Source of the DNA: Blasia pusilla
Lineage: Eukaryota
DNA length: 64,000 nucleotides
NCBI GenBank assembly: GCA_050084515.1
Contig: CM114271.1
Span: forward strand, 18,228,001 to 18,292,000
Direction of reading: 5' to 3'
Shown here: positions 1 through 64,000 of the stretch, one piece after another
Numbering within the stretch: the first letter of the stretch is position 1
Layout: the number at the start of each line of letters is the position of its first letter
Made by a program: the position numbers and the translations under genes
Notes under the pieces: model-generated
Database searches by the model: none
The model's input: the letters and a program-made list of their open reading frames with translations, nothing else
Told to the model about the DNA's origin: nothing

Positions 1-2112
1 GTCCCCCAATATCTCCAATCGAGGGTCCACACACATTAACTGCAACTTCGTTGACATTAACCTCCGTGCTATTTTCCGCCGACCTCCCCCTAACATCGTG
101 CGACTTTTTTCCACTGTGATTAGTAGTCGTTGAATATTCCTGAATATTTTCCTCCAATCCTCCAGTGTCGGATATGTTGTTAATACCATGTACGCTCGTG
201 GTTATGTCTTGCAAATGTGAATGGCATACAAAACTACATTTCTTCACAAGAGTTTCCTCCTCCTAAGGATACGGTCCATTTCTTGAAGTCTTCAAACGGC
301 TAGAGGGTTTGTCCTCATTGAAAATAGGAAGACCTTTGCCTCTGATCTTTGCGCCAAATCTACATATTCTAAGCCAATACCATTTCTTGCTGCGTGCGCA
401 ATGCTTCGCTCTATAATTCAGCGAGCACCAACAATCTAGTGAAAACTCAAACTCATCAAAGTTGCGGAACACTTGCTTCAATTGTATCCGTTCGGCATGC
501 CTCCTTATTGCACATGATGACCCAAAGGTTGTTAATGAATCTAACTCTAACTGCGGTTGATGACTACGCCACACCGATACAAATCGTTAAGGCAAACTTA
601 CATTATGTCCACCAAATATCCACTACTGCGGCTCTTGTGAGTAGGCTCACCTCTGAGAAGTACAAAACAACTGCAACGGCGGCTATTCAAAGTAGGTTGA
701 CCTTTTAGGAGTACAAAAAAACTGCAACGGCTGCTATTTAGGCGGCTATTCTGAGTACTATCACCTCTTAGGAGTACAAAATATCCACAAACGCAACTAT
801 TTTGAGTAGGCTCACCTCTCATGAGTACAAAAAACTACAACGGAGGATACTCTGAGTAGCCTCACCTTTCAAGAGTACAAAATTACTACAACGGAGGCTA
901 TTTCGGAGGCTAGTCTAAGTAGGCCAATGTCTCCCGAAAACAAAACAACTACAACGACGGCTAATTCGGCGGCTATTCTGAGTTGGCTCATCTCTAGGAA
1001 AACTAAAAATCTACAACGGCGGATATTATGAGTTGGCTCACCTCTCAAGAAAACAAAACAACTACAACGGCGGCTATTCTGAGTTGGCTCACCTCTCATG
1101 AAAACAAAACAACTACAACGGCGGCTATTTCGGTAGTTATTCTCAGTAGGCTAAGCTCTCAAGAAAACAAAAAAATCACAAATGTGGCTGAGTCGACCAC
1201 TCTTATGACTAGGCTCAACTCTCAAGACAACAAAAAGCTACAACGACGGCTAATTCGGAGGCTTTTCTGAGTAGGCGACCCTCTCAAGAAAACTACAAAA
1301 ACTACCAAGGTAGCTAATTCGGCGGCTATATTGTGAGGAGGCTTAGCTCTCAGGAAATCAAAATAACTACAATGGCGGATATTTTTCCGGCTATTTTGAG
1401 TAGGATCATCTCTTAGGAAACGAATAATCTACAACGACGGCTATTTCGATTATGGTGGCGGCTATTGCACAATAATCATCATTTATGGATCGAATATCCA
1501 TCTCGGCGGCTATTTTGACGGCCAATAAACCCTTAGCTTTGAAACCCAGCGACATTCTTACCTTCTTCTAGGCTGAACCCTTCCAGATAGGGATCATTCT
1601 TGGACGTGGAGGCTCGCCATAACTTGAAAGCAGCCGAAGACTCTCTTGATGGTGGCCTTCGTTCATAAGATCCGCAGTTTTGGTCTTTGCGACTAGAACC
1701 AACCAATCCATTGTCATCCAGAGGAAAATGTTGTCTACTCAAGTCTGGAAAATCATCATCAGTACACGAGAGCTCATGATGTTTGGGTAGCTCGACACCA
1801 TCCATTCTCTAATCAAGCTTGTGAACAGTAAACACTGATTAGTAAACAAATTAACATGTGCCAGAGAGTGTAAGCACGAGTGTTGATCACAATTTGCATG
1901 ATCAAAAGTCCTAACTCGAAAGTGATAAACCCTAACTCGGGATTGTTCTCATATCCAAAACTTCTTTGCTACAGTAACTATGTAGAAGAACATTTGTACC
2001 AACCGGTGGGAACTTTGACGTGGCAGTTCATAGGGGCCGTTCAAGCAAGAGATTTCGTAGGGGGGCCACTTAAGCAACATAAGTAGGGTAGGGGGCCACT
2101 TAAGCAAATTCC
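1..2112 (-). mobile_element. Mutator-like (MULE) DNA transposon, left end with degenerate transposase N-terminus (continues off the window)
   Basis: The minus strand begins GGAATTTGCTTAAGTGGCCCCC at 2112, with subterminal repeats (gggggccacttaagcaa twice plus a degenerate third, 2032-2107), typical of MULE TIRs. ORF 263..574 and its continuation (LKQVFRNFDEFEFSLDCWC...ICRFG...KKCSFCMPF...TWY) resemble a FAR1/WRKY-GCM1-type MULE DNA-binding domain. Confidence 0.5.
620..1450. repeat. Degenerate minisatellite, 51-bp unit with a 63-bp variant, about 14 copies
   Basis: Unit cggcggctattctgagttggctcacctctcaagaaaacaaaacaactacaa (e.g. 1017-1118). Some units carry an extra 12-bp ggcggctatttc-like block. 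Confidence 0.85.
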
Positions 2113-4239
2113 TTTAATTTCTCTCGCATTCAATTCATTTCTCCCCTTTAAAAATGAACCTTTTTTCCATATTTAGAATAAAATTTAAAATTTTACATTC
2201 AATTATTAATTTTGGAAGGGAAATCACAAATTATTACGGAAAAATGAGCAAACATTGTCATATAATATTTAAATTTTTATTATAATTTAATTTATGACAA
2301 ATAAATTATTTATGAAAAATAATAAATATAATTGTCAAAATATTTTTCACAAATAATATAATATTTTTCATTATTATTATTAAATTTATGACAAATTAAT
2401 ATAAATAGAATTCAGATAGAAGCGAGAAAAAAACTCTCTGAGTAGTAACTTTTTAGTATATATGATCATTGTTGGGAAATTTTATTCTCTTAGCTTCATG
2501 GAATATGCATGTCGTTTCATGTTTCATGATATCAAAGATATGATGATTAGGTCATTTTGTGGGCAAGAAGGAAAATTTATAGAATCCTCTTTTAGGGCCT
2601 CTACAATTTCATGGTGAAATTTTTTTGTTGATTGCAAATGGTTTCAATTATGGGCTTGGTTGGCTTGGAGTTAATTTGTAGTTAATTTTCAGCTAATGCA
2701 AAAATTACTCAACATTTCCCTACCAATGGTGCAAGGGCCAAAGAAATCCCTATACATCAAAAGGTTCAAAGCTTCGATCTCTTGAAATGTGAAAATGTTT
2801 TGCTCACATCTATCAGAGACTTAAACCCATATCGAATCGCCCCCATGATGTAAAATCACAATGGTTTAGCAGTTGCCATCCCATGTTTAAACGATTCCTA
2901 CCCTAAGTTGTCCTTCTTTTCTCTTGATGATTGATTGGTTTGAGCTCTCTATTTTTGTGCATATGAATTATGTGATGCTATAATAGATCTATTTTATCCT
3001 TTTGATAGCAAGGTATTATCTTTGTCTTTGATCAACTAAACCCATATTACCCCTACTATGGGTTTTGCAATATTATTTTGATTAGCAATACAAGTACAAT
3101 GCCTTTCAATCTTTCATCAGTTTATTTAAGCAAGGCTGCAAGAAATCTCATGTAGATACGCTAAATCTATTCTAATGCTCTAGATCAAAAGTCAATTTTG
3201 TCTCAATATATTGGATCTACAAGTCAATCTCTTATGATTTCAGCCTTAAGGCATGCATCATACTCCATCAATATGGGAATTTTTTAAGTTTGTAAAAATT
3301 GAAGGAATTTAAATATTTTAAGATTCCCCACATGCATGAACCTTTTTCCATAAATATGGGGTTTTTTGGAGATTATACACATAGAAAGATCTCGACTCTT
3401 CAAAAGTATCCTCTTGCATATATCATACTTGATGAATACGGATATTAAAAAGAATAGAGAATTTTTGGTATGTATGATTTCCCGCCTTGTTGTGTTCCAT
3501 GAAGAGTGACATCAATGGTATTGAAAATAAAATTCCTTAACATAATCATAAAATGTAGAAATATAATTCTCACTTCTCAAATTACCACAAATTAATGAGA
3601 TATGGCATTTAGATGATGATATGCAAAGGATTCATAAAGAGTGATAATAAGATACTAAACCAAAAAAATCATTCTTTAATTCTTTTCAAGAAATTCATCT
3701 CTCTCTCTCTCTCTCTCTCTCGTGTTAGCTATACAATATCCAAAAATATGTTGCAACGTCATTTTTTGAAATGTTTTTCAAAAAAATTGAGTCTGAAAAA
3801 TCAATTCGATACTAGCTCATCACGATATTTTTGCACAAAATCTACATCTACATCCTTGGGCCTCATGGTGGAAACAAGGCTGGATATCTTCTGCAATTAA
3901 GCAATTTTGGAAGGATCGACTATCCATATCTTTCTAGATTTCACCAGCAAGCAAAGAGCATGACTCCCAATTGAAAGAGAATAGGTTCTAGCCACTCGTA
4001 GTTAAGGTCTTTGGAGTGAACTTATGGAAAGGAAGGCCATGACACCACTACCTCAAAAACACAATAATGCAATAATACTCTACAAACACGAGCAACAATG
4101 AGCAAACAAATCATACTCCCACTAGGAAATTAGCAATTCTACACCAAGGAAGAAGTCCTTGGAGGTGACAAGCCTCCGTGGCAAAACATTCCTACAAGGA
4201 TTGGAGGATGGGAAAGATCATACCAACCCATCCATTCAG

Positions 4240-4865
4240 ATAAATTTTCACAAATGTGGAGGACCATTATGATCTAGAGGCAATTGCATTACATATTTTT
4301 GCACTAACTTGGACCCCATCTTTTTTGTTGAAACACATGAACCTGCTTCCAATCGTATTTCTAATACATAAGAGTTCTAGGTCCTAGCTATCCGCAACCC
4401 ACTTACAGAAACAATAACAAAGGATGCGATGGTCTAGCATACTTGGTAGCACCATGGTTAAAACCTTTTGTCTCCATAGCCGACATTGATGAAGAAAATT
4501 ATTTTTTTGATCAAGGTTACCAAAGAAGTGGGTTTATCGAAAAATCTCCTCATTGAAGTTTGTTACTTCAATCCTACTATGATCAAAAGATAATTCTTGT
4601 ATGAGGCTCCCTCTACATCTATTGAGAAACACATGAAGGTGGGAAATATCCTCATGGTGGGAAATCTCAACGGTAGAACCTCTAGCACTCAAACTCCCAT
4701 TTACACGTCAAACAATAATAACATGGAAGGGATAGAAGCTTAGAGAGTATCTTGGTCTCCAAGGGAAGAATTCTTCCCACATGTGCAACGCACATTGGTG
4801 GACATTGAAAAAACGGTCGATGAAGAGAAATTGTTTAAAATTTGCTCGATACATTGTTTGGCATT
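4240..4865 (+). mobile_element. LINE ORF2, AP-endonuclease domain, 5' part (interrupted by element A)
   Basis: LDPIFFVETHE (~4310) and ILMVGNLNGRT (4648-4680) match EEP motifs. The frame continues after element A. Confidence 0.7.
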
Positions 4866-5381
4866 TGTCACGTCTTTTAGGATAGATCGGTAAGATATAG
4901 TAGAGCGCCTTCTTGAGTAGTGAAGGACGGAGTCAAGAGGTTGAGGATGACCTACTGAGGCCTAGGGAAACTTGAGAGAGCAGGTTTCCCCTTCGTTTCG
5001 GCTCATTTGGAGGCATATAGAGGAACTTCCTATTTTAGGTAAGTACCATTTTGAGTATATGGTCAACTTTATATTTTTGGTAAGTGTCCATTGACCTCCT
5101 ACATCAGGTCAAGAACCAAGGAGGTGACTTGAGAGCATAGGTTACAACGGAGAGAGTTTGGGAGAGGGGAGGGGTATACGTCAAGGATAGAGAACTTGAG
5201 AGCTCATTCTCTCTTTGTTGAACCCCTTGGCATGAGGCGGCAGAGCTATGGTCTTGCTTGCCTTGTGTGGGTAACCCAAGCCTCTCATTAGAAGAGTAGG
5301 TTTGGTTTGACATTGAGAGAGACATGTGAGAGTGCACACATTTGAGAGCTATGGTGTTGAGAGAGATTGGATCTTAATTTA
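4866..5381 (+). repeat. Repeat A1 (family 1), ~515 bp
   Basis: Aligns by eye to 26793-27310 (reverse) and to the 5' parts of the solo units at 19995 and 42869. It is not followed by repeat B. Confidence 0.85.
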
Positions 5382-5939
5382 CAAAGAGAGAATGAGATGA
5401 GTGAGAGAGCTTCATGGGGGAGCTTGCTAGTCACTCACTAGTTTTGCAGGTTGGGGATTGTATTCCTTGTTTAGTGGTTCATGGGAGTGCTCACCGGAGC
5501 CAAAGCCACTCATTTTTTTATGTTTCCTTTGCCTATTTTTCGTGTGGAAGACTGGTGCGCGGAAGCGCTGCCCAATTTTTTATAGGGATTGAGTATGGGG
5601 GCGAATTTCCCCATGCAAGTGTTCTCGAGAGCATTATGCAGCTTGTTGATTTATGTTTCCACATGCTTTACAAAGTTTTTGGCAGAAATCAGTGCGGTAG
5701 TCGCTGCCAAATTTTGTGTAGGAGAAAAAGACATTGGGCTTTACGACAATCCTCATCAATTTTACTCGAATATTTGATTTAAAATGTTTTTGAACTTTGT
5801 CGTAGATCACAAAGTTGTGCATCGCTGTGCAATAGATAATGTACAATTTGGAGTTGCAAGCAAAAAGTTATGGTCAATCTTGCAAAACTGCCATTGCTAG
5901 GCAACTTTTAGGGTAAAATTGTTCAAACACAAAAGCAGT

Positions 5940-6150
5940 CGTCGCACCGCGGCAGCCCGTTGCCATCATAGTCACCATCAACAGTCCGCCATTGACGGTC
6001 AACCATCACCATCAATGGTCAACCATCATTGTCAACCATCGCCATTGTCAACCATCCATTGTCCATCGTCGGCCGCCGCCGCCTCTTAGCGTTGCTCAGA
6101 GCCGCGTTCGGCCGATGTCCATCCTTGGTTGCCATTGCCGCCATTACAGA
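5940..6150. repeat. Short degenerate tandem repeat (gtcaaccatcgccatt-like) in the 5' leader of element A
   Basis: Several 12-18 bp variant units are directly visible. Confidence 0.55.
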
Positions 6151-6989
6151 GTGGAGGGTCTTCCATGACGACTGTTGATTCTCTGACTTGCGCCGCCACC
6201 ACGTACTTTATTAAGGCCGCTACCGTCATTGCAATTTTGTCATCAACCAGTGATGGCAAGTGACCTCGAGTTATGATATTTGAGTTTTCATTTCATTCTA
6301 CTATATTGTGATTGGTAGCCGCTCGAGGACGATTGAGTATTGTGTCGTGATGCCCTTAGGCGCAACGCACCACCGATTGCCACGTCGTGCCGCTCCTGGC
6401 CATACCACACCGTCTCGATCGCCGAGCTGCTCCTTCACTAAGGAGCAGAGTGTGCGTATTGTTGATTGAGGAGGGTATGCCGCGGAGTGCCGCATCCCAT
6501 TATCAAGTGTCGTGCCGTTCTGTAGCCGTTCCGTGCTGCCATTGCCGCACCATACCACTGGATCCGCACAACATATTGAGGAGGTTTGAGCATCATCAAT
6601 ACGAGAGGAGTACGACTTGCTGATTGGAGGATTTGTCTTCACGATCGAGTTGGGATTGAGATTTGCAGTTGCCGAGGAGCGACATCAACATTATTGTCAA
6701 GTTACCCATGATGGTCTCTTACCCTGCACGTGTGAGGGAATTCTGGGTATTCGGAAGTTATTTGGGATATTGGGTTTCATGCTAATGTTGAGAGCACTGA
6801 TGACGTATGGGTTGAGGGGACATAGACCTGTCTGGGATGTCCAAAGTTGAGGATGGTTTATCGATGAGACTTAAGATCAGTTAATTTGCCGCACCACGCC
6901 GCTTGTTGCCGCACAACACACGTCTTGGTGAGAGAGTGTAGCTTGAGTGCCGTATGTTAGATAGAGTGATTGTATGATTACTCGCGAGG

Positions 6990-8200
6990 TTGAGAGTGAT
7001 CGTGTGAGAGGGGCACGATGGTCATCACGGCGTCCTTTCGAGACTTTGAGAGGCGAGGTGGTTTACTGGAGAGTAGCTCTAGAGGGTTTACGCGGAGTGG
7101 CGCGAGGTTTCGAGGGTCACCACATGCGGGACCACCTCGACCTCCTTCTGTGTCATCTTCAGACGAGGAGGAGGATGTAGAGGAGTTGACTAGTTCTTTG
7201 CCACTCACATTGAGTAGTCCCTCTTTGCTTGGGCGTCACGAGATGGATGGACATAGGTTCATCACCAATAATAGAGTTGCACGACTTCATGGTGATGTTG
7301 AAGGGCTAAGAACTCTAGAGAGTTCAACCCATTTACAGCATGGAGGAAGCCAGAAACAAATAGGGAAGGCAATGAGGGATGGAAACGGAATGTTGGTGAT
7401 GTTATTAACTGGAAGGCAATGGGAGAAATTGTTGATAACTCCTATTGCTGATGCTCAGGAGGAGCATGTGTCGAGTACGATGTTGGGGGCGGCCACGATG
7501 GTGTACCGTGCTCCGCTTTTTTCCTGCTTCCGATGTTATGACATTGGGAGTTATGCCCACCGAGGTTTTCCAGCTGGCCGCTACGGTATGTGAGTGTGGA
7601 GTTGAAGTTCCAACATCATGTTCAAAGGTGATTGCAGAGGAGGTGATGGACCTGCCCTTGGAGGGGATGCTTGAATCGTCCACGTCAGATTCATGGCAGG
7701 CTGCGGTTGCTAGGATGGCGGAGATGCCCGCTAGACCCGTGATAGAGTATGCCATGGCTTCTCCTGGTGATGTGTTGTTGGATAATCGGGGAGAGTTCTT
7801 CTAGTTGGTGAGTCCCGGAGGTAAATCTTTTAGTCCGCAACGCGTCTTGTTGGATTCAGGAGCGCAACCCCTATGTTGGGGAAAGTGTCATTCATGGGAT
7901 TGGGCTTGACGAGAGTCGATGTGGAGCGTTGTCCATTCTGGATGCAGACATCCTTGGATGGAGTGAGTACCACAAAGTATATCATTCGATAAGAGGTCAT
8001 GGTGAGGATTCTCCCGAGACATCCTACAGATGAGTCCGTGGTGCGAGCCAAGGCGATAGTGACTAATGTAGAGTCCTACGATGTATTGGTTGGTAAGCAG
8101 TGTTATACCCGATGGGGTTTTCCCTAGATTACCGGGAGGAGTGAGCGTCTTACAGACGAGAATGGTAGTCAGATGATGGGTGTCTTAGCTCATTACCCGT
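6990..8200 (+). pseudogene. Element A gag (internally deleted) and aspartic protease
   Basis: GFTRSGARFR...EEEDVEE matches the gag N-terminus of copies C and D. VFQLAATVCE is shared with C and D. Protease motif LLDSGAQP and YDVLVG. Confidence 0.75.
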
Positions 8201-8559
8201 TCGATTCACAGGTGCAATGATCAAGCGACGGCCAAGAGCGATGGCGACCTTAGCAGCATTTAGGAGTGCCATCACTTGGCCTAGTGATTTGATTGAGGGA
8301 CATATCCATGCAGAGGATACTCCCATTCCTCACATTTCTATGGTGAGGAGTGTCATGGTAGCCACATCAGTCCATGGAGGAGAGGTGCCGCTTTGGGGCT
8401 CGATTGAGGAGCTTCCACGCTTAGCTATTGAGCATGTGCAGACTACGTGGAGCAAGACATTTGCACCAAAGTGTGACGGGTCAGAGGAACCCCAAGTAGC
8501 CAGGAGTGCTGCTATGACCCCTTTGGACAACACCCCGATTTTGTGGTGCATCTCGGAGG

Positions 8560-9470
8560 AGGGTATTTAGGTGTTGGATCTCTTTGGAGGGCTCAGCACT
8601 GGGTTAGCTATTGTTTTGCAAGCTAGAGTACGCAAGCAGTAGTACCTATATGTGGAGATTGATGATGTTGCGAGGCGCGCTTCACTTCACCATGTGGCGT
8701 AGTTAGGCCTCCGTTTTCCCAACTTGTTGTCTACATCCGCCATTTAGGGTTACCAGAGTTCCCTACCGAGGAACATTTCATTTTTGGGGGCGTAGGATGT
8801 GGAGCGGGTAGGGACCATAGACTTTGTCATTGCTGGTTGGCCATGTCAGGGCCAGTCAAGTGCTAGATAGGTAGCGGATTAGCTGACTCTCGGTCCATGT
8901 TGTTTGGGAGATCATGCAGATCTTGCGACACTTGCAAAAGCATGAGTCTCGTCCTCTAGCATACATTCTGGAGAATGTGCCGATTTTGGGCGATTGGAGG
9001 TCCTGTGTGGTGACGAGTGCACATCAAGTGCGCGCATAGATCGGCTCGGCAGTTTTGTTGGATGCGGCAAGTGTGGGTTCACGAGCACATCGCCTGCGTC
9101 TTTGGTGGACCAACTTGGTGCCACATGAGGTGTTGCGGAGGACTTATGCAAGAGTGGAGCGGTCCATCGATCACATGCAGTGAGGCACGATGCTTGACCG
9201 CCGTTGACTGTGGTCAATAGGACTAGCATGCCACGAGTAGCCTTTCCCACATTGGTGAGTTTTCCTGCTTCCAATGCATTCAAGAAGGCAAGACCTGGCT
9301 TGGTTTGGGATGACCAAGTACAGAGGTTGGTGGAGCCCAACGCCGATGAGCGAGAGTAAGCGATGGGATTCCCCACAAGAGTGAAGGTAGTATCGTCACT
9401 ATTAGAGACGTCATGTCTTGGGTCATGCGATGGACCTAAAATGCTTGACATGGATTTTCAACTTAGGAGT
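8560..9470 (+). pseudogene. Element A C5 cytosine methyltransferase domain (DNMT3-like), with stop codons
   Basis: Motif I VLDLFGGLSTG (8571), II YVEIDD, IV IAGWPCQG (GWPCQ at 8835-8849), VI YILENVP (ENV at 8971), VIII RAHRLRLWWTN, IX ERE*AMGFP, X HVLG. Confidence 0.9.
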
Positions 9471-9899
9471 AGCTGAGCAGCGTTGTTTGAGGATGCGAAA
9501 GATCACAGTAGTTGCGTTGGTGAGCCCCATGCCTACCAAGACGGTTGAGGCAGTGGCTGGGGGCAAGACCTAAGGAGATCGACACACCATGGTGATCGGG
9601 AGAGATACCCTTGGACTTCTTGGGATGTTTTGCAAATACGTCGAGAGATGGTAGCCACAACATCAAGCGTGGTTTAGGGTACTGCATATGGAGATCAGAT
9701 TTTGCAATTGGATGCATAAGAGTGGTCGAGTTTCGTTGTTCAAGACGGGGTTGCATCATAGCAACCACCTATACCCGCGCCAGAGAGTACTACCGTAGTC
9801 ACGATGGAGACTTGGGAGCCATATATGGGCCCTAAGAGGACAGGAGGAGAGCAGCGCCGGATACATCAATTCCTAAGGAGTTATAGGAGTTGTTTTTCC

Positions 9900-12670
9900 T
9901 TTAGCATGCAAGATTTGGGTACGCTACATGGTCCAGGGATCCGCATTGAGTTGTCGAGTGACAAGTCAATCTTTTGACAATCCTACAGGTATAGTGACAT
10001 GGAGAGGGCTCTCATTCACAATAGGAGCCAGGACTTGGTTGGAGTAGGACTAGTGGAGATGTCATATGGAGAGTATGCATTTACCACTGTCATGCCCGCC
10101 AAGAAGGATGTGCATGACAACTGGATGGATAGGCGGATGTGTGGAGATTACCGACTTATCAATCGGCAGACAAAGTCCGATAGATATGCCATGCCTACCC
10201 CTGAGGAGATCTTTGATGCTATTGGGCATGCAAAAGTCTTCAGTTCGTTAGATCTTCCAACCGGATACCATCAGCTACCTATCAGATTGGAGGACAGGCA
10301 GAAGACGGCATTTTGGGGCATCGATCCTCAAGAGAAGGATTGTTTGTACTAGTGGCAATTCTTACCATTCGGGTTAAAGAGCGCCCCGGATTGAGTTTCA
10401 GAGGATCATGGATAGGATCTTGGCAGGTTTGGATTTTGCTAGGTGTTATATTGATGACATCGTAGTATTTAGCGCCACGGTTGAGGAGCATGAGCGACAT
10501 CTAGAAGAGGTGTTTTGACGATTGTTGTTACATGGGCTGAAGCTACATCTAGGCAAGTGCAAGTTCTTCTACAACTTGGTTGAGTACCTTGGTCATACAA
10601 TATACCCAAGGGGCCTTGGTGTGTAGCAAAAAAGATAGAGGCTATTTCACGCATTCCACGCCCTACAGATGTGAGTCGAGTTTGTGCATTCATGAGATTG
10701 GCGAACTTCTATCGACGGTACGTCAAGGGTTTCAGTTTGATAGCAAAGCCGCTAACCTTGCTGACCAAGGAAGATCAAGAGTGGCACTAGGGGAATGAGG
10801 AGGAGAGCATTTCAACTGCTCAAGGATAGATTGAGGTCCGCGCCTATATTGAGGATATCGATCAAGGGGCGTTCTTTCCAGTTTCATACCGATTGGAGCA
10901 TGTTGGGGCTTGGAGCTATGCTCACCCAACATGACAATGATGTTAGAGAGTTTTTGGTAGCTTATGCTAGTCGCTTGAACAATGATGCAGAGGCAAAGTA
11001 TAGCTCGTATGAGGGTGAGTGCTTGGCTATAGTGTGGGTGTCGTATATTTCAGGTGTTATCTATTCGGAAACCCCTTTACCATCATTACTTATCATCAAC
11101 CACTTAAGTGGTTGATGGAGTCTGACAAGCTTACAGGGAAGCTTGCGAGGTTGACTATTTTGTTGCAGGAGTATGACTTCCAAGTGATGCATAGACTTGT
11201 GACGCTCAACCAAGATGCAGATGGTTTGAGCCATAACCCATGCTTAAGTCAGCAAGATGTGACTGAAGCTCGTTGGCATGGTGAGAGTGATGAAGATTTG
11301 TGTCAGGATGGCATGCATCAGCCTATTTGGGCTTGCTAGCTAAGGAGAGCCAGATTGCTAAGACTTTGATGGTGAGGTCAGATGGAGAGTCCTTAGATCC
11401 AGAGGCCGGTGAGGAGACGACAAGTGGCCGAGATATTCACGACGATGGAGTGGTCTTGGAGTACTTGCGTACTGGCAGAATTGCAAGCACAATGGGTGCT
11501 AGAGAGCGGGATCGGATCCTACAGCGCTAGCGAGCCAGACGATTCCGGTGGGAGGGGACACACATGTTGTGAGTTTGGGAGGATGGTGTAGTGCCTCATC
11601 CTTCGCAGAGAGCGCCTTTGGTGCGTCATGCCCATGAGGAGTTGGGTCATTTTGGAGTGAAGTGGACGTACAACTTCCTCCAAATTCAGTATTGGTGGCG
11701 AGGCATGTAGACTCACGTTCAGTAGTTTGTTGCTAAATGCATAGTGTGTGATCAAGTTTGAGCATCATTCAATGCTCCAACTCCACATTTGCATCCACTT
11801 CCGATCATGGATTTAAGTTATAGATGGAGTTTGGATTTTGCAAGACCTTTGCCTTTGACGGAGCGCCATAGTTGTTATGTGTTGGTGATGGTCGAGCACT
11901 TCTCGAATCGGATAGAGTTGGTTGTATTTTCTAACAAAGCGAGTGAGGGAGTAGCGTATGCCTTCCTGGATCGAGTGCTGAGTCATTATGGCACACCAGC
12001 TGAGGTGTTGATAGACCAGGGTACAGAGTTTCGCGGAATGTTTCAGGCCTTGTGTGATCAAGCACTGATCAACCAACGCACCACTTTGCAAGATCATCCT
12101 AAGGCGGATGGACTAGCGGAGAGGGTTGTGCAGACGGTGAAGAGAGGATTGCGCAAATATGGCTTGCAGAGAGGTCACCTAGGAGATTGGGACCTTTGGT
12201 TGCCGTGGTTGGCGATGGGATACACATTCAGCATGCAGACATCCTTAGTATCTTTCTCACCGTACTTGTTGCTTTATGGTAGTGAGCCAGATTTACCTAT
12301 GGCCATTCGTCAAGATATTGATGAGGTGTTGAACCTTGATGACCTTTATGTATGGATGAGAGCATTTTCACACAGGGGTGAGTTGTTCTAGAGAGTGATG
12401 CCCATGGCGTTTGAGAACTTGGCGATTGTGCAACATCGGGATACATTGAGATATGCGACTATTCGGGGGGATGGTTATCAACCTACGATTCAAAGGTTTC
12501 ATGAAGGAGACTATGTCTACTTGCAGCAGACGGCACCCACGACGTTGGATGTGCTGCAGGGTGCACCATCTTGAGAGTGCGTGAGGTTTTTCCATCAAGT
12601 GTTCTCTTATTGGAGGGACGCGATGGTATGGTTTGGAAGGACCATGTGTGTAATTGCGCACCGTATCACC
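9900..12670 (+). pseudogene. Element A RT - RNase H - DDE integrase
   Basis: RRMCGDYR, SLDL..GYHQ, LPFGL and YIDD (RT). HTDWS, YSSYEGECLA and DADGLS (RNase H). HAHEELGH...C..C, WSLDF, IDQG and GLAERV (integrase). Confidence 0.9.
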
Positions 12671-12719
12671 TTCCAAACATTGACGGTACAATTGATCCAA
12701 GCTTAGCAGTAGTTCTTGC

Positions 12720-12866
12720 AAGCTTGCGATATATGTTGTGTGGTTCTGCCAATGGTGCAGCCATTATGCTAGTTTGTGATGGATGTTCGAGAGGATGGCA
12801 TATGGCATGCTTGACGCCACCTCTCACTAGGGTTCCTTAGGGACGATGGATGTGTCCCAGATGTAC
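12720..12866 (+). pseudogene. Element A C-terminal PHD finger
   Basis: YMLCG...MLVCDGCSRGWHMACLTPPL..VP*GRWMCPRC, a C4HC3 pattern with the first Cys mutated. Confidence 0.85.
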
Positions 12867-13050
12867 ATACAGTAGATAGTTCTACATTCCGACTTGTTTC
12901 TGTGACATGGATGACAAGAAGGCGACTAACGAAGGAGCCACATGAGCACCAAACCTTTTTGCTCTTAGCTTGTGAGAGATGTATGTCATGGTAGGTAGGG
13001 ATAGATGGCTATCTGGAGTTAGAGGGACCTAACCACCAGCTAGGGGGAGG

Positions 13051-13178
13051 GTTGGAAATATTTTGTTTCTTCTTGTCTCGTTGTTTGGATGCCATGAATT
13101 AGCGTGGGATCGTGTATGTTTGTCTGTGTGTTTGCTGACAGCGATGTATGTTGTGTAGCAATGTGTATGCGTACAACA
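13051..13178 (+). repeat. Repeat B (family 1), ~128 bp, 3' end of element A
   Basis: Matches 27313-27440 and 26697-26792 (reverse) and the 3' ends of the solo units. It is preceded by gttagagggacctaac and a G-run. Confidence 0.85.
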
Positions 13179-15500
13179 CACTAAAAAATGACATGGTTGT
13201 ATGGCCACATTTAGGAGATTGCACTTCCATTGGATATACTGACACCAACATAGAAACCTCGACATCAATGGCAAACTACCTGATTGGGGAAGTACATCAA
13301 TTCCCATATCTTGTTTCCAATGTTAGTATCATACATGTTCTATAATTTGATCATGAACCTATCTACTTTAACATGTTGGTCTCCAAAACCATCTAGAGGC
13401 CGTAGAAAAGTTTACTTTTCTGACCAAATGTCGATATACTTTCCTTCAAGAAAACAAAAGGGAAATTCATCACACTCATCAACATGGCTCTTACGTAGTG
13501 CTCACCCACAGTAAACATGATCGAGTTCAATGGCATCTTACATCAATGCTGCAAAGAAGTCTTACCTTTCCAACTATTCGGAGGCAAGAACATTAGTTCA
13601 AATTCAACATTCTTCTCCCAACTCTAGTTTGACAAGGATTGCAAAGAGGCCCACGTGGAGTTGAATCATTGGTTGAGGCCCCGGGGATCCACAATCTCCA
13701 CACATGTGACAGTTGTAGAACACTTACAAACGATTGGTACGTAGGAAGAAACAAAAATACATTGCCATCAAGATCATGGATTTCACAAAGCAAATGAAAT
13801 ACCAATTGCACTTGCACTAGAGAATACTCGTAAATAGATAAAATAACATTCCACTTCAAGATCTATAAATCTAGACTCACATAAGGTACCCAACTTTACC
13901 ACTCAAACACTACTACTCCCACCAATCTCAGGCCGAATGGGACCCGAGATCTACCGAGACCTCTTCACCATTGAGGACATTACATCAAGCCTCAGAAGGC
14001 TCCATAACAAATGAGAAAATAACATGGGGTGCCACGCTCAGATGTTCAAATTTGCAAGTGAGACAATTGGCTCGACCCTCACCAGAATGTTCAATACTAG
14101 AGTTCAGTAGGGATTCCCAACAGAGTGGCAAATCAATATAATCTACCCACTCTTCAAAGTTGGAGATCTTATAATACCATCCAAATGGAAAACTATCATT
14201 ATGAGCTCCCTTATGGCCAAATTGTATGGGCTTCTGCTCGAAAGGAAAATCAGCGACTGAGCTGAAGAAAAGAACGTGCGAGCCAGAGGACAAGAAGGTT
14301 TTCAACAACCATATAGCACCTTGGATCACCTTCTCACACTCCGAGTATTGATTGAAGAAACTTACAAGTCCAGAATTGGGTACAACCCCAATAAATTGTT
14401 ATGTTGTTTTCTGGACTTCAAGAAGGCATTCGACACAATTCCAAGAGTATTTCTTTGGAAACAACTTGAAGAGTTGGGTGTCCCACCACAACAACTTACA
14501 CCGATCAAGGTCTTATATGCTAAGGTGTTAGCACAAATTGCCACTAAGAAGGGCAGATCTAAAACTTTATCCTCCAACATTGGAATCAAACAAGGATGTC
14601 CCCTATCACCTACACTTTTTGGGCTCTACATTGATAAACTTGAGGAGATGCTCTTTGAAGTTAATGAAGCTCCACCAGAGATAGCATGTTGCCTCATCCC
14701 TGTGCTATTGTATGCACATGATATAATGTTGATGTCTAGAAACCACATAGGAGCTCCAACTCTACTTGAATGAACTCGCAAGCTTTTGCATCAAATCACG
14801 CATGGAAGTCAACTTGCTGAAAACAAAGATAATTGTCTTTGCATCACAGAGCCCTATAACACAAAGGTCACCTTCAACCAAGGATTGCAAAGTGAGAATA
14901 TAGAGATTGTGGGTAAGTACATACATGTGGGGGTACATCTTAAACCAAAAAAAGAATGGAGAACTAATGGAATTTGCAACAAGATCAATGCAAGATTGAG
15001 GGGTTTACACGTACACTGCAATCCAACTACAAAAGAGTGGAACTCTAGCATATTCCAAAAAACTCCATCCCTTCCTCGATCCCTTCAAAGCTCTTGTGAT
15101 CCCAGCCACACTCTATGCATTTGAGGTGTGGGGCCAGAGCCCCAAGGCATGGCCCTAAGGTCTAGAGGTCCCCCATAAACTCTTCATGCAATAGATTATA
15201 GGCATTAGGGGAACCACTCCTCACGACATTCTATTGGTTGAGTTTGGGAAGGTTCTAGTGGACATTCATGCACTTAAAAATATAATCACATTCCTCCAAC
15301 ATCTTCATGATATTTGAGAGGAAAATCCCAAGCATATATCTCTAATCCAGAGCCTTTGAGATTTCTAAACGTAGTGCATCTCTTAGGGAAAAAAATTGCA
15401 CTTTAACTGCAAGGAGTGGCTCATGAAATGGGGCAACTCAATCGATGATATGTCCAAGGCCACCAACTAGGACCTGGCTGAACAACTACACAACAATTAC
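13179..15500 (+). mobile_element. LINE ORF2 remainder (endonuclease C-terminus and RT), degenerate
   Basis: QEGF..YSTLDHL, CFLDFKKAFD, GIKQGCPLSPTLF and LLYAHD (degenerate YADD) in ORF 14276..14773. Confidence 0.85.
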
Positions 15501-15940
15501 ACCTACGCAAATTGGGATCGGTACCATCGGCTTTGGGAGACTAGGGGGAATAACTCTATTCATTCATTCTCTCCCTTTATATATATAAAAGACTTCTTAA
15601 CTTATAATCCAAAAACAAAAGGCTTATCACCTTATCCTAGATAGTGACTTATGCACATGTCACTTTCTCATATTTAACTCTAAATATAATTCTACTAAAC
15701 TACAAGAGTTATCTTGAACTTTGGCATATATTAACTATGCCATCAAACTCAATAATATATCCTTTACATCTAAATGGAATCTAAAAAAATCAAACTTGTC
15801 TCTTGGTAATATGATACCTTAATGAATATATCATCAAATTCTTGATGTGTACTCACATAGATAAGTTTTACATTACATGCTAAGATTTTATTTCTAATGA
15901 AATTATAATGCATCTCAATATGCTTTATCCCTTAATGAAA

Positions 15941-16133
15941 CAGTAATATATAGCCCATGCGATGCACGGCAGTGAAGGGACAAAGGAAATGAAGGGACTA
16001 ATGATGATGCACACAAATTCAAAAAAAAATCACCTCCCGTACTATGGGAAACATTTTCTTGCTGCCCGATTGCCACGTGTCAAGTAGAGAGATGTTTGCA
16101 AATCAATAAGGCACTCTCCAATAATAATATAGA
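15941..16133 (-). mobile_element. Non-autonomous mini-Helitron
   Basis: Minus strand starts A|TCTATATTATTA. A 3' hairpin CCGTGCATCGCATGG is followed by a degenerate CTAG end. Confidence 0.6.
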
Positions 16134-17104
16134 TTGGATTATTTTCCAAATGAGCACTATTGATTTTATTTACATATTTGAAAATTTTATCTTAGCATCC
16201 TAAGCTTGTGTCTATAATTAAACTATTTAATCAAATTAATTTGCAAACAAAGGTAAAGGTCGTGGTAGGAGCTTCCGTGGTCGTGATGGATATCAAGCAT
16301 AAAGAGGAAGAAACACTTTTCATAACTTCACTCAATCAACTTCGAACCAGTACCAAACACAATCTCAAGATAGTTGAAATCGTTGGGATCAAGGTCAGCA
16401 ATAGAAGGTCCTTGGATCTTACAATTACTTTGGGATAAATAATCACCATGGAAAGTTTTGCTTCAAGAAGAAGGCAAATATGAAAATGATAACCTTACAA
16501 CCACAAAATTATGTGGAGCAACAACACTAAGGGCAATATCAAGAACAAAAATATTTATAAAATGATCACCTCTCAACCCTGATTGATCATATGAGAGCAG
16601 TGGTTAAAAATTACTCTACAACAGATTGGTACATTGACTCTTGTGCATCAAATCACATGACCTCACAAGTTAAATAATTCATTAGTATACAGCATGTGAA
16701 AAATCTCGTAATAGTGCTCATAGAAGATGTTACTCAACATCATATCACACATACTCGTAAAGTTCCAATAGCATCAAATGGTCTTTGTGCTTTTGGAAAT
16801 GTTATCTATGCTTATAATATTGCAAGAAATTTGATATCTCTAGGTTAGATAGTAGAATAGGGTTATGAGATGAAGTTTAACATATATGGTTTTTTCATTG
16901 AAACAATGGATGACCAGACTATGATATCCAAAGGAACAACATCTGGCAGAATGTTTAAATTATATGTTTCTATGTTAGAGATTCAAACAAGAATGTATGG
17001 TCAAATACAAACAACAAGTCACAAATATAGACGTGTGGCATAAGAGAATTGGATAGATGAATCTTCAAAGATTACAAAGTCTTTCATCATCTAATCTAGA
17101 AATA

Positions 17105-18593
17105 TGACCTAGAGATATATCCACACATATGGATTACAAGAGATGGGGGCCCACACCGGAGTTCGGTCGGCCTCTAACTCTACAATCCGCTTGCTTTGCT
17201 GGGACATCTGCTCTACCAACAACTTCAACAAGTCCAACGTCTGACTTGACTCAATCGGTTCCCCTGAGTTTGGAGCCGATGGCCCCGCGGAAAGATTTTC
17301 CTCTGGAACATCCTCACGTCTAGCGTTCAACTCTTCGAGAGTCTCCGTCTCCTCCAAAGCAACACAATCCGGCATTGGTTCGACTCTCGGTTCACGTTGC
17401 TTGATTGGGCGCTTCTTGGGTTCTTCTCCCTCAATTGCCATCTTCAAGTCCACTCACTCATATCTCCTCCTTGTTTCTTGCGTTCCTCCTCAAGCGTCTG
17501 AGTCTAGCCGCTACCTTGAGTTTTCCCAAGGGTCCGGTTGATCCCACGACCCCAAGTTCTTGCTCACCAAAGATTTTCTCTGATATCACTTGTCGTGGGC
17601 CTACTCTCCTTGAACGTCAATCTCTAATGTTGCAAAAGCGTACGTTCAGTAGGACACGCTCTTATCGCCGACCTGCACATCCAAACGCACTCACGTTAGT
17701 CTAAATTTGGGTCAAGCGGCTTTCCAACTCACCAAGTCGTCAACTCGGCACCTCATCAAGCTCAACCTTCCTTACTTCCTAGGTTCCCAACATGGCAAGT
17801 CTTTCAAGACTTGGAACAGACTTCCTGGTTAGTCAAGGAACCTAAAACGGCACTTGCACGTCTAACGGTTCCAACTGTTCAACGAACCTCGTGCGAGTTC
17901 CTAACCTGGACCCAAGTAATTGAATCGCGGGTTGGAATCCAAGAGGGATCCCTAAGAATCACCTCAATAGACTTGGTTCAGGTTTTCAAGCCCAACTCCC
18001 AAACTCCCAATCCGTTCCATGCCCTTGAGCCGCCCTGCGGCGCCCAAAGTGGGGTTCGAGTCCCAAGCACCCTTGGAGACCTTCCCCCTTACTAGTACTT
18101 TGGGATCTCCAATAACCCCTCCCCTTTAGAAAAGGATGGTCGGGCCTTTCATTGTGGCCCTCAACCCGACTCTACTTACAGTTGTTTTTGGGTTGTTTCT
18201 CAGCCGCTACTCATGCGTTTGCAAAGATCTTTAGTGCATTTGAATTGGCTTTCCATAAGCTTTCCAACGCACTCTTATTTGTTCCAAACGCATATTGGAG
18301 CTAAAAGTTATGGCCATAAATACAGTCGGAAACTCTCAAACGCTAGTGACATCTCAAATCCGGATTCCTTCCTTTGGCGACCCACTTCCTAGACTTGACC
18401 CTCTCAAGTCTTGTTCCGCGTTTGGTCCAAGTTTCTCAGTCGCAACCACAACATATGAAATGCAAAGCCTTGCTTGCGTCTCGTTTCTTGTCTCTTCTCC
18501 GAGACCACTCCAACGCGTAAACCATCCTAGCGTGAGCCCGCTACTGTTCCGATGTTCCGCTTTGGCGCTTGTTTGGTCATGAGGGTCGTGACA
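17105..18593 (-). mobile_element. Truncated conventional LTR retrotransposon: 5' LTR (17591-18593), tRNA-iMet-type PBS and gag start
   Basis: TG...CA unit of about 1 kb, homologous to 33031-34026. On the minus strand, CA-ag-TGATATCAGAG is one mismatch from the TGGTATCAGAG PBS. Gag-like ORF 17109..17453. Confidence 0.8.
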
Positions 18594-19994
18594 ACGGAAG
18601 TCTTTGGTTGTATTTGTTATATTCATGTTCATTCTAAAAATATGTTTAAAATTAGATCCCAAATGTGAAACATGTATCTTCATTGGTTATGATGATGGAA
18701 TTAAGGGATATAAGTACTACATTCCATCCTCTAGGCATCTTATTATTAGCAACGATGTTATTTTTTATAAGCTGAAATCATGGTATGCTCCATCTGAGCC
18801 TATTCCACCTCTAAATTCAGCTTTTGAGGGGGAGAATATGACTATAAACCAATAAACATTGCCTAAAACTTTCCCAAGTACTAGTGTAGGATTAGGATAG
18901 GTCATAGATTCTTCAGTTAAATATGTCAATCTATAGTCAGGAATAGTACATGTTCAATCTATTGATATTAGCCATAGCTCAAGTCAGATGTCAGAGGCAT
19001 CCACCTCCAAACAACAACTTCATAGATCAAGTTGAGTTACATCCTATTAATAAATTCAAAAATGAAGGATTTCGTGCAACACATCATGCATATATGATGA
19101 CTATCCTTAAAAAATAGGAACCGAGTTGTTTTGAAGACGTTGCAAGCAATGTCAAATGGACTAAAGCTATGGAGCAGGAGCTTAATGCATTTAGATATCA
19201 ACAGACATGAGAGTTTGTTGATATATCTTCCGGTAAGGAAGTTATTGGTTGCAAATGGGTTTATAAAATCAATTGTAATTAAGACGGTACAGTGAACAAA
19301 TACAAAGCCAGATTGGTAGCTAAGAGCTATTCACAACAATATGGGGATTATGAGGAGATATTTAGCCTTGTTGCAAAGATTACGATTACGAGAACAATTG
19401 TTGCAATTGCATTACGTAAGTATTGGAGACTACATCACATGGACGTCAAGAATGCCTTATTGAATAAAGATCTATATGAGGAGATATATGTGACTCAACC
19501 ATCTCAATATGAGTATCCAGAGTTTTTATTCCGTGTATACAAGTTAAAGAAAGCTCTATACGGGCTCAAGCAAGCTCCAAGAGTTTGGTATTGTAAGATT
19601 ATATACGTCCTACAAGAGTTGGACTTTAGGGTACGTGATTATGACTCCTCGCTATATATCTTGAGAGGACAAGGTCATATGGTTATTATTTTATTGTATG
19701 TTGGCGACGTCTTGATCACTCGGAGTACGGAGTACTTAGGATATAGTATAACAAGTCAAGCTAAAGTTAAGGCATAATTTGATATGAAGGACTTACGAGA
19801 ACTCAAGTATTTCCTTGGTGTTGAGTTAATCAAGGTTTGAGAGAGCATGTAGTTATTATAACAATAATATGTTTTTTACATGCTTTCAAAATAGGGTATG
19901 AAAACTAGTAATCCAATCTTTATATCGTTGGAACAGAGTGTGAAGCTAAGAGTGGATGAAGGAGAGTTGCTAGAAAATTATAATATGTACAATC

Positions 19995-21005
<1,011 letters not shown>

Positions 21006-21394
21006 AGGGATATGGTTGGAAGTGTGATCTATCTGATTATAACCAAGCCAAACTTCAATTATGCAATTGGCCTAATAAGCCAATTTATGCAAGCACCTTA
21101 AAAATCTCACCATAATGCTATAAGGATGATTATGCAGTATATGAAATTTTTGTTCAATTTGAACCTTCTTTGAGTTTACAATTACAGGGATTCATAGATA
21201 TTGATTGGGCAAGAAGCGTGTGTAATAGACATTCCATATTTGGTTATTCATTTACCTTGGGAAGCGAAGTTATTAGTTCGGCTTCAAACAAAGGTTTAAT
21301 ACAGAGGAGCAGCCAACGCAACGTGAGAGGCGGTCTGGCTTTATCAATTACTTGTTGAGATTCGTATTCGTAAATTAAGACCTATTGTAATTTT

Positions 21395-21535
21395 TCTTAT
21401 TATGAGAGAATGTCATCTTGATTTGCAAACACTTCTCTGTTTGACACGTGGCGATTGAAGAACAAGAAAATGTTTCACATTTAAATTTATGTGGAATATC
21501 ACTAGACTATTTCCTTCATGGGCTATATACTAACT
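21395..21535 (+). mobile_element. Second, degenerate copy of the mini-Helitron at 15941-16133
   Basis: Shared core gatttgcaaac..ctct..ttgacacgtggc.at....caagaaaatgtttc and a catgggctatata 3' remnant. Confidence 0.55.
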
Positions 21536-22810
21536 CTTCAACATTTTTTTATTTCCCGTCGCACAAAGACTCTAGTGGCATATAGAGCCATCAAACTCCC
21601 TAGTAGCATTATATTTCACACTTAACCAAATATACGATTTAGAATAATTATTTAATATACGATCTAGTGTGCATTTATTTATGTCTCAACTCGTCTTTTT
21701 CGTTAATTATTTGTTCGGTAGAAGAATCTCATCCCGAAAATTCTTGAACAAGAACGAGTCGTACGCTTTGTATTGCGCAAGACTTTCGACAAGAACACAA
21801 AATAAGTGACAGAGTCGGGGTGGCCGTCGCCCCGTCGGCCACAGTCGCACTTGAATGCGTAGAAGATTCGTCGCTGTTACTGCCTGGGAAATTGCGACGT
21901 CGCGTAAATGCCACATGGGGAAGGAATAGTTAAGAATGTGCCAATCGAATCTCATAAAGATGCTCTTATCCGTACTTCAAAAAAAAGTACTGCGGAGAAG
22001 CCGCGCTCCCGCAGCGGAGTCCGGACCTTTCACAGACGCACGCGGTCCTCGGCATGAACGGCGGGTAACCGCGGGTTATTAAAATAAATAAATAATTATT
22101 ATATTAGTGAAGAAAGAAATAAAGAACATCCCGGATGCCGAGCCGGGCTCAGTTCCAGACGTCCCGGTTTCTCGACGCCGGTTCCTACATCCATCGGCGT
22201 CCGGGCAAGATTATCCTTTCTCCTGACGAGTCCTGCGATGGAGGACCATCGTGGGACAGATGCCGACACAGGCAATATCGAGTCTCGATCCAAGTAGCTG
22301 AGTACGACCTGCTACGGCAGGTCGTCCGGAACCCGTACCTTCCGACGACGACCTGGATGGTCATTGGTCGCTGTGAGGGGAGAGAATTCCACAAACGGCG
22401 TTGAACGGTTCGATGGCTTAGAGATATACCCGAATGCGCATCTGCTGACCGTACAAAAGCATCCGATCATGATCTGACGGGAGGAATATTTAAAACCTGA
22501 GCCTCAGCGGATGGTAGATGTACGACTGGAGCAGGTTCTTACTGACTTCCTGCACAGTAAGTGCTTTGGAGAGTTTATAGTGACTGATAAGTTTAAACCA
22601 ACACATTTCGCGTGAAATCGCCGAAGTTCTCCACCATCCGGATGAAGCGGTTTCGGGTCCACCTCACCAGCCGGTATTTTAAAATTTTGGGCTAGATAAA
22701 ACCTCTCCGCCGGCAAGTTACATGGAGCATCCGTATGCGGATAAATAATTATTTTATTATAAAAATGTAATCTTTACAATATCTTCATAAATATTTATCA
22801 TAAATATTAA

Positions 22811-23031
22811 TTAGTTGGTGCTAGTGTTATGTACGGGTCATTTTAAAATTTTAAAATAAAACTTTTTTTTAATATATTTCTGATTGAATTTTTTCCTTTA
22901 AAATGACACATGTCAATTCCTAATTATATTTCCTTTTTGAAAATGACACCTATCAACACCAAAAGAATCTTCACAAGACAAATGCTTTCGGAGGAGTTCT
23001 TCTAATCCCAACTTCTTTTTAATTATATAGA
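22811..23031 (-). mobile_element. Non-autonomous mini-Helitron, different family
   Basis: Minus strand starts A|TCTATATAATTAAAAAG and has a degenerate hairpin followed by CTAA|T. Confidence 0.45.
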
Positions 23032-24014
23032 TATATATGTTAAATATTCTATTGCTAAAGCCTCCTAATAGTTTACTTTTTTTAATTGCTTATTTGCATA
23101 TCATGGATAGAGGAGTGCCTCCCATGGAACATTTCTATGGCTAAGTCAACCCTGCCCTCTCTCAAGAATACTTTTTCCACCCAAGTGAAAAAGATTTGAG
23201 GGTGGCCTATGCATACATCTATTACATAACTTACTAGTGGTTTGTTCCTGGATTATTAGTTGATGTCTATTATTTTCCATGTTGGGTTTGGAGATTGAAT
23301 TTCTACCTTGGGCATCAATATGCTTATACTTTATATAAAATTTTAAAATTTTTTTTATAGAAAATAGAGAGCATGATATATTTTTATGTAAATCCTCCTC
23401 AATAATGGGGAAAGCCTTTCAACTCTTCATGCAAGTATAGCAATTTTACTATTGATTCAGATCACATAAAAGTATCAATTTGCGCGTTAAGGTAGTGGAG
23501 ATGCTTCCTTGGCTCTTGCCTTGGGAAGCACCTGACGCAAAGTAACATCCCTTTATTCTAGGTTTCGAGATCCTTACCAAATTCTAGCAGAGATGCTATG
23601 TGAGATGGGAAGGATGCATAACTTGATTTCCAATTTTTAGAAATAGATTTCATTGCTAGATCTTAAACCTTTCCAATCGGCATATGTATATTATATATAA
23701 ATATATATATAAATATATATATATAAATAATAGTCTCCAAGTCATATGCATTCAATTTTTATCTCGTTATTGTGCTCATGGTTCCAATTTGTTGGCAAGG
23801 CATCAAAGGTTGTTTATATATGGATTTACTCAAATCTCCCATGTCTTATGACTGTAATGGGCTTGGTCAACTAAAAGGTTAATAATATGTTTGAGCTTAT
23901 TCATCGTTAGATTTTCTAACCCGAGGTCGCGTTTATTTTACTTTGGTTTTCCATATGGAGAAAAAATAAGATACTTATTGTTTCTAATCTTAACATGCAA
24001 GAGGTCATATCACA

Positions 24015-25441
24015 ATGAACAATATGCCCCTTGGAAATTATGATCGAGCTCCTAAGTTTGAGCATGATCCCGTGCCTTTACAAGTTCCATTTCATTTGTT
24101 GACTTCTGATTGTTGTGAGATAGTTTTCAGCAAGGTGGAGGGCATGAGTAGCCATGAGAGAAGCTATGAATTTGGGAGTTTGTTGGATACTGTTGTTGGC
24201 TTGAATCATCTTGGAGGCCTGGAATGCGGAGCAGAGGGCCTAAAGGTTGGCCGCTCCTACAAGAAGCAAGACCATGTATGGGGAAATATTCATCCTTTGG
24301 GTGATGGTGAATGTGCACTTACTATATTAGATTATTCCCTAGTATCTTCCAATGAGTTAGTTGTTAATGCTCTTAAGGATGGTTTGGATGCAACTAGAGT
24401 TTTGTTGTGTAGGTTACAAATGTCTCCAAGTAGTTCGTTGCCTGTAGCGAGAAAGAAGTGCTAAACCTCTCCTTGGGAAGTGGAAGCAGAGACGTGGCCT
24501 GATACAAATATTATGCTTGAGGAGCAAAGAGAGCATGTAACCACAATAGGTCCTTGCCTAGAAGCGGACTTCCATGAATGGGAAGACCCAGAGGATGATC
24601 TAAATCATATAAATGAGTGGGTGATGAATGAAGACATTATTTTTTATGATGTGATTCAAAATACAGGTCATATAGACGGTGTGGAGAACTTTGAAATTCA
24701 TGCATCTACAAAGCTCAAAACTTTAGGCCAAGAAGTGAGACACATTCTAGCATATGTGGTGTCAGATTTAACTAATGTAAGTTGTTCTCAAAAAGTCGAT
24801 CCAACCGTGACATGCCAAGATAAGATTCTTTACAAATCCACTCTAGTAAGTCAATCGGTAGGCAATTTACAATTGTCAAAGGATAGGCTTACTAGAGTGA
24901 AACAAGTTTTGTACTACAACATTGGTAAGAGAAAGGAACGCGAAGAGGGCTTTCCTACATGTTTCATTGATGTTGGTTTAGATTGTGTAGTTGCTTTTGA
25001 GATAACATATAATTTAGGCCCTTCAACAAGATCAACTAGGGCAAAAGGATGTGAGAAGCAAGGGAAAGGGATAAAGAAAGGAATGGTGATAGTATCTGAG
25101 CCAATAGTACAAAAGGATTTTTGGTTGGGAAGGATTGTTATGATCAGACGAAAGTTTGGTGCACAATGGGGCAAGCATCGAGCTCCTATTGATTTGCTAG
25201 ATAGGGATGCACCTACTATTGGTCAAACATTTTGCGTATGCAATTTTTGTTTAATTGGTATAAATTCACAAGTTATAACAAAACTCAATTCATATATGAC
25301 ACAACTGATTTGCAATGGATTGATATTGAGATGGTTATATTGAATGTAATATTAACTATGAAAGAGGGGCTTGAGCGCATCTATGTATTAGATCCAATTG
25401 ATAGGCAAGCAATGGATGATTATGTGCACACAATGACATAG
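24015..25441 (+). pseudogene. Probable DNA transposase C-terminal remnant (P-element/THAP9-like)
   Basis: Near-continuous ~470-codon frame with one stop and one frameshift. LTSDCCEIVFSKVEG resembles the P-family catalytic-E motif (QDxxExxFSxxR..GG). Confidence 0.4.
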
Positions 25442-26696
25442 TTATTGTTTTGAAATGTACAAATATGTGATTAGCATAATTTTGAGTTCCTTTTTTTAGT
25501 GAGCATTTTTTTATTGATTGATACGGTTAGTGGGTGTATGGGACAGGCTAGGGGAGTGATATATTGGCATAATGAGTTTATACTCATTCAAGGATTCAAT
25601 TCCCTTTCATCACAAAGTTAGTTGTAGTGGATTTTCAGGGCAGACTATTGGGATGATGGATTGGTATAATGAGTTTACAATCATTCATGGGTTCAATGAC
25701 CTTACATCAAAGAGTTGGATATTGTTTAGGGTATATTTAGCAACCCTTCACAAACATATTATGCTAAAAATCATTGGTATTAGCATAGATGTAGCTTTTC
25801 ACTATTTTAGTTAGTTCTATAAAAATCAATAATTGCTTAAAAAGAAGAAGCTCATCGATGGTTTGGTAAGCATAATCCCAATGTGTATGTCTCAATCTTT
25901 AAAATTTTTGTAAGGAAATTCTTCATTGTGCTACAAAACTAGCTAAGTTGAAGAAAGTTATACATATGTCAACCATAACTAAGAGCTTAGTGTCTCCAAG
26001 ATTTTTTAGAATTGTGCTTGCATCACTTATTTCAAATTTTTTCACCCTTCATACTATTATGGGAAAAGTGTATGAATAAAAAAATTAACCCTAATTTTTT
26101 AACCTATTAATGTTTTTGGATGAAAGTTTTTGAAGTTTGACAAGTTGTTTAACTCTCTAGAGAGCTTTACATTATCATATAACAAATATTTTTCCAAGGT
26201 TGAAGACTAAAAAAAATTCCATAATCACATGCTCTTAAGTTTGATACAAATTTCATGATATTTCCAAGTTTTATATTTTCAAATTTGTAGCTTATATCAA
26301 TTCCTTGTTGAAGCCATGTATTACTAGAAGAAAAACAAGGAATCCAAATAGATCAAAACCTCGACCAAGGACTAGACTTCCAAAAATAATCTAGACATGC
26401 ACCCACAACAATTAGACTCAACACTATCAACAATGGGAAATGATCAAAAATAAGATATTCTATAACGTGTTATATGCATACATATGCATACATAATCTAC
26501 TTTTTTGTTCATATCCACCCAACAAACATCGTCAATCTTCCCAATACATGATTAGATCCGTTTATACATAAAAATGCACTCACATATGTAAACCAAGATC
26601 ACGCAACATCGCCCTTACTAGAGATTATGCCATCTGACTTCAATTAGCAACATTACATTCATATGACATAATCTACTACCCTATGCACATCCGAGA

Positions 26697-29600
26697 TGTC
26701 GTGAGCATAGATGTCGCTACACAACATACATTGCTATAACCGAACATACACACAAACACGTACGAGACAAGAAGTATCGAAATATCTCCAATTAAATCAA
26801 GTGGATCCAATCTCTCTCAACACCATAGCTCTCAAAATGTGTGCACTCTTACATGTCTCTCTCAATGTCAAACCAAACCCACTCTCCTAATGAGAGGCTT
26901 GGGTTATATTCATAAGGTAAGGGACCCTAATTTCGCCGCCTCGTGCCAAGAGGTTCAACAAAGAGAGAATGAGCTCTCAAGCTCTCTCTCCTTGAGGTAT
27001 ACCCCTTTCCCTTTCCCAAGCTATCTCCTTGGTAACCTATGCTTGCATATCACCTCCTTGGCTCTTGACCTGCTATAGGGGGTTAAAGGAAAATTCCCAA
27101 AGTGGGAAGTCAACTATACCAAATAGGGAAACTTACCCAAAATAATAAGTTTTAATATATGGCCCCCAAATGAGCCGAAACGAAGGGGAAAGATGCTCTC
27201 GTAGGTTACCCGTGGCCTCAGCAGGTCATCCTTGACCTCTTGAGGTTGTCCTCCAGTATCTCCGAAGGCGCTCTACTAGATCTTGCCGATCTATCCTAAA
27301 AGTCATGACAGTTGTCGGACGCATACACATCGCTACACAACATACATCGCTGTCACCAAACATACACACAAACACGCATGATCCCATGCTAACTCATGGC
27401 ATCCAAAAAAAAAGATAAGAAGTACCAAAATATCTCCAATCGCCCCCCTAGTTGGGGGTTAGGTCCCTCTAACTCTAGATAGTCACCTATCCCTACCTAC
27501 CATGATATACATCTCTCGGACGCTAAGAGCAAAAAGGCCGAGTGCTCATGTGGCCACATCGTTTGTCACCTTCTTGTCATCCATGTCACAGACACAAGTC
27601 AGAACCTAGAACTACCTACCATATATACATCGCGGACACATCCATCGTCCCTCAAGAATCCTAGTGAGAGGTGTCGTCAAACATGCCATATGCCACCCTT
27701 GCAAACACCTATCACAGGCTACCATACTGGCTGCACCATGGGCAGAACCACAACTTATATCACAAGCTTGCAGGAACTACGGCTAAGCTCGAATCAACTC
27801 TATCGTCAATGTTCGGAAGATGACATGACGCATGGTTACGCACATGGTCCTTCCAAACCATACCTTCGCGTCCCTCCAATAAGAGAACACCAGATGGCAA
27901 AACCTCACGCACTCTCAAGATGGTGCGTCATGCAGTCACATCCAATATTGTGGGTACCGTCTGCTCCAAGTAGACATAGTCTCCTTGATGAAACCTCCCG
28001 ATAGTAGGTGGATAACCACCTCCCCGAATAGTCGCATACCTCCACGTATCCCGATGCTGCGCAATCGCCAAGTTCTCAAACACCATGGGCATCACTGTCC
28101 GAAACAACTCAACCCTGTGCGAACATGCTTGCATCCATACATCACGGTCATCAAGGTTCAACACCTCACCAACATCTCGACGAATGGCCGCAGGGAAATC
28201 TGGCTCTCGGCCATAAAGCAACAAGTATGGTGAGAAAGACGCTAAGGATGTATGCCTGCTGAATATGTATCCCATCGCCAACCACGGCAAGTGGAGGTCC
28301 CAATCTCCTAGGTGACCTCTCTGCAAGCTATACTTGTCCAATCCTCTCTTCACCGTCTGCAAAACCCTCCCCGCTAGTCCATCCGCCTTAGGTTGATCTC
28401 GCAAAGTGGTGTGGTGGTCAATTAGTGCCAGATCACACAAGGCCTGAAACTCCCTGCGAAACTCTATACCTTGGTCTCTCAATATCTCAGCTGGTGCACG
28501 TAATGACTCAACACTCAATCTAGGAAGGCAAACGCTACTCCCTCACTTGCTTTATTAGGAAATGCAACCAACTCTATCCACTTTGAGAAGTGCTTGACCA
28601 TCACCAACACATAACGATTATGGCACTCCGTCAAAGGCAAAGGTCTTACAAAATCCAAACTCCATCTAAAACCTAAATCTCTGATCAGAAGTGGATGCAA
28701 TTGTGGAGTCGGAGCATTGAACGATGCTCGGACTCGGTCACACACCATGCACCTGGCAACAAACTGCTGAACGTCAGTCTGCATGCCTTGCCACCAATAC
28801 TATATCTGGAGCAAGTTGTACGTCCGCTTCACTCCAAAATGACCCGACTCTTTGTGGGCATGACGCACCAAACGTGCTCTCTACGAAGGATGAGGCACTA
28901 CACGCACTCTACCATCCTCCCAAACTCACAACATATGTGTCTCCTCCCACCGGAACCGTCTGGCTCGCCGTAGGATCCGATCCCGCTCTCTAACACCCAC
29001 TCTGCTCACGACGCTGCCACTACGCAGGTACTCCAAGACCACTCCATCGTCATGAATATCTCGGCCACCTGTCATCTCCTCACCGGACTTTGGATCTAAG
29101 GACTCTCCATCATACCTCGCCATCGAAGTCTCAACAATTTGGCTCTCCATAGCCAACAAGTCCAAATAGGCTGATGGGTGCCATCTTGGCACCAACTCCT
29201 CATCATTCTCACCATGCCAACGAGCTCTAGTCGCATCTTGCTGACTCAGGCATGGATTATGGCTCAAACCATCTGCATCCTAGTTGAGCGTCCAAGGTTT
29301 ATGCACCACCTGGAAGTCATACTCCTCCAACAAAAGAGCCCACCTCGCAAGCTTCCATGTAAGCTTGTCGGACACCATCAACCACTTAAGTGGCTGATGA
29401 TCAGTAATGATAATAAAGGGGTTTTTGAATAAATCACATCTGAAATGTGCAAAAATCCACACCGCAGCCAAGCACTCACCTTCATACGAGCTATACTTTG
29501 CCTCTGCAGCGTTGTTCGAGCGACTAGCGTAAGCCACCACGAACTCTCTACCATCATTGTCATGCTAGGTGAGCACGGCTCCAAGCCCCAACATGCTCCA

Positions 29601-30875
29601 ATCGGTATGCAACTGGAAAGGACGCCCCATGATCGCTCTCCATAATATGGGCGCGGACGTCAATATGTCCTTGAGAAGGTTGAAATGCTCTCTACTGCTC
29701 ATCCCCCCAATTCCACTCCTGATCCACCTTGGTCAGCAAGGTAAGGGGCTTAGAAATCGAACTGAAACCCTTGACGTACCGTTAGAATCCTCGGCTCATA
29801 TCGGTTGGGCGTGGAATGCGTGAAATAGCCTCTATCTTTGTGTGATGCACCCCAAGGCCCCTTGGGAATATCATATGACCAAGGTAATCAATTAGGTCGT
29901 AGAAGAACTTGCACTTTCCTGGATGTAGCTTCAGCTCATGTAATTGCAATCGTCGAAACACCTCCTCTAGATGTCGCTGATGCTCTTCAACCGTGGCGCT
30001 AAAGACTACGATGTCATCAATATAACACCTAGCAAGATCCAGACCTGCCAAGATTGTATCTATGACCCTTTGAAACTCAGTCGGGGCGTTCTTTAACCCA
30101 AATGGTAAGAAACGCCATTGGTACAAACTATCCTTCCTGTGAGGATCGATGCCCCAAGATATCGTCTTTTGCCTGTCCTCCAATCTGATAGGCAACTGAT
30201 GGTATCTGGCTCAAAGATCTAATGAACTGAAGACCTTTGCATGCCCAATAGCATCAAAGATCTCCTCAAGGGTGGGCATGGCATACCTATCTCACTTCAT
30301 CTTCCAATTGATAGGTCGGTAATCTCCACACATCCGCCTATCCGTCCAGTTGCCATGCACATCCTTCTTGGCGGGCATGATAGTGGCAGATGCATACTCT
30401 CCATGCGACGTCTCCACTAGTCCTGCTCCAACCAAGTCATGGCTCCTACTCTGAATCAAAGCCCTCTCCATGTCAATGTACCTGTAGGATCGTTGGAAGA
30501 TCGGCGTGTCGCTCGAAAACTAAATGCGGATCCCTGGACCCTCAAGCATATCCAAGTCATGCATACTAAATGCAAAGCAACTCCTATAACTCCTCAGGAA
30601 CTGATGAATCAGGCGCCGCTCTCCTCTTGTTAACTTAGGGCCCATATTTTGCTCCCAAGTCTTCATCGTGACTACGGTAGTACTCTCCGCCGCGGGTGTA
30701 GATGGTTGCTATGGTGCAACCCCATATCGGACAACAGAACTCAACTGCTCTCCTGCAACCAACTGCAAAATTGGATCTCCATGTGCAGTACCCGGAACTA
30801 CGCTCGATGTTGTGGCTACCATCTCGTGGCGTACCTGCAAAACATCCCAAGAAGTCCAAGGGTGTCTCCCCGATG
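26697..30875 (-). mobile_element. Element B (family 1): 5'-truncated RT-RH-INT-PHD with full B1-A2-B2 3' terminus
   Basis: ORFs 29782..30195 (LPFGL, CYIDD), 29280..29540, 28515..28784 and 27928..28518. PHD at ~27630-27780. B1 27313-27440, gt 27311-27312, A2 26793-27310, B2 26697-26792. Confidence 0.9.
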
Positions 30876-31992
30876 TGTCATGGCGGGTTACTCACTGACT
30901 AACAACTTTCCTATGCTCTTCTTGATTATCTTTTGGAATTCTGAAACTACAAGACTCAACTCTCAGCCCAATAAGATCCACATTCAATTCCGCACATCAG
31001 AAAGCATGAGAGAAGACACTTCTACTGCATCAAAGAGTGGAAAGAGCTAGAAAGTATTACAAGCTTCAGAAAAAAAGACTCTTCAGCTTGGATCATCCCT
31101 CAACAAATTTTCCTGCACACTCACCAAGACTGTTGGGAACCTCAAGATACTCGAAACAATATTGGGGAATTCAAGACACAAGGGAATGATCTATTCTTCT
31201 ACTAATTTACTCTTTAAATGGTCTTTACAATTCCTGATCGATCTTCCTATTCTGATCTAGATTTCTACGTGGTAATCCTAACCTACTCTATTCAGATTCT
31301 CTAACCTCCTTGTTCCGAAGACGGTTGGTTGCCCTGGCAAGTCATTTCCGGTCCCTTTAAACTGCTATGCCGCTCCATTGCTGGCTTCCAAAATTGCCAC
31401 GATGATTTAGTCTTCATGGTCTTCGCGCTCTTTGCAATCTTTGTAGTCTTTATCTTTGCAGTCCTATCTTCGCGCAAAGACTCTTATCCTTTTGTCGCCG
31501 CGAAGAGTCCTCTTTTTTACTTTCTTTCAATCCGCTGCCTTCAAAGCATTTTCCTATCTTTCTATTCCTATTCTTAATACACCTTTCCGCTTTTGTGAAG
31601 ACTCTTTGACTTCTTTTGCTTCTTCCTCTTCCTTCTTTGGGTTCTTAGTCTTTGCTCTTGAGTCTTTGCTCTTCTTTCTTTGTACCCACTCTTCGTTGAC
31701 AGTCTTTTACGCTGTTTTTATTGCGGTCTTCCTTGCGAAGCACCCGTGCTTCCTCTTCTAACTTCTTTTCCTATTTTTTCCTACTTTTACACCATTCTCA
31801 GTCTTCCAAGATAGTCCTTAATCTTCTAACATTTCTTGTCCTCTCATAAGAGTTCTATCAATCACTCTTTCACACAATTTTAGTAAAGTAAGACTCTTTA
31901 CTTCCGGTATTGAGTCTTTAGTCCTTGCTCAAGAAAGACTTATGTAAAAAAATTGATCTTTGTGTCAAAATTTCAAAAACGTGGGCACTACA
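30876..31992. mobile_element. Solo LTR of an unrelated family (~1.1 kb) truncating element B
   Basis: TGTCATGG...GGGCACTACA termini, pyrimidine-rich non-coding interior and sharp boundaries. No clean TSD. Confidence 0.6.
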
Positions 31993-31994
31993 TC

Positions 31995-32570
31995 ATGGAA
32001 CATATATACGAACTTAAATTCCTCGACACCTCCTTCGCGTTCCATCTTGGAAGAGGGTGTCACTCGAGGTTAGAATAAATTTTCTTGAAATGGATGGAGG
32101 TGTCGTGGTTCCTTGAATTTGACATAAAAAGGTGCTTCAATTCCATGGATCGACACGAGCTGGTCTTCATCTTACAGAAGGATATAGAAGATCAGAGGTA
32201 GATGGATCTTGTGCATACACTATTCACCGTGGGACTTGTTGGCGGCAAGCTTGGCGGTCCAGACCCCCTTCAAGACCCCCCGTTGGGTGAGTGCCCCTTG
32301 GGCCCTCATCCCTCTACTTTGTAATACTTACTTGCACGAATTGGACCAAGAAGTGGCCAATATGGCTAATAAACTCTCATGGAGCTGCAAGCGAAGAGTC
32401 GACAAAAGGACCACGACGGCTACGAGGATGCCCAGAACAAAGGTGTTTAGAGCGTTGACCCCGCAAGCAGAAATTATGACGGTCTATAGAAAGGTTGCCC
32501 AGGGACTGCCCCCGATTGATTGGAAGGACCCCAAGTACGCACACGCATTTTACGTTTGATATTTGAGACA
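31995..32570 (+). pseudogene. Group II intron RT/maturase fragment (matR-like), probable organellar insertion
   Basis: Translates as IYELKFLDTSFAFHLGRGCHS...WFLEFDIKRCFNSMDRHELVFILQKDIED...PLLCNTYLHELD...FYV*Y, matching RT domains 2-5 of plant mitochondrial maturases. Confidence 0.75.
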
Positions 32571-33030
32571 TTCTCATGGGTTCAACTTTTAATGTCATAG
32601 TGTAGGAGATGGAAATCTCCTTTTATGCCTATTAGTCAAATTTTGGTTTTTCCCTTGATTTTTAGCTCTTCACTGAACATTTCACTGACAATCCACCAAG
32701 CCATGGTTTGTTCAAATCCTTTCCTTATCATTTTTTGTTCCATCCCAAATGTCTAAACGTTAACTACGACCTTGTATTTTTCCAAGCATATAATCATCAC
32801 ATGTCATACACATGCTCTCATGAACGCTGGTCTTATGTATCATAGAAGCTCACGTTCAATATGTCATGATCTCTATACTGATTTGTATCCAGACACACTT
32901 GTATTAGCCATGTTTTTTATCGATAAATCTTGCCCGTCTCGCAAGTTCTAGGTCTTTGATCACCCTTCAGGCTCAATCATTCTAAGATATGGATCTAACC
33001 ACTCACTCTCTAATACAAACAAACTATTCA

Positions 33031-34026
33031 TGTCGTGCGACTACTCTCCTTGAACGTCAATCTCTAGTGTTGCGGAAGCGTACGTTCAATAGGACATGCT
33101 CTCATCATCGACGTGCACCCAAACGCACTCACATTAGTCTGGCTTTGGGTCAAGCGGCCTTCCAACCCACCGAGTTCTCAACTCAACATTTCATCCAGCT
33201 TAACCTTCCTTACTTCCTAGGTTCCCAACACGGCAAATCCTTCAAGACTTGGAACAGACTTTCTGGTTAGTCCAGGAACCTAAAACGGCACCTGCGCGCC
33301 TAGCGGTTCTAACTGTTCAACGGATCTCATGCGTGTTCCTAACCGGGACCCAAGTAATTAAGTCGCGGATTGGAATCCAAGAGGGATCTCTAAAAATCAC
33401 CTCAATAGACTTGGCTCAGATTTTCAAGCCCAACTCCAAACTCCTGATCCGTTCCATGCCCTTGAGCCGCCCCATGGCGCCCAAAGTGGGGTTCGAGTCC
33501 CAAGCACCCTTGGAGACCTTCCCCTTACTATTACTTCTGGGGTTCTCCAATAACCCCTCACCTTTGGAAAATGATGGTCGGGCCCTTGATTGTGGCCCTA
33601 AACCCGACTCTACTTACAATCATTTTCGGGTCGTTTCTCAACTGCTACTTGTGTGTTAACGGAGATCTTTAGTGAGTATGAACCCGAATTTCCACAAGCT
33701 TTCCAACGCATCCTTAATTGTCCTAAACGTATCTCGGCGCTAGAAGTTATGGCCATAAATACAGTCGAAAACTCTCAAACGCTAGTAGCATCCCAAATCC
33801 GGATTCCTTCCTTTGGCAACGTGGACCAAACGCGGATCAAATATTGATCCGCGTTTGGTTCAGGTTTCTTAATCGTGACCACAACATATGAAATGCGAAG
33901 CCTCGCTTGCGTCTCGTCTCTTGTCTCTTCTCCAAGACCACTCCAACGCGCAAACCATCTTAGCGTGAACCTGCTAGTGTTCTGATGTTTCGCTTTAGCA
34001 CTCGTTTGGTCATGAAGGTCACGACA
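33031..34026 (-). mobile_element. Solo LTR, same family as 17591-18593
   Basis: TG...CA, collinear with 17591-18593, with 5-bp flanks attca/tttca. Confidence 0.85.
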
Positions 34027-36783
34027 TTTCAAGACTTCGAAAAACCTTTTTAACAAACTAACAATTGCACTTGTCAGATAGACTTCAAAGAGTTTCTAAT
34101 GAATTAAATATTTGATCCCGTGGATCCAAAATTGGATTTCCCGAACTCCAACTGAAATCATAATTTAAGGAATAGACAAAAAAATACGAGAGATGATATA
34201 TTCTTGTGCGGATTTTTTCACCATGTCCTCAGCCATGAGTGTTGACTAGTCTCCTAGATGGAGCGTGCTCAACCCCACCTTTACACATGCCACTTTCGTG
34301 TTATAGCTATAATTGATTTTAGTGGTTTAGAAATGGGCTTTGATGTTCAATTTTTCCAAATAATGTATTGCTAGTTTGGGCTTTAAAATAGAGATTCCCC
34401 ACAATCAGACTCTTTCCCTTGTGAATATTGATTGCACGTGTGGATGATTGCATTGGTCAGAAAGCCATGAAGTATGTACTAGCATTCTAACCTCACTCAG
34501 CACTTAAGTGTAAACCCTCTCGGATGCACGATTTGAAAGTACCTCCCATAATTGCTTCTAAAACGCCATGGCTCCCATACCAGCAAAGCATTGTGACTGC
34601 TGCGGATCCTCAGGCAGCCTCACAAGAAATTTGTGTTCAGAACTTTTCAACATAGAGACAGGCTGGTCAAAAACACGACTTCGTGTTCAGAATTTCAAAC
34701 TTGCTGCTATGGTGGGGAATTTCTCGTGTCCCTCTGCTCTCCGAACTCACGGAAATGGACCTTCCAAACCATTGACTCAGACAGAGAGCCACTCGCATTT
34801 ACAGTTTCATGGCATGGCAAACATTTTGTTTTCAAGGGTCAACAAATCTCCAGAACTCGGAACAAATCCTTGTAGGGACAAAGCACACTCAGCTCTCGTT
34901 CTGAACTAGGGAACCACGAAGCGTATAGCTCACTCCCATTGACCCCTCATGGTTCGCCGCTGATGCAGTAAATAGTTAAAGAGATCGGCGACCCTCGGAC
35001 ATGACCGTCGTCTACAGTTGCCCAACGTGGTTGTAATCTCCCCCAAAACTCACTCGGTTGCAGCGACTTCTTGAAAAGCGAAGAGATTCGACTTCTCGAC
35101 ACTTGAGCTGCGAAACTGTCTCTCTAATTAAACAACCCCAAATATCCACCTCTCCAATTCTCATGACTGTCTTCAATCCTGAGGTATGAGTCACCATCAA
35201 ATGCCGGAGAGACTGGCCTACTCATTATCAGTGGTTCGTTTATCTGTTCAGGATTTAATAACCGACAAGAGGGGCGAGAGTACTGGATTAAGATCATGGA
35301 TTGGAAGGCATATTTGGTATGTTGTTCGATCGACGGTTTACTCCATGAGGACTGTTTCGAAGAATTCACAGTCCGATCACGTTTTTTAGTCATTAGTATG
35401 CGCGCTTACGACAAGTTTCAACGTCCTAGCCTTCCACTAGTCTCAAACCCACGGGACCTAAAACATCACTCCTATAGAAGGTAAGATAAGTCTCCCATTC
35501 ACTTTTGAGTTCGGAGAGGAGATTACCAGTCATCCCTAGGATAACATAATTCTATTTTCCATGATCCCCAGCTGTGTTTCTTCAATACTCTTCATTCGCT
35601 CCCGTTAAAAGATCATAAGATGTTTACAAACGTAATTCTTTTCTATATGATCAGCACGCCTTGCTCACCAGATACTAGTGTCACCAAGTACTTATCCATC
35701 CATATCTGCAGCCTTTCAAGGAAAGTTCTTACTAATCGCCGGGGTGCCTGCCTGTTGCCTGCTCCGATGGAACAGTATTGCATTGCAGATCTGACAAAGT
35801 CAACATCTGCCTTGAGAGGATTTCTCTTCTATAGTGTGAGATCGCCCTAAATCTCTGCTGTGATCAGTATCCGATTACTGTACGAAAATGGTTGGTAACT
35901 GATCCTCAGATTCGCTGGTACAGGTCCCTTGATTCAAGAAAAAAAAAACCCCCTGTAAACTATACATTTGTATGTTTTCATAATATGTATGTTCACAAGA
36001 TGTAACGGAATGCGCGCTGGTGTCAAACGTGTTTCCTGCGATGCACGAGTTGTGCTTGCTCACGCTCTCGAACTCTCCACCGGAGCTCAAGTTCAAGGAT
36101 AGGTCCTATACTGTAGCCGCTGCTCACTCCCCCAATAGAAATCTACACGACAGGAATGGGGAGTCGGGCTTAAATATTTTGTACAAATGGCATTGCCATG
36201 CACCAAAATCTGTTGCAGGTCACCTTGTGATTGCAGAAAATGCGGCCAAGATCAACAGCTCCACAGCATGATCTCCTGTAAACTGCAAAACAAAAGACGT
36301 GCAAGGCTTGCGCTTTGGTAGGCAACAAACCGATCGAAGATTCTCACCTAGCTTCTTATGGCAGACAGAGATAAATGCGAAAATGAGAATTTAGAAGACG
36401 CATCTAAAACCCTTTTATGGCAAACGAAGCAGTGTGGTGGCCAACTGGACCAAGTCAATTGAAAATTGAACCAAATGATGCAGTGTGAAAGCGTGTAAAT
36501 CTAACCTCTTTCCTGGTCCCCGATATACCCTCTACTTGGATGGTTGTGAAAAGTTCTTGACCAAGCATCGTGCCGTCTTTACAGCTAAGAGGAAGCAGAT
36601 GACGCTAACGAAAAAGACTGCGCCAGTGAAAATTGTTAACAAATTGAAGCCCATCCTTCAAAACTGCACACTGTTGCACAAGGACAGGAACTCTTCCAAG
36701 AATTGGTACATGCAATGCTCGTAAAGCTAGTGCAACGGATGCTCGTCTTTTCGATCCCATGGAAAAACATATAACAAGAATGA

Positions 36784-37533
36784 TCAAGTGGTCAACATCA
36801 TTTCCTGTGGCGAGCGTTTGTGTACGTATTTCAGGGCGTTCCCTACAAGTGGAAAGTGCAGGCCACAAGACGACTGGGTGGTAGGCTTACATGTCATGGT
36901 GAAAATTCTGTCTTCGGAGAAGCATACATAAACGGACGGATCTTTTTCATCACGCAGTCGGAGAGCCTTCAGATTTTCTTCCAACTCCCTTGTGGCTGGC
37001 TCCAACTGATCCCATGCGATCCAATTCGAAGAATCCGTCCCATGCGAAGCGAATTCTGCCAGCTTCATGAGAAACACCGAATTCTCAAAGAGAGTCTTCA
37101 CCAGCTTCAACTGAGCCGTCAGCTGCTTGAGCCGGAACAACTGACGACCACTCAGAGACCCTTCCGAGACACTGATGATAGTTTTCTCAACTTCGAGAAT
37201 GCGATGGACGAGTTTTGTTATCTTCTTGTCGACCGGGGCATTGCTGGTGACGGCCTTATTTGCCGAGCGGGTCCAAAAAATGTCTTCACTTTCCAGGATG
37301 CCACTCCTGGCGATAAAATCTCTTTCATAGCTTGATATCCTCGTAAGACTCAAACCCTGTATTCCTGTAGGGGTGTCTAGCGGTAGCTTGAATATCGTTG
37401 ACAACACAAATACGGCCGTCACGATGGCCAAAATTTTGACTATTGTGCACATCGAGAAAGTAGGCATGGTAGCACTCGGATAGAGAGCACTCAGCGCTGA
37501 CGCCTGAAGTATAGAAATGAGAAAAGGAAGCAC
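36784..37533 (-). CDS. Putative host gene exon: N-terminal hydrophobic segment and helical/coiled-coil region, function unknown
   Basis: 249-codon open frame in CpG-retaining non-repetitive DNA, with hydrophobic IVKILAIVTAVFVLSTIF. Likely start ATG at ~37467 and possible donor GTAAG at ~36890. Confidence 0.4.
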   Translation of the reverse strand: MLPFLISILQASALSALYPSATMPTFSMCTIVKILAIVTAVFVLSTIFKLPLDTPTGIQGLSLTRISSYERDFIARSGILESEDIFWTRSANKAVTSNAPVDKKITKLVHRILEVEKTIISVSEGSLSGRQLFRLKQLTAQLKLVKTLFENSVFLMKLAEFASHGTDSSNWIAWDQLEPATRELEENLKALRLRDEKDPSVYVCFSEDRIFTMTCKPTTQSSCGLHFPLVGNALKYVHKRSPQEMMLTT

Positions 37534-40500
37534 CTCTATGCGATCAACTGAACATCATTAGATAGAGAACGAGCACGTCGACTGGTACCTCCAGTGCAAT
37601 AGTAAAGAACCTTTTTTGAATTTTTTTGAAGACAGAGGAGAACAACTCCCGCTCTAAAGAAAGAGATGGAGTGTTACCTCAACAGCGTCTACATGAAGGC
37701 CTCATGCACAAGGGGCGGAAATATGCTCCAGCGTGAAGAGCAACCCGCGGACTCCGAAGTTAAAGAGACGTTAAACCGTAAAGTGCAGCGCATTCCATTG
37801 CGCAGCCGAGCAAATGTGCACCTCAGAGAAAGCAACAGGCAAGAGCAGAAGTTCTTTCGTCGTCGGCAAAAGCCTTCGGTCTATGAAGACATCTTTCATC
37901 GGCAGCGTTCGCACTGGTTGATCAGTCCATGAGAAACCACAGGTGACGAAACAATCCATGAGCGCAGATCATGTGACGTACATGAACGCCAGCCGCTAGT
38001 CGTGGCTAACTCCCCTAAGCATCGCGGGACATTGTTACCTCCACTGTAGTAGTCCATTCACAGACAACACATACAATTCCTTCAGCCTCAGCGCCGGGAA
38101 GATACAAAGCCTTCACGGGAACTGATTTGTGCCTCACCCGACAAGCACCTATGGCGCCCCTGTTCTGGAAGCGAGGCGCGCCAACGTTTAGCTTTGCTTG
38201 CTCACCGTCCCGATAGGCACTTATCCGATGGAAGGACTGAAAATGATAGCCTCTGCCTTGCTGTTTCGGGTTCTACTACAATCCCTTCGAGTTACTGGCT
38301 TGATCTCCAAGCTGCCACTCATCGCACCTGTTGTTATGCTATTTGACGGGCAATCAGTCTACGCTGCGCTCTTCATTTATTACATCACCGTCTTCATGTA
38401 CTTGGGCTCCACAGTCCAAGACTCCAAACTCCACAGCCTCCACTGTTTTAACGATGAGCGTTTCACCTACTAATTTGTCAACGAACTTAACTGCCATATT
38501 CTACGTTGCACTAATATTTGACGGTGCCTTTTTTTTGAGCGGACCTTTTACTGCCGCGTACAGTAGGTAGTGGACCTGCAGGGAGAAGACCTTTGTCGTA
38601 TTTGTTTTCGCACGAGTTTTGTTTAACTACCGCGGTCAGGACTCCGGATGATCAAGAGTCTTCGAGCCGCACTTATAGCCTGTTAGGCGGTTCGCATCGA
38701 GATGAGAGTGTCGTACCTTTTGTACAAGACTGTCTGCAGGAAAGCTGACACAAGTACGAACATTCGGACATATCGCACTAGTTTTACAGCTGTGTGTGTC
38801 TGTACGTATTTATGGGAGCCCTCACAATCGTCGTGTGCTCGTGGAACGCAGGGAGCCGATCGGATCTAAGGGCCAGTTCTTCCTTTCCTCCCTGACAAAA
38901 CTCTGCACTCGGTGTTTCATGATGTCGCCACCACCACGTAATGGCACCTATTGCACCGGCAATTTCATCTGTAGAGTTCACCGCAGTGCTTAAGTGATTA
39001 AGAATTTTAAGAACGTAGTGCGCACTGACCTTTTGAGAAATATAAACTTCAATACAAACTTTGATGGAAAATCCATCGGGATAAAAAGGAGGAGGGCGTA
39101 GAGAGAAAAAAAAAACCCGCGCGGCAAAACAGAAGGCTTCTCCAAACGCAGTGACCTTTAGACCACATATCTCCTAGTGAGGCACTTGCCCCTACCATTA
39201 CGACGACGGTCACATTTTCTCTACCCCGTACGTTTTCAAACAATGAAACATTTTCCCCTACGATTACAATGGTGACATCTTCGCTACTCCGTCCGGTGTT
39301 CCCTTGTTAATAAGCAAGTTTGGGCCGATGATCCAAAACCTAGGTTTAGGTCGGTGTAGTTTCGGAGAAAATTCGATACGTATACGTATCGTCAACCTTC
39401 CATCTCCGCGACTGCTACGCCACACTTTCACTTACACACTTCCTTCGACCTAACGATCACACTTGTCGACGATTGGATGGGGAAGCTTGGACTTTCCAAG
39501 ACCTCACGATTAGTAAGAACAAGTTTGGGAGAATTGGCTGGCTCCACGCTTCGAGAAACAAGGCCCAAGGACGTGTTCCGACGACTTGACGTTCCAGATC
39601 TCAAGCTTCATTAACATAGCAGAATCGTGATTCTCCCTTTCCTGTGTATAACAGCGTTTTACCTGTACCTTGACGCTGCTTACTTTTCCAACCATGTAGA
39701 CATGTCGGCCGACTCGATCTCTGCGAATGACAAACTAGAAAGATAGAAGCTTGCCTCGAAGATACATATGAAATCGTGAATGCTAAGCTCCTCTCTTTAA
39801 GAATGATTGCAGAGTTACTGTGCTCAGAATTAGCTTCAATCGAGAACGCTTCTCCTTACACACCACTGTAGCGGGAGGTCTCCAACACTTGAAAGAGCGC
39901 CATCGCTCCCTAACGATGTAGTGACAACAATTATCTTCGGTGCCTGCGGAAGATATAAGCTCACGGGGCATACAAGTAATAAATTGAAAGAAAGACTAAA
40001 TGATTACCAATCGTCTGCAGAAAGGTGCTCTGAGGTATGGTGTCGCCAGGTAGAAGGCTCATTCATTAGCATGTCCTCAATTAATACAAGATCGGGAAGA
40101 ACCGTAACTTTGCGCACTTCCAAATGCGGCAAAGATTTCATCACCAGATGATGTTACTGTTACCGTAGGCAGAAGTATCCTTCCAAAATCCCAGATGGCC
40201 CACCCATCGCCATCAAACTCAACTCGACCACACCTCGCACTCCACTCATTTTGATTGAACACGCATGAGATTTGAGAAGCCATAGGAGCAAACTTGGAGG
40301 AAGAAAGCAACCGGTAACGAGAAGCCGTAGGAGATCCAGAGCAGAAAAAACTCGTGTCGTACTTGGATGATGAAAGCGACGAGTATAATGCATGAGAGTG
40401 CATCGGTCAGGTACCTTTAAGAACAATGTGGCGATAAGGAGTTACAAAGTTTCAAATTCAATGTATCTTATTATGCTTATCCTATTGCTAACAAAAGTAT

Positions 40501-41725
40501 AAATAATAGAACAAATGGGTAAGGAATTTCATGTAAAAATAATAAAAGCAATGCATGTATGGAAGCATAAACTTCTTTAAAAACTCGATGAAAATAATAG
40601 TACAAAGGAAATAACTTCCTTTTCTAATCAGATATTTTGCTAAAAACTTCCAAAATTCATAAAACTATCAATAATACCCCGCATTGGTCAAGAAATCCAT
40701 AGTATTAGCGAAATTTTGAATTTACAAATAGTGGCCAAACACAATCATTCTCCCAATAGCAAATTAAATTCACTTAAGAAAACACAAGAACTATCCAAGC
40801 AAATCACATACCTTTTGTAAATTGTGATTCCCCTCGTATAGTCATAAAGTGAGAAAATAGAGGTGAAATATCTTTTTTGATAAATATTTAAATAGGTCCT
40901 TAATCTAGAAGAAATAATTTATAAATAGTCTGTTATTTGCATTAGGATGCCCAATTTTTTAAGGTTTCAGTATTTGCCACATTTCAAGACTCTAGTATGT
41001 TACTAAGTGGTCTAAATTTTGACATCTCTAGTATATTTAACCAATGAATGATATTTCCGAGTTCACAATCTTGATATTTGCATTTCCATTGCGAGATCCA
41101 AATGCTGAAATATCAAGGATATTGAGTAATGTATGGTTTCCAAACTTATTGTCTTCTCTAATGTTTGTGTAGACTTCTCCATCTTAAGAAGAAGAAGGAT
41201 CATAATCTCCACACAAAGATGTGGTCGTTTAGCAACGATTGAACAAGAATACAGAATGGGGAGAAGGGCAAAAACAATGTGTTGCTCAAATGGTCACTTT
41301 AAGACTTGCATAATCAAGGAATGCATCCATGTCTATTGCCTTGGGAACCATTCCGCAAACTTTGCCATCTAAGGAAGACATAAACTATTTCCATATTCCC
41401 ACACATAACCAAGAAGGTTAAGAGGCAATTAAAGAGGAGTATCGGTCGTGAAAACGCCTAATCCCTAAACATTAGGATAATTGTTACTTTACGACTTGGG
41501 TATCTGTGGAATGGCTTTTGAGCTATTGCATTGGAAACCATTCCACAATCTTTGCCATCTTAGGACGATGGAGGATCATCTCCATAAAAAAATCGAGAAC
41601 CTCTAGCAATGGCTAAATAGGAGTAAAAAGTGAGGAGAAGGAAGAAAATAACTTGTCACATAATGGCTTCTAAGCAATTGCATTGGAAAAATTATGTATG
41701 CTTTCTCAAGAAGAGGGAGCACACT

Positions 41726-42070
41726 GCTACATCTTAGTTAGTCGATATGTAGAATTCAACCGCGTCGACGACATAGAGGGTCAGTGGGTAGTTTGGGTGT
41801 AACTTTGTTCAGAGATGTTGGATGAGGTTGACAACTTGTCCATTGTGTGAGGAATGTCATTTTTGGCGATTTTCCTACTTTGATATTTCTAGCCAAGTAA
41901 CCCGTTGATGAGTCAAAGATCAATGGGTAACTTGTGCTCCATCATATGTTAATGTTTTGAGGCTATTTTTCGGGAAAGAGAATTTTTGGCTCTTCCAAAG
42001 GCTAAAAGAGAGGGACAGATGGCTTTCCCAAGCCATCTTTCCATCATGTTGGTAAGGGGTTACTAGCATA
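41726..42070 (+). repeat. Terminal-repeat-like sequence of a third subfamily, copy 1
   Basis: Similar to 44802-45350 (cttagttag..gggtagtttgggtgtaactt..ccgttga..ctttcccaagccatctttcc) and directly precedes a DNMT fragment. Confidence 0.6.
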
Positions 42071-44800
42071 CACTAAGCGCCCATATTTTGTTGTTGGGGG
42101 CACATGCCTTGGATAGAGGTGGCACCATTCATTTGGTGATTGTAGGATGGCCATGTCAAGATCATTCATCGGCTGGCCAAGGGTTTAGAATGCAGGATCC
42201 GAGGCCAGGATGTTTTAGGAGATGCTACAAATATTCGATACTTGTAGGAGAGTCACATATGTTCTCCGGCGTATATTCTGTAGAACGTGCCACTATTGGG
42301 AGACACTCGTGCACGGGTGATGACGAGTGTGCATCAAGTGAGGTCATGGCTAGGACTTTCCATATTGTTGGATGCCGCGAGAGTTGGATCATACACACAC
42401 TATTTACGGTTATGGTGGACGAACCTTCTATCACTGGAGGTATTGAGCCGAGCTTATGATGGAGTTCAAAGAATACCACAATTGATTGTGGATGCGATCC
42501 TGGGTCTATGGCGTCGGTCTCCTGTGATGACGCTCGATGAACTAGATGATAGATCATCGTAGGCGGTAGCCAATAGGGTGGGGGAGTTGAGGTCAGCCTT
42601 ACCTACGTTGTTGAGCTTCACGATATCCCATGCCTTTTGAAAAGGAGGGCGAGGCATGACTTGGGATGCAAAGATCCGAGCATTAGATGAGTTTACTGAT
42701 AATAAGCGCGAACCCGCCATGGGGTTTACTATTGGTATGTGATACTATGACACTGCCAGATGTGATAGAGGCATCACGATGGACCTCAATTTTCTCACAT
42801 GGATAGTCACTCTAGGTATGGTTGAGCACAGAGGGATGTGAGTATCATCAATTGCATCACGTCCATAATGTCACATCTTCTAGGATAGATCGACAAGATC
42901 TACTAGCGCGCCTTTGGGGATACTATAGGTCAACCTCAAGAGGTTGAGGATGACCTACCAAGGCCACGGGTAACCTGAGAGAGTAGGTTTTCCCTTTGTT
43001 TTGGCTCATTTGGAGCCATATTGAGAAACTTACTATAACAAGTAAGTTACCATTTGAGTATATTTGACTTTCTATTTTGGGAAGTTATCCTTGACCTCTT
43101 ACAGCAGGTCAACAGCCAAGGAGGTGACCTACGAGCATAAGTTACCGTGGAGAGAGATCTTGGGAGAGGGAAGGGAGTATATCTCAAGGAGAGAGAGCTT
43201 GAGCACTCATTCTTTCTTTGTTGAACTTCTTGGCATGAGGCGACAGAGCTATGGTCCTCTTTGACTTGTGTGTATAACCTAAGCCTCTCTTGAGGAGAGT
43301 TGGTTTTGGTTTGATATGAGAGAGATAGAGTTGTGCACCTTGTAAGACATTATGAGAGAGTGTTACTTGATTTAATTCGAGATATTTTGTTACTTATCGT
43401 CTGATGTTTGGATAACATGAGTTAGCATGGGATCGAGAGTGTTTGTGTGTGTATTTGGTGAAAGCGATATATGTTGTGTAACGATGTCTATGCGCACAAC
43501 AATGAGTTAGCGTATTGCTCACATGGTATGTAAAGACATTGGCTAGGGGCGAGGGGAGGAGAGATAGGCATCCATGGACTTCCTGGGACGTCATTTGAGC
43601 AGAGAGTATGGAGGTGGCCAAAGTGGCACATGTTCATTTTTCAAGTGTGGAGCATGATGTGGGATCTAGATCAGAGTGGGATAACTGTAGCAAAGATGGC
43701 TAAGGTTGCTACATAGTAACCCTAGCTACATCGTTCTTTGGTTGCCATATAGCAACCCTAGCTAGACGGGGGTTGCGTCCTCTTCGAGTGAGGTCACGAT
43801 GGAGACTTGGGAGCTTGTGATATGTCTTGAGTTGACAAGAGAAGAGAGACCGTAGATACATAGATTTTTGAGAGGGCATGTGGGATGTTTTTCCTTCAAT
43901 ATAAGAGACTTGGGTACTTTTAAGGATCCCGAGATACGGATAGATTTCACTAATGATATGCCAATCCTTTGTCGATCCTAGAGGTATTTTGACATGGAGC
44001 GAGCCTTGACTCCGAGTAAGAGTCAGGACTTGTGGGAGGCAGTATTGGTGGAGTTATTGCATGAGGAGTATGCATATACCAAAGTCATGCTGGCGAAGAA
44101 GGATATGTATGGCAACTGGATAGATGGGCAGATGTGTAGAGATCACAATCCTATTAACCGGCAGACAAGATTAGATTGGTATGCCATGTCTACTCATGAG
44201 GAGATCTTTTCTTTGGTAGGGCATTCAAAGCAAAGATCTCCTCATGAGTAGACATGGCATACTTTAGCATGGAGATCTTAAGTACTGCCCTCTTTGCTTT
44301 GGTAGGCATCTCCGTGCTGGCTATCATCAACTGCCTATCAGGATGGAGGACAAGAAGAAGACAAATTTTTGGGGGATAGATTGGTTCGCAAGAGATTTTT
44401 TGTAATAGTGGTGGTTCTTACCATTTGGGTTCAAGAACACCCTTATGGAGTTCCAGAGAGTCATGCATAGGATTTTGGCTCGCTTGGATTTTGTACAATG
44501 TTACATAGATGATATTGTTATCTTCAATTCCATGATTGAGGAGCATGAGCGACACCTGGAGGAGGGGTTTTGATCATTGCAATTATATCCAGGCAAGTGC
44601 AAGTTTTTTGAAGAGCAAATTGAGTACTTGGGACAAACCATAAACCATAAGGTGGGTTAGATGTTCAACACATAAAGGTGAAGGCTATTATACAGATTCC
44701 ATGCCCTACAAATGTGAGTCTAGTTCGAGCGTTTCTGGGACACGTAAACATCTGTTGCCAATATATCAAGGGGTTTAGTGCGATTGTGAAGTCTTTGACC
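42070..44800 (+). mobile_element. Element E: degenerate DNMT-RT fragment of the same group
   Basis: LVIVGWPCQDHS (42130-42170), NVPLLGD, LLDAARVGS..LRLWWTNL, and RT motifs LPFG and CYIDD (~44500). Confidence 0.85.
42869..43501 (+). mobile_element. Solo A-B unit of family 1 (633 bp) nested in element E
   Basis: TGTCA...CAACA, with A directly followed by B. Flanks ataa/atga. Confidence 0.85.
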
Positions 44801-44801
44801 T

Positions 44802-48358
<3,557 letters not shown>

Positions 48359-49111
48359 TGTCGTGCGAATCCACATCGTCATACAACATACATCGTTGAC
48401 ATACCATACTTACATACATACAACATAGACGAGAGCATCCACAAACATAAGTGTACCACAACTGAAATCCGTGGAAGACCTACTGTCATAACACACGTAT
48501 AGAATCACATACAATCGAGCCAAACCCACTCCACGATGGGAGAATCCAAGTCGAAGCTTGCGGGAACTACCATAACCAAGAGCTCTACTCACTACCAAGG
48601 CTAACTCCCAACACAACAAGCTCAACTCAAAGAACTAACTGTTCTTTGAGTGCACTCCACACTATATCCTCCAACCTAACAGCGGGCCCTACTGGAAAAG
48701 TCACCCTCAACTGAGTAACCCCCAACCCTGTGTATGGAACCGCATCTCTACCTAGACACTACGGCCCTACATAAGGTATGGCCTCTACTAGCACACTATA
48801 CTCTACGACATAATCCGTATGGTCATGACAGTTGTCATGCGAATCCACATCGTCATAAAACATACATCGCTGATATACCATACTCACATACATACATAAC
48901 ATATACGAGAGTATCCACAAACACAAGTGTACCACAACTCGCCCCCCTAACTAGCGGTTAGGTCCCTCTAACTCCTAGGTAGCCCTATACATCTACAACA
49001 TGCTATACACCTTCTTGGGTGCCCGAATCAAAAGGTCGGGTGCTAGGTTGCCCCATCGTTAGTCGCACATATGTAATCCATATCATGCAAAGATCAAGTC
49101 ATCTACCTCTC

Positions 49112-50257
49112 CTAAGTACATCGAGGACAAACCCACCTTCCAGTAGGAACAACATCCATACATGGAGTCAAACACATAATGTGCCAACCCCTAGAACACC
49201 GATCACACACCAACATACAGGCTGTGTTACCAGCAGACCCACACAACATGCACCTCAAGCTAGCATGTATCATGGCTAAGCTTGGATCAACAGTACCATC
49301 CACATTTGGAAGATGACATTGCTCACAATTATGCACATGGTCCTTCCAAAAAACTCCATCACGACCCTCAAACATGAGAACTCCAGAAGCTAACACCTCG
49401 CGCACTCGTAAAATAGTGCGGTCTGCCGTCACATCCAACGTTGTCGGTGCAATCTGCTGCAAATAGACATAGTCCCCCACATGGAACATACAAATCGATG
49501 GTCGATAACCTCCACCCTGAATGGTTGCATACCGCAACGTATCCTTATTTTGAGCAATGGCAAGACTCTCAAAGGTTGTTGGCATAACTCTCCGAAAGAG
49601 CTCTGTCCGCTGAGAACACACTCTCATCCACATCTCTGGGTCATCAAGGTTCACCACCTCACTAGACTCCCGACGAATTGCTACTGGCAAGTCTGGATCT
49701 CGGCCGTTTAACAGAAAATAAGGTGAGAAGGAAGCCAAGGATGCTTGGCGACTGAACCTATATCCCACGGCTAACCATGACAACTGAATATCCCAGTCTC
49801 CAAGATGCTCCTTCTGTAGGCCATACTTGCGCAATGCCCTCTTCACCGTCTGAACCACACGCTCAGCCAAACCATCCGCCTCTGTATGATCTCGAGACGT
49901 GGTCCGATGATCAATCAACGCCTTGTCACACAAGACCTGAAACTCACCCTGAAACTTTGGACCCTGGTCGGTCAGCACTTCAGCTGGTGCACCAAAATGA
50001 CTAAGCACTCTATCAAGAAATGCATACGCTATTCCCTCACTTGCCTTGTGAAGTAATGCCACCAAATCAATCCACTTGGATAAGTGCTCCACCATCACCA
50101 ACACATATCGATGATGTCGTACAGTCAACGGTAACGGTCCCGCAAAGTCCACACTCCAACGGTAATCCAACCCCATAATAAGCAAGATGTGTAATTGTGG
50201 TATAGAGGCATTGAATGATGCCCTCACCTGGTCACAAACCATACAACGTGACACCAA
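49112..50257 (-). CDS. Integrase core fused in frame to a C-terminal PHD finger (381 aa, element C)
   Basis: WSVDFAGP, LTDQG and GLAERVV (DDE), then CMLCGS...MLVCDRCSRGWHIMCL...WVCPRC in one open frame. Confidence 0.9.
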   Translation of the reverse strand: MVSRCMVCDQVRASFNASIPQLHILLIMGLDYRWSVDFAGPLPLTVRHHRYVLVMVEHLSKWIDLVALLHKASEGIAYAFLDRVLSHFGAPAEVLTDQGPKFQGEFQVLCDKALIDHRTTSRDHTEADGLAERVVQTVKRALRKYGLQKEHLGDWDIQLSWLAVGYRFSRQASLASFSPYFLLNGRDPDLPVAIRRESSEVVNLDDPEMWMRVCSQRTELFRRVMPTTFESLAIAQNKDTLRYATIQGGGYRPSICMFHVGDYVYLQQIAPTTLDVTADRTILRVREVLASGVLMFEGRDGVFWKDHVHNCEQCHLPNVDGTVDPSLAMIHASLRCMLCGSAGNTACMLVCDRCSRGWHIMCLTPCMDVVPTGRWVCPRCT

Positions 50258-52269
50258 TTGCTACACCTGAGTATGCATGCCACGCCACCAATACTGACCA
50301 AGGAGTAAGCTATATGTACGCTTTATCCCAAAATATCCCAACTCCTCATGGGCATGTCGCACAATGCGCTCTCTTTGAGCCAAATGCGGCACTACTCGTA
50401 CTCTACCATCCTCCCACACACGGAGAATATGTGTTCCCTCCAATCGATACCTCTTAGCACGTTGAAGAACACGGTCTCGCTCCTTGGCACTCACTATGCC
50501 TGGCACCCTACTGGTCCGTAGGAACTCCAACACCAACGCATCATCATGAATATCACGCTGATCCGTACCACCATCTCCAACCTAGGATCTGAAGGCTCGC
50601 CATCTACCCTCTGACTAGAGTAAGATGGCCAGCCATCTTACTCTAGTAAGATGTCATGTGGTCCTCCATACTAGAGTCCACCCCTAACCAACATAAAAAG
50701 GTAGATGCATGCCAACTTGGCACCATCTCCTCATCAACCTCGCCATGCCATCTAGCCCCAGTTGCATCCTCTTGGCTAGTACATGGGTTCCTACTCAACC
50801 CATCAGCATCAAGGTTGGCAACTCGAGGTCTATGTACCACTTGGAAGTCGTACTCCTGTAAGATAAGAGCCCACCGTGCAAGCTTCCCTGTAAGCTTGTC
50901 AGACTCCATCAACCACTTGAGCGGCTGGTGATCAGTAACAAGGGTAAAGTGTGTGCCAAACAAGTAACACACAACCCACACTGCTGCCAAGCACTCTCCC
51001 TCATATGAACTATAGCGCGAAATTGGTTCAAAGGCTTTGCCATAGCACTAAATCCCTTCACATACCTCCGATAGTAGTTCACCAATCCCATGAATTCCTG
51101 AACTCTACTCACATCTACCGGACGAGGAATAAGTGCAATAGCCTCCACCTTTGCTTGCCGAACTCCCAAACCACCTGGATAGATCACATGACCCAAGTAC
51201 TCAACATCCTCATGGAAGAACTTACACTTTTCCGGATGCAAACGTAGACCATGAGCTTTCAACCGCTCAAACACAATCTGCAAATGTATCTGATGCTCCT
51301 CCACCGTGTTACTGAACACCAAGATATCATCCATGTAACACCGAACAAAATCCAACCCTGCTAGGATCCTGTCCATCACCCTCTGAAACTCGGCATGTGC
51401 ATTCTTCAACCCAAAGGGTAAGAATTTCCACTAGTACAAACAATCCTTGCCATGAGAGTTGACACCCCAAAATGTTGTCTTGGCCTTGTCACTCTCTCGA
51501 ATCGGCAATCGATGGTATCTGCCGAAGATCCAAAATCTGAAAATCTTTGCTGTCCCACCACATCAAAGATCTCTCAGGTGTAGGCATGGCATACCTATCG
51601 CCTTGGTCTGCCGATTGATAGGACGGTAATCTCCACACATCCGCCTATCCGTGTAGTTGCCATGCATATCCTTTTTTAGCATGATGGCAAAGTGGGGTGA
51701 TGCATACTCTCCATGCGAAAATTCCACTAATCCAGCCTCCAAAAGGTCCAACGTCCTACTCTGAATCAGGTCCCTCTCCATATCACTATGTTGGTAGGGA
51801 CGATGAAAGATTGGCATATCACTAGCCAAATCAATCCGTATACCGGTCCAACCAAAGCACCCAACTCCTTCATGCTAAAGGCAAAACAACTCCTATAAGT
51901 ACGTAGGAACTGTGTCAAGCGTCATTTCTCACCTCCCGTAAGCTTGGGCCCAAGTAATGGCTCCCAAGTCTCCTCCACTGGCACACTAGAGGGAGAGGAC
52001 GACGCCATTGGTTGCTACGCAACCCCCTCACAAGATGGTACACCCTTAGCTACACCATCATTTGAGCAAATAACTCCTCCACCGGCATGAGCAACCGACT
52101 CCACATGCCCAGCCATTACATCCCATTTACTCCAAGGATGCAAAATACTACTCTCCTCGCCCCCAGCTGATGCCTCTACCATCCCGGTAGCCATCGAGCT
52201 CATCACAAGGGGTGAAAGACCCACAAACATAGTCCGAAGTTGACGCTGCTCGACCATACCAATACTCAA

Positions 52270-53230
52270 AATCCAGGTCAAACAATTCAGGTCCATGGCC
52301 TGACCCAACACATGACATCGTGAAGCCTCATAAATGGAAGCAACCGCTGTCACACCAATAGCAAATCCCATCGCACGCTCTCTCTCATCAGCGTTAGGCT
52401 CCACCAAGTGTCGCACATGAGAATCCTTACAAGCCCGGACCACCTTCCCTGTAGGCATGTGACGAGGGAAAACTCACAAATGTGGGTAGTGCCATCCTAG
52501 GCTGGCCCACATGGTTTACCACTGCCATGGGTGACCGATCAATAACCCTCACCACTTAAGAGAGTCGCCCAGTATCCAAGATACTAGCCATTGTAAGGCA
52601 AGGATCCCAGCTGCATTGCATCATATGCTCGACGTAGAACCTCCCTAGGCAACAAGTTTGTCCACCACAAGCGTGGACGATGTGCACGCAAGCCAACTCA
52701 CGCTGAATCTAACAACACCGCTGGTCCAATCCAAGACCGCATCTCATGAACACTCGCCATCATCCGGGTTCGAGTGTCACCCAACAATGGAACATTCTCC
52801 AAAATGTGAACTGGAGCACGTGCCTGATGAACCTGAAGATATTGTAATACCCGTAATATCTCCCAAAATAATCGAGACCTAGGGTCGTGTAATCCTCACC
52901 ACGACCAGCACGTGTATGACCCTAACATGGCCATCCAGCAATCACCAAATCCACAAGACCAACCCTCTCAAGGTCTTGCGCCCCCAACAATGCAATGTGT
53001 GACGGCAAAGCACGCTGGTATCCACGAATAGCTGATGGTGGCAACAACTCAAGATATCTCCGAATCAATTGACCAATATGTTGGGATGAGACTCTCTGGG
53101 CCGTCTCATCTCGCTCCACATACACGTATCTCCACACAGGAATACAGCTTGCAACACTGCAGCCAAACCAGTGCTCATCCCACCAAAGAGATCTAACACA
53201 CAAATGCCCTCCGGCGGATACTCCTATACA
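52270..53230 (-). pseudogene. Element C cytosine methyltransferase domain
   Basis: LDLFGG (~53180-53195), YVYVERDE, LVIAGWPC*, ENV (~52795), ERERAMGF, RCHVLGQAMDL. Confidence 0.9.
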
Positions 53231-55052
53231 ATGCGTGTAGTATCCAAAGGGGATAACCCAACTAGACCAGAAGTAGGAGTCCACCGTGGGGCCTCCTCTT
53301 CCTCGTGAGGTATAACAGCCTCACACCAAGCCTCCTGCACTAGGCGTCGACCTCTGCCGTAGTGCACTTTGCTCGAACTCCAAAGTGGCACATCCAACGA
53401 CGAGGATACCACTGCTACAAAACTAGGGACTCCTCTACCTCCTCATGCACAGGAGAATCCATAGCATAAAGGTTACCCTCCAAAAAGTCTCCTGGCCAAG
53501 TGACTACTCCAGAAAAACCAGCCACAGATGCTAACACCGTTACGGAAGACCATCCTGGTCGAACCCGACAAATAAATCTCACAGGAACCTGGCTCACACG
53601 TCCATCCCCGAATTTCCAACAAGGTCTATAAGACGTTGTCTAAGTCCAGTAGTCCATCTGAAAACCCATCCGATACAATACTGCTCCTCCATACGGCTTG
53701 GCTGATGTGACCACTACAGGTACTGCCAACCAGGAGCTATCAGTTGCATGATTTGGTCTCAAGTGTACAGAAAACATCTCCCGTGTCATGAATTGAGACC
53801 TATCATTGGCTCCTCCAAGTGATGTTTGAATCTGAAATGGGCAAGGCTCAAGCTCTGACCTCCGAATACCCAAACCAATACATGTCGCCTTTCCCAACAT
53901 CAAAGGTTGGGCACCAAAGTCTAACAAGACTCTATCTGGTCTATACACCTGTCCTGTAGGACTCACCAATCGGAATATCCCACTCCGGTTGTCCAACATA
54001 CATACACCAGGTGTAAGCCTCTCATGATCAATAGCTGGTCGGGCTGGCAATGCATCCATCTTCGCCGTTGCTGCCTACCAAGTAGCACTGGTACTCAATG
54101 CTACACTTGACATAGAGGGTCGCTCCACCGCAACACCCTCATCCACCTCAACACGTGTAGTAGTAACATCCCCACGTTCACACAACGTGGCTGCTAGCTG
54201 AAATACAGGAGCTAAGTCAACTCCTAAAGCCATCAGCTCCGTGGCTGAAAATAATGGGGATCCCAACACTGAAGTTGCCATCCGCAATATTGCACTGGAT
54301 GCTACATCCCTGTCTACTACACGCGATGTACATGCCTCAGTCCCGACTGTAGGCTCAATAGGCTGCGTAGAAACCATGGATGGAGTCCTAAGCACCTCAG
54401 ACAACAAGAATGACTGGGGAAGCCTAGCCTGCCTCCCAACCTCACCCCTCTGTGGTTCCAACTCCACAATAGCACCACGTGGCTCTAACGCTCGAGTGGC
54501 TCCTCTCGTAACTGCAGCCAATGCTTCAACCTGTGCTACACTCGCCATATAAGAGAGATCATCCCCTCCATAAGAGGTGGAAGCCCCTGCTCTGGAACCT
54601 GCTCTATGCTGGATACCAGCCATAATAGCCAACTTATGCTCCAACTGCTCAATTCAGGCAACCATAGCTGACTCTGTTGTAGTGGTAGGGGTAGCCACCA
54701 TAGGCTCTCCAACCACTGGTCTAGCTCTACCACCCCTACTACCTCTACCATCTTGGCCTCTCGGAGCTACTCCACCACGGCCGCAACCTAATCTCAACTT
54801 TGGATGAAGATCAAAGCAACGCTCTCGAGGATGACCTAGTCTCCCGCAATGATAACACTAAGTTGGGGCCGACTGAGGCCCATCCTCCAAAGTCCGTCCC
54901 CCATCCTCTTGGGGACAAAACCTCCTAACATGATAACCTCCACATGTCTAACATGCCTTTCCTTGCTGCGGGGCAGCAAATGAAGGCAATGGTCTTTGCA
55001 CAAGTGTCCCTCTAGGACCTGACTGAGGTCATATGTACCCCCTACGACTCCC

Positions 55053-55084
<32 letters not shown>

Positions 55085-56327
55085 GAGATTGTGAGGTGGA
55101 TTGCTGAACACGAGAAGTAGTAGTTGTATCCCTACTGAATGCGGATGTCACCACTCTCTCCTCCACCATGTTAAGCTCAATCTTCTCAGATAGAGCAAAC
55201 ACATGGGTCAATGTGGGTGAATCATCACTCATAAGAGTAGCATCACATACCCTGCGGCGCAACTCTTTGTCCAAGATCCCATACCAAAACAGGACTGCCT
55301 GAGCCGCAGTTACACCATGGGTAACTGAAATCAAGCGTCATATTTCAAGCGTCACATAGGAATGTATGCCTCACGAAGACACTCACCAGTCTTTCGCTCA
55401 AATTCCTGAAGACTCCTCAACTTCTCTGTCTTCACTCCCTGATAGTTCTTCTTCAACCTCTCGGAGAACTCTACAACCGGGCTGAACAATGGTGGGGCAC
55501 TAGTATCTCCACTAGTACCCCCACTGGTACCTCCATGGGTACCTCCAATGGTACCTCCACTCCGGCTCGTACTCGTACCACTCAACGTCGGGCTGACTGG
55601 CATAGTAGAAGCACTACTACCAATACCACCATGGGTGATAGACACATAGCCTAGAGACCAATATTGTCTCCACGCCTCAATCTCAACAATATGGTCCTTC
55701 CTAAACTCATGGTAATCGTCCATGGGTGGTCCCTCCAAGTGCTCAAACAACCCCTTCCAAGCCAAGAAGGGTGTAAACAACGTGGCCTTCCGCAACATCT
55801 GCATATCACACCACGTATCAAACTCCTGAATGAAGTCCTCCAACTCAATGGTGCCCACTGCACCTAAGTATAGTCGTGGGCCCTTCATGGCCCCATATAT
55901 CCCATCCATGTCCCAAATCAATGGAGTTGCAGCACTCGATAACAACATAGAAGACTCGGTGTTTAGAACCCCCTTGTCCTCCTCTTCATCAACCGTCAAA
56001 AGTGGAAAAGGTAGTCGATACCTCAATCCACTCCATGTAAAACCACCACTATCTGCACCACGGTCCCCAACTAGACCACCAGACAGCTCTGTGATGACCA
56101 ACGCCGATGCCGCACCACCACCAAATGGTGGCGGTGCGGCAATCACCACCACTAAGTAACTAAGTGACATCGATGTCGCTGTACTATTCTAGCTCTACTA
56201 GCTATGGGTGTAGGCAAGCTAACCTGTCATCACCACAAGAAGCCTCCCACGGTCTACTTGTCATCAATCCAGCCTCACTACCGGTAGCACACATGAGTAA
56301 AACTATTGTGGAAATCGGCGTCAACTT

Positions 56328-59300
56328 TGTCGTGCGAATCCACATCATCATACAACATACATCGCTGACATACCATACTCACATACATACATAACATAGA
56401 CGAGAGTATCCACAAACACAAGTGTACCACAACTCGCCCCCCTAACTGGCAGTTAGGTCCCTCTAACTCCCAGGTAGCCCTATACATCTACAACATGCTA
56501 TACACCTTCTTGGGTGCCCGAATCAGAAGGTCGGGTGCTAGGTTGCCCCATCGTTAGTCGCACATCTGTAATCCATATCATGCAAAGATCAAGTCATCTA
56601 CCTCTCCTAAGTACATCGAGGACAAACCCACCTTCCAGTAGGAACAACATCCAAACGTGGAGTCAAACACATCATGTGCCAACCCCTAGAACACCGATCA
56701 CACACCAACATACAGGCTGCGTTGCAGAGACCCACACAACATGCACCTCAAGCTAGCATGTATCATGGCTAAGCTTGGATCAACAGTACCATCCACATTT
56801 GGAAGATGACATGGCGCACAATTACGCGCATGGTCCTTCCAAACAACTCCATCACGACCCTCCAACATGAGAACTCCAGAAGCTAACACCTCGCGCACTC
56901 ATAAAATTGTGCGGAGTGCCGTCACATCCAACGTTGTCGGGCACTCTGCTGCAAATAGACATAGTCCCCACATAGAACCTACAAATCGATGGTTGATAAC
57001 CTCCACTCGAATGGTTGCATACCGCAACGTATCCTGTGTTGAGCAATGGCAAGATTCTCAAAGGTTGTTGGCATAACTCTCCGAAAAGAGCTCGCTCGTT
57101 GAGAACACACCTCATCCACATTCTCGGGTCATCAAGGTTCACCACCTCACTAGACTCCCGACTAATTGCTTCTGGCAAGTCTGGATCTCGGCCGTATAAC
57201 AGAAAATAAGGTGAGAAGGAAGCCAAGGATGCTTGGCGACTGAACCTATACCCCATGGCTAACCATGGCAACTCAATATCCTAGTCTCCAAGATGCCCCT
57301 TCTGTAGGCCATACTTGCGCAATGCCCTCTTCACCGTCTGAACCACACGCTCAGCCAAACCATCCGCCTCTGGATGATCTCGAGACGTGGTCCGATGATC
57401 AATCAACGCCTTGTCACACAAGACCTGAAACTCACCCTGAAACTTTGGACCCTAGTCGGTCAGCACTTCAGCTGGTGCACCAAAATGACTAAGCACTCTA
57501 TCCAGAAACGCATACGCCGTTCCCTCACTCGCCTTGTCCGGTAATGCCACCAACTCAATCCACTTGGAGAAGTGCTCCACCATCACCAACACATATCGAT
57601 GATGTAAATGCATACCAACAGTAACGGTCCCGCAAAGTCCACACTCCAACGGTAACCCAACCCCATAATAGGCAAGGGGTGTAATTGTGGTGTAGGGGCA
57701 TTAAATGATGCCCTCACCCGGTCACAAACCATACAACGTGACACCAAATCGCTGCACACTGAGTATGCATGCCACGCCACCAATATCGCCAAGGAGTAAG
57801 CTATACGACGCTTTATCCCAAAATGTCCCAACTCCTCATGGGCATGTCGCACAATGCGCTCTCTCGAGCCAAATGTGGCACTACTCGTACTCTACCATCC
57901 TCCCACACACGGAGAATATGTGTTCCCCAATCGATACCTCTTAGCACGTTGAAGAACACGGTCTCGCTCCTTGGCACTCACTATGCCCGGCACCCCTCTT
58001 TGGTCCGTAGGAACTCCAACACCAACGCATCATCATGAATATCACGCTGATCCATACCACCATCTCCAACCTTAGGATCTGAAGGCTCGCCATCTACCCC
58101 TCGACTAGAGTAAGATATCATGTGGTCCTCCATACTAGAGTCCACCCCTAACCAACATAAAAAGACGGATGCATGCCAACCTGGCACCATCTCCTCATCA
58201 ACCTCGCCATGCCATCTAGCCCGGATTGCATCCTCTTGGCTAGTACATGGGTTCCTACTCAACCCATCAAAGCATCAAGGTTGGCAACTCGAGGTCTATG
58301 TACCACTTGGAAGTCATACTCCTGTAAGATAAGAGCCCACCGTGCAAGCTTCCCTGTAAGCTTGTCTGACTCCATCAACCACTTGAGCGGTTGGTGATCA
58401 GTAACAAGGGTAAACGGGTGCCAAACAAGTAACACCTAAAGTGTGCCCATGACCCACACTCTTGCCAAGCACTCTCCCTCATATGAACTATAGCGCGACT
58501 CCATTGCATTATTCGAACGACTTGCATAGGCCACCACAAACTCCATGTGCTCATCATCATGTTGTGTCAACACCGCTCCAAGTCCCAACCTACTCCAATC
58601 GTGTGTAATCTGGAAATGGGCGCCCCGATAGGTCTCCTCAAGATAGGCTCCGCCACCAACGGGCCTTAAGCTCCACAAAAGCTCTCTCGATCATCTCCCA
58701 GTGCCACTCTTGATCTGATTTCAGCAATTGGTTCAAATGCTTTGCCATAGCACTAAATCCCTTCACATACCTCCGATAGTAGTTCGCCAATCCCATGAAT
58801 GCTCAAACTCTACTCACATCTACCGGACGCGGAATAAGTGCAATAGCCTCCACCTTTGCTTGCTGAACTCCCAAACCACCTGGATAGATCACATGACCCA
58901 AGTACTCAACATCCTCATGGAAGAACTTACACTTTCCTAGATGCAAACGTAGACCATGAGCTTTCAACCGCTCAAACACCATCTGCAAATATATCGATGC
59001 TCCTCCACCGTGTTATCGAACACCAAGATATCATCAATGTAACACCGAACAAAATCCAACCCGCTAGGATCCGTCCATCACTCTTTGAAACTCGGGAGGT
59101 GCATTCTTCAACCCAAAGGGTAAGAATTTCCAATGGTACAAACAATCCTTGCCATGAGAGTTGACACCCCAAAATGTTGTATTGGCCTTGTCACTCTCCG
59201 AATCGGCAATTGATGGTATCTCGCCGAAGATCCAAAAATCTGAAAATCTTTGCCTGTCCCACCACATCAAAGATCTCTCAGGTGTAGGCATGGCATACCT

Positions 59301-62300
59301 ATCGCCCCTGGTTTGCCGATTGATAGGACGATAATCTCCACACATCCGCCTATCCGTGTAGTTGCCATGCATATCCTTTTTAGCGAGCATGACAGTGGGC
59401 GATGCATACTCTCCATGCGAAAATTCCACTAATCCGCCTCCAAAAGGTCCAACGTCCTACTCGAATCAAGTCCCTCTCCATATCACTATATCGGTAGGGA
59501 CGACGGAAGATTGGCGTATCACTAGCCAAATCAATCCGTATACCAGGTCCAACCAGAGAACCCAACTCCTTCATGCTAAAGGCAAAACAACTCCTATAAG
59601 CACGTAGGAGGCGTGTCAGCGTCGTTTCTCACCTCCCGTAAGCTTGGGCCCAAGTAATGGCTCCCAAGTCTCCTCCTTTGGCACACTAGAGGGAGAGAAC
59701 GATGCCATTGGCGCACACGCATAACCCCCTCACAAGATGGTACACCCTTAGCTACACCATCATTTGAGCAAATAACTCCTCCACCAAAGCATGAGCAACC
59801 AACTCCACATGCCCACCATTACATCCCATTTACTCCAAGGATGCAAAATACTACTCTCCTCGCCCCCAACCGATGCCTCTACCGCCCCGGAGCCATCGAG
59901 CTCATTACAAGGGGTGGAAGACCCTGACATAGTCCGAAGTCGATTTGCTCGGCCATACCAAGACTCAAAATCCAAGTCAAACAATTCAGGTCCATGGCCT
60001 TTGACCCAACACATGACGTCGTGAAGCCTCGTAAATAGAAGCAAATTTGTCACACCGAGAGCAAATCCCATCGCACGCTCTCTCTCATCAGCGTTAGGCT
60101 CCACCAAGTGTCGCACATGAGAATCCCATACAAGCCCCGGACCACCTTCCCTGTAGGCATGTGACGAGGGAAAACTCACAAATGTGGGTAGTGCCATCCT
60201 AGGCTGGCCCACACGGTTCACCACTGCCATGGGTGACCGATCAATAACCCTCACCACTTGAGAAAGTCGCCCAAAGATATCAAGATACTATCCACCGTAA
60301 GGCGAGGATCGGCCGCTGACCGCATCATATGCTCAACGAGAACCTCCCTAGGCAACAAGTTTGTCCATCACAAGCGTGGACGATGTGCACGCGAGCCAAC
60401 TCGCGCTGCATCCAACAACACCGCTGGTCCAATCCAAGACCGCACCTCATGAACACTCGCCATCATCCGGGTTCGAGTGTCACCCAACAATGGAACATTC
60501 TCCAGAATGTAAGCTAGAGCACGTGTCGATGAACTCTGAAGATGTCGTAACACCCGTAACATCTCCCAAAACAATCGAGACCTAGGGTCATGTAATCCCT
60601 CACCACGACCAGCACGTGTATGACCCTGACATGGCCATCCAACAATCACCAAATCCACAGGACCAACCCTCTCAAGGTCTTGCGGCCCCAACAATGCAAT
60701 GTGTGATGGTAAAGCACGCTGGTACCCACGAATAGATGATGGCGGCAACAACTCGGATATCTCCGCATCAATCGACCAATATGTCGGGATGAGACTCTGG
60801 GCCGTCTCATCTCGCTCCACATACACGTATCTCCGACAGAATACCGCCTGCAACATCGCCGCCAAACCAAGTGCTAATCCCACCAAAGAGATCTAACACA
60901 CAAATACCCTCCGCGGATATCGCCATACAATGGGTGTAGTATCCAAAGGGGATAACCTAACTGGACAGAAGTAGGAGTCCGCCGTGGGGCCTCCTCTTCC
61001 TCGTGAGGTATAATGACCTCACACCAAGCCTCTGCACTAGGCGTCGGCCTCCGCCATAGTGCACCGCTGAACTCCAAAGTGGCACATCCAACGATGAGGA
61101 TGCCACTGCTGCAAAAATAGGGACCTCCTCTACCTCCTCATGCGCAGGAGAATCCATAGCAGAAACATTACCCTCCAAAAAGTCTCCTGGCCAAGTGACT
61201 ACTCCACTAAAACCAGCCATAGATGCTAACACTGTTGGGGAAGACCCTCCTGGTCGAGCCCCAGTAATAAATCTCACAGGAACTTGGCTCATACGTCCAT
61301 CCCCGGACTGCCAACCAGGTCAGAAGACTGTCTCGACCCAAATAATCCATCGAAAACCCATCGGATACAATCGCTCCTCCAACTAGTACATCATACGACT
61401 CGGCTGATGTGACTACCGCAGATACTCCCAACCGGGACCTATCAGTCGCATGATTTGGTCTCAAGTGTACAGAAAACATCTCCCGTGTCATGAATTGAGA
61501 CCTATCATTGGCTCCTCCAAGTGATGTTTGAATCTGGAATGGGCAAGACTCAAGCTATGACCTCCGAATACCCAAACCAATACATGCCGCCTTTCCCAAC
61601 ATCAAGGTTGGGCACCGTGAGTCTAACAAGACTCTATCTGGTCTATACACTGTCTGTAGGACTCACCAATCGGAAGATCCCACCGGTTGTCCAACATACA
61701 TACACCAGGTGTAAGCCTCTCACGATCAATGGCTGGCCGGGCTGGTAATGCATCCATCTTCGCCGCGCTTGCCAAGTAGCATTGGTACTCAATGCTACTC
61801 TTGACATAGAGGGTCGCTCCACCGCAACACCCTCATCCACCTCAACACGTGTAGCAGTAACACCCCCACGTTCACACAACGTGGCTGCTAACTGAAATAC
61901 AGGAGCTAAGTCAACTCCTAAAGCCATCGCCCGTGGTGAAAACAATGGGGATCCCAACACTGAAGTTGCCATCCGCAATACTGCATTGGATGCTGCACCC
62001 GTGTCTACTACACGCGATGTAGATGCCTCAGTCCCCACTGTCGGCTCAATAGGCTGCGTAGGAACCATGGATGGAGTCCTAAGCACCTCAGACAACAAGA
62101 ATGACTGGGGAAGCCTAGCCTGCCTCCCAGCCTCACCCCTCTGTGGGTCCAACTCCACAGTAGCACCACGTGGCTCTGACGCTCGAGTGGCTCCTCTCAG
62201 AATCGCTGGTGATGCCTCAACTTTGTCTTTGCACTCGCCATATAAGAGAGATCATCCCTCCATAAGAGGTGGAAGCCCTCGCTCCCGAACCCGATCTATC

Positions 62301-64000
62301 TTTGGATATCGACCATAGTAGCCAACTTCTGCTCCAATCTGCTCAATCTTGGCGCCATAGTCGACTGTCGTAGTGGTAGGGGTAGCCACCGTAGGCTCTC
62401 CAACCACTGGTCCACCTCTACCACCCCTACCACCTCTACCACCTCGGCCTCTCGGAGCTACTCCACCACGGCCACGGCCTGATCTCAACTCTGGATGAAG
62501 ATCAAAGCAACGCTCTCGAGGATGACCTAGTCTCCCGCAATGATCACACTGAGTTGGGGCCGACCGAGGCCCATGCTCCAAAGTCCGTCTCCCATCCTCT
62601 TGGGGACAAAACTTCCTAACATGATCATCTCCACATGTCCAACATGATCGCCCTTGCTTGCTGGGGCAGCAAATGAAGGCAATGGTCTCTGCACAAATGT
62701 CCCTCTAGGACTTGATCGAGGTCGCGTGTACCCCCACGACTCCCATTGCTACTACCACCACCACTACTACGAGACTGTGAGGTGGGCGGTGAACACGAGA
62801 AGTAGTAGTTGTATCCCCATGAATGCGGATGTCACCACTCTCTCCTTCACCATGTTAAGCTCAATCTTCTCGGGATAGAGCAAACACATGGGTCAATGTG
62901 GGTGAATCATCACTCATAAGAGTAGCATCACGCACCCTATGGCGCAAATCTCTGTCCAAGATCCCATACCAAAATCGACTTCTGATCCTCGGTCACACCT
63001 GGGTAACTGAAATCAGCGTCGATACGCTGGCGTGTATGCCTCACTTAAGACTCTCACCACCTTTCGCTCAAAGTCCTGAAGATTCCTCAACTTCTCCGTC
63101 TTCACTCCTTGATAGTTCTTCTTCAACCTCTTGAAGAACTCGAACGGGCTAAACGATGGTGGGGCACTAGTACCTCCACTAGTACCCCCACTAGTACCTC
63201 CACTTTGGTACCCCCACTCCGGCTTGTACTCGTACCACTCAACGTCGGGCTGGCTGGCATAGTAGGAGCACTACTACCAATACCACCATGGGTGATAGAC
63301 ACATAGCCTGGAGACCAATATTGTCTCCATGCCTCAATCTCAGCAACATGGTCCTTCCTAAACTCATGGTAATCATCCATGGGTGGTCCTTCCAAATCTT
63401 TGAAACAACCCTTCCAAGCCAAGAAGGGTGTAAACAATGGCGTTCCGCAACATCTGCATATCACACCACGTATCAAACTTCTGCATGAAGTCCTCCAACT
63501 CAATGGTACCCACTGCACCCGAGTATCGTCGTGGGCCCTTCATGGCCCCATATCCACCGTCCATGTCCCAAATCAATGGAGTTGCAACACTCGATAACAA
63601 CGTAGAAGACTCGATGTTTGGAACACCCTCGTCCTCCTCTTCATCAACCGTCGGAAGTGGAAAAGGTAGCCGATACCTAAATCCACTCCGTGTGAAACCA
63701 CCACTGTCCGCACCACGGTCCCCAACCAGACCACCCGACAGCTCCGTGATGACCAACGCCGATGCCGCACCACCACCAAATTACCCAAATGACGTCGATG
63801 TCGCTCTACTATTGTAGCTCTACTAGCTATGGGTGTAGGCAATCTAACCTCTCATCACTACAAGAAGTCTCCCACAGTTTACTGGTCATCACTCCAGCCT
63901 CACTATCAATAGCACACAGGAGTAACACTACTCTGGAAATCAACGTCAACCCTAACAATGGGCGCGCAAGCAAGAAGCACGATGGAGGGGATCCAGACAC
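56328..64000 (-). mobile_element. Element D (family 2), same architecture, ends in repeat B only; 5' end is outside the window
   Basis: Collinear with C from PHD to gag. B at 56328-56434. Knuckle CDHCGRLGHPRERC and RGG box in 62252..62581. Many 1-bp frameshifts. Confidence 0.92.
59980..60910 (-). pseudogene. Element D cytosine methyltransferase domain (best preserved catalytic core)
   Basis: ORF 60368..60886 reads VDLVIVGWPCQGHTRAGRGEGLHDPRSRLF...YILENVP...GSRAHRPRL. ORF 59760..60257 carries ERERAMGF. Confidence 0.92.

What the first reader, a model, noticed from the sequence alone, without database searches (positions are those of the whole stretch)
4866..13178. Gypsy-type retroelement encoding its own cytosine DNA methyltransferase between protease and RT
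Seen: a ~300-codon domain with C5-MTase motifs (LDLFGG, VE.D, GWPCQ, ENV, R.RLWWTN, ERAMGF, VLG) sits between PR and RT in copies A, C and D and precedes RT in E. These copies belong to subfamilies with different terminal repeats, so it is a retained pol domain and not a one-off capture. Known: retrotransposon-borne DNMTs were reported in dinoflagellates and a charophyte alga, with self-methylation of cDNA proposed. I do not know of this as a characterised land-plant system. Inference: the enzyme is packaged with Pol and methylates the cDNA before integration.
Basis: partly seen in the sequence, partly recalled or inferred. Interest (0 to 1): 0.92.

Follow-up and report, generated by a model that had tools for sequence, protein, structure and literature searches.

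The report
Dead retrotransposons carrying a DNMT3 methyltransferase
This stretch of a bryophyte-like plant genome holds five decayed copies of a Ty3/gypsy-type jumping gene that carries its own DNMT3-like DNA cytosine methyltransferase, a kind of element so far described in print only from a freshwater alga.

Summary
Four of the five element copies in the window carry a roughly 340-codon C5-cytosine methyltransferase domain (Pfam PF00145). It lies between protease and reverse transcriptase in copies A, D and E, and upstream of RT in the rearranged copy C. By sequence and predicted fold it is DNMT3-like. All window copies are pseudogenes.

Relatives occur in Marchantia, Calypogeia, Riccia, Sphagnum, Closterium and Klebsormidium nitens. 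They form one DNMT clade (SH-like 99) with the same gag-PR-DNMT-RT-RH-INT order. The repeats run A-internal-B-A-B, the DIRS-like arrangement reported for KnitGypsy-Dnmt3 of Klebsormidium. I therefore file this as a bryophyte member of that known streptophyte Gypsy-DNMT3 lineage, not a new kind.

Between-subfamily pN/pS in the DNMT is 0.38-0.42, similar to RT-RNase H. Catalytic motifs are conserved family-wide.

Details I found in no searched paper:
- The DNMT ends ORF1 (Gag-PR-DNMT) at a conserved in-frame UAG followed by CAACCA/C, a tobamovirus type I readthrough context, with RT-RH-INT-PHD downstream.
- The integrase ends in a PHD finger.
- A chlorophyte sister clade places the DNMT between RNase H and integrase.

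Methylation of the cDNA before integration remains untested.

The parts
4866..5373 (+). Copy A: 5' repeat A1 (starts TGTCACG)
   Evidence: 82% identical to 27310-26804 and 80% to 42869-43325; sequence
7517..8121 (+). Copy A: aspartic protease region (LLDSGA at 7847), frameshifted
   Evidence: tblastn with P0006/P0010; motif scan
8562..9585 (+). Copy A: DNMT3-like C5 cytosine methyltransferase domain, 7 in-frame stops and at least 3 frame changes
9759..9767 (+). Copy A: in-frame TAG followed by CAACCA (CARYYA type I readthrough context) between DNMT and RT
   Evidence: motif definition from PMC5382211 passages
9798..11300 (+). Copy A: reverse transcriptase and RNase H
   Evidence: tblastn with P0010. 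Pfam RVT_1 on 9978-10349 at E=2.4e-4, below the cutoff
11396..12479 (+). Copy A: DDE integrase
   Evidence: Pfam rve E=5.7e-11 on 11762-12388
12736..12837 (+). Copy A: PHD finger at the integrase C-terminus
   Evidence: Pfam PHD E=1e-6 on 12505-12837
13042..13178 (+). Copy A: purine run (AGGGGGAGGG) followed by repeat B (13052-13178). The A2-B2 that follows in other copies is missing
19992..21001 (+). Isolated A-B repeat unit with an expanded internal tandem array (about 20161-20900)
26697..30874 (-). Copy B: 5'-truncated. TAG-CAACCA at 30711, then RT-RH-INT-PHD, then B1 (27440-27313), A2 (27310-26804), B2 (26799-26697)
42025..42832 (+). Copy C: DNMT domain fragment (GWPCQ 42145, RLWWTN 42407), 5 in-frame stops
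42869..43501 (+). A-B repeat unit inserted between DNMT and RT of copy C
43750..48340 (+). Copy C: TAG-CAACCC at 43750, RT fragments (43808-44797 and 46443-47402), microsatellite, integrase (47599-48312); rearranged
48358..48939 (-). Copy D 3' end: B1 (48939-48832), A2 (48831-48464, starts TGTCATGAC), B2 (48463-48358). Purine run AGGGGGGCGAG lies just upstream of B1
49115..50260 (-). Copy D: integrase core plus PHD finger in one 382-aa open frame
   Evidence: Pfam rve 4.7e-11, PHD 2.6e-6. PHD is nearest to the CHD4, KMT2C/D, DPF, ATXR5 and PHF21A PHD fingers in the PDB
50420..51966 (-). Copy D: RT and RNase H
   Evidence: tblastn; Pfam RVT_1 8e-23 on 50912-51430
52009..52017 (-). Copy D: in-frame TAG followed by CAACCA, 51 nt upstream of the RT match
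52270..53196 (-). Copy D: DNMT3-like domain, 3 in-frame stops
53418..56325 (-). Copy D: leader, Gag with two zinc knuckles (54953, 54857) and protease
   Evidence: tblastn with P0006 residues 1-809; motif scan
56327..63950 (-). Copy E: Gag (from 63564), PR, DNMT (60955-59945), RT-RH (59666-57916), INT, repeat B (56434-56327) abutting the 5' end of D. The junction stop codon is lost

Best explanation
The window holds five decayed copies, plus two isolated repeat units, of a Ty3/gypsy-type retrotransposon. It belongs to the streptophyte 'Gypsy-DNMT3' lineage first described as KnitGypsy-Dnmt3 in Klebsormidium nitens.

Shown here:
- Layout of an element: repeat A, leader, ORF1 = Gag (two zinc knuckles) - aspartic protease - DNMT3-like C5 cytosine methyltransferase. 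A conserved in-frame UAG follows, with CAACCA/C after it. Then ORF2 = RT - RNase H - DDE integrase - PHD finger, a purine run, and repeats B-A-B.
- The DNMT has the unrearranged motif order of DNMT3. The catalytic Cys, ENV and HRxR motifs are conserved across the family, and the predicted fold matches DNMT3A/B/C.
- The domain evolved under purifying selection between subfamilies.

Inferred:
- In active relatives ORF1 is translated to Gag-PR-DNMT. Occasional readthrough of the leaky UAG gives Gag-PR-DNMT-RT-RH-INT-PHD, in the manner of gammaretrovirus gag-pol and the tobamovirus replicase. The methyltransferase would then enter the virus-like particle with every Gag-containing chain and be released by the protease.
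- The most likely job (my odds about 0.35-0.4) is de novo methylation of the element's own newly made cDNA or fresh insertion.
- The PHD finger probably steers the integrase to chromatin with unmodified H3 tails.

The copies in this window are all inactive.
For: DNMT identity:
- PF00145 on the copy E fragment, E=2e-9, above the cutoff.
- phmmer of relative P0001 against the PDB ranks DNMT3A first at 6e-12, then 3B, 3C, DRM, bacterial enzymes and DNMT2.
- A 48-sequence profile gives DNMT3A 2.7e-26, DRM 4e-14, M.HhaI 6e-8.
- AlphaFold2 model has pLDDT 92. All Foldseek rows printed (32 shown, to rank 50) are DNMT3A/B/C, with TM by target 0.80-0.84 for the isolated methyltransferase-domain chains.

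Element identity:
- Order PR-DNMT-RT-RH-INT in A, D and E.
- rve and PHD Pfam hits.

Family membership:
- 43 relatives at up to 70% identity in Marchantia, Calypogeia, Sphagnum and Riccia.
- A full-library search gives 269 clusters at E<=1e-30.
- Of 266 DNMT domains on a tree, all 31 with DNMT upstream of RT fall in one clade of 59 tips (SH-like 99) that contains none of the 179 with DNMT after RNase H. Architecture changes once on the tree.
- That clade includes K. nitens GAQ93235.1 (CCHC-PR-DNMT) and four Closterium proteins.

Repeat layout (A...B-A-B):
- Seen in window copies B and D.
- Seen in metagenome loci L056 and L073, and partly in L006.
- Matches the Fig. 4c legend of PMC5890265.

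Selection:
- DNMT pN/pS 0.38-0.42 between subfamilies, against RT-RH 0.28-0.40 and PR+linker 0.52-0.62.
- Motif IV Cys is 100% conserved in both clades.

Stop codon:
- 48 of 53 sequences have TAG (34) or TAA (14) exactly 15 codons upstream of the RT match. The next six bases are CAACCC/A in 46-50 of 51.
- It is present in 4 of 5 window copies.
- Marchantia gene model P0006 ends at the homologous position.
- The CARYYA rule comes from passages of PMC5382211.
Against: - No copy in the window, and none of the 80 metagenome loci, has an intact long ORF. The longest ORF with a domain hit is 508 aa. ORF1/ORF2 are therefore pieced together from overlapping open fragments and NCBI gene models, which may contain predicted introns.
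- Deeper relatives (P0306, 2138 aa; P0057, 2188 aa) read from Gag through integrase with no stop, so the stop is not universal in the lineage.
- The metagenome loci come from a few related data sets, probably one or few host species. Their 48 concordant stops are therefore not 48 independent observations.
- Most of those loci read CAACCC, which matches CARYYA at 5 of 6 positions. Only window copies A, B and D read CAACCA.
- Readthrough, packaging, enzyme activity and target are untested.
- Synonymous sites between subfamilies are saturated (pS 0.67-0.77), and codons were chosen by similarity to a reference protein. Both make the dN/dS figures rough and biased downward.
- The tree is FastTree only, unrooted, and lacks host DNMT3, DRM, CMT and MET1 references.
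- No PBS and no target-site duplication were found.
- CpG depletion of the copies (o/e 0.52-0.70) is no stronger than in two of the three flanking stretches (0.59, 0.66, 0.83).
Confidence: 0.8

Rival explanations
1. The same element, but the methyltransferase acts in the nucleus on integrated DNA rather than on cDNA inside the particle. It would methylate the new insertion and its flanks, or other loci, either to damp its own transcription and spare the host or to blend in with host heterochromatin.
For: - The discussion of PMC5890265 lists this among the possibilities (for section 9, for the discussion).
- The element also carries a chromatin reader: a PHD finger nearest to the PHD fingers of CHD4, KMT2C/D, DPF2/3, ATXR5, PHF21A, KDM5A/B and UHRF1. 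This points to business on nucleosomal DNA.
- The DNMT3 enzymes it resembles act on chromatin.
Against: Its position inside the Gag-PR polyprotein predicts packaging, which puts it beside the cDNA. No data here separate the two targets.
Confidence: 0.3
2. The domain is no longer a DNA methyltransferase in the family. It serves as an RNA methyltransferase, a nucleic-acid-binding module or a structural spacer.
For: - De Mendoza et al. raise RNA methylation for the LINE-borne DNMT that failed to methylate DNA in yeast.
- Pfam matches only the motif IV-VI core in most members.
Against: - Motif I, the motif IV Cys (100%), ENV (98-100% E), HRxR (93-99%) and motifs IX/X are conserved in both clades.
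- The whole 325-residue fold superposes on DNMT3A/B/C.
- DNMT2-type tRNA enzymes score far lower.
Confidence: 0.07
3. Bryophyte elements acquired their DNMT independently of the Klebsormidium element, so this would be a separate capture from a host DNMT3.
For: De Mendoza et al. document recurrent independent captures in other lineages. My tree has no host DNMT3 sequences that could reveal a host gene nested between the groups.
Against: - The K. nitens, Closterium and bryophyte proteins share one SH-99 clade.
- They share the same CCHC-PR-DNMT order.
- They share the unusual A...B-A-B repeat layout.
Confidence: 0.05
4. Chance juxtaposition: a host DNMT gene fragment lying next to, or interrupted by, an unrelated retrotransposon, or an assembly chimera.
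For: None beyond the heavy decay and rearrangement of the copies.
Against: - The same order and spacing occur in copies A, D and E.
- They also occur in 80 metagenome loci and in proteins from six named genera.
Confidence: 0.01

Closest known systems
KnitGypsy-Dnmt3 of Klebsormidium nitens (de Mendoza et al. 2018, PMC5890265; I read sections 9 and 11 and passages)
   Same: - A DNMT3-type, unrearranged methyltransferase sits inside the polyprotein of an element with Gypsy domain composition.
- The direct repeats follow the DIRS-like A-coding-B-A order.
- The domain is under purifying selection.
- A K. nitens protein (GAQ93235.1, CCHC-PR-DNMT) lies in the same DNMT clade as the window's relatives.
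   Different: - The host is a bryophyte-like land plant, not a charophyte alga.
- Copy number appears very high in the source organism, whereas the paper says K. nitens has few copies.
- I could not see Fig. 4c or the supplements. It is therefore untested whether the alga's element also has the UAG between DNMT and RT and the PHD finger, and whether GAQ93235.1 is one of the published copies.
Chlorophyte RT-RH-DNMT-INT-PHD Gypsy elements (Scenedesmus, Haematococcus, Monoraphidium proteins and many metagenome ORFs; I found no paper describing them)
   Same: - A homologous DNMT domain, 35-48% identical to P0001.
- Gypsy RT, RNase H and rve integrase.
- A PHD finger after the integrase.
   Different: The DNMT sits between RNase H and integrase instead of between protease and RT. 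On the DNMT tree the two layouts are separated by a single branch.
SymbioDIRS-Dnmt3 of Symbiodinium (same paper)
   Same: DNMT3-type domain within Pol and A-coding-B-A repeats. The cDNA-methylation hypothesis was proposed for these elements, and their CG methylation activity was shown in yeast.
   Different: Those are DIRS elements with a tyrosine recombinase. The window's element has a DDE integrase (rve) and Gypsy RT/RNase H.
Host DNMT3A/3B/3C (solved structures)
   Same: Best sequence and fold matches, with the same motif order.
   Different: Only about 20-22% identical. There is no PWWP or ADD domain next to the catalytic domain, and the domain is embedded in a retrotransposon polyprotein.
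Tobamovirus type I stop-codon readthrough (UAG CARYYA) and gammaretroviral gag-UAG-pol
   Same: An in-frame UAG followed by CAACCA separates an abundant upstream product from the polymerase.
   Different: - The stop falls after protease and DNMT, not after Gag.
- Readthrough is not demonstrated.
- Most related loci read CAACCC.
- The gammaretrovirus comparison is recalled, not looked up.

Membership tests
C5 cytosine DNA methyltransferase, DNMT3 type | Match to Pfam DNA_methylase (PF00145) above the gathering score | tested here: met
   Copy E fragment scores 37.8 bits against a cutoff of 22, E=2e-9. Relatives also match
C5 cytosine DNA methyltransferase, DNMT3 type | Motifs I, IV (PCQ), VI (ENV), VIII (RxR), IX and X in the unrearranged order (unlike DRM) | tested here: met
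   DRM chains align only motifs I-IV of the query to their C-terminal half
C5 cytosine DNA methyltransferase, DNMT3 type | Nearest solved relatives by sequence and by fold are DNMT3 enzymes | tested here: met
   DNMT3A scores 6e-12 with a single sequence and 2.7e-26 with a profile. All Foldseek rows printed (to rank 50) are DNMT3A/B/C
C5 cytosine DNA methyltransferase, DNMT3 type | Branches within DNMT3 on a tree that includes DNMT1/MET1, CMT, DRM, DNMT2 and DNMT5/6 | not tested
   No reference sequences of these families could be obtained
C5 cytosine DNA methyltransferase, DNMT3 type | Transfers methyl groups to cytosine C5 in DNA | not testable with these tools
   Needs expression of a natural intact domain followed by bisulfite or enzymatic methyl sequencing
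Ty3/gypsy LTR retrotransposon | Pol order PR-RT-RNase H-integrase, with Gypsy-type RT_RNaseH domains and a DDE (rve) integrase | tested here: met
Ty3/gypsy LTR retrotransposon | Two identical long terminal repeats flanking the internal region | tested here: not met
   The repeats are A1-internal-B1-A2-B2. No B follows A1. Repeat A does have TG...CA ends
Ty3/gypsy LTR retrotransposon | Primer binding site, polypurine tract and 4-6 bp target-site duplication | tested here: inconclusive
   A purine run (AGGGGGG...) lies directly upstream of B1 in A, B, D, E and in L056/L073. No PBS was recognised and no clear duplication was seen
Streptophyte Gypsy-DNMT3 (KnitGypsy-Dnmt3) | DNMT3-type domain inside the polyprotein of an element with Gypsy domains | tested here: met
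Streptophyte Gypsy-DNMT3 (KnitGypsy-Dnmt3) | DIRS-like arrangement of two sets of direct repeats | tested here: met
   Window copies B and D, and loci L056 and L073. Definition taken from the figure legends of PMC5890265
Streptophyte Gypsy-DNMT3 (KnitGypsy-Dnmt3) | DNMT domain groups with the Klebsormidium nitens retro-DNMTs | tested here: met
   K. nitens GAQ93235.1 (P0116) lies in the SH-99 clade of 59 tips. Caveat: I could not check it against the paper's own sequence set because supplements are closed
Streptophyte Gypsy-DNMT3 (KnitGypsy-Dnmt3) | Purifying selection on the DNMT (paper: Ka/Ks < 0.2) | tested here: met
   pN/pS is 0.38-0.42. JC-corrected dN/dS is 0.13-0.19 where computable (3 of 5 between-subfamily pairs; dS is saturated)
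DIRS order (tyrosine-recombinase retrotransposons) | Tyrosine recombinase instead of a DDE integrase | tested here: not met
   Pfam finds rve in the window and in relatives, and no Phage_integrase
Type I programmed stop-codon readthrough | UAG followed by CARYYA | tested here: met
   Copies A, B and D read TAG CAACCA. Copy C and most metagenome loci read TAG/TAA CAACCC, a 5 of 6 match
Type I programmed stop-codon readthrough | Measurable readthrough that produces the extended protein | not testable with these tools
   Needs a reporter assay or ribosome profiling

The most novel reading that the evidence does not exclude
A single ancient Gypsy lineage of green plants has carried an epigenetic toolkit since before plants colonised land. 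The toolkit is a DNMT3 writer plus a PHD histone reader on the integrase. The lineage persists at very high copy number in bryophytes.

In the streptophyte branch the writer has become the C-terminal domain of the Gag-PR ORF, upstream of a tobamovirus-like leaky UAG. It would therefore be made and packaged in Gag-level amounts, far more than RT or integrase. When active it would write 5mC on its own cDNA and so contribute to de novo methylation in bryophyte genomes.
Probability: 0.3. Interest if true: 0.75.

Novelty: new member of a known kind. Interest (0 to 1): 0.55.

Why it matters
Cytosine methylation is the main way plants silence transposons, so a transposon that brings its own de novo methyltransferase reverses the usual roles. 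Until now the published plant-lineage example was one charophyte alga with few copies.

This window and its relatives indicate that the same lineage lives on in land plants. It occurs in the model liverwort Marchantia, where intact gene models exist, and in Sphagnum and Closterium. A sister form is widespread in chlorophyte algae. That makes the function testable in a genetically tractable plant.

The ORF layout (DNMT within Gag-PR, ahead of a candidate leaky stop) and the PHD finger on the integrase give concrete hypotheses about dosage, packaging and chromatin targeting.

The copies in the window itself are dead relics and matter only as evidence.

Tried and rejected
- Supplementary files were not consulted (closed by the task brief), so Fig. 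4c, the KnitGypsy-Dnmt3 sequences and the supplementary DNMT trees of PMC12344493 were not seen.

Leads that went nowhere:
- I recalled that the Chlamyvir clade carries a PHD finger. Passages of PMC3350952 and PMC6317226 say it carries a chromodomain, so I dropped that comparison.
- A search for intact copies in 80 metagenome loci found none with a long ORF, the maximum being 508 aa. I therefore could not show Gag-PR-DNMT or RT-RH-INT as single uninterrupted frames on DNA of a bryophyte copy.
- Target-site duplications were looked for at copy A, both isolated A-B units, copy D and L056/L073. None was convincing.
- No PBS was recognised.
- CpG observed/expected was tried as a sign of self-methylation. 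It does not distinguish the copies from the flanks.

First dN/dS attempt:
I replaced it with a locally scored codon map.

Sequencing runs:
- No RNA holder is listed.
- Two runs guessed to be RNA hold 250-580-nt contigs at 90-97% identity across copy D, but RNA is only a guess and DNA may be present. I draw nothing on expression from this.

Literature:
- Ten searches found no paper naming retrotransposon-borne DNMTs in bryophytes or other land plants.
- None mentioned the Marchantia gene identifiers I tried.
- The library lacks most subscription journals.

Pfam:
- No family was found for 6 of the 10 fragments or for 5 of the 10. These include the protease and Gag pieces of the window.

Full report
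**1. What is in the sequence**

The region 4866-13178 is one copy (A, plus strand) of a repeated element.

- BLASTN of A against the window finds four more copies: B (30874-26697, minus strand, truncated at its 5' side), C (about 42025-48340, plus strand, rearranged), D (56325-48358, minus) and E (63950-56327, minus).
- Pfam DNA_methylase (PF00145) matches the longest open fragment, 174 aa of copy E, at E=2e-9 and 37.8 bits against a cutoff of 22.
- In the same call Pfam finds RVT_1 (8e-23), the rve integrase core (4.7e-11) and a PHD finger (2.6e-6) in open fragments of copy D.
- Six of the ten fragments in that call matched nothing, including both C-terminal DNMT pieces.
- Pieces of copy A give rve (5.7e-11) and PHD (1e-6).

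All copies are dead.

- No stop-to-stop frame in the window exceeds 382 aa.
- A reference-guided read of the DNMT shows 7 in-frame stops in A, 5 in C, 3 in D and 1 in E, besides frame changes.

**2. Domain order**

A search with the copy E fragment returned 43 proteins, the best 70% identical. Named ones come from Marchantia polymorpha, Calypogeia fissa, Riccia sorocarpa and three Sphagnum species. I therefore take the source to be a bryophyte, probably a liverwort. This is an inference from best hits and nothing more.

Marchantia P0006 (1278 aa) runs from Gag through protease (LLDSGAQ) to the DNMT and then ends. P0010 and P0019 carry the DNMT N-terminal to RVT_1 and RNase H.

tblastn of P0006 and P0010 onto the window gives the following:

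| Copy | Order found |
|---|---|
| A | PR (7517-8121) - DNMT (8562-9585) - RT/RNase H (9798-11300) - integrase |
| D, E | Gag - PR - DNMT - RT - RH - INT |
| C | DNMT, then RT; no PR detected |
| B | RT - RH - INT only |

Copy A lacks most of Gag. Gag in D and E has two zinc knuckles, and A has the protease motif LLDSGA at 7847.

**3. What kind of methyltransferase**

- Relative P0001 (368 aa, DNMT only) searched against all PDB sequences ranks DNMT3A first (6e-12). DNMT3B, DNMT3C, plant DRM, bacterial M.HaeIII/M.HhaI and DNMT2 follow.
- A profile of 48 family members sharpens this: DNMT3A 2.7e-26, DNMT3B/C about 6e-24, DRM 4e-14, M.HhaI 6e-8, DNMT2 about 5e-5. No DNMT1-type or CMT chain is listed at E<=0.01.
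- An AlphaFold2 model (mean pLDDT 92, pTM 0.89) gives only DNMT3A/B/C among the Foldseek rows printed (to rank 50). TM-scores by target are 0.80-0.84 for the isolated methyltransferase-domain chains, at about 20-22% identity.
- The motif order is unrearranged, unlike DRM.
- Across 266 family domains the motif IV cysteine is invariant. The ENV glutamate is 98-100% conserved and the HRxR arginines 93-99%.

**4. Relatives and the link to the known charophyte element**

A full-library HMMER search with P0001 found 4268 clusters at E<=1e-3 and 269 at E<=1e-30. Many are polyproteins of 1000-3400 aa. Two layouts exist:

- Gag-PR-DNMT-RT-RH-INT, as in the window.
- RT-RH-DNMT-INT-PHD.

On a FastTree of 266 DNMT domains, 31 had the first layout, 179 the second and 56 were DNMT-only fragments. 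The layout changes exactly once on the tree. All 31 of the first kind fall in one clade of 59 tips with SH-like support 99 and none of the second kind.

Exact look-ups gave names for a few tips.

- The first clade holds Klebsormidium nitens GAQ93235.1 (Pfam: zinc knuckle, aspartyl protease, DNMT) and four Closterium proteins, with the bryophyte sequences nested inside it.
- The second clade holds Scenedesmus, Haematococcus and Monoraphidium proteins.

De Mendoza et al. 2018 (PMC5890265; I read sections 9 and 11 and passages) describe KnitGypsy-Dnmt3 of K. nitens as follows:

- an unrearranged Dnmt3 domain inside Pol of an element with Gypsy domains;
- Ka/Ks below 0.2;

Two later papers refer to this as Gypsy-DNMT3 of streptophytes (passages).

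**5. Repeats**

The element does not have two equal LTRs.

- Copy B ends internal - B1 (27440-27313) - A2 (27310-26804) - B2 (26799-26697).
- Copy D ends B1 (48939-48832) - A2 (48831-48464) - B2 (48463-48358).
- Copy A starts with A1 (4866-5373) and ends with a single B (13052-13178).
- A-B units stand alone at 42869-43501, inserted between DNMT and RT of copy C, and at 19992-21001.
- The same A1 - internal - B1 - A2 - B2 layout appears in metagenome loci L056 and L073. L006 shows A1/A2 before the locus ends. These are 3 of the 12 long loci I examined.
- Repeat A begins TGTCATGAC and ends in CA. A purine run (AGGGGGG...) sits directly upstream of B1.

Recombination between A1 and A2 would leave the isolated A-B units. 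Recombination between B1 and B2 would leave the form of copy A. DNA contigs of one run show joints that skip about 476-483 nt between B2 and B1, in line with the latter, though their sides are short.

This layout matches the legend for KnitGypsy-Dnmt3. Yet the integrase is a DDE enzyme and not a tyrosine recombinase, so the element is not a DIRS. I found no PBS and no convincing target-site duplication.

E abuts D head to tail, with B of E joined directly to the leader of D. I read this as a later rearrangement.

**6. Selection**

I mapped codons of each copy onto reference proteins, using the locally best tblastn segment, and computed Nei-Gojobori values.

| Region | Comparison | pN | pS | pN/pS | JC dN/dS |
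|---|---|---|---|---|---|
| DNMT | between subfamilies (A or C vs D or E; A vs C) | 0.26-0.31 | 0.67-0.77 | 0.38-0.42 | 0.13-0.19 where computable |
| RT-RNase H | between subfamilies | | | 0.28-0.40 | |
| PR + linker | between subfamilies | | | 0.52-0.62 | |
| DNMT | D vs E (young pair) | | | 0.65 | 0.63 |

The D-E value is what one expects if much of their divergence is post-mortem. Synonymous sites are saturated and the codon choice favours conserved stretches, so these are rough figures.

**7. A conserved stop codon after the DNMT**

Marchantia P0006 ends about 60 residues after motif X. Copy D has a TAG at the homologous place (52017-52015), 51 nt before, and in frame with, the first RT residues.

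- Of 53 sequences whose RT match starts at the query's first residues (metagenome loci plus window copies), 48 have a stop exactly 15 codons upstream (34 TAG, 14 TAA). Four have one at 13, 14, 16 or 20 codons, and one has none.
- The six bases after the stop are CAACCC or CAACCA in nearly all: 50, 49, 49, 49 and 48 of 51 at the first five positions.
- In the window, A (9759), B (30711) and D (52017) read TAG CAACCA and C (43750) reads TAG CAACCC. E has lost the site.
- UAG followed by CARYYA is the type I readthrough signal of tobamoviruses (passages of PMC5382211).
- Open fragments that join Gag to PR (L066, L014) and PR to DNMT (L013, L021, L052, L053) support one ORF1.

I therefore infer ORF1 = Gag-PR-DNMT and ORF2 = RT-RH-INT-PHD, joined by occasional readthrough.

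Caveats:
- The loci come from a few related data sets.
- No intact bryophyte copy was seen on DNA.
- Deeper relatives P0306 and P0057 have no stop.
- Readthrough itself is untested.

**8. PHD finger**

The last 72 residues of the copy D integrase frame match PHD fingers of CHD4, KMT2C/D, DPF2/3, ATXR5, PHF21A, KDM5A/B, UHRF1 and AIRE.

From memory, several of these read the unmodified H3 tail (H3K4me0), as the ADD domain of DNMT3 does. I did not look that up. A role in targeting integration is an inference.

**9. How it most likely works, and what remains open**

Shown:
- the anatomy;
- the family membership;
- conservation of the catalytic motifs;
- constraint on the domain.

Inferred:
- translation by readthrough;
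- packaging of the DNMT with Gag;
- release by the protease.

Hypothetical:
- The target. I give it about 0.35-0.4.
- Action on the integrated copy or on host chromatin gets about 0.3.
- An RNA or structural role gets under 0.1.

CpG depletion of the copies (0.52-0.70) is not distinctive against the flanks. One DNA run of the likely source organism lays more than 160,000 contigs on copy D, so the family is very abundant there.

**10. Novelty**

The kind is known: Gypsy-DNMT3 of streptophytes, published in 2018. I did not find the following in any of my ten searches of the held library:

- its presence in land plants (liverworts, Sphagnum) and in Closterium;
- the chlorophyte sister clade with the DNMT moved behind RNase H;
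- the PHD finger;
- the conserved stop with a readthrough context.

Supplements that I could not open, above all those of PMC5890265 and PMC12344493, may already show some of this. I rate the finding a new member of a known kind, of moderate interest. The copies in the window are relics.

Noticed in passing
related proteins P0050, P0066, P0072, P0095, P0281, P0294 (not in the window): A large sister group of Gypsy elements, with named members in Scenedesmus, Haematococcus and Monoraphidium, carries the homologous DNMT between RNase H and integrase, plus a PHD finger after the integrase. In the set examined, 179 of 266 DNMT domains had this layout. I found no paper describing it.
   Followed up: partly
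window 14261-14773 (+): An open fragment of a different reverse transcriptase (Pfam RVT_1, E=5e-17) lies just downstream of copy A. It has no similarity to the Gypsy-DNMT copies and is probably a non-LTR element.
   Followed up: no
window 20161-20900 (+): A tandem array with a period of 8-14 nt (74 overlapping 300-nt matches) has expanded inside an isolated A-B repeat unit, between its A part (19992-20249) and B part (20879-21001).
   Followed up: partly
window about 44950-45420 (+): A long (TG/CA)n-type microsatellite lies inside copy C, which also carries two separate RT fragments (43808-44797 and 46443-47402). This copy is rearranged or is two nested copies.
   Followed up: no
window 17678-18604 and 33116-34037: Another repeat family, two copies 85-88% identical and about 15.4 kb apart, is unrelated to the Gypsy-DNMT element.
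   Followed up: no
window-wide, 2-kb bins: Every element copy shows a strong G-over-C excess on its coding strand. GC skew is +0.15 to +0.21 in copy A and -0.20 to -0.27 across the minus-strand copies D and E. No cause was sought.
   Followed up: no
window 56325-56327: Copies E and D lie head to tail, with the B repeat of E joined directly to the leader of D and no A repeat between them. The A2 repeat of D (48831-48464) has no other copy in the window.
   Followed up: partly
window 24465-25343 (+) and 36784-37554 (-): Two of the longest open frames in the window (292 and 256 aa) have no Pfam family at E<=0.01.
   Followed up: no
coded run X1 laid on window 48358-56325: More than 160,000 contigs of one DNA run lie on copy D at 90% identity or better. 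The summed word depth is in the tens of thousands, so the family is extremely abundant in that organism. The 2018 paper says Klebsormidium has few copies.
   Followed up: partly

Follow-up and report, generated by a model that had tools for sequence, protein, structure and literature searches.

Split direct repeats are treated as a signature of tyrosine-recombinase retroelements, and the elements of the DIRS order have a tyrosine recombinase gene and are not known to duplicate their target sites. Self-priming of reverse transcription is known from Tf1.

Close to the elements reported here is the KnitGypsy-Dnmt3 element of Klebsormidium nitens (de Mendoza et al. 2018, PMC5890265), which is presented in the legend of Fig. 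4c of that paper as having DIRS-like repeats together with Gypsy domains; as far as this legend goes, the split-repeat layout is already in print. A passage of the same paper states that SymbioDIRS has a recombinase. For the Gypsy elements Tf1/Sushi and plant Tcn1 it is reported that the PBS pairs with the 5' end of the RNA of the element itself and not with a tRNA (PMC6317226), and integrase cleavage of palindromic LTR-LTR junctions is reported for foamy virus in cells (PMC1180852) and for HIV-1 in vitro (PMC1905944). The 2018 paper is the only literature match for 'KnitGypsy', and the mechanism is not described in the literature on split direct repeats with an integrase, on PHD and on self-priming, in a search that had most subscription journals and Repbase Reports outside its range.

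Split repeats in the window and in related copies

The window, which is the whole stretch of 64,000 nucleotides of Blasia pusilla DNA analyzed here, contains the elements A to D (Table 1). The 5' repeat part of an element is referred to as A1, the 3' parts as B1, A2 and B2, and the 2-nt spacer as NN. The original prediction was that the layout A1-int-B1-A2-B2 occurs on an element with a DDE integrase; its split-repeat coordinates are reproduced to the base when using self-blastn of the window, a repeat search and direct reading. In element B, B2 is internally deleted (96 nt, versus 128 nt in B1), and the identity between B1 and B2 is 82-84% over 67-72 nt (repeat search, self-blastn). The interior of this element (27441..30874) is 85% identical to the region 9595-13178 of element A.

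Table 1. Positions of the repeat parts, candidate priming sites and coding regions in the window
Feature	Element	Positions	Strand	Remarks
A1	A	4866..5380	+	starts TGTCAC; internal sequence directly after; no B on either side
TATA-like box in A1	A	5174-5178	+	
Predicted RNA start segment in A1	A	5203-5218	+	
Putative self-priming PBS	A	5381..5396	+	16-nt exact complement of 5203-5218
Polypurine tract (candidate)	A	13042-13051	+	precedes lone B
Lone B, 3' end	A	13052..13178	+	A-int-B form
Decayed A...B remnant		19995..21006	+	split by (TG)n microsatellite arrays
B2, 3' terminus of integrated unit	B	26697..26792	-	ends ...CGACA, then flank
A2	B	26793..27310	-	starts TGTCATG
PBS-complementary segment in A2	B	26973-26958	-	
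TATA-like box in A2	B	27001-26997	-	
Spacer AC	B	27311..27312	-	within palindrome-like junction ...GACA AC TGTCA...
B1	B	27313..27440	-	ends ...CGACA; repeat search, self-blastn
Polypurine tract (candidate), G-run TAGGGGGGCG	B	27441..27450	-	directly 5' of B1; read from sequence
Decayed RT-RNase H-integrase-PHD region	B	27441..30874	-	5' part lost or disrupted
Solitary A+B unit		42869..43501	+	TGTCAC...CAACA
3' end	C	48359..48948	-	polypurine tract 48948-48939, B1c 48938-48833, AC, A2c 48830-48463, B2c 48462-48359
Interior	C	48949..56324	-	cut at 5' side
Part of element in window	D	56328..64000	-	inserted into C; 5' end beyond the window
Lone B, 3' end	D	56433-56328	-	
C5-methyltransferase motif region	D	60892-60371	-	

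The pol family of element C is about 70% identical. The 3' end of this element has the same layout as that of element B, and its interior comprises gag-like sequence, a protease, Dnmt remnants, RT, RNase H, an integrase with H2C2 and rve parts, and PHD. A tandem of D and C made by unequal crossing-over was considered and rejected, because the B end of D (56328) abuts an interior point of C, about 760 nt past the expected end of A1. D is a nested insertion within C.

The order B-NN-A-B after the integrase gene is found at 18 of 50 metagenome loci tested, corresponding to 12 distinct copies when duplicate assemblies are removed; with the two in the window, this gives 14 independent copies, and the split layout characterizes the family. 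Each of the 11 distinct 5' ends seen consists of A only, as anticipated, and the 3' end of integrated copies is either B-NN-A-B or a lone B. Identical long terminal repeats at both ends, by which Ty3/gypsy elements are recognized, are therefore not what the integrated copies carry. The B1-NN-A2 junction is free of indels in each of the 12 distinct metagenome copies, and its spacer always has 2 nt (AC, GC or AT). L082 is the youngest of the copies seen; its B1 and B2 are the same over 106/106 nt, and this identity ends exactly at both borders.

Some loci deviate from this picture. One (L073, the same as L074) ends with B-NN-A and has no B2, and at L014 and L032 a polypurine tract followed by B-NN-A is present, with neither B2 nor A1 located in the available sequence span. 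Seven loci, among them L081 and L082, come from contigs of eukaryotes that are in prokaryote bins. No repeat pair is visible in the more distant L083-L087 (42-43% identity), and the scan of viral contigs gave 42 pattern matches with no relative among them.

An arrangement with A+B as the real LTR of both ends, in which B1 is a duplicated piece of the 3' untranslated region, the 5' B has been lost from the copies seen, or B1-A2-B2 is a solo LTR nested by chance, would agree with the solitary A+B unit of Table 1, which has TG...CA ends and occurs alone. Copies with A+B at both ends, which would have contradicted the original prediction, were never encountered: B follows A at none of the 11 distinct 5' ends, the PBS directly adjoins A, and the spacer between B1 and A2 is 2 nt and not a 4-bp duplication, such duplications being found around the whole unit. 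With the layout recurring in 12 distinct copies from metagenomes and in two of the window, a chance nested solo LTR is excluded, and this arrangement as a whole is very improbable.

Coding content and affiliation

The pol order is PR-Dnmt3-RT-RH-IN-PHD. Pfam matches in the order RVT_1, RT_RNaseH(_2), Integrase_H2C2, rve are obtained for the window elements C and A and for L036, which is the Ty3/gypsy order (PR-RT-RNase H-integrase H2C2 plus DDE core), the protease match being weak (PF13975, E 0.0014). The HHCC-DDE integrase and the protease that had been read from the letters are thus matched. A tyrosine recombinase, which had also been described as not visible, is not found: in six frames of L036 and the window elements A and C, none of the 100 ORFs of at least 70 aa matches PF00589 or any recombinase at E<=0.01. 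L036 and element D of the window (the latter with E 2e-9) have a Dnmt3-type C5-methyltransferase (PF00145) between protease and RT, and the closest solved relatives of this domain are DNMT3A/3B/3C.

P0106, a protein assigned to K. nitens by its source, matches the window integrase at 52% identity over 75% of the query, and it aligns colinearly with L036 in the Dnmt-RT part (37% over 790 aa, E 6e-166). Judged from their sequences, the elements are Ty3/gypsy retrotransposons of the KnitGypsy-Dnmt3 kind. The best relatives of the elements in the window are 69-82% identical, so that the latter represent another species or family. Relatives with 42-47% identity are present in green algae. Troyka, which had been recommended for comparison, resembles these elements in being a virus-like LTR retroelement with atypical termini; in the description by Kojima (2025, PMC12440569) it is confined to animals and has CG...CG ends, 3-bp duplications and ordinary LTRs. 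Kinship with this lineage is rejected and the comparison is not relevant, because the present family has TG...CA termini and 4-bp duplications. Chlamyvir elements were set aside as a parallel for the PHD, since they carry chromodomains and the PHD is unmentioned in the part of the source concerned, and DGLT-A was set aside as it has ordinary LTRs.

Termini, duplications and candidate priming sites

The termini of the integrated unit are TGTCATG...CA(C/T)GACA, being the TG...CA inverted ends that had already been noted and that are also seen in Ty3/gypsy elements. A 4-bp duplication flanks the start of A and the end of the last B, and it is perfect in seven of the nine elements from metagenomes in which both ends can be seen (L022, L024, L036, L062, L001, L019 and L046; 3/4 bases match in L055 and 2/4 in L034), from which it follows that A1...B2 is one integrated unit. 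In the window, three of four bases match in the candidate duplications of element A (CATT/CACT) and of the solitary A+B unit (ATAA/ATGA).

Both borders of the repeats coincide with candidate primer sites, as suggested by the sequences. In all five sub-lineages examined, five or more G in a row precede the start of B, at a distance of 0-4 nt. In nine copies, the 11-16 nt directly after A1 are complementary, exactly or nearly so, to a single site halfway along A, which is located 29-33 nt past a TATA-like box. The complement is 16 nt long in L022 and in window element A, 15 nt in L036 and L055, 13 nt in L081 and 12 nt in L019, and it is also present in L023; it has 14 nt with one mismatch in L062 and 14 nt with two mismatches in L046. 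It is absent from the expected place in four decayed copies (L001, L024, L034 and L071). The window elements C and D do not enter this comparison, as their A1 lies outside the window.

The A2/B2 joint consists of the U5 end, 1-3 bases matching the start of the PBS and the start of B (U3); in element B, the final base of A2 (26793) agrees with the first PBS base. The length of this joint varies among copies of one burst, being +1 in five, +2 in one and +3 in two copies of family 2, and it also differs between the close relatives L065 and L037. An aberrant joint is seen in L055 (family 2), and 17 extra nt are present in that of L024 (family 1). Indels are present elsewhere in A and B too, and the joint is therefore a hot spot and not the sole variable place. 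The adjacency to the polypurine tract, the self-priming PBS and the make-up of the A2/B2 joint are new observations of this analysis.

A model for replication and integration

We consider it most plausible, with a probability of about 0.62, that these elements go through ordinary reverse transcription with an LTR of the order B-NN-A and that the integrase cuts the internal palindrome, generating permuted integrated copies. The RNA would start inside A1, about 30 nt past the TATA-like box, and its 5' end, complementary to the PBS right after A, would self-prime the minus strand, as in Tf1, while the plus strand would be primed at the G-run directly 5' of B1. With the plus strand primed before B1 and the minus strand self-primed at the PBS after A, the LTR made by reverse transcription would be B-NN-A and the linear cDNA (B-NN-A)-int-(B-NN-A), this cDNA probably being the only form with a B+A repeat at both ends. 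B1 of element B would then form the beginning (U3 start) of this LTR.

The termini of this cDNA would not be used by the integrase; instead, its recognition ends TGTCATG... and ...CATGACA would be back to back, 2 nt apart, at the B/A border. Cutting at this border in both repeats would generate A-int-B. Cutting at one border of an end-joined cDNA, which may take the shape of a 2-LTR circle or of a U5/U3 joint equivalent to it, would generate A-int-B-NN-A/B, the split-repeat form and the only product that would keep the redundancy for another round. The route presumably passes through circles, and the cutting of palindromic junctions by retroviral integrases may, by analogy, be regarded as a precedent in support of the model. 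A symmetric circle, however, predicts the mirror form A/B-NN-A-int-B equally often, and this form is seen at none of the 11 distinct 5' ends; it may be lost quickly when the two nearby A copies recombine, or the intermediate may be asymmetric.

The original prediction of a hybrid replication strategy is upheld as far as the combination of split repeats with a DDE integrase is concerned. The borders, however, show the marks of ordinary LTR-type reverse transcription, together with 4-bp duplications, and a hybrid in the style of the tyrosine-recombinase elements is uncalled for, because the borders of the repeats coincide with the polypurine tract and the self-priming PBS.

Transcripts and age of the copies

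Three raw-read RNA-seq runs of the same species as the window show that the family is transcribed in its host. The reads are biased about 10-fold or more toward the sense strand of the element, and 189 of them join the end of B to the start of A, across five listed variants, whereas a joint from the end of A to the start of B is not among the 15 best-supported read joints listed, 18 further joints and about 1000 loose ends lying beyond this list. Across the end of A, the RNA depth drops from 72-133 at 5298 to 11-27 at 5425, as measured in coarse bins.

The reads crossing B1-NN-A2 would also be expected for a replication like that of DIRS/Ngaro elements, in which an RNA from A1 into B2 is made, B1-A2 acts as a bridging template, template switching rebuilds the ends or a circle, and the integrase inserts the product. 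The geometry equals that of Ngaro/PAT with their split direct repeats, and the figure legend on the Klebsormidium relative says the same of that element. Nevertheless, a polypurine tract and a self-priming PBS at the repeat borders are predicted by two-jump LTR synthesis and are not required by bridging, and the read joint from A into B is missing from the best-supported ones. The A2/B2 joint differs between sister copies and is therefore not copied faithfully. When the target duplications and the absence of a tyrosine recombinase are also considered, bridging appears to be a distinctly improbable route.

It is also conceivable that all insertions are made as A-int-B-A-B, and that lone-B copies and solo A+B units are later deletions by B1/B2 or A1/A2 recombination, A-int-B never being a direct product of the integrase. 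Recombination of the type that forms solo LTRs is established for LTR elements, and both deletion products would keep the duplication, as seen. Against this, at least 23 distinct lone-B ends are found versus 12 B-A-B ends, the B repeats are just 106-175 nt long, and the three least diverged copies have the lone-B form. The divergence from the column majority has a median of 5.5% for lone-B copies (n=13) and 5.8% for B-A-B copies (n=9; Mann-Whitney p=0.95). Lone-B copies are thus not older, which in this low-power age test fits a lone-B form made at integration. In older copies, the identity between B1 and B2 within a copy equals the identity between copies; the copies form a star-like burst, and for this reason the kinship of B1 and B2 is uninformative. 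Deletion as the general origin of the lone-B form is rather unlikely, albeit a more serious contender than bridging, and individual lone-B copies could still stem from B1 x B2 deletion, which counts against the model of cutting at the internal palindrome.

Implications

In these elements, split direct repeats occur together with a DDE integrase and target duplications, and as a consequence annotation software built to look for pairs of LTRs will overlook or misclassify them. Their anatomy gives a concrete and testable account, in which ordinary reverse transcription is followed by integration at an internal palindrome; it bears on the old question of whether LTR-LTR joined DNA feeds integration, and it provides a shared explanation, based on geometry, for DIRS-like repeats. 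The Dnmt3 domain and the transcription in the host make this a live system for study.

It is possible, although we would put it at somewhat less than even odds, that the recognition ends of the integrase have shifted from the LTR tips to the internal palindrome and that replication-competent insertions arise only from end-joined cDNA. If so, this would be the first natural retroelement with a circle-junction-type molecule as the obligatory precursor of a heritable copy, the abundant A-int-B copies would arise as by-products when plain linear cDNA is cut and would be dead on arrival, and this geometry would also account for the presence of split direct repeats in tyrosine-recombinase retroelements (Ngaro/PAT).

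Comparison with known systems

Like the window family, KnitGypsy-Dnmt3 has a Gypsy pol whose polyprotein includes a C5-methyltransferase of the Dnmt3 type; duplications, PBS, polypurine tract and mechanism, which are treated in the present analysis, do not feature in the main-text parts of PMC5890265 that concern it. The order A1-coding-B1-A2-B2 is also that of the DIRS-order elements (Ngaro, PAT; SymbioDIRS-Dnmt3), and in both cases the A-int-B form, having no redundancy, can be viewed as a permuted circle. The window family differs from the DIRS order in its DDE integrase, its 4-bp duplications and its TG...CA inverted ends, with no recombinase in the 100 ORFs. With Tf1/Sushi and Tcn1 it would share a PBS complementary to the predicted 5' end of its own RNA, whereas those elements have ordinary LTRs, the ends of which are the integrase ends. 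In the cleavage of 2-LTR circles described for foamy virus and HIV-1, a ...CA-spacer-TG... palindrome is cut internally, generating processed ends, as is proposed here. The retroviral palindrome is the U5/U3 joint itself; in the present family, the palindrome is inside the repeat and the U5/U3 joint is preserved, uncut, within the integrated copy.

Layout of the terminal repeats in the window

The window is eukaryotic DNA, dense in decayed Gypsy-type retrotransposons, whose repeat parts A and B are located by self-blastn, repeat finding and sequence reading. At the 3' end of element B a first B copy (B1), a 2-nt spacer (NN), a second A copy (A2) and a second B copy (B2) follow each other at exactly the coordinates of the original prediction, whose split direct repeats are right and robust. 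Element C, of another family (pol about 70% identical), has the same layout. The 3' end of element D is a single B at 56328, abutting an interior point of element C that complete relatives place about 760 nt beyond the expected end of the first A copy (A1), so that D is a nested insertion in C. A tandem arrangement of D and C is rejected, because the single B of D meets the interior of C. The 5' end of D lies beyond 64000.

Positions of the repeat parts in the window
Feature	Position	Strand	Remark
G-run, element B	27450-27441	minus	
B1, element B	27440-27313	minus	
Spacer, element B	between B1 and A2	minus	AC
A2, element B	27310-26793	minus	
B2, element B	26792-26697	minus	3' end
A at start of element A	4866-5380	plus	no adjoining B
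Complement at A end, element A	5381-5396 versus 5203-5218		16 nt
Single B ending element A	13052-13178	plus	
Solitary A+B unit	42869-43501		
Decayed A...B remnant	19995-21006		full of (TG)n
B1c, element C	48938-48833		3' end of C
Spacer, element C	between B1c and A2c		AC
A2c, element C	48830-48463		
B2c, element C	48462-48359		

Several other repeats are present. Long microsatellite arrays of the (TG)n/(GT)n type at 20161-20880 and 45076-45324, with 250 nt identical between them, lie within the decayed remnant and within element E, respectively. Element E (43793-48333, plus), a fragment of pol with about 70% likeness to element A, starts 290 nt past the solitary A+B unit, with no in-register junction between the two, and is cut at about 48333, where it adjoins the 3' end of element C. 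A 1-kb direct repeat (17591-18593 and 33031-34026, 85% identical) is unrelated to the A/B elements; its second copy occupies the place where element B should have its 5' part, a position pointing to a further inserted family of repeats. Degenerate tandem repeats (611-1448) have units of about 60-190 nt that are 65-71% alike.

Related copies and encoded proteins

Scanning metagenome contigs with an alignment of the integrase-PHD region gives 602 matching stretches, 364 of which encode relatives. Among the best 80 of these 364, a second B is found downstream in 18 of the 50 loci having a G-run after the integrase gene; five surveyed loci are too short for scoring the 3' form. After merging duplicate assemblies (L003=L004, L024=L025, L054=L055=L060 and L065=L067=L069), 12 distinct B-NN-A-B ends remain, which fall into two families with integrases 47% and 77% like that of the window, and A1 is visible upstream in five of these copies (L022, L024, L036, L055 and L062). 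Single-B ends with unrelated DNA directly after them are found in at least 23 distinct copies. Complete A+B LTRs at both ends were also sought and not found; at 11 distinct 5' ends, from ten metagenome copies and window element A, neither B nor A-B precedes A1.

Two loci have other forms. Locus L073 (=L074) ends with B-AC-A (3510-3986), without B2, followed by unrelated DNA just past the U5 end and a few bases, and this may reflect either a deletion or the capture of a cDNA right end without integrase. The contig ends of L081 (1-127 and 9159-9285) are identical over 127 nt, such that the contig closes as a circle of one A-int-B-NN unit (int, interior); this is most simply an assembler collapse of identical repeats of young copies, and is no proof of a DNA circle.

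Pfam matches of elements C and A are RVT_1, RT_RNaseH, Integrase_H2C2, rve and a C-terminal PHD finger, and element D has a piece of a C5-cytosine methyltransferase. The better-kept relative L036 has the order PR - DNA_methylase - RT - RNase H - H2C2 - rve - PHD in one frame, which is interrupted by three stops, and its PR match is weak; DNMT3A/3B/3C are nearest to its methylase part among solved structures. A protein named Klebsormidium nitens by its source is 52% identical to the window integrase and also colinear (37%, 790 aa) with L036 in its Dnmt-RT region.

Integration marks

Direct duplications of 4 bp flank the start of A and the end of the last B, being perfect in seven of nine copies. 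They are AAGG (L022), TCTC (L024), GGTC (L036), ACCT (L062) and 3/4 matching (L055) in A-int-B-A-B copies, and TACA (L001), TGTT (L019), TCAT (L046) and 2/4 matching (L034) in A-int-B copies; window element A and the solitary A+B unit match at 3/4 each. The termini are inverted (TGTCATG...CA(C/T)GACA), and both ends recur back to back at the B1-A2 junction, separated by AC, GC or AT, without an indel in 12 of 12 copies. The duplications, inverted termini and indel-free spacer bear the signature of a DDE integrase rather than a recombinase, and none of 100 ORFs of at least 70 aa (six frames of L036 and of window elements A and C) matches a tyrosine recombinase. The proposed analogy with tyrosine-recombinase elements holds for the geometry of the repeats and for nothing beyond it.

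Repeat borders and probable self-priming

The polypurine tract, a run of five or more G, always ends 0-4 nt upstream of the B start, in both window families, both metagenome families and the L014/L081 type. A ends where a short exact or near-exact complement of one mid-A site begins, as in window element A (see table), L022 (16 nt), L036 and L055 (15 nt), L023 (at least 14 nt), L081 (13 nt), L019 (12 nt), L062 (14 nt, one mismatch) and L046 (14 nt, two mismatches). In this survey of metagenome copies and window element A, the complement is not found at the A end of four more decayed copies (L001, L024, L034 and L071). A TATA-like box is located 29-33 nt upstream of the complementary site in each family. 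In Tf1, the RNA's own 5' bases pair with the primer binding site (PBS), and the complement at the A end of the A/B elements, a putative PBS, is placed as in Tf1, Sushi and Tcn1. Tf1/Sushi and Tcn1 are described as self-primed in PMC6317226.

By analogy, the RNA would start at the mid-A site, its first bases pairing with the PBS. With this start, A would comprise part of U3 together with R and U5, U3 would begin with B, and reverse transcription would make a B-NN-A repeat. A PBS-like copy is also found just upstream of the predicted start (A2c 48651-48625, minus; L022 A, about 156-180), placing this start within an inverted repeat (…CTCAAAGAAC..GTTCTTTGAG…), which could form a hairpin competing with or guiding self-priming.

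Raw reads of three RNA-seq runs carrying the same species label were mapped on element A at a likeness threshold of 85%. They span the element in full, one strand being favoured about tenfold or more, which in most stranded libraries corresponds to sense RNA. Transcripts cross B1-NN-A2, since 189 reads link the end of B to the start of A; five variants of this link are listed, whose spacers include AC, AT and GT. The 15 joints listed, besides which there are 18 less-supported ones, include none between the A end and the B start. Over the A end, read depth drops from 72-133 (position 5298) to 11-27 (position 5425); this drop and the joints agree with an RNA ending in A2, without mapping the RNA ends. 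Some reads skip 154 nt with GT..AG ends (11013-11168; 28 reads, three runs) or 1073 nt with four other letters between (9922-10996; 38 reads), which may reflect an intron or deletion variants among expressed copies.

The A2|B2 joint and a proposed life cycle

On this reading, the A2|B2 joint is the U5 end set against the U3 start, as in 2-LTR circles. It consists of the last U5 base, 1-3 bases matching the PBS start, and B from its first base. In family 2 this is +1 in five copies, +2 in one and +3 in two, L055 being aberrant; family 1 and both window elements have +1, with 17 extra bases in L024. Although L065 and L037 have the AT spacer and private indels in common, their joints differ, so that the joint is not simply inherited; it is a hot spot and not the sole variable site, since indels occur elsewhere in A and B too. 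In L082, the youngest copy found, B1 and B2 are identical over 106/106 nt, the identity ending exactly at both borders, which fits an origin of both from a single template in a single event. In older copies the within-copy and between-copy B1/B2 identities are alike, making the comparison uninformative there.

In the simplest account, reverse transcription would be ordinary and give [B-NN-A]-int-[B-NN-A], with the integrase sites at the palindrome inside the repeat. Cutting this palindrome in both repeats would give A-int-B, and cutting one palindrome in an end-joined molecule would give A-int-B-NN-A|B, which would be the only form retaining redundancy for the next cycle. Integrases cutting palindromic LTR-LTR junctions are described in PMC1180852 and PMC1905944. 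Single-B copies could instead be slow later deletions, not made at integration; their divergence (5.5%, versus 5.8% for B-A-B copies, p=0.95) shows that they are not older, which favours origin at integration, in a test of low power. We infer the cDNA forms of this account, and the L073 type and the absence of the mirror form A|B-NN-A-int-B (0 of 11 5' ends), though a symmetric circle predicts it too, count against it. The core account, of a B+A repeat with internal integrase sites and an end-joined precursor, has a probability of roughly 60% in our estimate; that circles are the obligatory precursor is somewhat doubtful.

Comparison with known systems

Troyka, with which comparison had been proposed, is an animal lineage having CG...CG ends and 3-bp duplications (PMC12440569), and in these features has nothing in common with the A/B elements. 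The layout itself is not new, being already in print for a relative, KnitGypsy-Dnmt3 (De Mendoza et al. 2018, PMC5890265): one sentence of the Fig. 4 legend describes its repeats as DIRS-like and its domains as Gypsy. Neither section 9 nor this legend reports a mechanism, duplications or priming sites; 'KnitGypsy' is found in no other paper of the literature searched. Within this literature, what is apparently new is the evidence deriving split repeats from a permuted, otherwise ordinary self-primed Gypsy life cycle.

Follow-up and report, generated by a model that had tools for sequence, protein, structure and literature searches.

Gypsy-type elements replicate, in the textbook scheme, through two identical LTRs, and the ends of an LTR are usually inverted repeats of each other. 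The split direct repeat is the terminal order of the DIRS-order families Ngaro, PAT-like and TOC1; DIRS-order elements code for a tyrosine recombinase and are not known to duplicate their target. Abutted element ends are the transposition substrate in circle junctions of the IS911/IS30 type, and partial tandem copies make the apparent terminal repeats, or pseudo-LTRs, of Penelope elements. The last two systems involve other enzyme classes or element orders and are used here as analogies only.

The closest described element is KnitGypsy-Dnmt3 of Klebsormidium nitens, a Gypsy element with a Dnmt3-type domain in pol (de Mendoza et al. 2018, PMC5890265). The passages of that paper on the element describe its repeats as 'the same as that of a DIRS retrotransposon', combined with Gypsy domains. 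The first-figure legend gives the DIRS arrangement as 'A-coding region-B-A-B', and in the same passages the layout is reported for many KnitGypsy-Dnmt3 copies and drawn without a 5' B. Literature searches found no further description of the layout beyond PMC5890265, and found the KnitGypsy name in that paper only. For retroviruses, two papers report that the integrases of a spumavirus and of HIV-1 cleave palindromic LTR-LTR junctions (PMC1905944, PMC1180852).

Here we describe two families of Ty3/gypsy-type elements in a window of 64 kb, the whole stretch of DNA analysed, from a liverwort-type genome. Like KnitGypsy-Dnmt3, these elements have the Gypsy domain set and a C-5 DNA methyltransferase inside pol, and both families show the 3' half, B-A-B, of its DIRS-like repeats; KnitGypsy-Dnmt3 differs in its algal host, and the present copies are old and broken. 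B-A-B was already known as the published layout of a related element, in the passages cited above; what is new is the second plant group and the nucleotide resolution. The termini, the spacer, the polypurine tract and the duplication length given below are not in the passages of PMC5890265 on KnitGypsy-Dnmt3.

The comparison with the other systems is mixed. As in the DIRS order, A1-internal-B1-A2-B2, the inner B-A joint equals the joint that the circularised ends would form. The elements differ from that order in having a DDE integrase and 4 extra nt at their insertion sites, and in that no tyrosine recombinase (PF00589) was found in any of 29 frames of at least 45 aa upstream of RT, nor in longer frames. 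The DIRS layout is represented by its 3' half in two of the four 3' ends, and by an A-only 5' end in one copy, the leader of which is unalignable. With canonical Ty3/gypsy elements the families share a polypurine tract, a pol that runs in the order RT-RNase H-integrase, and TG...CA termini that form short inverted repeats; the 4 extra nt at both solo sites suggest a short target duplication as well. Unlike canonical elements, they have a PHD finger in place of the chromodomain and a DNA methyltransferase in pol, their tract precedes a copy of the terminal unit's last 95-127 bp and not the unit's start, and two equal LTRs occur in no copy of the window, the 3' ends being B-AC-A-B or B and the sole 5' candidate A alone. 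The missing pair of LTRs counts for little because all copies in the window are old or truncated. The inner joint also resembles the retroviral 2-LTR circle junction, in which two integrase-recognised ends meet 2-4 nt apart and make up a short palindrome; the retroviral junction is extrachromosomal only, whereas the joint described here is permanent in the integrated element.

Module order at the 3' ends

On the minus strand, 48359-48939 forms the 3' end of a Ty3/gypsy-type element, family 1 copy 1, made up of a polypurine tract, a short repeat (B2), the dinucleotide AC, a module A and a terminal copy of the short repeat (B1). In sense order GAGGGACCTAAC and TTAGGGGGGCGAG are followed by B2, AC, A and B1, and then by flanking DNA (Table 1). 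Identity between B1 and B2 was 90.7% across 107 columns and, counting aligned bases only, 92.4%. The same order was found in copy b of family 2, the B1 of which (26697-26791) has a 32-nt deletion.

Table 1. Coordinates of repeat modules, internal regions and related features in the 64-kb window
Feature	Position	Strand	Remarks
B1, terminal short-repeat copy, family 1 copy 1	48359-48463	-	CACGACA end at 48359
A (367 bp), family 1 copy 1	48464-48830	-	sense start TGTCATGACC at 48830
AC spacer, B2 end to A start, family 1 copy 1	48831-48832	-	gt on + strand; centre of 7-bp inverted repeat 48824-48839
B2, polypurine-side copy, family 1 copy 1	48833-48939	-	CATGACA end
Polypurine tract TTAGGGGGGCGAG, family 1 copy 1	48938-48950	-	runs straight into B2; same tract at other 3' ends
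GAGGGACCTAAC motif, family 1 copy 1	48957-48968	-	just upstream of polypurine tract
GAGGGACCTAAC motif, other sites	56452-56463, 27458-27469	-	
GAGGGACCTAAC motif, other site	13022-13033	+	
Integrase frame	49112-50260	-	rve core and C-terminal PHD finger (Pfam), 382 aa
Internal region, family 1 copy 1	48940-56325	-	starts GTTGACGCCG at 56325
AA, B3 end to copy 1 internal-region start	56326-56327	-	
B3, B-only 3' end, family 1 copy 2	56328-56434	-	polypurine tract directly upstream
Internal region, family 1 copy 2	56435-63950	-	starts at same nucleotide as copy 1 (63950)
B-AC-A-B 3' end, family 2 copy b	26697-27439	-	family ~72% identical to family 1
B2, family 2 copy b	27313-27439	-	
AC, family 2 copy b	27311-27312	-	
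A, family 2 copy b	26792-27310	-	
B1, family 2 copy b	26697-26791	-	
B-only 3' end, family 2 copy a	13052-13178	+	polypurine tract CTAGGGGGAGGG directly upstream
A without B	4866-5381	+	likeness to A-B units ends at A/B boundary
Solo A-B unit c	42869-43501	+	no coding sequence; within pol region of copy c
Solo A-B unit d	19995-21005	+	no coding sequence; within copia reverse transcriptase
Copy c, third copy, 5'-truncated	42019-48358	+	

In both families B starts with TG and finishes with CA. A starts with TGTCAYG and B ends with CRYGACA or a close variant, so that the two are mutually inverted repeats; in family 1 and copy b the A module opens with TGTCATGAC, in the remaining three A copies with TGTCAC. 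The first 9 nt of A are the same in both families and are the inverted repeat of the B end, and past these 9 nt no similarity between the family-1 and family-2 A modules was detectable. Given these A-start and B-end sequences, the inner B-AC-A joint consists of two integrase-type ends abutted over 2 bp. The joint reads CATGACA-AC-TGTCATG in family 1 and CCGACA-AC-TGTCATG in family 2, and the same ends border independent insertions. The original prediction that 48824-48839 reads CATGACA-gt-TGTCATG, a 7-bp inverted repeat, was exactly right for the plus strand, and its view of the joint as a mimic of a circle junction was borne out in that both integrase-type termini stand head to tail, with the shared A start and the CRYGACA B end. 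The further claim that both families join B to A in this way held for GACA-AC-TGTCA, which was found in each, and did not hold for the length of the palindrome: the family-2 joint, GACAACTGTCA at 27306-27316, contains a perfect inverted repeat (GACA/TGTC) of 4 bp, not 7. The palindrome alone means little, because perfect 7-2-7 inverted repeats are commoner in the window (24 observed) than in block shuffles of it (mean 3.9, 100 shuffles). Judged from the alignments, the non-chance feature is the palindrome's position, at the same joint of the same modules in two families with unalignable A parts. None of five folds at the joints and the polypurine tract was better than shuffles.

A search of the window with nhmmer found eight B copies, plus one partial internal duplicate, and five A copies (four of family 2, one of family 1). 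Flanking DNA precedes A in three of the five A copies and B in none of the eight, B always standing after A or after the polypurine tract. Two of the four 3' ends are B-AC-A-B (48359-48939 and 26697-27439) and two are B-only. The predicted tally of two B-A-B ends, two B-only ends and two solo A-B units was recovered, and had missed a further form, the A without B at 4866-5381, which is probably the 5' end of family-2 copy a. It also took the B at 56328 for a free B-only end, which is not the case, since AA joins this B3 to the internal region of the next copy at 56325. A permuted form, A-B-A-int-B, which the original prediction had proposed to look for, was not found in the window, where none of the five A copies is preceded by an A-B unit (nhmmer); five A copies are too small a sample for its absence to be a refutation.

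A G-rich polypurine tract, overlooked in the prediction, directly abuts B at all four 3' ends, in both families. Some 6-10 nt upstream of the tract the 12-nt motif GAGGGACCTAAC is present without change at the same four ends, although the two families are about 72% identical; the motif may be a cis signal for plus-strand priming. GAGGGACCTAAC belongs to a small GTTAG...CTAAC inverted repeat, which folds no better than shuffles. At the other end, the start of the internal region reads GTTGACGCCGATTTCCA, and a tRNA-type primer-binding site (TGG...) is absent there. A tRNA scan found no tRNA gene in the 64-kb window for comparison with a primer, and an Rfam scan of the window was likewise empty. 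A hairpin across the B/int joint was not better than shuffles (z = -1.3).

Coding content and relatives

The internal region of family-1 copy 1 contains a leader, a gag-like frame, a DNA methylase remnant, RT, RNase H and integrase-PHD, and is 90-93% identical to that of copy 2. Of the two family-2 copies, a is a plus-strand copy that extends to 13178, and b a minus-strand copy running from 30874 down to 27440; these are 85% identical to each other, and either is about 72-74% identical to family 1. Matches to RVT_1, RT_RNaseH and rve occur in sequence at 51430-49112 (-) and 9978-12388 (+). RT and RNase H are thus upstream of integrase on the same strand, which is the Ty3/gypsy pol order. The DDE core motifs of the integrase are conserved in an alignment with five homologues. 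The nearest relatives of the integrase-PHD protein are hypothetical or unnamed liverwort proteins of about 80% identity (Calypogeia, Marchantia, Riccia), followed by moss proteins and then by Klebsormidium nitens proteins of 50-51% identity, which may not be those of KnitGypsy-Dnmt3 itself.

The C-5 DNA methyltransferase domain (PF00145) was found upstream of RT inside the gypsy-type pol, at 60371-60892 (-) in copy 2 (E = 2e-9) and, weakly, at 52701-52895 (-) in copy 1. A methyltransferase region upstream of RT is also present at 8643-9147 (+) and 42052-42469 (+), and so in all these gypsy-type copies. The 29 frames upstream of RT contained no other extra enzyme. Proteins of Marchantia, Calypogeia and Sphagnum are related to the methyltransferase frame, and some join PF00145 with RT and RNase H, a combination found in Marchantia proteins. 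From these protein matches, DNMT-bearing gypsy elements seem to be widespread in bryophytes, beyond Klebsormidium.

The window as a whole is a nest of decayed retrotransposons. An RVT_1 reverse transcriptase frame (14261-14770, +) follows the B end of copy a after about 1 kb. A 1-kb direct repeat (17591-18587 and 33031-34020, +; 85.6% identity) is unrelated to families 1 and 2, and its frames gave no Pfam match. Tandem-like repeats occupy 611-1448 (+); they have diverged to about 72-77% identity, and several of their periods overlap.

Insertion sites and the tandem array

The two solo units interrupt coding sequences, so that their sites could be compared with uninterrupted homologues. At unit c, three of the eight Marchantia polyproteins tried reached the joint, aligning to residue 1213, 1094 or 1185 at 42865, and these three resume two residues on (e.g. 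1215) at 43506. Without the insert, copy a has the same spacing as the Marchantia proteins. The site thus consists of a 633-nt unit and 4 extra nt (ATAA/ATGA). Unit d interrupts a Ty1/copia reverse transcriptase (RVT_2; 19283-19774 and 21006-21098, +), for which our search listed angiosperm and unnamed copia polyproteins as the best relatives; Pfam matched nothing in the short copia flanks. Copia homologues abut at 694/695 and 1247/1248, again leaving 4 extra nt (AATC/AGGG). Ten homologues were tried for unit d and five matched both flanks; of these, two abut, one more is consistent and two are uninformative. An earlier reading from family-1 colinearity, that solo A-B units lack a target duplication, was overturned by these closer outgroups, which reveal exactly 4 extra nt in either case. 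A decayed B end was also considered for the left flank of unit c (z = 4.2) and rejected: the best-aligned part is certainly pol coding sequence (GMVEHR), and the score was attributed to GT-rich composition. Unit d contains long (GA)n and (GT)n microsatellites near its A/B boundary (20240-20872) and a duplicated 73-nt piece of B (20557-20629), and a GT-type microsatellite resembling that of unit d lies inside copy c (45076-45324).

When the A at 4866 is paired with the B end at 13178, its 4-nt flanks are CATT/CACT. Together with those of units c and d, the flanks agree at 3/4, 3/4 and 1/4 positions, i.e., 7/12 against 3 expected (binomial estimate about 0.014). The A start and the B end act as insertion ends, inasmuch as both solo sites carry 4 extra nt and the flanks agree at this level. 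This is moderate evidence, which suggests that units running from A start to B end were inserted by a staggered 4-bp cut, as by integrase with a 4-bp duplication. There is likewise moderate evidence, from the CATT/CACT flanks, that 4866-13178 may be a single A-internal-B unit.

No copy in the window joins an intact 5' end to recognisable internal sequence. In copy a, about 1.2-1.6 kb of leader, from A (4866-5381; from 5386) to the first homology near 7004, cannot be aligned to family 1. Within this presumed leader, 5650-6600 (+) has a differing strand composition, a reversed or flat GC skew and short CCAT-rich repeats. The segment may have been inserted from elsewhere; neither insertion boundaries nor convincing repeats were detected. 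The DNA past the B-only end at 13178 was considered as a decayed A and rejected (z = 5.2 over 80 nt; 19.5 in a longer test, against a shuffle mean of 17.4 and maximum of 27.5).

The family-1 copies form a head-to-tail array, int2-B3-AA-int1-B2-AC-A-B1 (48359-63950), which was inserted in antisense orientation into copy c, within its integrase region. In copy 1 the internal region's first base follows B3 and AA; in copy 2 it follows 50 unmatched nt. These 50 nt (63951-64000) are unrelated to A or B; when tried as a continuation of the copy c integrase or as a variant A end, neither match was significant. B3 was also tried as a chimera of B2 and B1 and rejected: the shared sites interleave, and private changes are spread along all three family-1 B copies. 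Because the shared sites interleave, B3 simply looks nearest the ancestor, and because it is not chimeric it shows no positive trace of recombination. The B-AA-int joint had been missed in the original prediction, and the array fits neither recombination nor integrase cleavage simply. On one reading, the transcript would start at the internal region's first base and the B end would be the poly(A) site; the array would then consist of two units of RNA length, copied one after the other, and AA would be what is left of a tail. On another, the B-AA-int joint would be the end-to-end closure of a linear int...B DNA.

Origin of the forms

B-A-B is very probably an inherited, lineage-typical layout. 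Inheritance is argued by the module order and the GACA-AC-TGTCA joint, both common to families about 72% identical with unalignable A parts, and the resemblance of the elements to KnitGypsy-Dnmt3 argues for a layout typical of the lineage and not a local accident. Our best explanation as a whole, with the short forms attributed to recombination, is a proposal on which our confidence is evenly divided. It supposes that a lineage of Ty3/gypsy-type elements, with RT, RNase H, DDE integrase-PHD and a cytosine DNA methyltransferase, inherits B-AC-A-B as its 3' terminus. The full form would most likely be A-internal-B-AC-A-B, a DIRS-like split direct repeat as for KnitGypsy-Dnmt3. TGTCAYG at the start of A and CRYGACA at the end of B would be the ends that integrase joins to the target, of which it would duplicate 4 bp, and the inner B-AC-A joint, i.e., both ends abutted, would be carried through every round of copying. 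The shorter forms would be secondary products of recombination between repeated modules, B x B recombination giving A-internal-B (copy a) and A x A recombination giving solo A-B (units c and d), each with the original flanks kept. More weakly, the tandem array suggests that transcripts may begin with the internal region's first base and stop where one or the other B ends. The similarity of the A at 4866 to A-B units is lost exactly at the A/B boundary, as expected if an internal region follows. Against the explanation, the flanks of unit d match at one of four positions, and a B of just 95-127 bp is short for recombination; further, recombination of A-internal-B-A-B copies cannot explain the array, because the array has a B-to-internal joint. 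The want of a secure 5' end in the window and of a recombination trace in B3 also counts against it, as does the expectation that standard retroviral reverse transcription primed at the tract would make B-AC-A-B at either end, and not leave A by itself at the 5' end.

In the model of the original prediction, integrase cuts any joint of abutted ends in circular, concatemeric or junction-bearing cDNA, and each of the forms A-internal-B-AC-A-B, A-internal-B and A-B would be a direct product of insertion. The inner joint is made of ends that act as integrase ends elsewhere in the window, and all three predicted products are present, each bounded by an A start and a B end. The cutting of palindromic LTR-LTR junctions reported for spumavirus and HIV-1, in the papers cited above, provides a precedent, and the resemblance of the B-AA-int joint (56326-56327) to the closure of a linear int...B molecule makes junction-bearing intermediates conceivable. 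Recombination, however, predicts identical products and flanks, so that nothing favours cleavage; the two cannot be separated in 64 kb because they give the same three forms with the same flanks. The permuted A-B-A-internal-B is missing among the five A copies, and the family-2 joint has a perfect inverted repeat of 4 bp only. We therefore hold integrase cleavage of the joint to be a tentative alternative and somewhat unlikely. Less probable is a conventional LTR element with the whole of B-AC-A-B as its LTR, the 5' LTR having been trimmed or integrated from the inner TGTCA. Plus-strand synthesis would start from the polypurine tract and minus-strand synthesis from beside the B end, and the two B copies in one LTR would collapse to a single B, either through recombination or when a strand transfers to the inner B. 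The tract abutting B at every 3' end, the TG...CA ends of B in both families, and the 2-nt spacer over which B3 meets the start of the internal region, like that between an LTR and a primer-binding site, are all as expected of such an element, and the tandem int-B-int-B array would be explained as a shared, collapsed LTR. What makes this alternative improbable is that flanking DNA never precedes B and does precede A in most A copies, that B does not follow A at 4866, that copy 2 is without any LTR upstream of 63950, that the internal start has no tRNA-type primer-binding site (with no tRNA gene in the window for comparison), and that KnitGypsy-Dnmt3 is drawn without a 5' B in the published passages (PMC5890265).

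Two further readings would make the B-A-B order itself an accident. The arrays might be concatemers of separate cDNA units (int-B, int-B-AC-A-B and A-B, each copied from one RNA) that were end-joined or made by template switching, with AC and AA as filler and B-A-B as a by-product. Both family-1 internal regions do start alike, one after B3 and AA and the other after unrelated DNA, and a poly(A) tail could have left the AA past B3. Nevertheless, two diverged families have the identical AC spacer and the identical joint, which argues for inheritance and not for repeated accidents, and many copies of a relative from another genus are reported to have the layout (PMC5890265, in the passages on that element), which leaves concatemers highly improbable. 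It is barely credible that a solo A-B unit landed by chance beside a full element, at its B end: transposons are densely nested in the window and A-B units do insert alone, but the joint is the same to the nucleotide in two families, and the inner A-B has no 4-nt duplication.

For elements with gypsy enzymes and DIRS-like split repeats, the textbook LTR scheme cannot apply as written. The polypurine tract precedes a copy of the element's own 3' end, and the element contains an end-to-end joint that is permanent. The layout had hitherto been noted in a figure legend, for one alga, in the passages of PMC5890265 on KnitGypsy-Dnmt3. From the two diverged liverwort families, the termini are now known exactly, together with a spacer of 2 bp and a probable duplication of 4 bp. 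Elements of this kind will be mis-annotated by standard LTR finders, which will take B-A-B or A-B for an LTR or a solo LTR, and age estimates from LTR pairs are inapplicable to B-AC-A-B elements. By analogy with IS circles and DIRS elements it may be, though we think it rather unlikely, that a lineage in charophytes and bryophytes replicates via junction-bearing cDNA resolved by a DDE integrase, and not via two equal LTRs. If so, such cDNA, circular or concatemeric and resolved like IS circles or DIRS elements, would yield full, B-only and minimal A-B insertions, and the A-B unit would be the smallest mobile form.

Follow-up and report, generated by a model that had tools for sequence, protein, structure and literature searches.

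The window, which denotes the whole stretch of 64,000 nucleotides analysed, contains at 49112-50260 (minus strand) a single open frame of 382 codons, with its stop codon at 49112-49114. The frame is the integrase-PHD end of a dead Gypsy copy, termed element C. It harbors a DDE integrase core (49481-50260; Pfam rve, 4.7e-11; D38, D98, and E133 of P0001), an SH3-like integrase C-terminal domain with linker (49271-49480; modelled beta-strands at residues 264-314), and, as its last domain, a C4HC3 PHD finger (49115-49270; first cysteine codon at 49252). An AlphaFold2 model of the frame (mean pLDDT 81.6) comprises the core, a long helix, the beta-rich C-terminal domain, and the finger—the latter at a pLDDT of ~82-93 over residues 330-380—and its integrase fold resembles and matches the integrases of foamy virus and Ty3. 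A sequence-only reading of this DNA had proposed an intact finger in frame after the integrase, and this was borne out: residues 337-381 match PF00628 (2.6e-06, 27.8 bits, cut-off 24), all eight zinc ligands are present (C337, C340, C352, C355, H360, C363, C378, C381), the late tryptophan is also kept, and the best solved-structure matches are the PHD fingers of KMT2C, CHD4, KMT2D, DPF2, ATXR5, KDM5A, and BHC80 (lowest E 1.5e-15). The protein terminates one residue past the finger, and the spacing between C-terminal domain and PHD is 225 nt in 46 of 56 copies. The finger was also correctly placed where chromoviruses carry a chromodomain: the integrase C-terminus has a PHD and no Pfam Chromo match, and the reader starts 204 residues past the catalytic glutamate in element C versus 202 for the chromodomain of L146, a chromovirus copy found in the same genome. 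The finger was further said to be present in elements A, B, and D; recognizable remnants do exist in all three, but none is intact. In A (12712-12867, plus strand), tyrosine replaces the first cysteine, an internal stop is present, and a frameshift lies upstream; in B (27627-27752, minus strand) and D (56610-56763, minus strand), a frameshift splits the finger. A and B constitute a second family, ~70% identical to C.

The domain order of element C is Gag-PR-DNMT-RT-RH-INT-PHD, of the Gypsy type with a DDE integrase, and the remaining domains likewise lie on the minus strand. A broken Gag region with a CCHC zinc knuckle near 54850 (54075-55800) and an aspartic protease region (53640-54074) were delimited by translation; the region homologous to the latter in P0047 weakly matches gag-asp_proteas. 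The DNMT3-type cytosine methyltransferase (52270-53210; Pfam PF00145) retains motifs I, IV, VI, VIII, IX, and X in canonical order, distributed over three frames. Between this domain and the reverse transcriptase (51030-51874; Pfam RVT_1, 8e-23) lies a conserved in-frame TAG (52015-52017) followed by CAACCA (together 52009-52017), which fits the CARYYA motif as defined in PMC2754532. RNase H (50643-51047; Pfam RT_RNaseH) is partial, with a gap of ~70 codons at the RT-RH join, where L167 has residues 348-417. A stop at 50261-50263 severs the core from the integrase N-terminal zinc domain (50261-50581; Pfam Integrase_H2C2, 1.7e-09), whose His pair is absent from the integrase-PHD frame. Further stops and frameshifts are found in gag, DNMT, and RT. 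Since the DNMT motifs occupy three frames and the zinc domain is cut off, the window alone contains no proof of a single polyprotein.

The element extends from 48359 to the equivalent position 67297 and ends in split repeats (A ... B-A-B) that begin with TG and finish with CA. Repeat B2 (48359-48463) forms its right end, followed by A2 (48464-48830; 367 bp, starting with TG) and B1 (48833-48939; ~107 bp, ending with CA), all on the minus strand. A1, the 94.3% identical partner of A2, lies to the right of the window at the equivalent position 66931-67297; identity between A1 and A2 has a median of 95.2% (range 88.6-99.5, 24 copies). A 4-bp target-site duplication (48355-48358, minus strand) recurs as four identical bases beside A1. 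Such duplications are exact in 16 of 20 both-ended copies and have at most one mismatch in 20/20, with 3 or 5 bp in 0/20. Instead of A ... B-A-B, a conventional element would show a pair of similar LTRs, the left one followed by a tRNA primer site; this arrangement was not found, and TGG directly after A1 was seen neither in the two copies read nor in the 14-base flanks examined. The internal B|A junction (48359-48939 in the window; also L031-L122) reads CA, two bases, TG, and thus looks like a circle junction in an element with a DDE integrase. A mild asymmetric target preference is seen as well, the fourth base of the duplication being T in 27 of 57 right flanks and the first base G in only 5. 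Membership in Phygy, which is defined by a 4-bp NCGN target preference (Neumann et al. 2019), was rejected: NCGN occurs in 1/57 right flanks, and 6 carry its decay products NTGN/NCAN. A short RT motif looked for in supplement files of that paper was absent from those searched. The locus is triply nested (41500-64000 and beyond). Element D (56325-64000, minus strand, continuing to equivalent position 65620), a member of C's family with a single B at its 3′ end and its own 4-bp duplication, sits in the 5′ untranslated part of C, and C in turn is inserted in the integrase of element E (41500-48354, plus strand), which represents an older related family and resumes with its PHD end at equivalent positions 67313-67573. 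Elsewhere, the window contains a tandem-like repeat (611-1448), a 1-kb pair of 85% identity (17591-18593 and 33031-34026), long simple repeats (20161-20955 and 45077-45325), and a 292-codon frame on the plus strand (24465-25343) with no Pfam match.

Histone contacts of the PHD finger and insertion flanks

PHD fingers that read methylated lysine through an aromatic cage carry a tryptophan two residues before the histidine. None of 125 proteins of the lineage has this residue, and the cage is absent. The question of a cage versus H3K4me0-type residues, raised by the sequence-only reading, thus receives a divided answer: no cage exists and the A1 and R2 contacts are kept, but the acidic K4 contacts are missing. 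Contact residues were judged against KDM5A PHD1 and AIRE as described in parts of PMC2261226 and bioRxiv 10.1101/715474. The A1 pocket (L350, P372, G374, W376) and the R2-binding D353 are retained, the Asp, Pro, Gly, and Trp matching KDM5A D312, P331, G333, and W335 being conserved; 9-10 of 10 close proteins share pocket and Asp, and the R2-binding Asp is described as essential in KDM5A. Where KDM5A has D292, E305, D306, and D315, element C has Ala333, Thr346, Ala347, and Ser356. Acidic residues equivalent to E305/D306 occur in 0/10 close proteins versus 77/115 distant ones, a count from which 34 of 149 distant proteins that were off pattern are excluded. The net charge of the finger differs between the two sets, with a median of +2 (+6 in some) in close proteins against -4 in distant ones.

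A predicted complex of the finger with residues 1-32 of the genome's own H3 scored 0.38 as compared to 0.02 for the best control, with contact agreement between runs of at least 85% and a partner pLDDT of at least 53. On the same scale, scores of 0.60 or lower are obtained for only 5 of 78 solved complexes and for all 4 passing mismatches. This prediction weakly suggests likeness only, since similar complexes are among the solved structures. The chromatin bias of insertions considered in the sequence-only reading did not emerge, flanks resembling background in a test of low power that is blind to chromatin marks: 10/56 flanks versus 33/200 background positions lie in related elements (p 0.84). 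In the equally low-powered test for repetitive flanks, the counts are 20/54 versus 59/192 (p 0.41), and the CpG observed/expected ratio of flanks is 0.58 against a background of 0.66. It is conceivable, albeit unlikely, that the finger in C's branch no longer reads histones at all and instead serves a structural role, binds nucleic acid, or recognizes a non-histone partner. The basic surface and the loss of the residues matching KDM5A D292, E305, D306, and D315 speak for such a change, as do the flat flank counts and the fact that many PHD fingers fail to bind H3, which was bound by only 31 of 123 constructs in a human PHD screen. Against it stand the A1 pocket and R2-binding Asp shared by the close proteins, the strong purifying selection described below, and the predicted H3 complex, which, although weak, scored above its controls.

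A stop codon between methyltransferase and reverse transcriptase

Junction frames were counted in 82 copies. All domain junctions are mostly in frame, and a shared stop occurs at the DNMT-to-RT junction only. At the commonest spacing of this junction, the stop occupies the same codon in 17 of 20 copies, and only 2 of 44 copies pass from DNMT to RT in frame without a stop. The stop is TAG in 64/77 copies and is followed by CARYYA in 54/77, the exceptions being mostly small gaps or one alternative alignment. Elements A and B carry nine bases identical to the stop context of C, and in unselected stretches the same nine bases appear in 4 of 11 hits, whereby several of the remaining hits do not reach across the site. 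The signal recurs in some of the metagenome relatives, of which 80 loci were collected. In L167, 1,369 codons with DNMT are followed by TAG CAGTTA and 1,047 codons with RT-RH-INT-PHD; the context is TAG CAACTA in L158 and TAG CAATCA in L170. A stop plus CARYY was found in 19 of 21 close metagenome loci inspected, which are not independent: 16 of the 19 constitute one metagenome family with CAACCC, not CARYYA, six of them having TAA. The residue encoded by the hexamer varies (Pro, Leu, Ser), with YYA constant.

UAG-CARYYA is a defined readthrough signal of plants, for which 11-32% readthrough is reported in plant reporters (PMC2754532). Transcription across the junction was followed with stranded reads from three runs of one study (X16-X18), whose species label is shared with the sequence, mapped on L083:1-9901. 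The family is transcribed, nearly all in the sense direction, with ~4,500-4,900 of 10-12 million records per run, derived from many diverged copies. Sense RNA crosses the DNMT-RT junction without a sharp step, and no joint placing RT behind the 5′ end was present among the joints listed. RNA depth drops near the A2 end. Since TAG-CARYYA is conserved, relatives share it, and RNA crosses the junction without a step, the stop is probably leaky and read through by a minority of ribosomes. No published description of this probable readthrough stop was found among the listings and abstracts searched.

The stop could also be the true end of a first reading frame, with pol arising independently, either through reinitiation at an ATG close by or from an RNA of its own, so that the two halves never share one chain. 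An ATG does lie two codons past the stop in the C/D family and in one metagenome family, and pol is covered more deeply by RNA reads than gag. However, A, L158, and L167 lack such an ATG; past the stop, L167 has its first Met at residue 117, which speaks against reinitiation. Frame and CARYY context are conserved across families, and the rise in depth is gradual, as expected from 3′ bias. Separate production of pol, which overlaps with the other alternatives considered here, therefore seems improbable. With a leaky stop as the preferred reading, the proposal that one polyprotein supplies both reading and methylation stands only in part. One element does encode a PHD finger and a DNMT3-type enzyme, both conserved, but TAG-CARYYA separates Gag-PR-DNMT from RT-RH-INT-PHD, and a single polyprotein would be a minor readthrough product. 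In related lineages, one polyprotein appears to be the rule, since the single 2,811-residue ORF of protein P0047 and the locus L196 run through the DNMT-RT junction without a stop and the conserved stop occurs in 0/28 distant loci.

Copy number, selection, and relatives

In the 390-Mb genome (eight large contigs plus a 14-Mb one), a first look yielded 10,899 candidates for the integrase end, 12,316 for DNMT, and 1,636 for chromodomains; 150 candidates were scored per query, which apart from self matches were 85-93% identical. In 40 evenly placed 10-kb stretches (L238-L277), DNMT-PHD families account for 14.3% of the sampled DNA (bootstrap 8.8-20.8%), which extrapolates roughly to 7,800 PHD and 8,800 DNMT copies in the genome. 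DNMT-bearing copies overall number roughly 8,000-12,000. Forty copies chosen by their DNMT, taken from the top of the 150 scored with few omitted, comprise 32 with integrase and 29 with a PHD at the expected distance; in 16, the finger has its full ligand set and is free of stops. The DNMT domain of another copy is unbroken and has its best solved-structure matches in DNMT3A/B (2.6e-09), DRM (2.4e-05), and HhaI (0.004); motif IV is present in 73 and motif VI in 67 of 82 copies. The DNMT tree was built without host DNMT3 and has long branches.

Selection was estimated by pairwise dN/dS counts on natural copies, comparing the C/D family with window elements A, B, or E. Between families, ratios are 0.12-0.33 for PHD, 0.15-0.17 for DNMT, 0.20-0.22 for RT, and 0.12-0.21 for the integrase core as compared to 0.35-0.48 for the linker before the stop, all values being rough with dS near saturation. 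Private variants are near neutral (0.72-1.01). These ratios indicate that both PHD and DNMT were under purifying selection. Positive selection on PHD, to which a within-family dN/dS of 1.31 might point, was rejected, private variants being neutral (N/S 1.01); the variants shared within the family probably reflect recurrent deamination. Decay of copies (L031-L142) affects 9.2% of CHG and 6.4% of CG sites versus 1.6% of CHH. Because decay is strongest at CHG and CG, the copies have likely been methylated by host-type silencing.

Relatives were collected with the integrase lacking its PHD as query, and the nearest 150 cluster representatives were classified with our own profiles and Pfam spot checks. 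PHD fingers occur in 135/150 clusters, and in 120/120 of those with at least 240 residues past the core, mostly at a near-fixed distance of ~160-170 residues. DNMT is present in 69/150: in 5 of these it precedes RT, and in the other 64 it immediately precedes the integrase. Of the 69, 66 also have a PHD, as do 3/3 of the long DNMT-bearing proteins found. The pairing of PHD and DNMT is thus real, although less rare than the sequence-only reading assumed, being the rule in a large lineage. In a quick, unrooted RT-RH tree of 59 rows with no chromovirus outgroup, a branch with support 99 has the DNMT-before-integrase set on one side, and the C/D family clusters with metagenome elements and with P0003, a transcript of Coleochaete scutata that is the nearest labelled relative. 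An atlas search for look-alikes of PHD and C5-methylase had hits in both Chlorophyta and Streptophyta. In most of the distant relatives (P0074-P0222, e.g., P0129, P0085, P0089, P0130), DNMT lies between RNase H and integrase, and 300-450 further residues follow the PHD. Of these tails, 106/108 are interrelated; weak matches below cut-off point to the PTM/DIR17 Tudor domain (E 0.007-0.25) and to the adenine-type methyltransferase D12 (E 0.002-0.18), the latter mostly with a degenerate motif IV (canonical in 4/58). These tails may represent a counterpart, built around a PHD, of the EpiLTR toolkit discussed below.

The finger might be coupled to the methyltransferase in the manner of the ADD domain of DNMT3, so that its recognition of H3K4me0 would direct methylation to the target site. 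This arrangement would fit the near-constant co-occurrence in DNMT-bearing relatives (66/69 clusters, 3/3 long proteins), the existence of single ORFs with both domains such as P0047, and the larger algal-type branch, in which DNMT directly precedes the integrase and the finger is acidic. In C's family, by contrast, the finger lies ~4.1 kb downstream of the DNMT start, with the stop, RT, RH, and integrase in between, and a reader beside the catalytic domain in one mature chain was not found in element C. Moreover, the position of DNMT varies by branch while the PHD stays with the integrase, and the acidic K4 contacts are missing in C. The analogy to ADD drawn in the sequence-only reading is therefore weak, and a coupled enzyme of this kind is quite unlikely for C. 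With the PHD fixed after the integrase, DNMT in two positions, and ~4.1 kb with RT, RH, and integrase between them, the finger is best regarded as a probable appendage of the integrase rather than a regulator of the methyltransferase.

Proposed life cycle and known systems

The reading we favour, and consider reasonably probable, is that element C is a dead copy of a Gypsy element with a DNMT3-type enzyme, in which integrase-PHD and DNMT are separated by a leaky stop, reader and writer acting in one life cycle and not as one coupled enzyme. One RNA would yield abundant Gag-PR-DNMT and a rarer full-length readthrough product including integrase-PHD, from which the protease would release the domains. 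Since DNMT precedes the stop and PHD follows it, writer and reader were likely made in different amounts and worked separately. Particles would contain DNMT in numbers similar to Gag, and the enzyme would act on the cDNA or the new insertion, as has been proposed for DIRS elements (PMC5890265). The PHD finger, remaining on the integrase, would tether it to nucleosomes via the H3 N-terminus (A1, R2), and any preference for unmethylated K4 would be weak. The location of DNMT on the Gag side of the stop predicts a high-copy particle component and makes methylation of the cDNA a more likely role than action on host chromatin. A broader scenario, which we regard as rather doubtful, is an old Gypsy branch spanning the green lineage—'PHD-viruses', the counterpart of chromoviruses—in which the PHD steers the integrase, active DNMT3 is loaded at Gag level via the leaky stop, and new copies arrive methylated in K4-unmethylated chromatin; this branch would have reached land plants, where it makes up ~1/7 of the genome, and its algal-type members would add Tudor-like and amino-methyltransferase-like domains. 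The PHD lineage would represent a second way of targeting the integrase, apparently without a name so far, at the chromovirus position, with acidic and basic fingers as a natural contrast.

Two of the ingredients are already published, namely Gypsy-DNMT3 in Klebsormidium and a PHD-bearing Gypsy element in Chlamydomonas. No paper joining PHD with Gypsy-DNMT3 or placing Gypsy-DNMT3 in land plants was found in a search of listings and abstracts, in which only two papers use the family names; a PHD may be shown in figures, in Repbase, in bioRxiv supplements, or in the Chara genome paper. The Chara braunii genome paper is said to name a PHD-bearing Gypsy family, and fusions of transposable elements with PHD fingers in general have been described. 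The Klebsormidium nitens element (KnitGypsy-Dnmt3 or Gypsy-DNMT3; de Mendoza et al. 2018, PMC5890265) shares with element C a Gypsy pol, an unrearranged DNMT3-type domain under purifying selection, and DIRS-like split repeats, which are also present in metagenome loci L182, L196, L199, and L215. Its DNMT is said to share an ORF with RT, an uninterrupted arrangement found here in the relatives P0047 and L196, whereas C's family has a conserved TAG in the same frame. Few copies are reported there as opposed to the roughly 8,000-12,000 DNMT-bearing copies of what is probably a land plant. Thousands of DNMT3-type genes, occupying a considerable part of what is probably a liverwort genome, would extend a phenomenon described for algae. 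PHD is mentioned neither in the main text nor in three supplement files of PMC5890265, whose Fig. 4c could show one. The same source reports no activity of the Klebsormidium DNMT in yeast, a result its authors judge inconclusive, and its discussion treats the role of retrotransposon-borne methyltransferases as an open question.

Gypsy-7a_cRei of Chlamydomonas reinhardtii (Craig et al., PMC9940879) resembles element C in having a Gypsy polyprotein with a PHD finger, which is proposed to lessen harmful insertions; its insertions are 2.6-fold enriched in intergenic sequence. It differs in that no DNMT is among its listed domains and its LTRs are near-ordinary. EpiLTRs (bioRxiv 10.64898/2026.05.21.726589) likewise combine a reader and a DNA methyltransferase in one LTR element. 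Theirs are a chromodomain, DAM, and a DNMT4-related enzyme, a set not encountered in element C, which has PHD and a DNMT3-type enzyme instead; the text of the preprint sets Gypsy-DNMT3 apart and mentions no PHD domain. The finger itself is similar to the H3K4me0 readers KDM5A PHD1, AIRE, BHC80, and ATXR5 in having an A1 pocket, an R2-binding Asp, and no aromatic cage, and dissimilar to fingers of this type, as far as these are described, in that C's branch lacks the acidic residues on the K4 side. Stop-codon readthrough is reported for the retroelement SIRE1. In contrast to SIRE1-type readthrough, the stop described here lies past Gag-PR-DNMT and before RT rather than between gag and protease or before env. 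As in type I (TMV-like) readthrough (PMC2754532), UAG is followed by CARYYA and the downstream ORF is in frame. With chromoviruses, finally, element C shares a histone-reader fold at equal distance past the integrase core (204 versus 202 residues), yet it carries a PHD finger for the chromodomain, split repeats, and a DNMT, and its integrase is 25-30% identical to those of the genome's chromoviruses.

Follow-up and report, generated by a model that had tools for sequence, protein, structure and literature searches.

A DNMT3-like methyltransferase domain in the Gag-protease reading frame of a high-copy Ty3/Gypsy-type retrotransposon family from a bryophyte-type land plant

Why transposons carry the class of enzyme that silences them is an open question. 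The closest known system to the element described here is KnitGypsy-Dnmt3 of Klebsormidium nitens (de Mendoza et al. 2018, PMC5890265). According to the available text of that paper, this one published Gypsy case gave no methylation in yeast, a result that its authors call inconclusive. The same text describes SymbioDIRS-Dnmt3 of Symbiodinium, which is also a retrotransposon-borne Dnmt3-like enzyme associated with split repeats and which methylates CG de novo in yeast. A 2026 preprint mentions 'streptophytes (Gypsy-DNMT3)' in one line, and a similar line stands in PMC12344493; the available text of PMC9477723, PMC9985172, PMC11982613 and bioRxiv 2021.02.12.428880 contains no mention of such elements. 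Our literature search found no paper describing Gypsy-DNMT3 elements of land plants or chlorophytes; supplementary trees, which lay outside the search, may include bryophyte copies.

Here we describe a window of 64,000 nucleotides, the whole stretch of DNA that was analysed, which contains four methyltransferase copies (A to D). Elements of this kind are known; the host range reported here is new, and the expression layout is distinct. To the published picture we add that the elements are flanked by 4-bp target duplications, that copy D is inserted within copy C, that the family is transcribed in sense, and that an in-frame stop followed by CAR-YYN is conserved between DNMT and RT. The family is abundant and transcribed, occurs in the tractable liverwort Marchantia and has natural uninterrupted domains, which makes enzyme activity, sequence context and self-methylation of cDNA testable in a land plant. 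Counts of DNMT genes in bryophyte genomes can be inflated by such transposon copies.

Methyltransferase copies in the window

The features of the methyltransferase-bearing elements are listed in Table 1. Their domain set, Gag-protease-DNMT and then RT-RNaseH-integrase-PHD, is of the Ty3/Gypsy type, with protease, RT, RNase H and integrase in the order expected for it. Repeat A of copy D lies just outside the window (65253-65620) and is also preceded by AAGT. Copy D (A-coding-B, flanked by AAGT) is nested in the 5' part of copy C (flanked by ACTA), and the two are separate insertions. The earlier proposal to resurrect a consensus of copies C and D was therefore misframed, and it is also unneeded since natural uninterrupted domains exist. 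The stop junction of copy D has decayed (near 59710).

Table 1. Features of the methyltransferase-bearing elements (positions in the window).
Feature	Positions	Strand	Remarks
Gag remnant, copy D	62783..63543	-	weak Retrotrans_gag match on related natural ORF
Zinc-knuckle region, copy D	62489..62659	-	
Aspartic protease remnant, copy D	61342..61650	-	Asp_protease_2 on homologues
C5 cytosine methyltransferase domain, copy D	59945..60908	-	DNMT3-like; motif order canonical (I to X); interrupted by indels and stops
Stop-free 174-codon frame with PCQ, ENV and RxR, copy D	60371..60892	-	start region partly out of register
Stop codon within motif VIII, copy D	60368..60370	-	sequence there RPRL*WTN
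Reverse transcriptase remnant, copy D	58734..59535	-	
RNase H remnant, copy D	58271..58615	-	
Integrase remnant, copy D	57143..57926	-	
PHD finger at integrase end, copy D	56610..56723	-	PF00628 on copy C
Terminal repeat B closing copy D	56328..56434	-	then 4-bp target duplication AAGT
Methyltransferase domain, copy C (older element)	52246..53208	-	
In-frame stop and CAACCA between DNMT and RT, copy C	52009..52017	-	conserved, intact
B-A-B terminal repeats closing copy C	48359..48939	-	4-bp target duplication ACTA
Methyltransferase domain, copy A	8562..9480	+	more diverged subfamily
Methyltransferase remnant, copy B	42052..42829	+	more diverged subfamily

GWPCQ at 60640 (PCQ at 60640-60629), LENVP at 60505 and RAHRPRL at 60382 all lie inside the 174-codon frame on the minus strand. 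This frame matched Pfam PF00145 (DNA_methylase) above the cut-off, with an E value of 2e-9. The PC-ENV-RxR pattern with the spacing seen in copy D occurred once in the 64-kb window and in 0 of 200 shuffles. A sequence-only reading had placed the catalytic PCQ, ENV and R.R motifs of copy D in one frame and had reported an order of motifs that is not permuted. Both statements stand as far as the three catalytic motifs (60892-60371) and the order I to X are concerned, the latter from the motif positions and from colinearity with DNMT3A. Motif I (LDLFGG, 60896), motif IX and the segment ERAMGF (60080) lie in another frame, and the string RPRLWWTN that had been attributed to this copy is split by the stop codon in motif VIII.

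Over the methyltransferase domain (60908-59945), copy D was 94.8% identical in nucleotide sequence to a natural uninterrupted copy, from which it was separated by 15 indel events, 14 of them frame-breaking, and by two in-register stops, so that parts of the 174-codon frame are out of register. The domain of copy C contained fewer indels (5) but three stops in the same comparison. The description of copy D as the best-preserved copy thus applies to the four copies of the window, among which it keeps three catalytic motifs in one frame, and fails genome-wide, where uninterrupted domains were present. As a whole (56328-64000), copy D showed 109 indel events in 7.6 kb, compared with 13-72 in 11 other copies, and few substitutions at CHH and A/T sites despite this high number of indels. 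Copy D may be a younger insertion in which part of the indels stem from errors of the assembly. The window copy itself is ordinary dead debris of a high-copy retrotransposon.

Several other repeats were observed in the window. At 27300-31000 (minus strand) and 43800-48330 (plus strand) lie pieces of related elements that contain RT, RNase H and integrase and are about 70% identical to copies C and D; the former has a PHD and no adjoining DNMT. A Copia-type RT (RVT_2) was found at 19283-19777, an unrelated RVT_1 fragment at 14261-14773, a degenerate array of tandem units of 51 and 63 bp at 611-1448, and long AG/GT and TG microsatellites at 20240-20872 and 45076-45324.

The element family and its enzyme

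In one natural copy, a single ORF of 1,254 aa spans Gag, the zinc knuckle, the protease and the complete DNMT. Among the 30 top loci, the domain was stop-free in a single frame at four, one of which has an 11-residue gap. The exact 20-mer of the catalytic loop occurred 1,073 times in the 390-Mb assembly. A protein query of the genome gave 10,662 first-look candidates, and the 150 that were scored were 76-100% identical.

The elements lacked two ordinary identical LTRs and instead carried split repeats, a 368-bp repeat A and a 110-bp repeat B, in the arrangement A-coding-B-A-B. This arrangement was present in 8 of 11 copies examined; two were without the 5' A in the fetched stretch and one consisted of A...B only. 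The same type of arrangement was found at two metagenome loci, in full at one of them (L051). Elements begin with TG and end with CA, and a perfect 4-bp target duplication, read from the flanks, was present in seven of the eight copies with the full arrangement. The B-A junction occurred 640 times in the genome. The inner B-A junction (for example at window position 48830) resembles a circle junction, with the CA and TG ends meeting over two bases; it hints at a way for split-repeat elements to produce ends ready for integrase. The two A copies of one element were 92.7-95.3% identical in seven elements and 99.5% identical in one, which indicates old insertions for the most part and one or more recent ones.

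Among named homologues the closest were those of liverworts (Marchantia 79%, Calypogeia 80%, also Riccia) and of Sphagnum, which points to a bryophyte host. Marchantia Mp4g09160, Mp8g17980 and several models on chromosome V, annotated as hypothetical proteins, are Gag-protease-DNMT ORFs. DNMT identities of 72-80% among this genome, liverworts and Sphagnum are high for such distant lineages and may reflect strong constraint or horizontal transfer. A second architecture, RT-RNaseH-DNMT-integrase-PHD, was complete in 30 of 64 long distant representatives, most of the others being parts of it, and includes records named Chromochloris, Haematococcus and Monoraphidium. Both architectures fell within the same DNMT clade of the tree.

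The enzyme resembles DNMT3 in sequence and in predicted structure, as the sequence-only reading had proposed. The best PDB matches of a natural uninterrupted domain were DNMT3A (58 bits) and DNMT3B (48), followed by DRM (20-33) and HhaI (21). With a profile of 56 family members the scores were 96-103 bits for DNMT3A, 90-95 for DNMT3B, 54-64 for DRM, 40 for HhaI and 29 for DNMT2; the phage DNMT3-like group is absent from the PDB matches, so that this ranking does not bear against kinship with phage enzymes. An AlphaFold model of a natural uninterrupted domain (pLDDT 95.9) matched DNMT3A/B best in a fold search, with Z 29.8 and an rmsd of 2.5 A over 271 residues, compared with Z 24.4 for HhaI. 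Residues 1-322 of the model, the whole domain, were colinear with DNMT3A 633-909. Motif IV reads GWPCQ, not the GSPCN of DNMT3A and DRM; the ER..GF segment is aligned with that of DNMT3A at the same spacing.

Host methyltransferase genes were examined in the same assembly. Two near-identical DRM genes lie 66 kb apart on opposite strands (L127 310-1641, L128 1380-2603). Both catalytic domains are intronless and circularly permuted, unlike the transposon domain. Five intron-blind searches for a host DNMT3 gene were negative: the sole genome match to DUF3444 was a DnaJ-type protein, the GGSPCN pattern found only the two DRMs and a second pattern had no match, and queries with phage enzymes and DRM found none. 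The plant DNMT3 gene consists of a methyltransferase followed by DUF3444 (PMC6453930, available text), and no DUF3444 follows the transposon methyltransferase. Three gene-dense stretches, L129 and L130 on contig C23 and L148 on contig C20, contained intronless methyltransferases of prokaryotic type with terminase-like neighbours and probably entered the assembly as contamination from phage or bacteria.

The conserved stop, selection and expression

ORF1 ends 76-79 codons past the DNMT in this genome, Marchantia and Calypogeia, and the RT follows in the same frame. In the Marchantia gene models the ORF ends 77 aa beyond the DNMT, and the order PR-DNMT-RT is present both in these models and in metagenome loci. 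The conserved in-frame stop between DNMT and RT places the enzyme in the Gag-protease ORF. The junction TAG-CARCCA was found in 14 of 32 aligned junctions, one of which is the reference's own locus, and exact TAG-CARCCA junctions numbered 632 genome-wide. Of 80 metagenome loci, which come from few contig sets and are non-independent, 58 span both sides of the junction. TAG or TAA followed by CAR-YY stood at the fixed place in 52 of these 58, and the frame was kept in 43. Most metagenome junctions read CAACCC followed by ATG, which departs from strict CARYYA; an ATG also directly follows the hexamer in this genome. Strict CARYYA without a following ATG was found in four of the 58, at three loci of only 50% identity and at one of 66%. 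In the three most distant loci the second codon changes the amino acid while YYA is retained. No unusual RNA structure was found after the stop (z -0.2 and -1.3). CARYYA is a known signal for stop readthrough (PMC4132726, available text), and the junction sequences suggest that RT and integrase would be made by readthrough after Gag-protease-DNMT.

The DNMT of the family is under purifying selection. The catalytic C was kept in 55 of 56 aligned members, the E in all 56 and the two arginines of RxR in 54 of 56 each. PC, ENV, RxR, the SAM-binding motif I and PF00145, which define a C5 methyltransferase, are all present at the level of the family, copy D being broken. The dN/dS of the DNMT was 0.12-0.20 in all eight between-lineage pairs, and that of the RT was 0.05-0.27 in the five unsaturated pairs of seven. 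Three within-genome pairs gave 0.42-0.88 for the DNMT, as expected after insertion.

The family is transcribed in sense. In each of three RNA-seq runs, which belong to a single study and are connected with this genome only through the species label of its best DNA match, 4,014-4,446 reads mapped along the whole element, nearly all on one strand. For the window as such, no matching RNA run was listed. Depth over the DNMT was 40-89 on this strand and less than 5 on the other, the former being sense for the usual library type. Reads in all three runs skipped about 1 kb of the integrase (L031 7774-8780), with nine other letters in between, which suggests a transcribed deleted copy.

Relative to the youngest copy, transitions in 12 copies affected 8.0% of CG, 9.5% of CHG, 2.1% of CHH and 1.8% of A/T sites; ordinary host methylation alone would suffice for the excess at CG and CHG. 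CG depletion gave no sign of self-methylation, the observed/expected ratio being 0.65 in the element against 0.35 and 0.52 in neighbouring RT-bearing fragments.

Proposed function, origin and comparison with known systems

Copy D is a dead member of a Ty3/Gypsy-type family, and on balance we lean towards the view that this family uses readthrough, carries its DNMT in the particle and methylates its own cDNA. In working members, ORF1 encodes Gag, zinc knuckle, protease and the DNMT3-like methyltransferase and ends at the in-frame stop with CAR-YYN, with RT, RNase H, integrase and PHD finger downstream in the same frame. Occasional readthrough of the stop would give RT and integrase, while the DNMT would be produced at Gag-like levels, packaged in the particle and freed by the protease. 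There it may methylate cytosines of the new cDNA of the element, so that the inserted copy would be pre-marked. The PHD finger probably reads histone tails and would steer integration, and the inserted copies decay with excess CG and CHG transitions. In the second architecture the DNMT stands between RNase H and integrase, so Gag-level amounts would not be necessary for all relatives.

Other readings can be considered. Translation of RT and integrase could begin anew at the ATG two codons past the stop, through reinitiation or internal initiation. The position of this ATG, right after the hexamer here and after CAACCC in most metagenome loci, would suit such a start; we regard it as rather unlikely because the three most distant loci and the 66% locus have strict CARYYA and no ATG, and because the frame is kept across the stop in 43 of 58 junctions. 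The DNMT might act instead in the nucleus on chromosomal DNA, either its own copies or the host genome, limiting itself or adding to the host methylome. The presence of the catalytic-loop 20-mer in more than 1,000 copies of a transcribed family agrees with this, as does the failure of the intron-blind searches, which miss intron-split genes, to find a host DNMT3. Such a nuclear role is unlikely, as the fixed place of the domain within a protease-processed Gag polyprotein points to the particle and as the Klebsormidium methylome shows nothing unusual in the available text of PMC5890265. An equally improbable alternative is that the domain was kept as a DNA- or RNA-binding module or as an RNA methylase, without DNA methylation. 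The negative yeast assay of the related Klebsormidium enzyme (PMC5890265, available text) would fit it, and three results argue against it: the retention of catalytic C, E and RxR in 54-56 of 56 members, a fold nearest to the DNA enzymes DNMT3A/B, and a DNMT2 score of 29 bits compared with 96-103 for DNMT3A. Finally, a host DNMT3 gene or retro-pseudogene lying among transposons, for which the DNMT3-like sequence and fold would speak, is refuted by the fixed site between protease and RT in frame with Gag, by a copy number of 1,073 or more and by target duplications at the element ends; the absence of DUF3444 from the ORF also contradicts it.

The origin of the domain allows two readings. Capture from a host DNMT3 ancestor, which the sequence-only reading had proposed, is plausible and rests mainly on a published tree in which the Klebsormidium transposon enzymes group with Dnmt3 (PMC5890265, available text). 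Our own trees cover transposon, phage/prokaryote and DRM enzymes, eukaryotic DNMT3 being absent: no such protein was named, or built in that way, among the 120 of 2,131 matches listed. A source in a phage or prokaryotic DNMT3-like methyltransferase is possible and in our view the weaker candidate. PCQ and WTN are present in the fetched phage enzymes, the nearest Atlas clusters are mostly viral (0.96-0.97), and single-domain phage proteins scored 57-78 bits on the family profile (--max) compared with 48 for host DRM; higher totals in the phage search are sums over several stretches, the best single stretches being 45-67 bits. Transposon and phage enzymes also formed one side of a deep split in the best tree, with a support of only 71/15. 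Against a phage source, the transposon enzymes formed a clade of their own (100/100) that was separate from the DNMT3-like clade of phage and prokaryotes (99/99) and was not nested within it, grouping of transposon enzymes with DRM was not rejected (p-AU 0.35-0.44), DNMT3A scored higher at 96-103 bits (default filters, versus --max for the phage scores), the ER..GF segment aligns with DNMT3A in sequence and spacing, and the published tree places the Klebsormidium enzymes with Dnmt3. The 23-row tree was inferred carefully and contains two long branches; a 46-row tree made in quick mode agreed with it.

A wider hypothesis, which we advance only tentatively, is that a DNMT3-like enzyme has stayed active in an old green-plant clade of split-repeat integrase retrotransposons, from chlorophytes through to bryophytes and at two sites of the polyprotein, the bryophyte members using readthrough so that the particle contains Gag-level amounts of a DNMT that methylates cDNA ahead of integration. 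If this is true, more than 1,000 partly transcribed copies may feed the host methylome. On the same tentative footing, several Marchantia 'hypothetical proteins' would be such enzymes.

The transposon enzyme shares a colinear fold and motif order, AHRxRxxWxNL and ER..GF with the DNMT3 enzymes of animal hosts and of non-flowering plant hosts (PDB DNMT3A/B; Yaari et al. 2019, PMC6453930, available text). It differs from them in its identity of about 25%, in PCQ for PCN and in an insert after motif II, and it has no DUF3444 and no introns and is part of a polyprotein. Plant DRM, represented by the two host genes, belongs to the DNMT3 superfamily and is 31% identical over motifs I-V, but DRM is permuted and this domain is not. 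With CARYYA readthrough of the tobacco mosaic virus type (PMC4132726, available text) the junction has in common an in-frame UAG with CARYYA and no strong downstream fold, whereas most metagenome copies have CARYYC and ATG, and readthrough of the present junction is putative. SymbioDIRS-Dnmt3 is described in the available text as a tyrosine recombinase element, while the present family has a DDE integrase, a PHD finger and 4-bp target duplications.

KnitGypsy-Dnmt3, as described in the available text of PMC5890265, is closer in several respects. It shares with the present family the Gypsy domain set, an intronless non-permuted Dnmt3-like domain, DIRS-like A-coding-B-A-B repeats (here in 8 of 11 copies) and purifying selection, the Ka/Ks of its DNMT being about 0.2 or lower. 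The comparison is by description, no match labelled Klebsormidium being present among the homologues listed. Its host is a green alga, whereas the present family occurs in a bryophyte-type land plant in more than 1,000 copies. In KnitGypsy-Dnmt3 the DNMT shares an ORF with RT and RNase H, whereas here it belongs to the Gag-protease ORF and a conserved stop comes before the RT; in one distant relative (P0199) DNMT and RT are continuous with no stop between them. Because of this difference in ORF sharing, the present family is a variant that works like KnitGypsy-Dnmt3 rather than a strict member of it.
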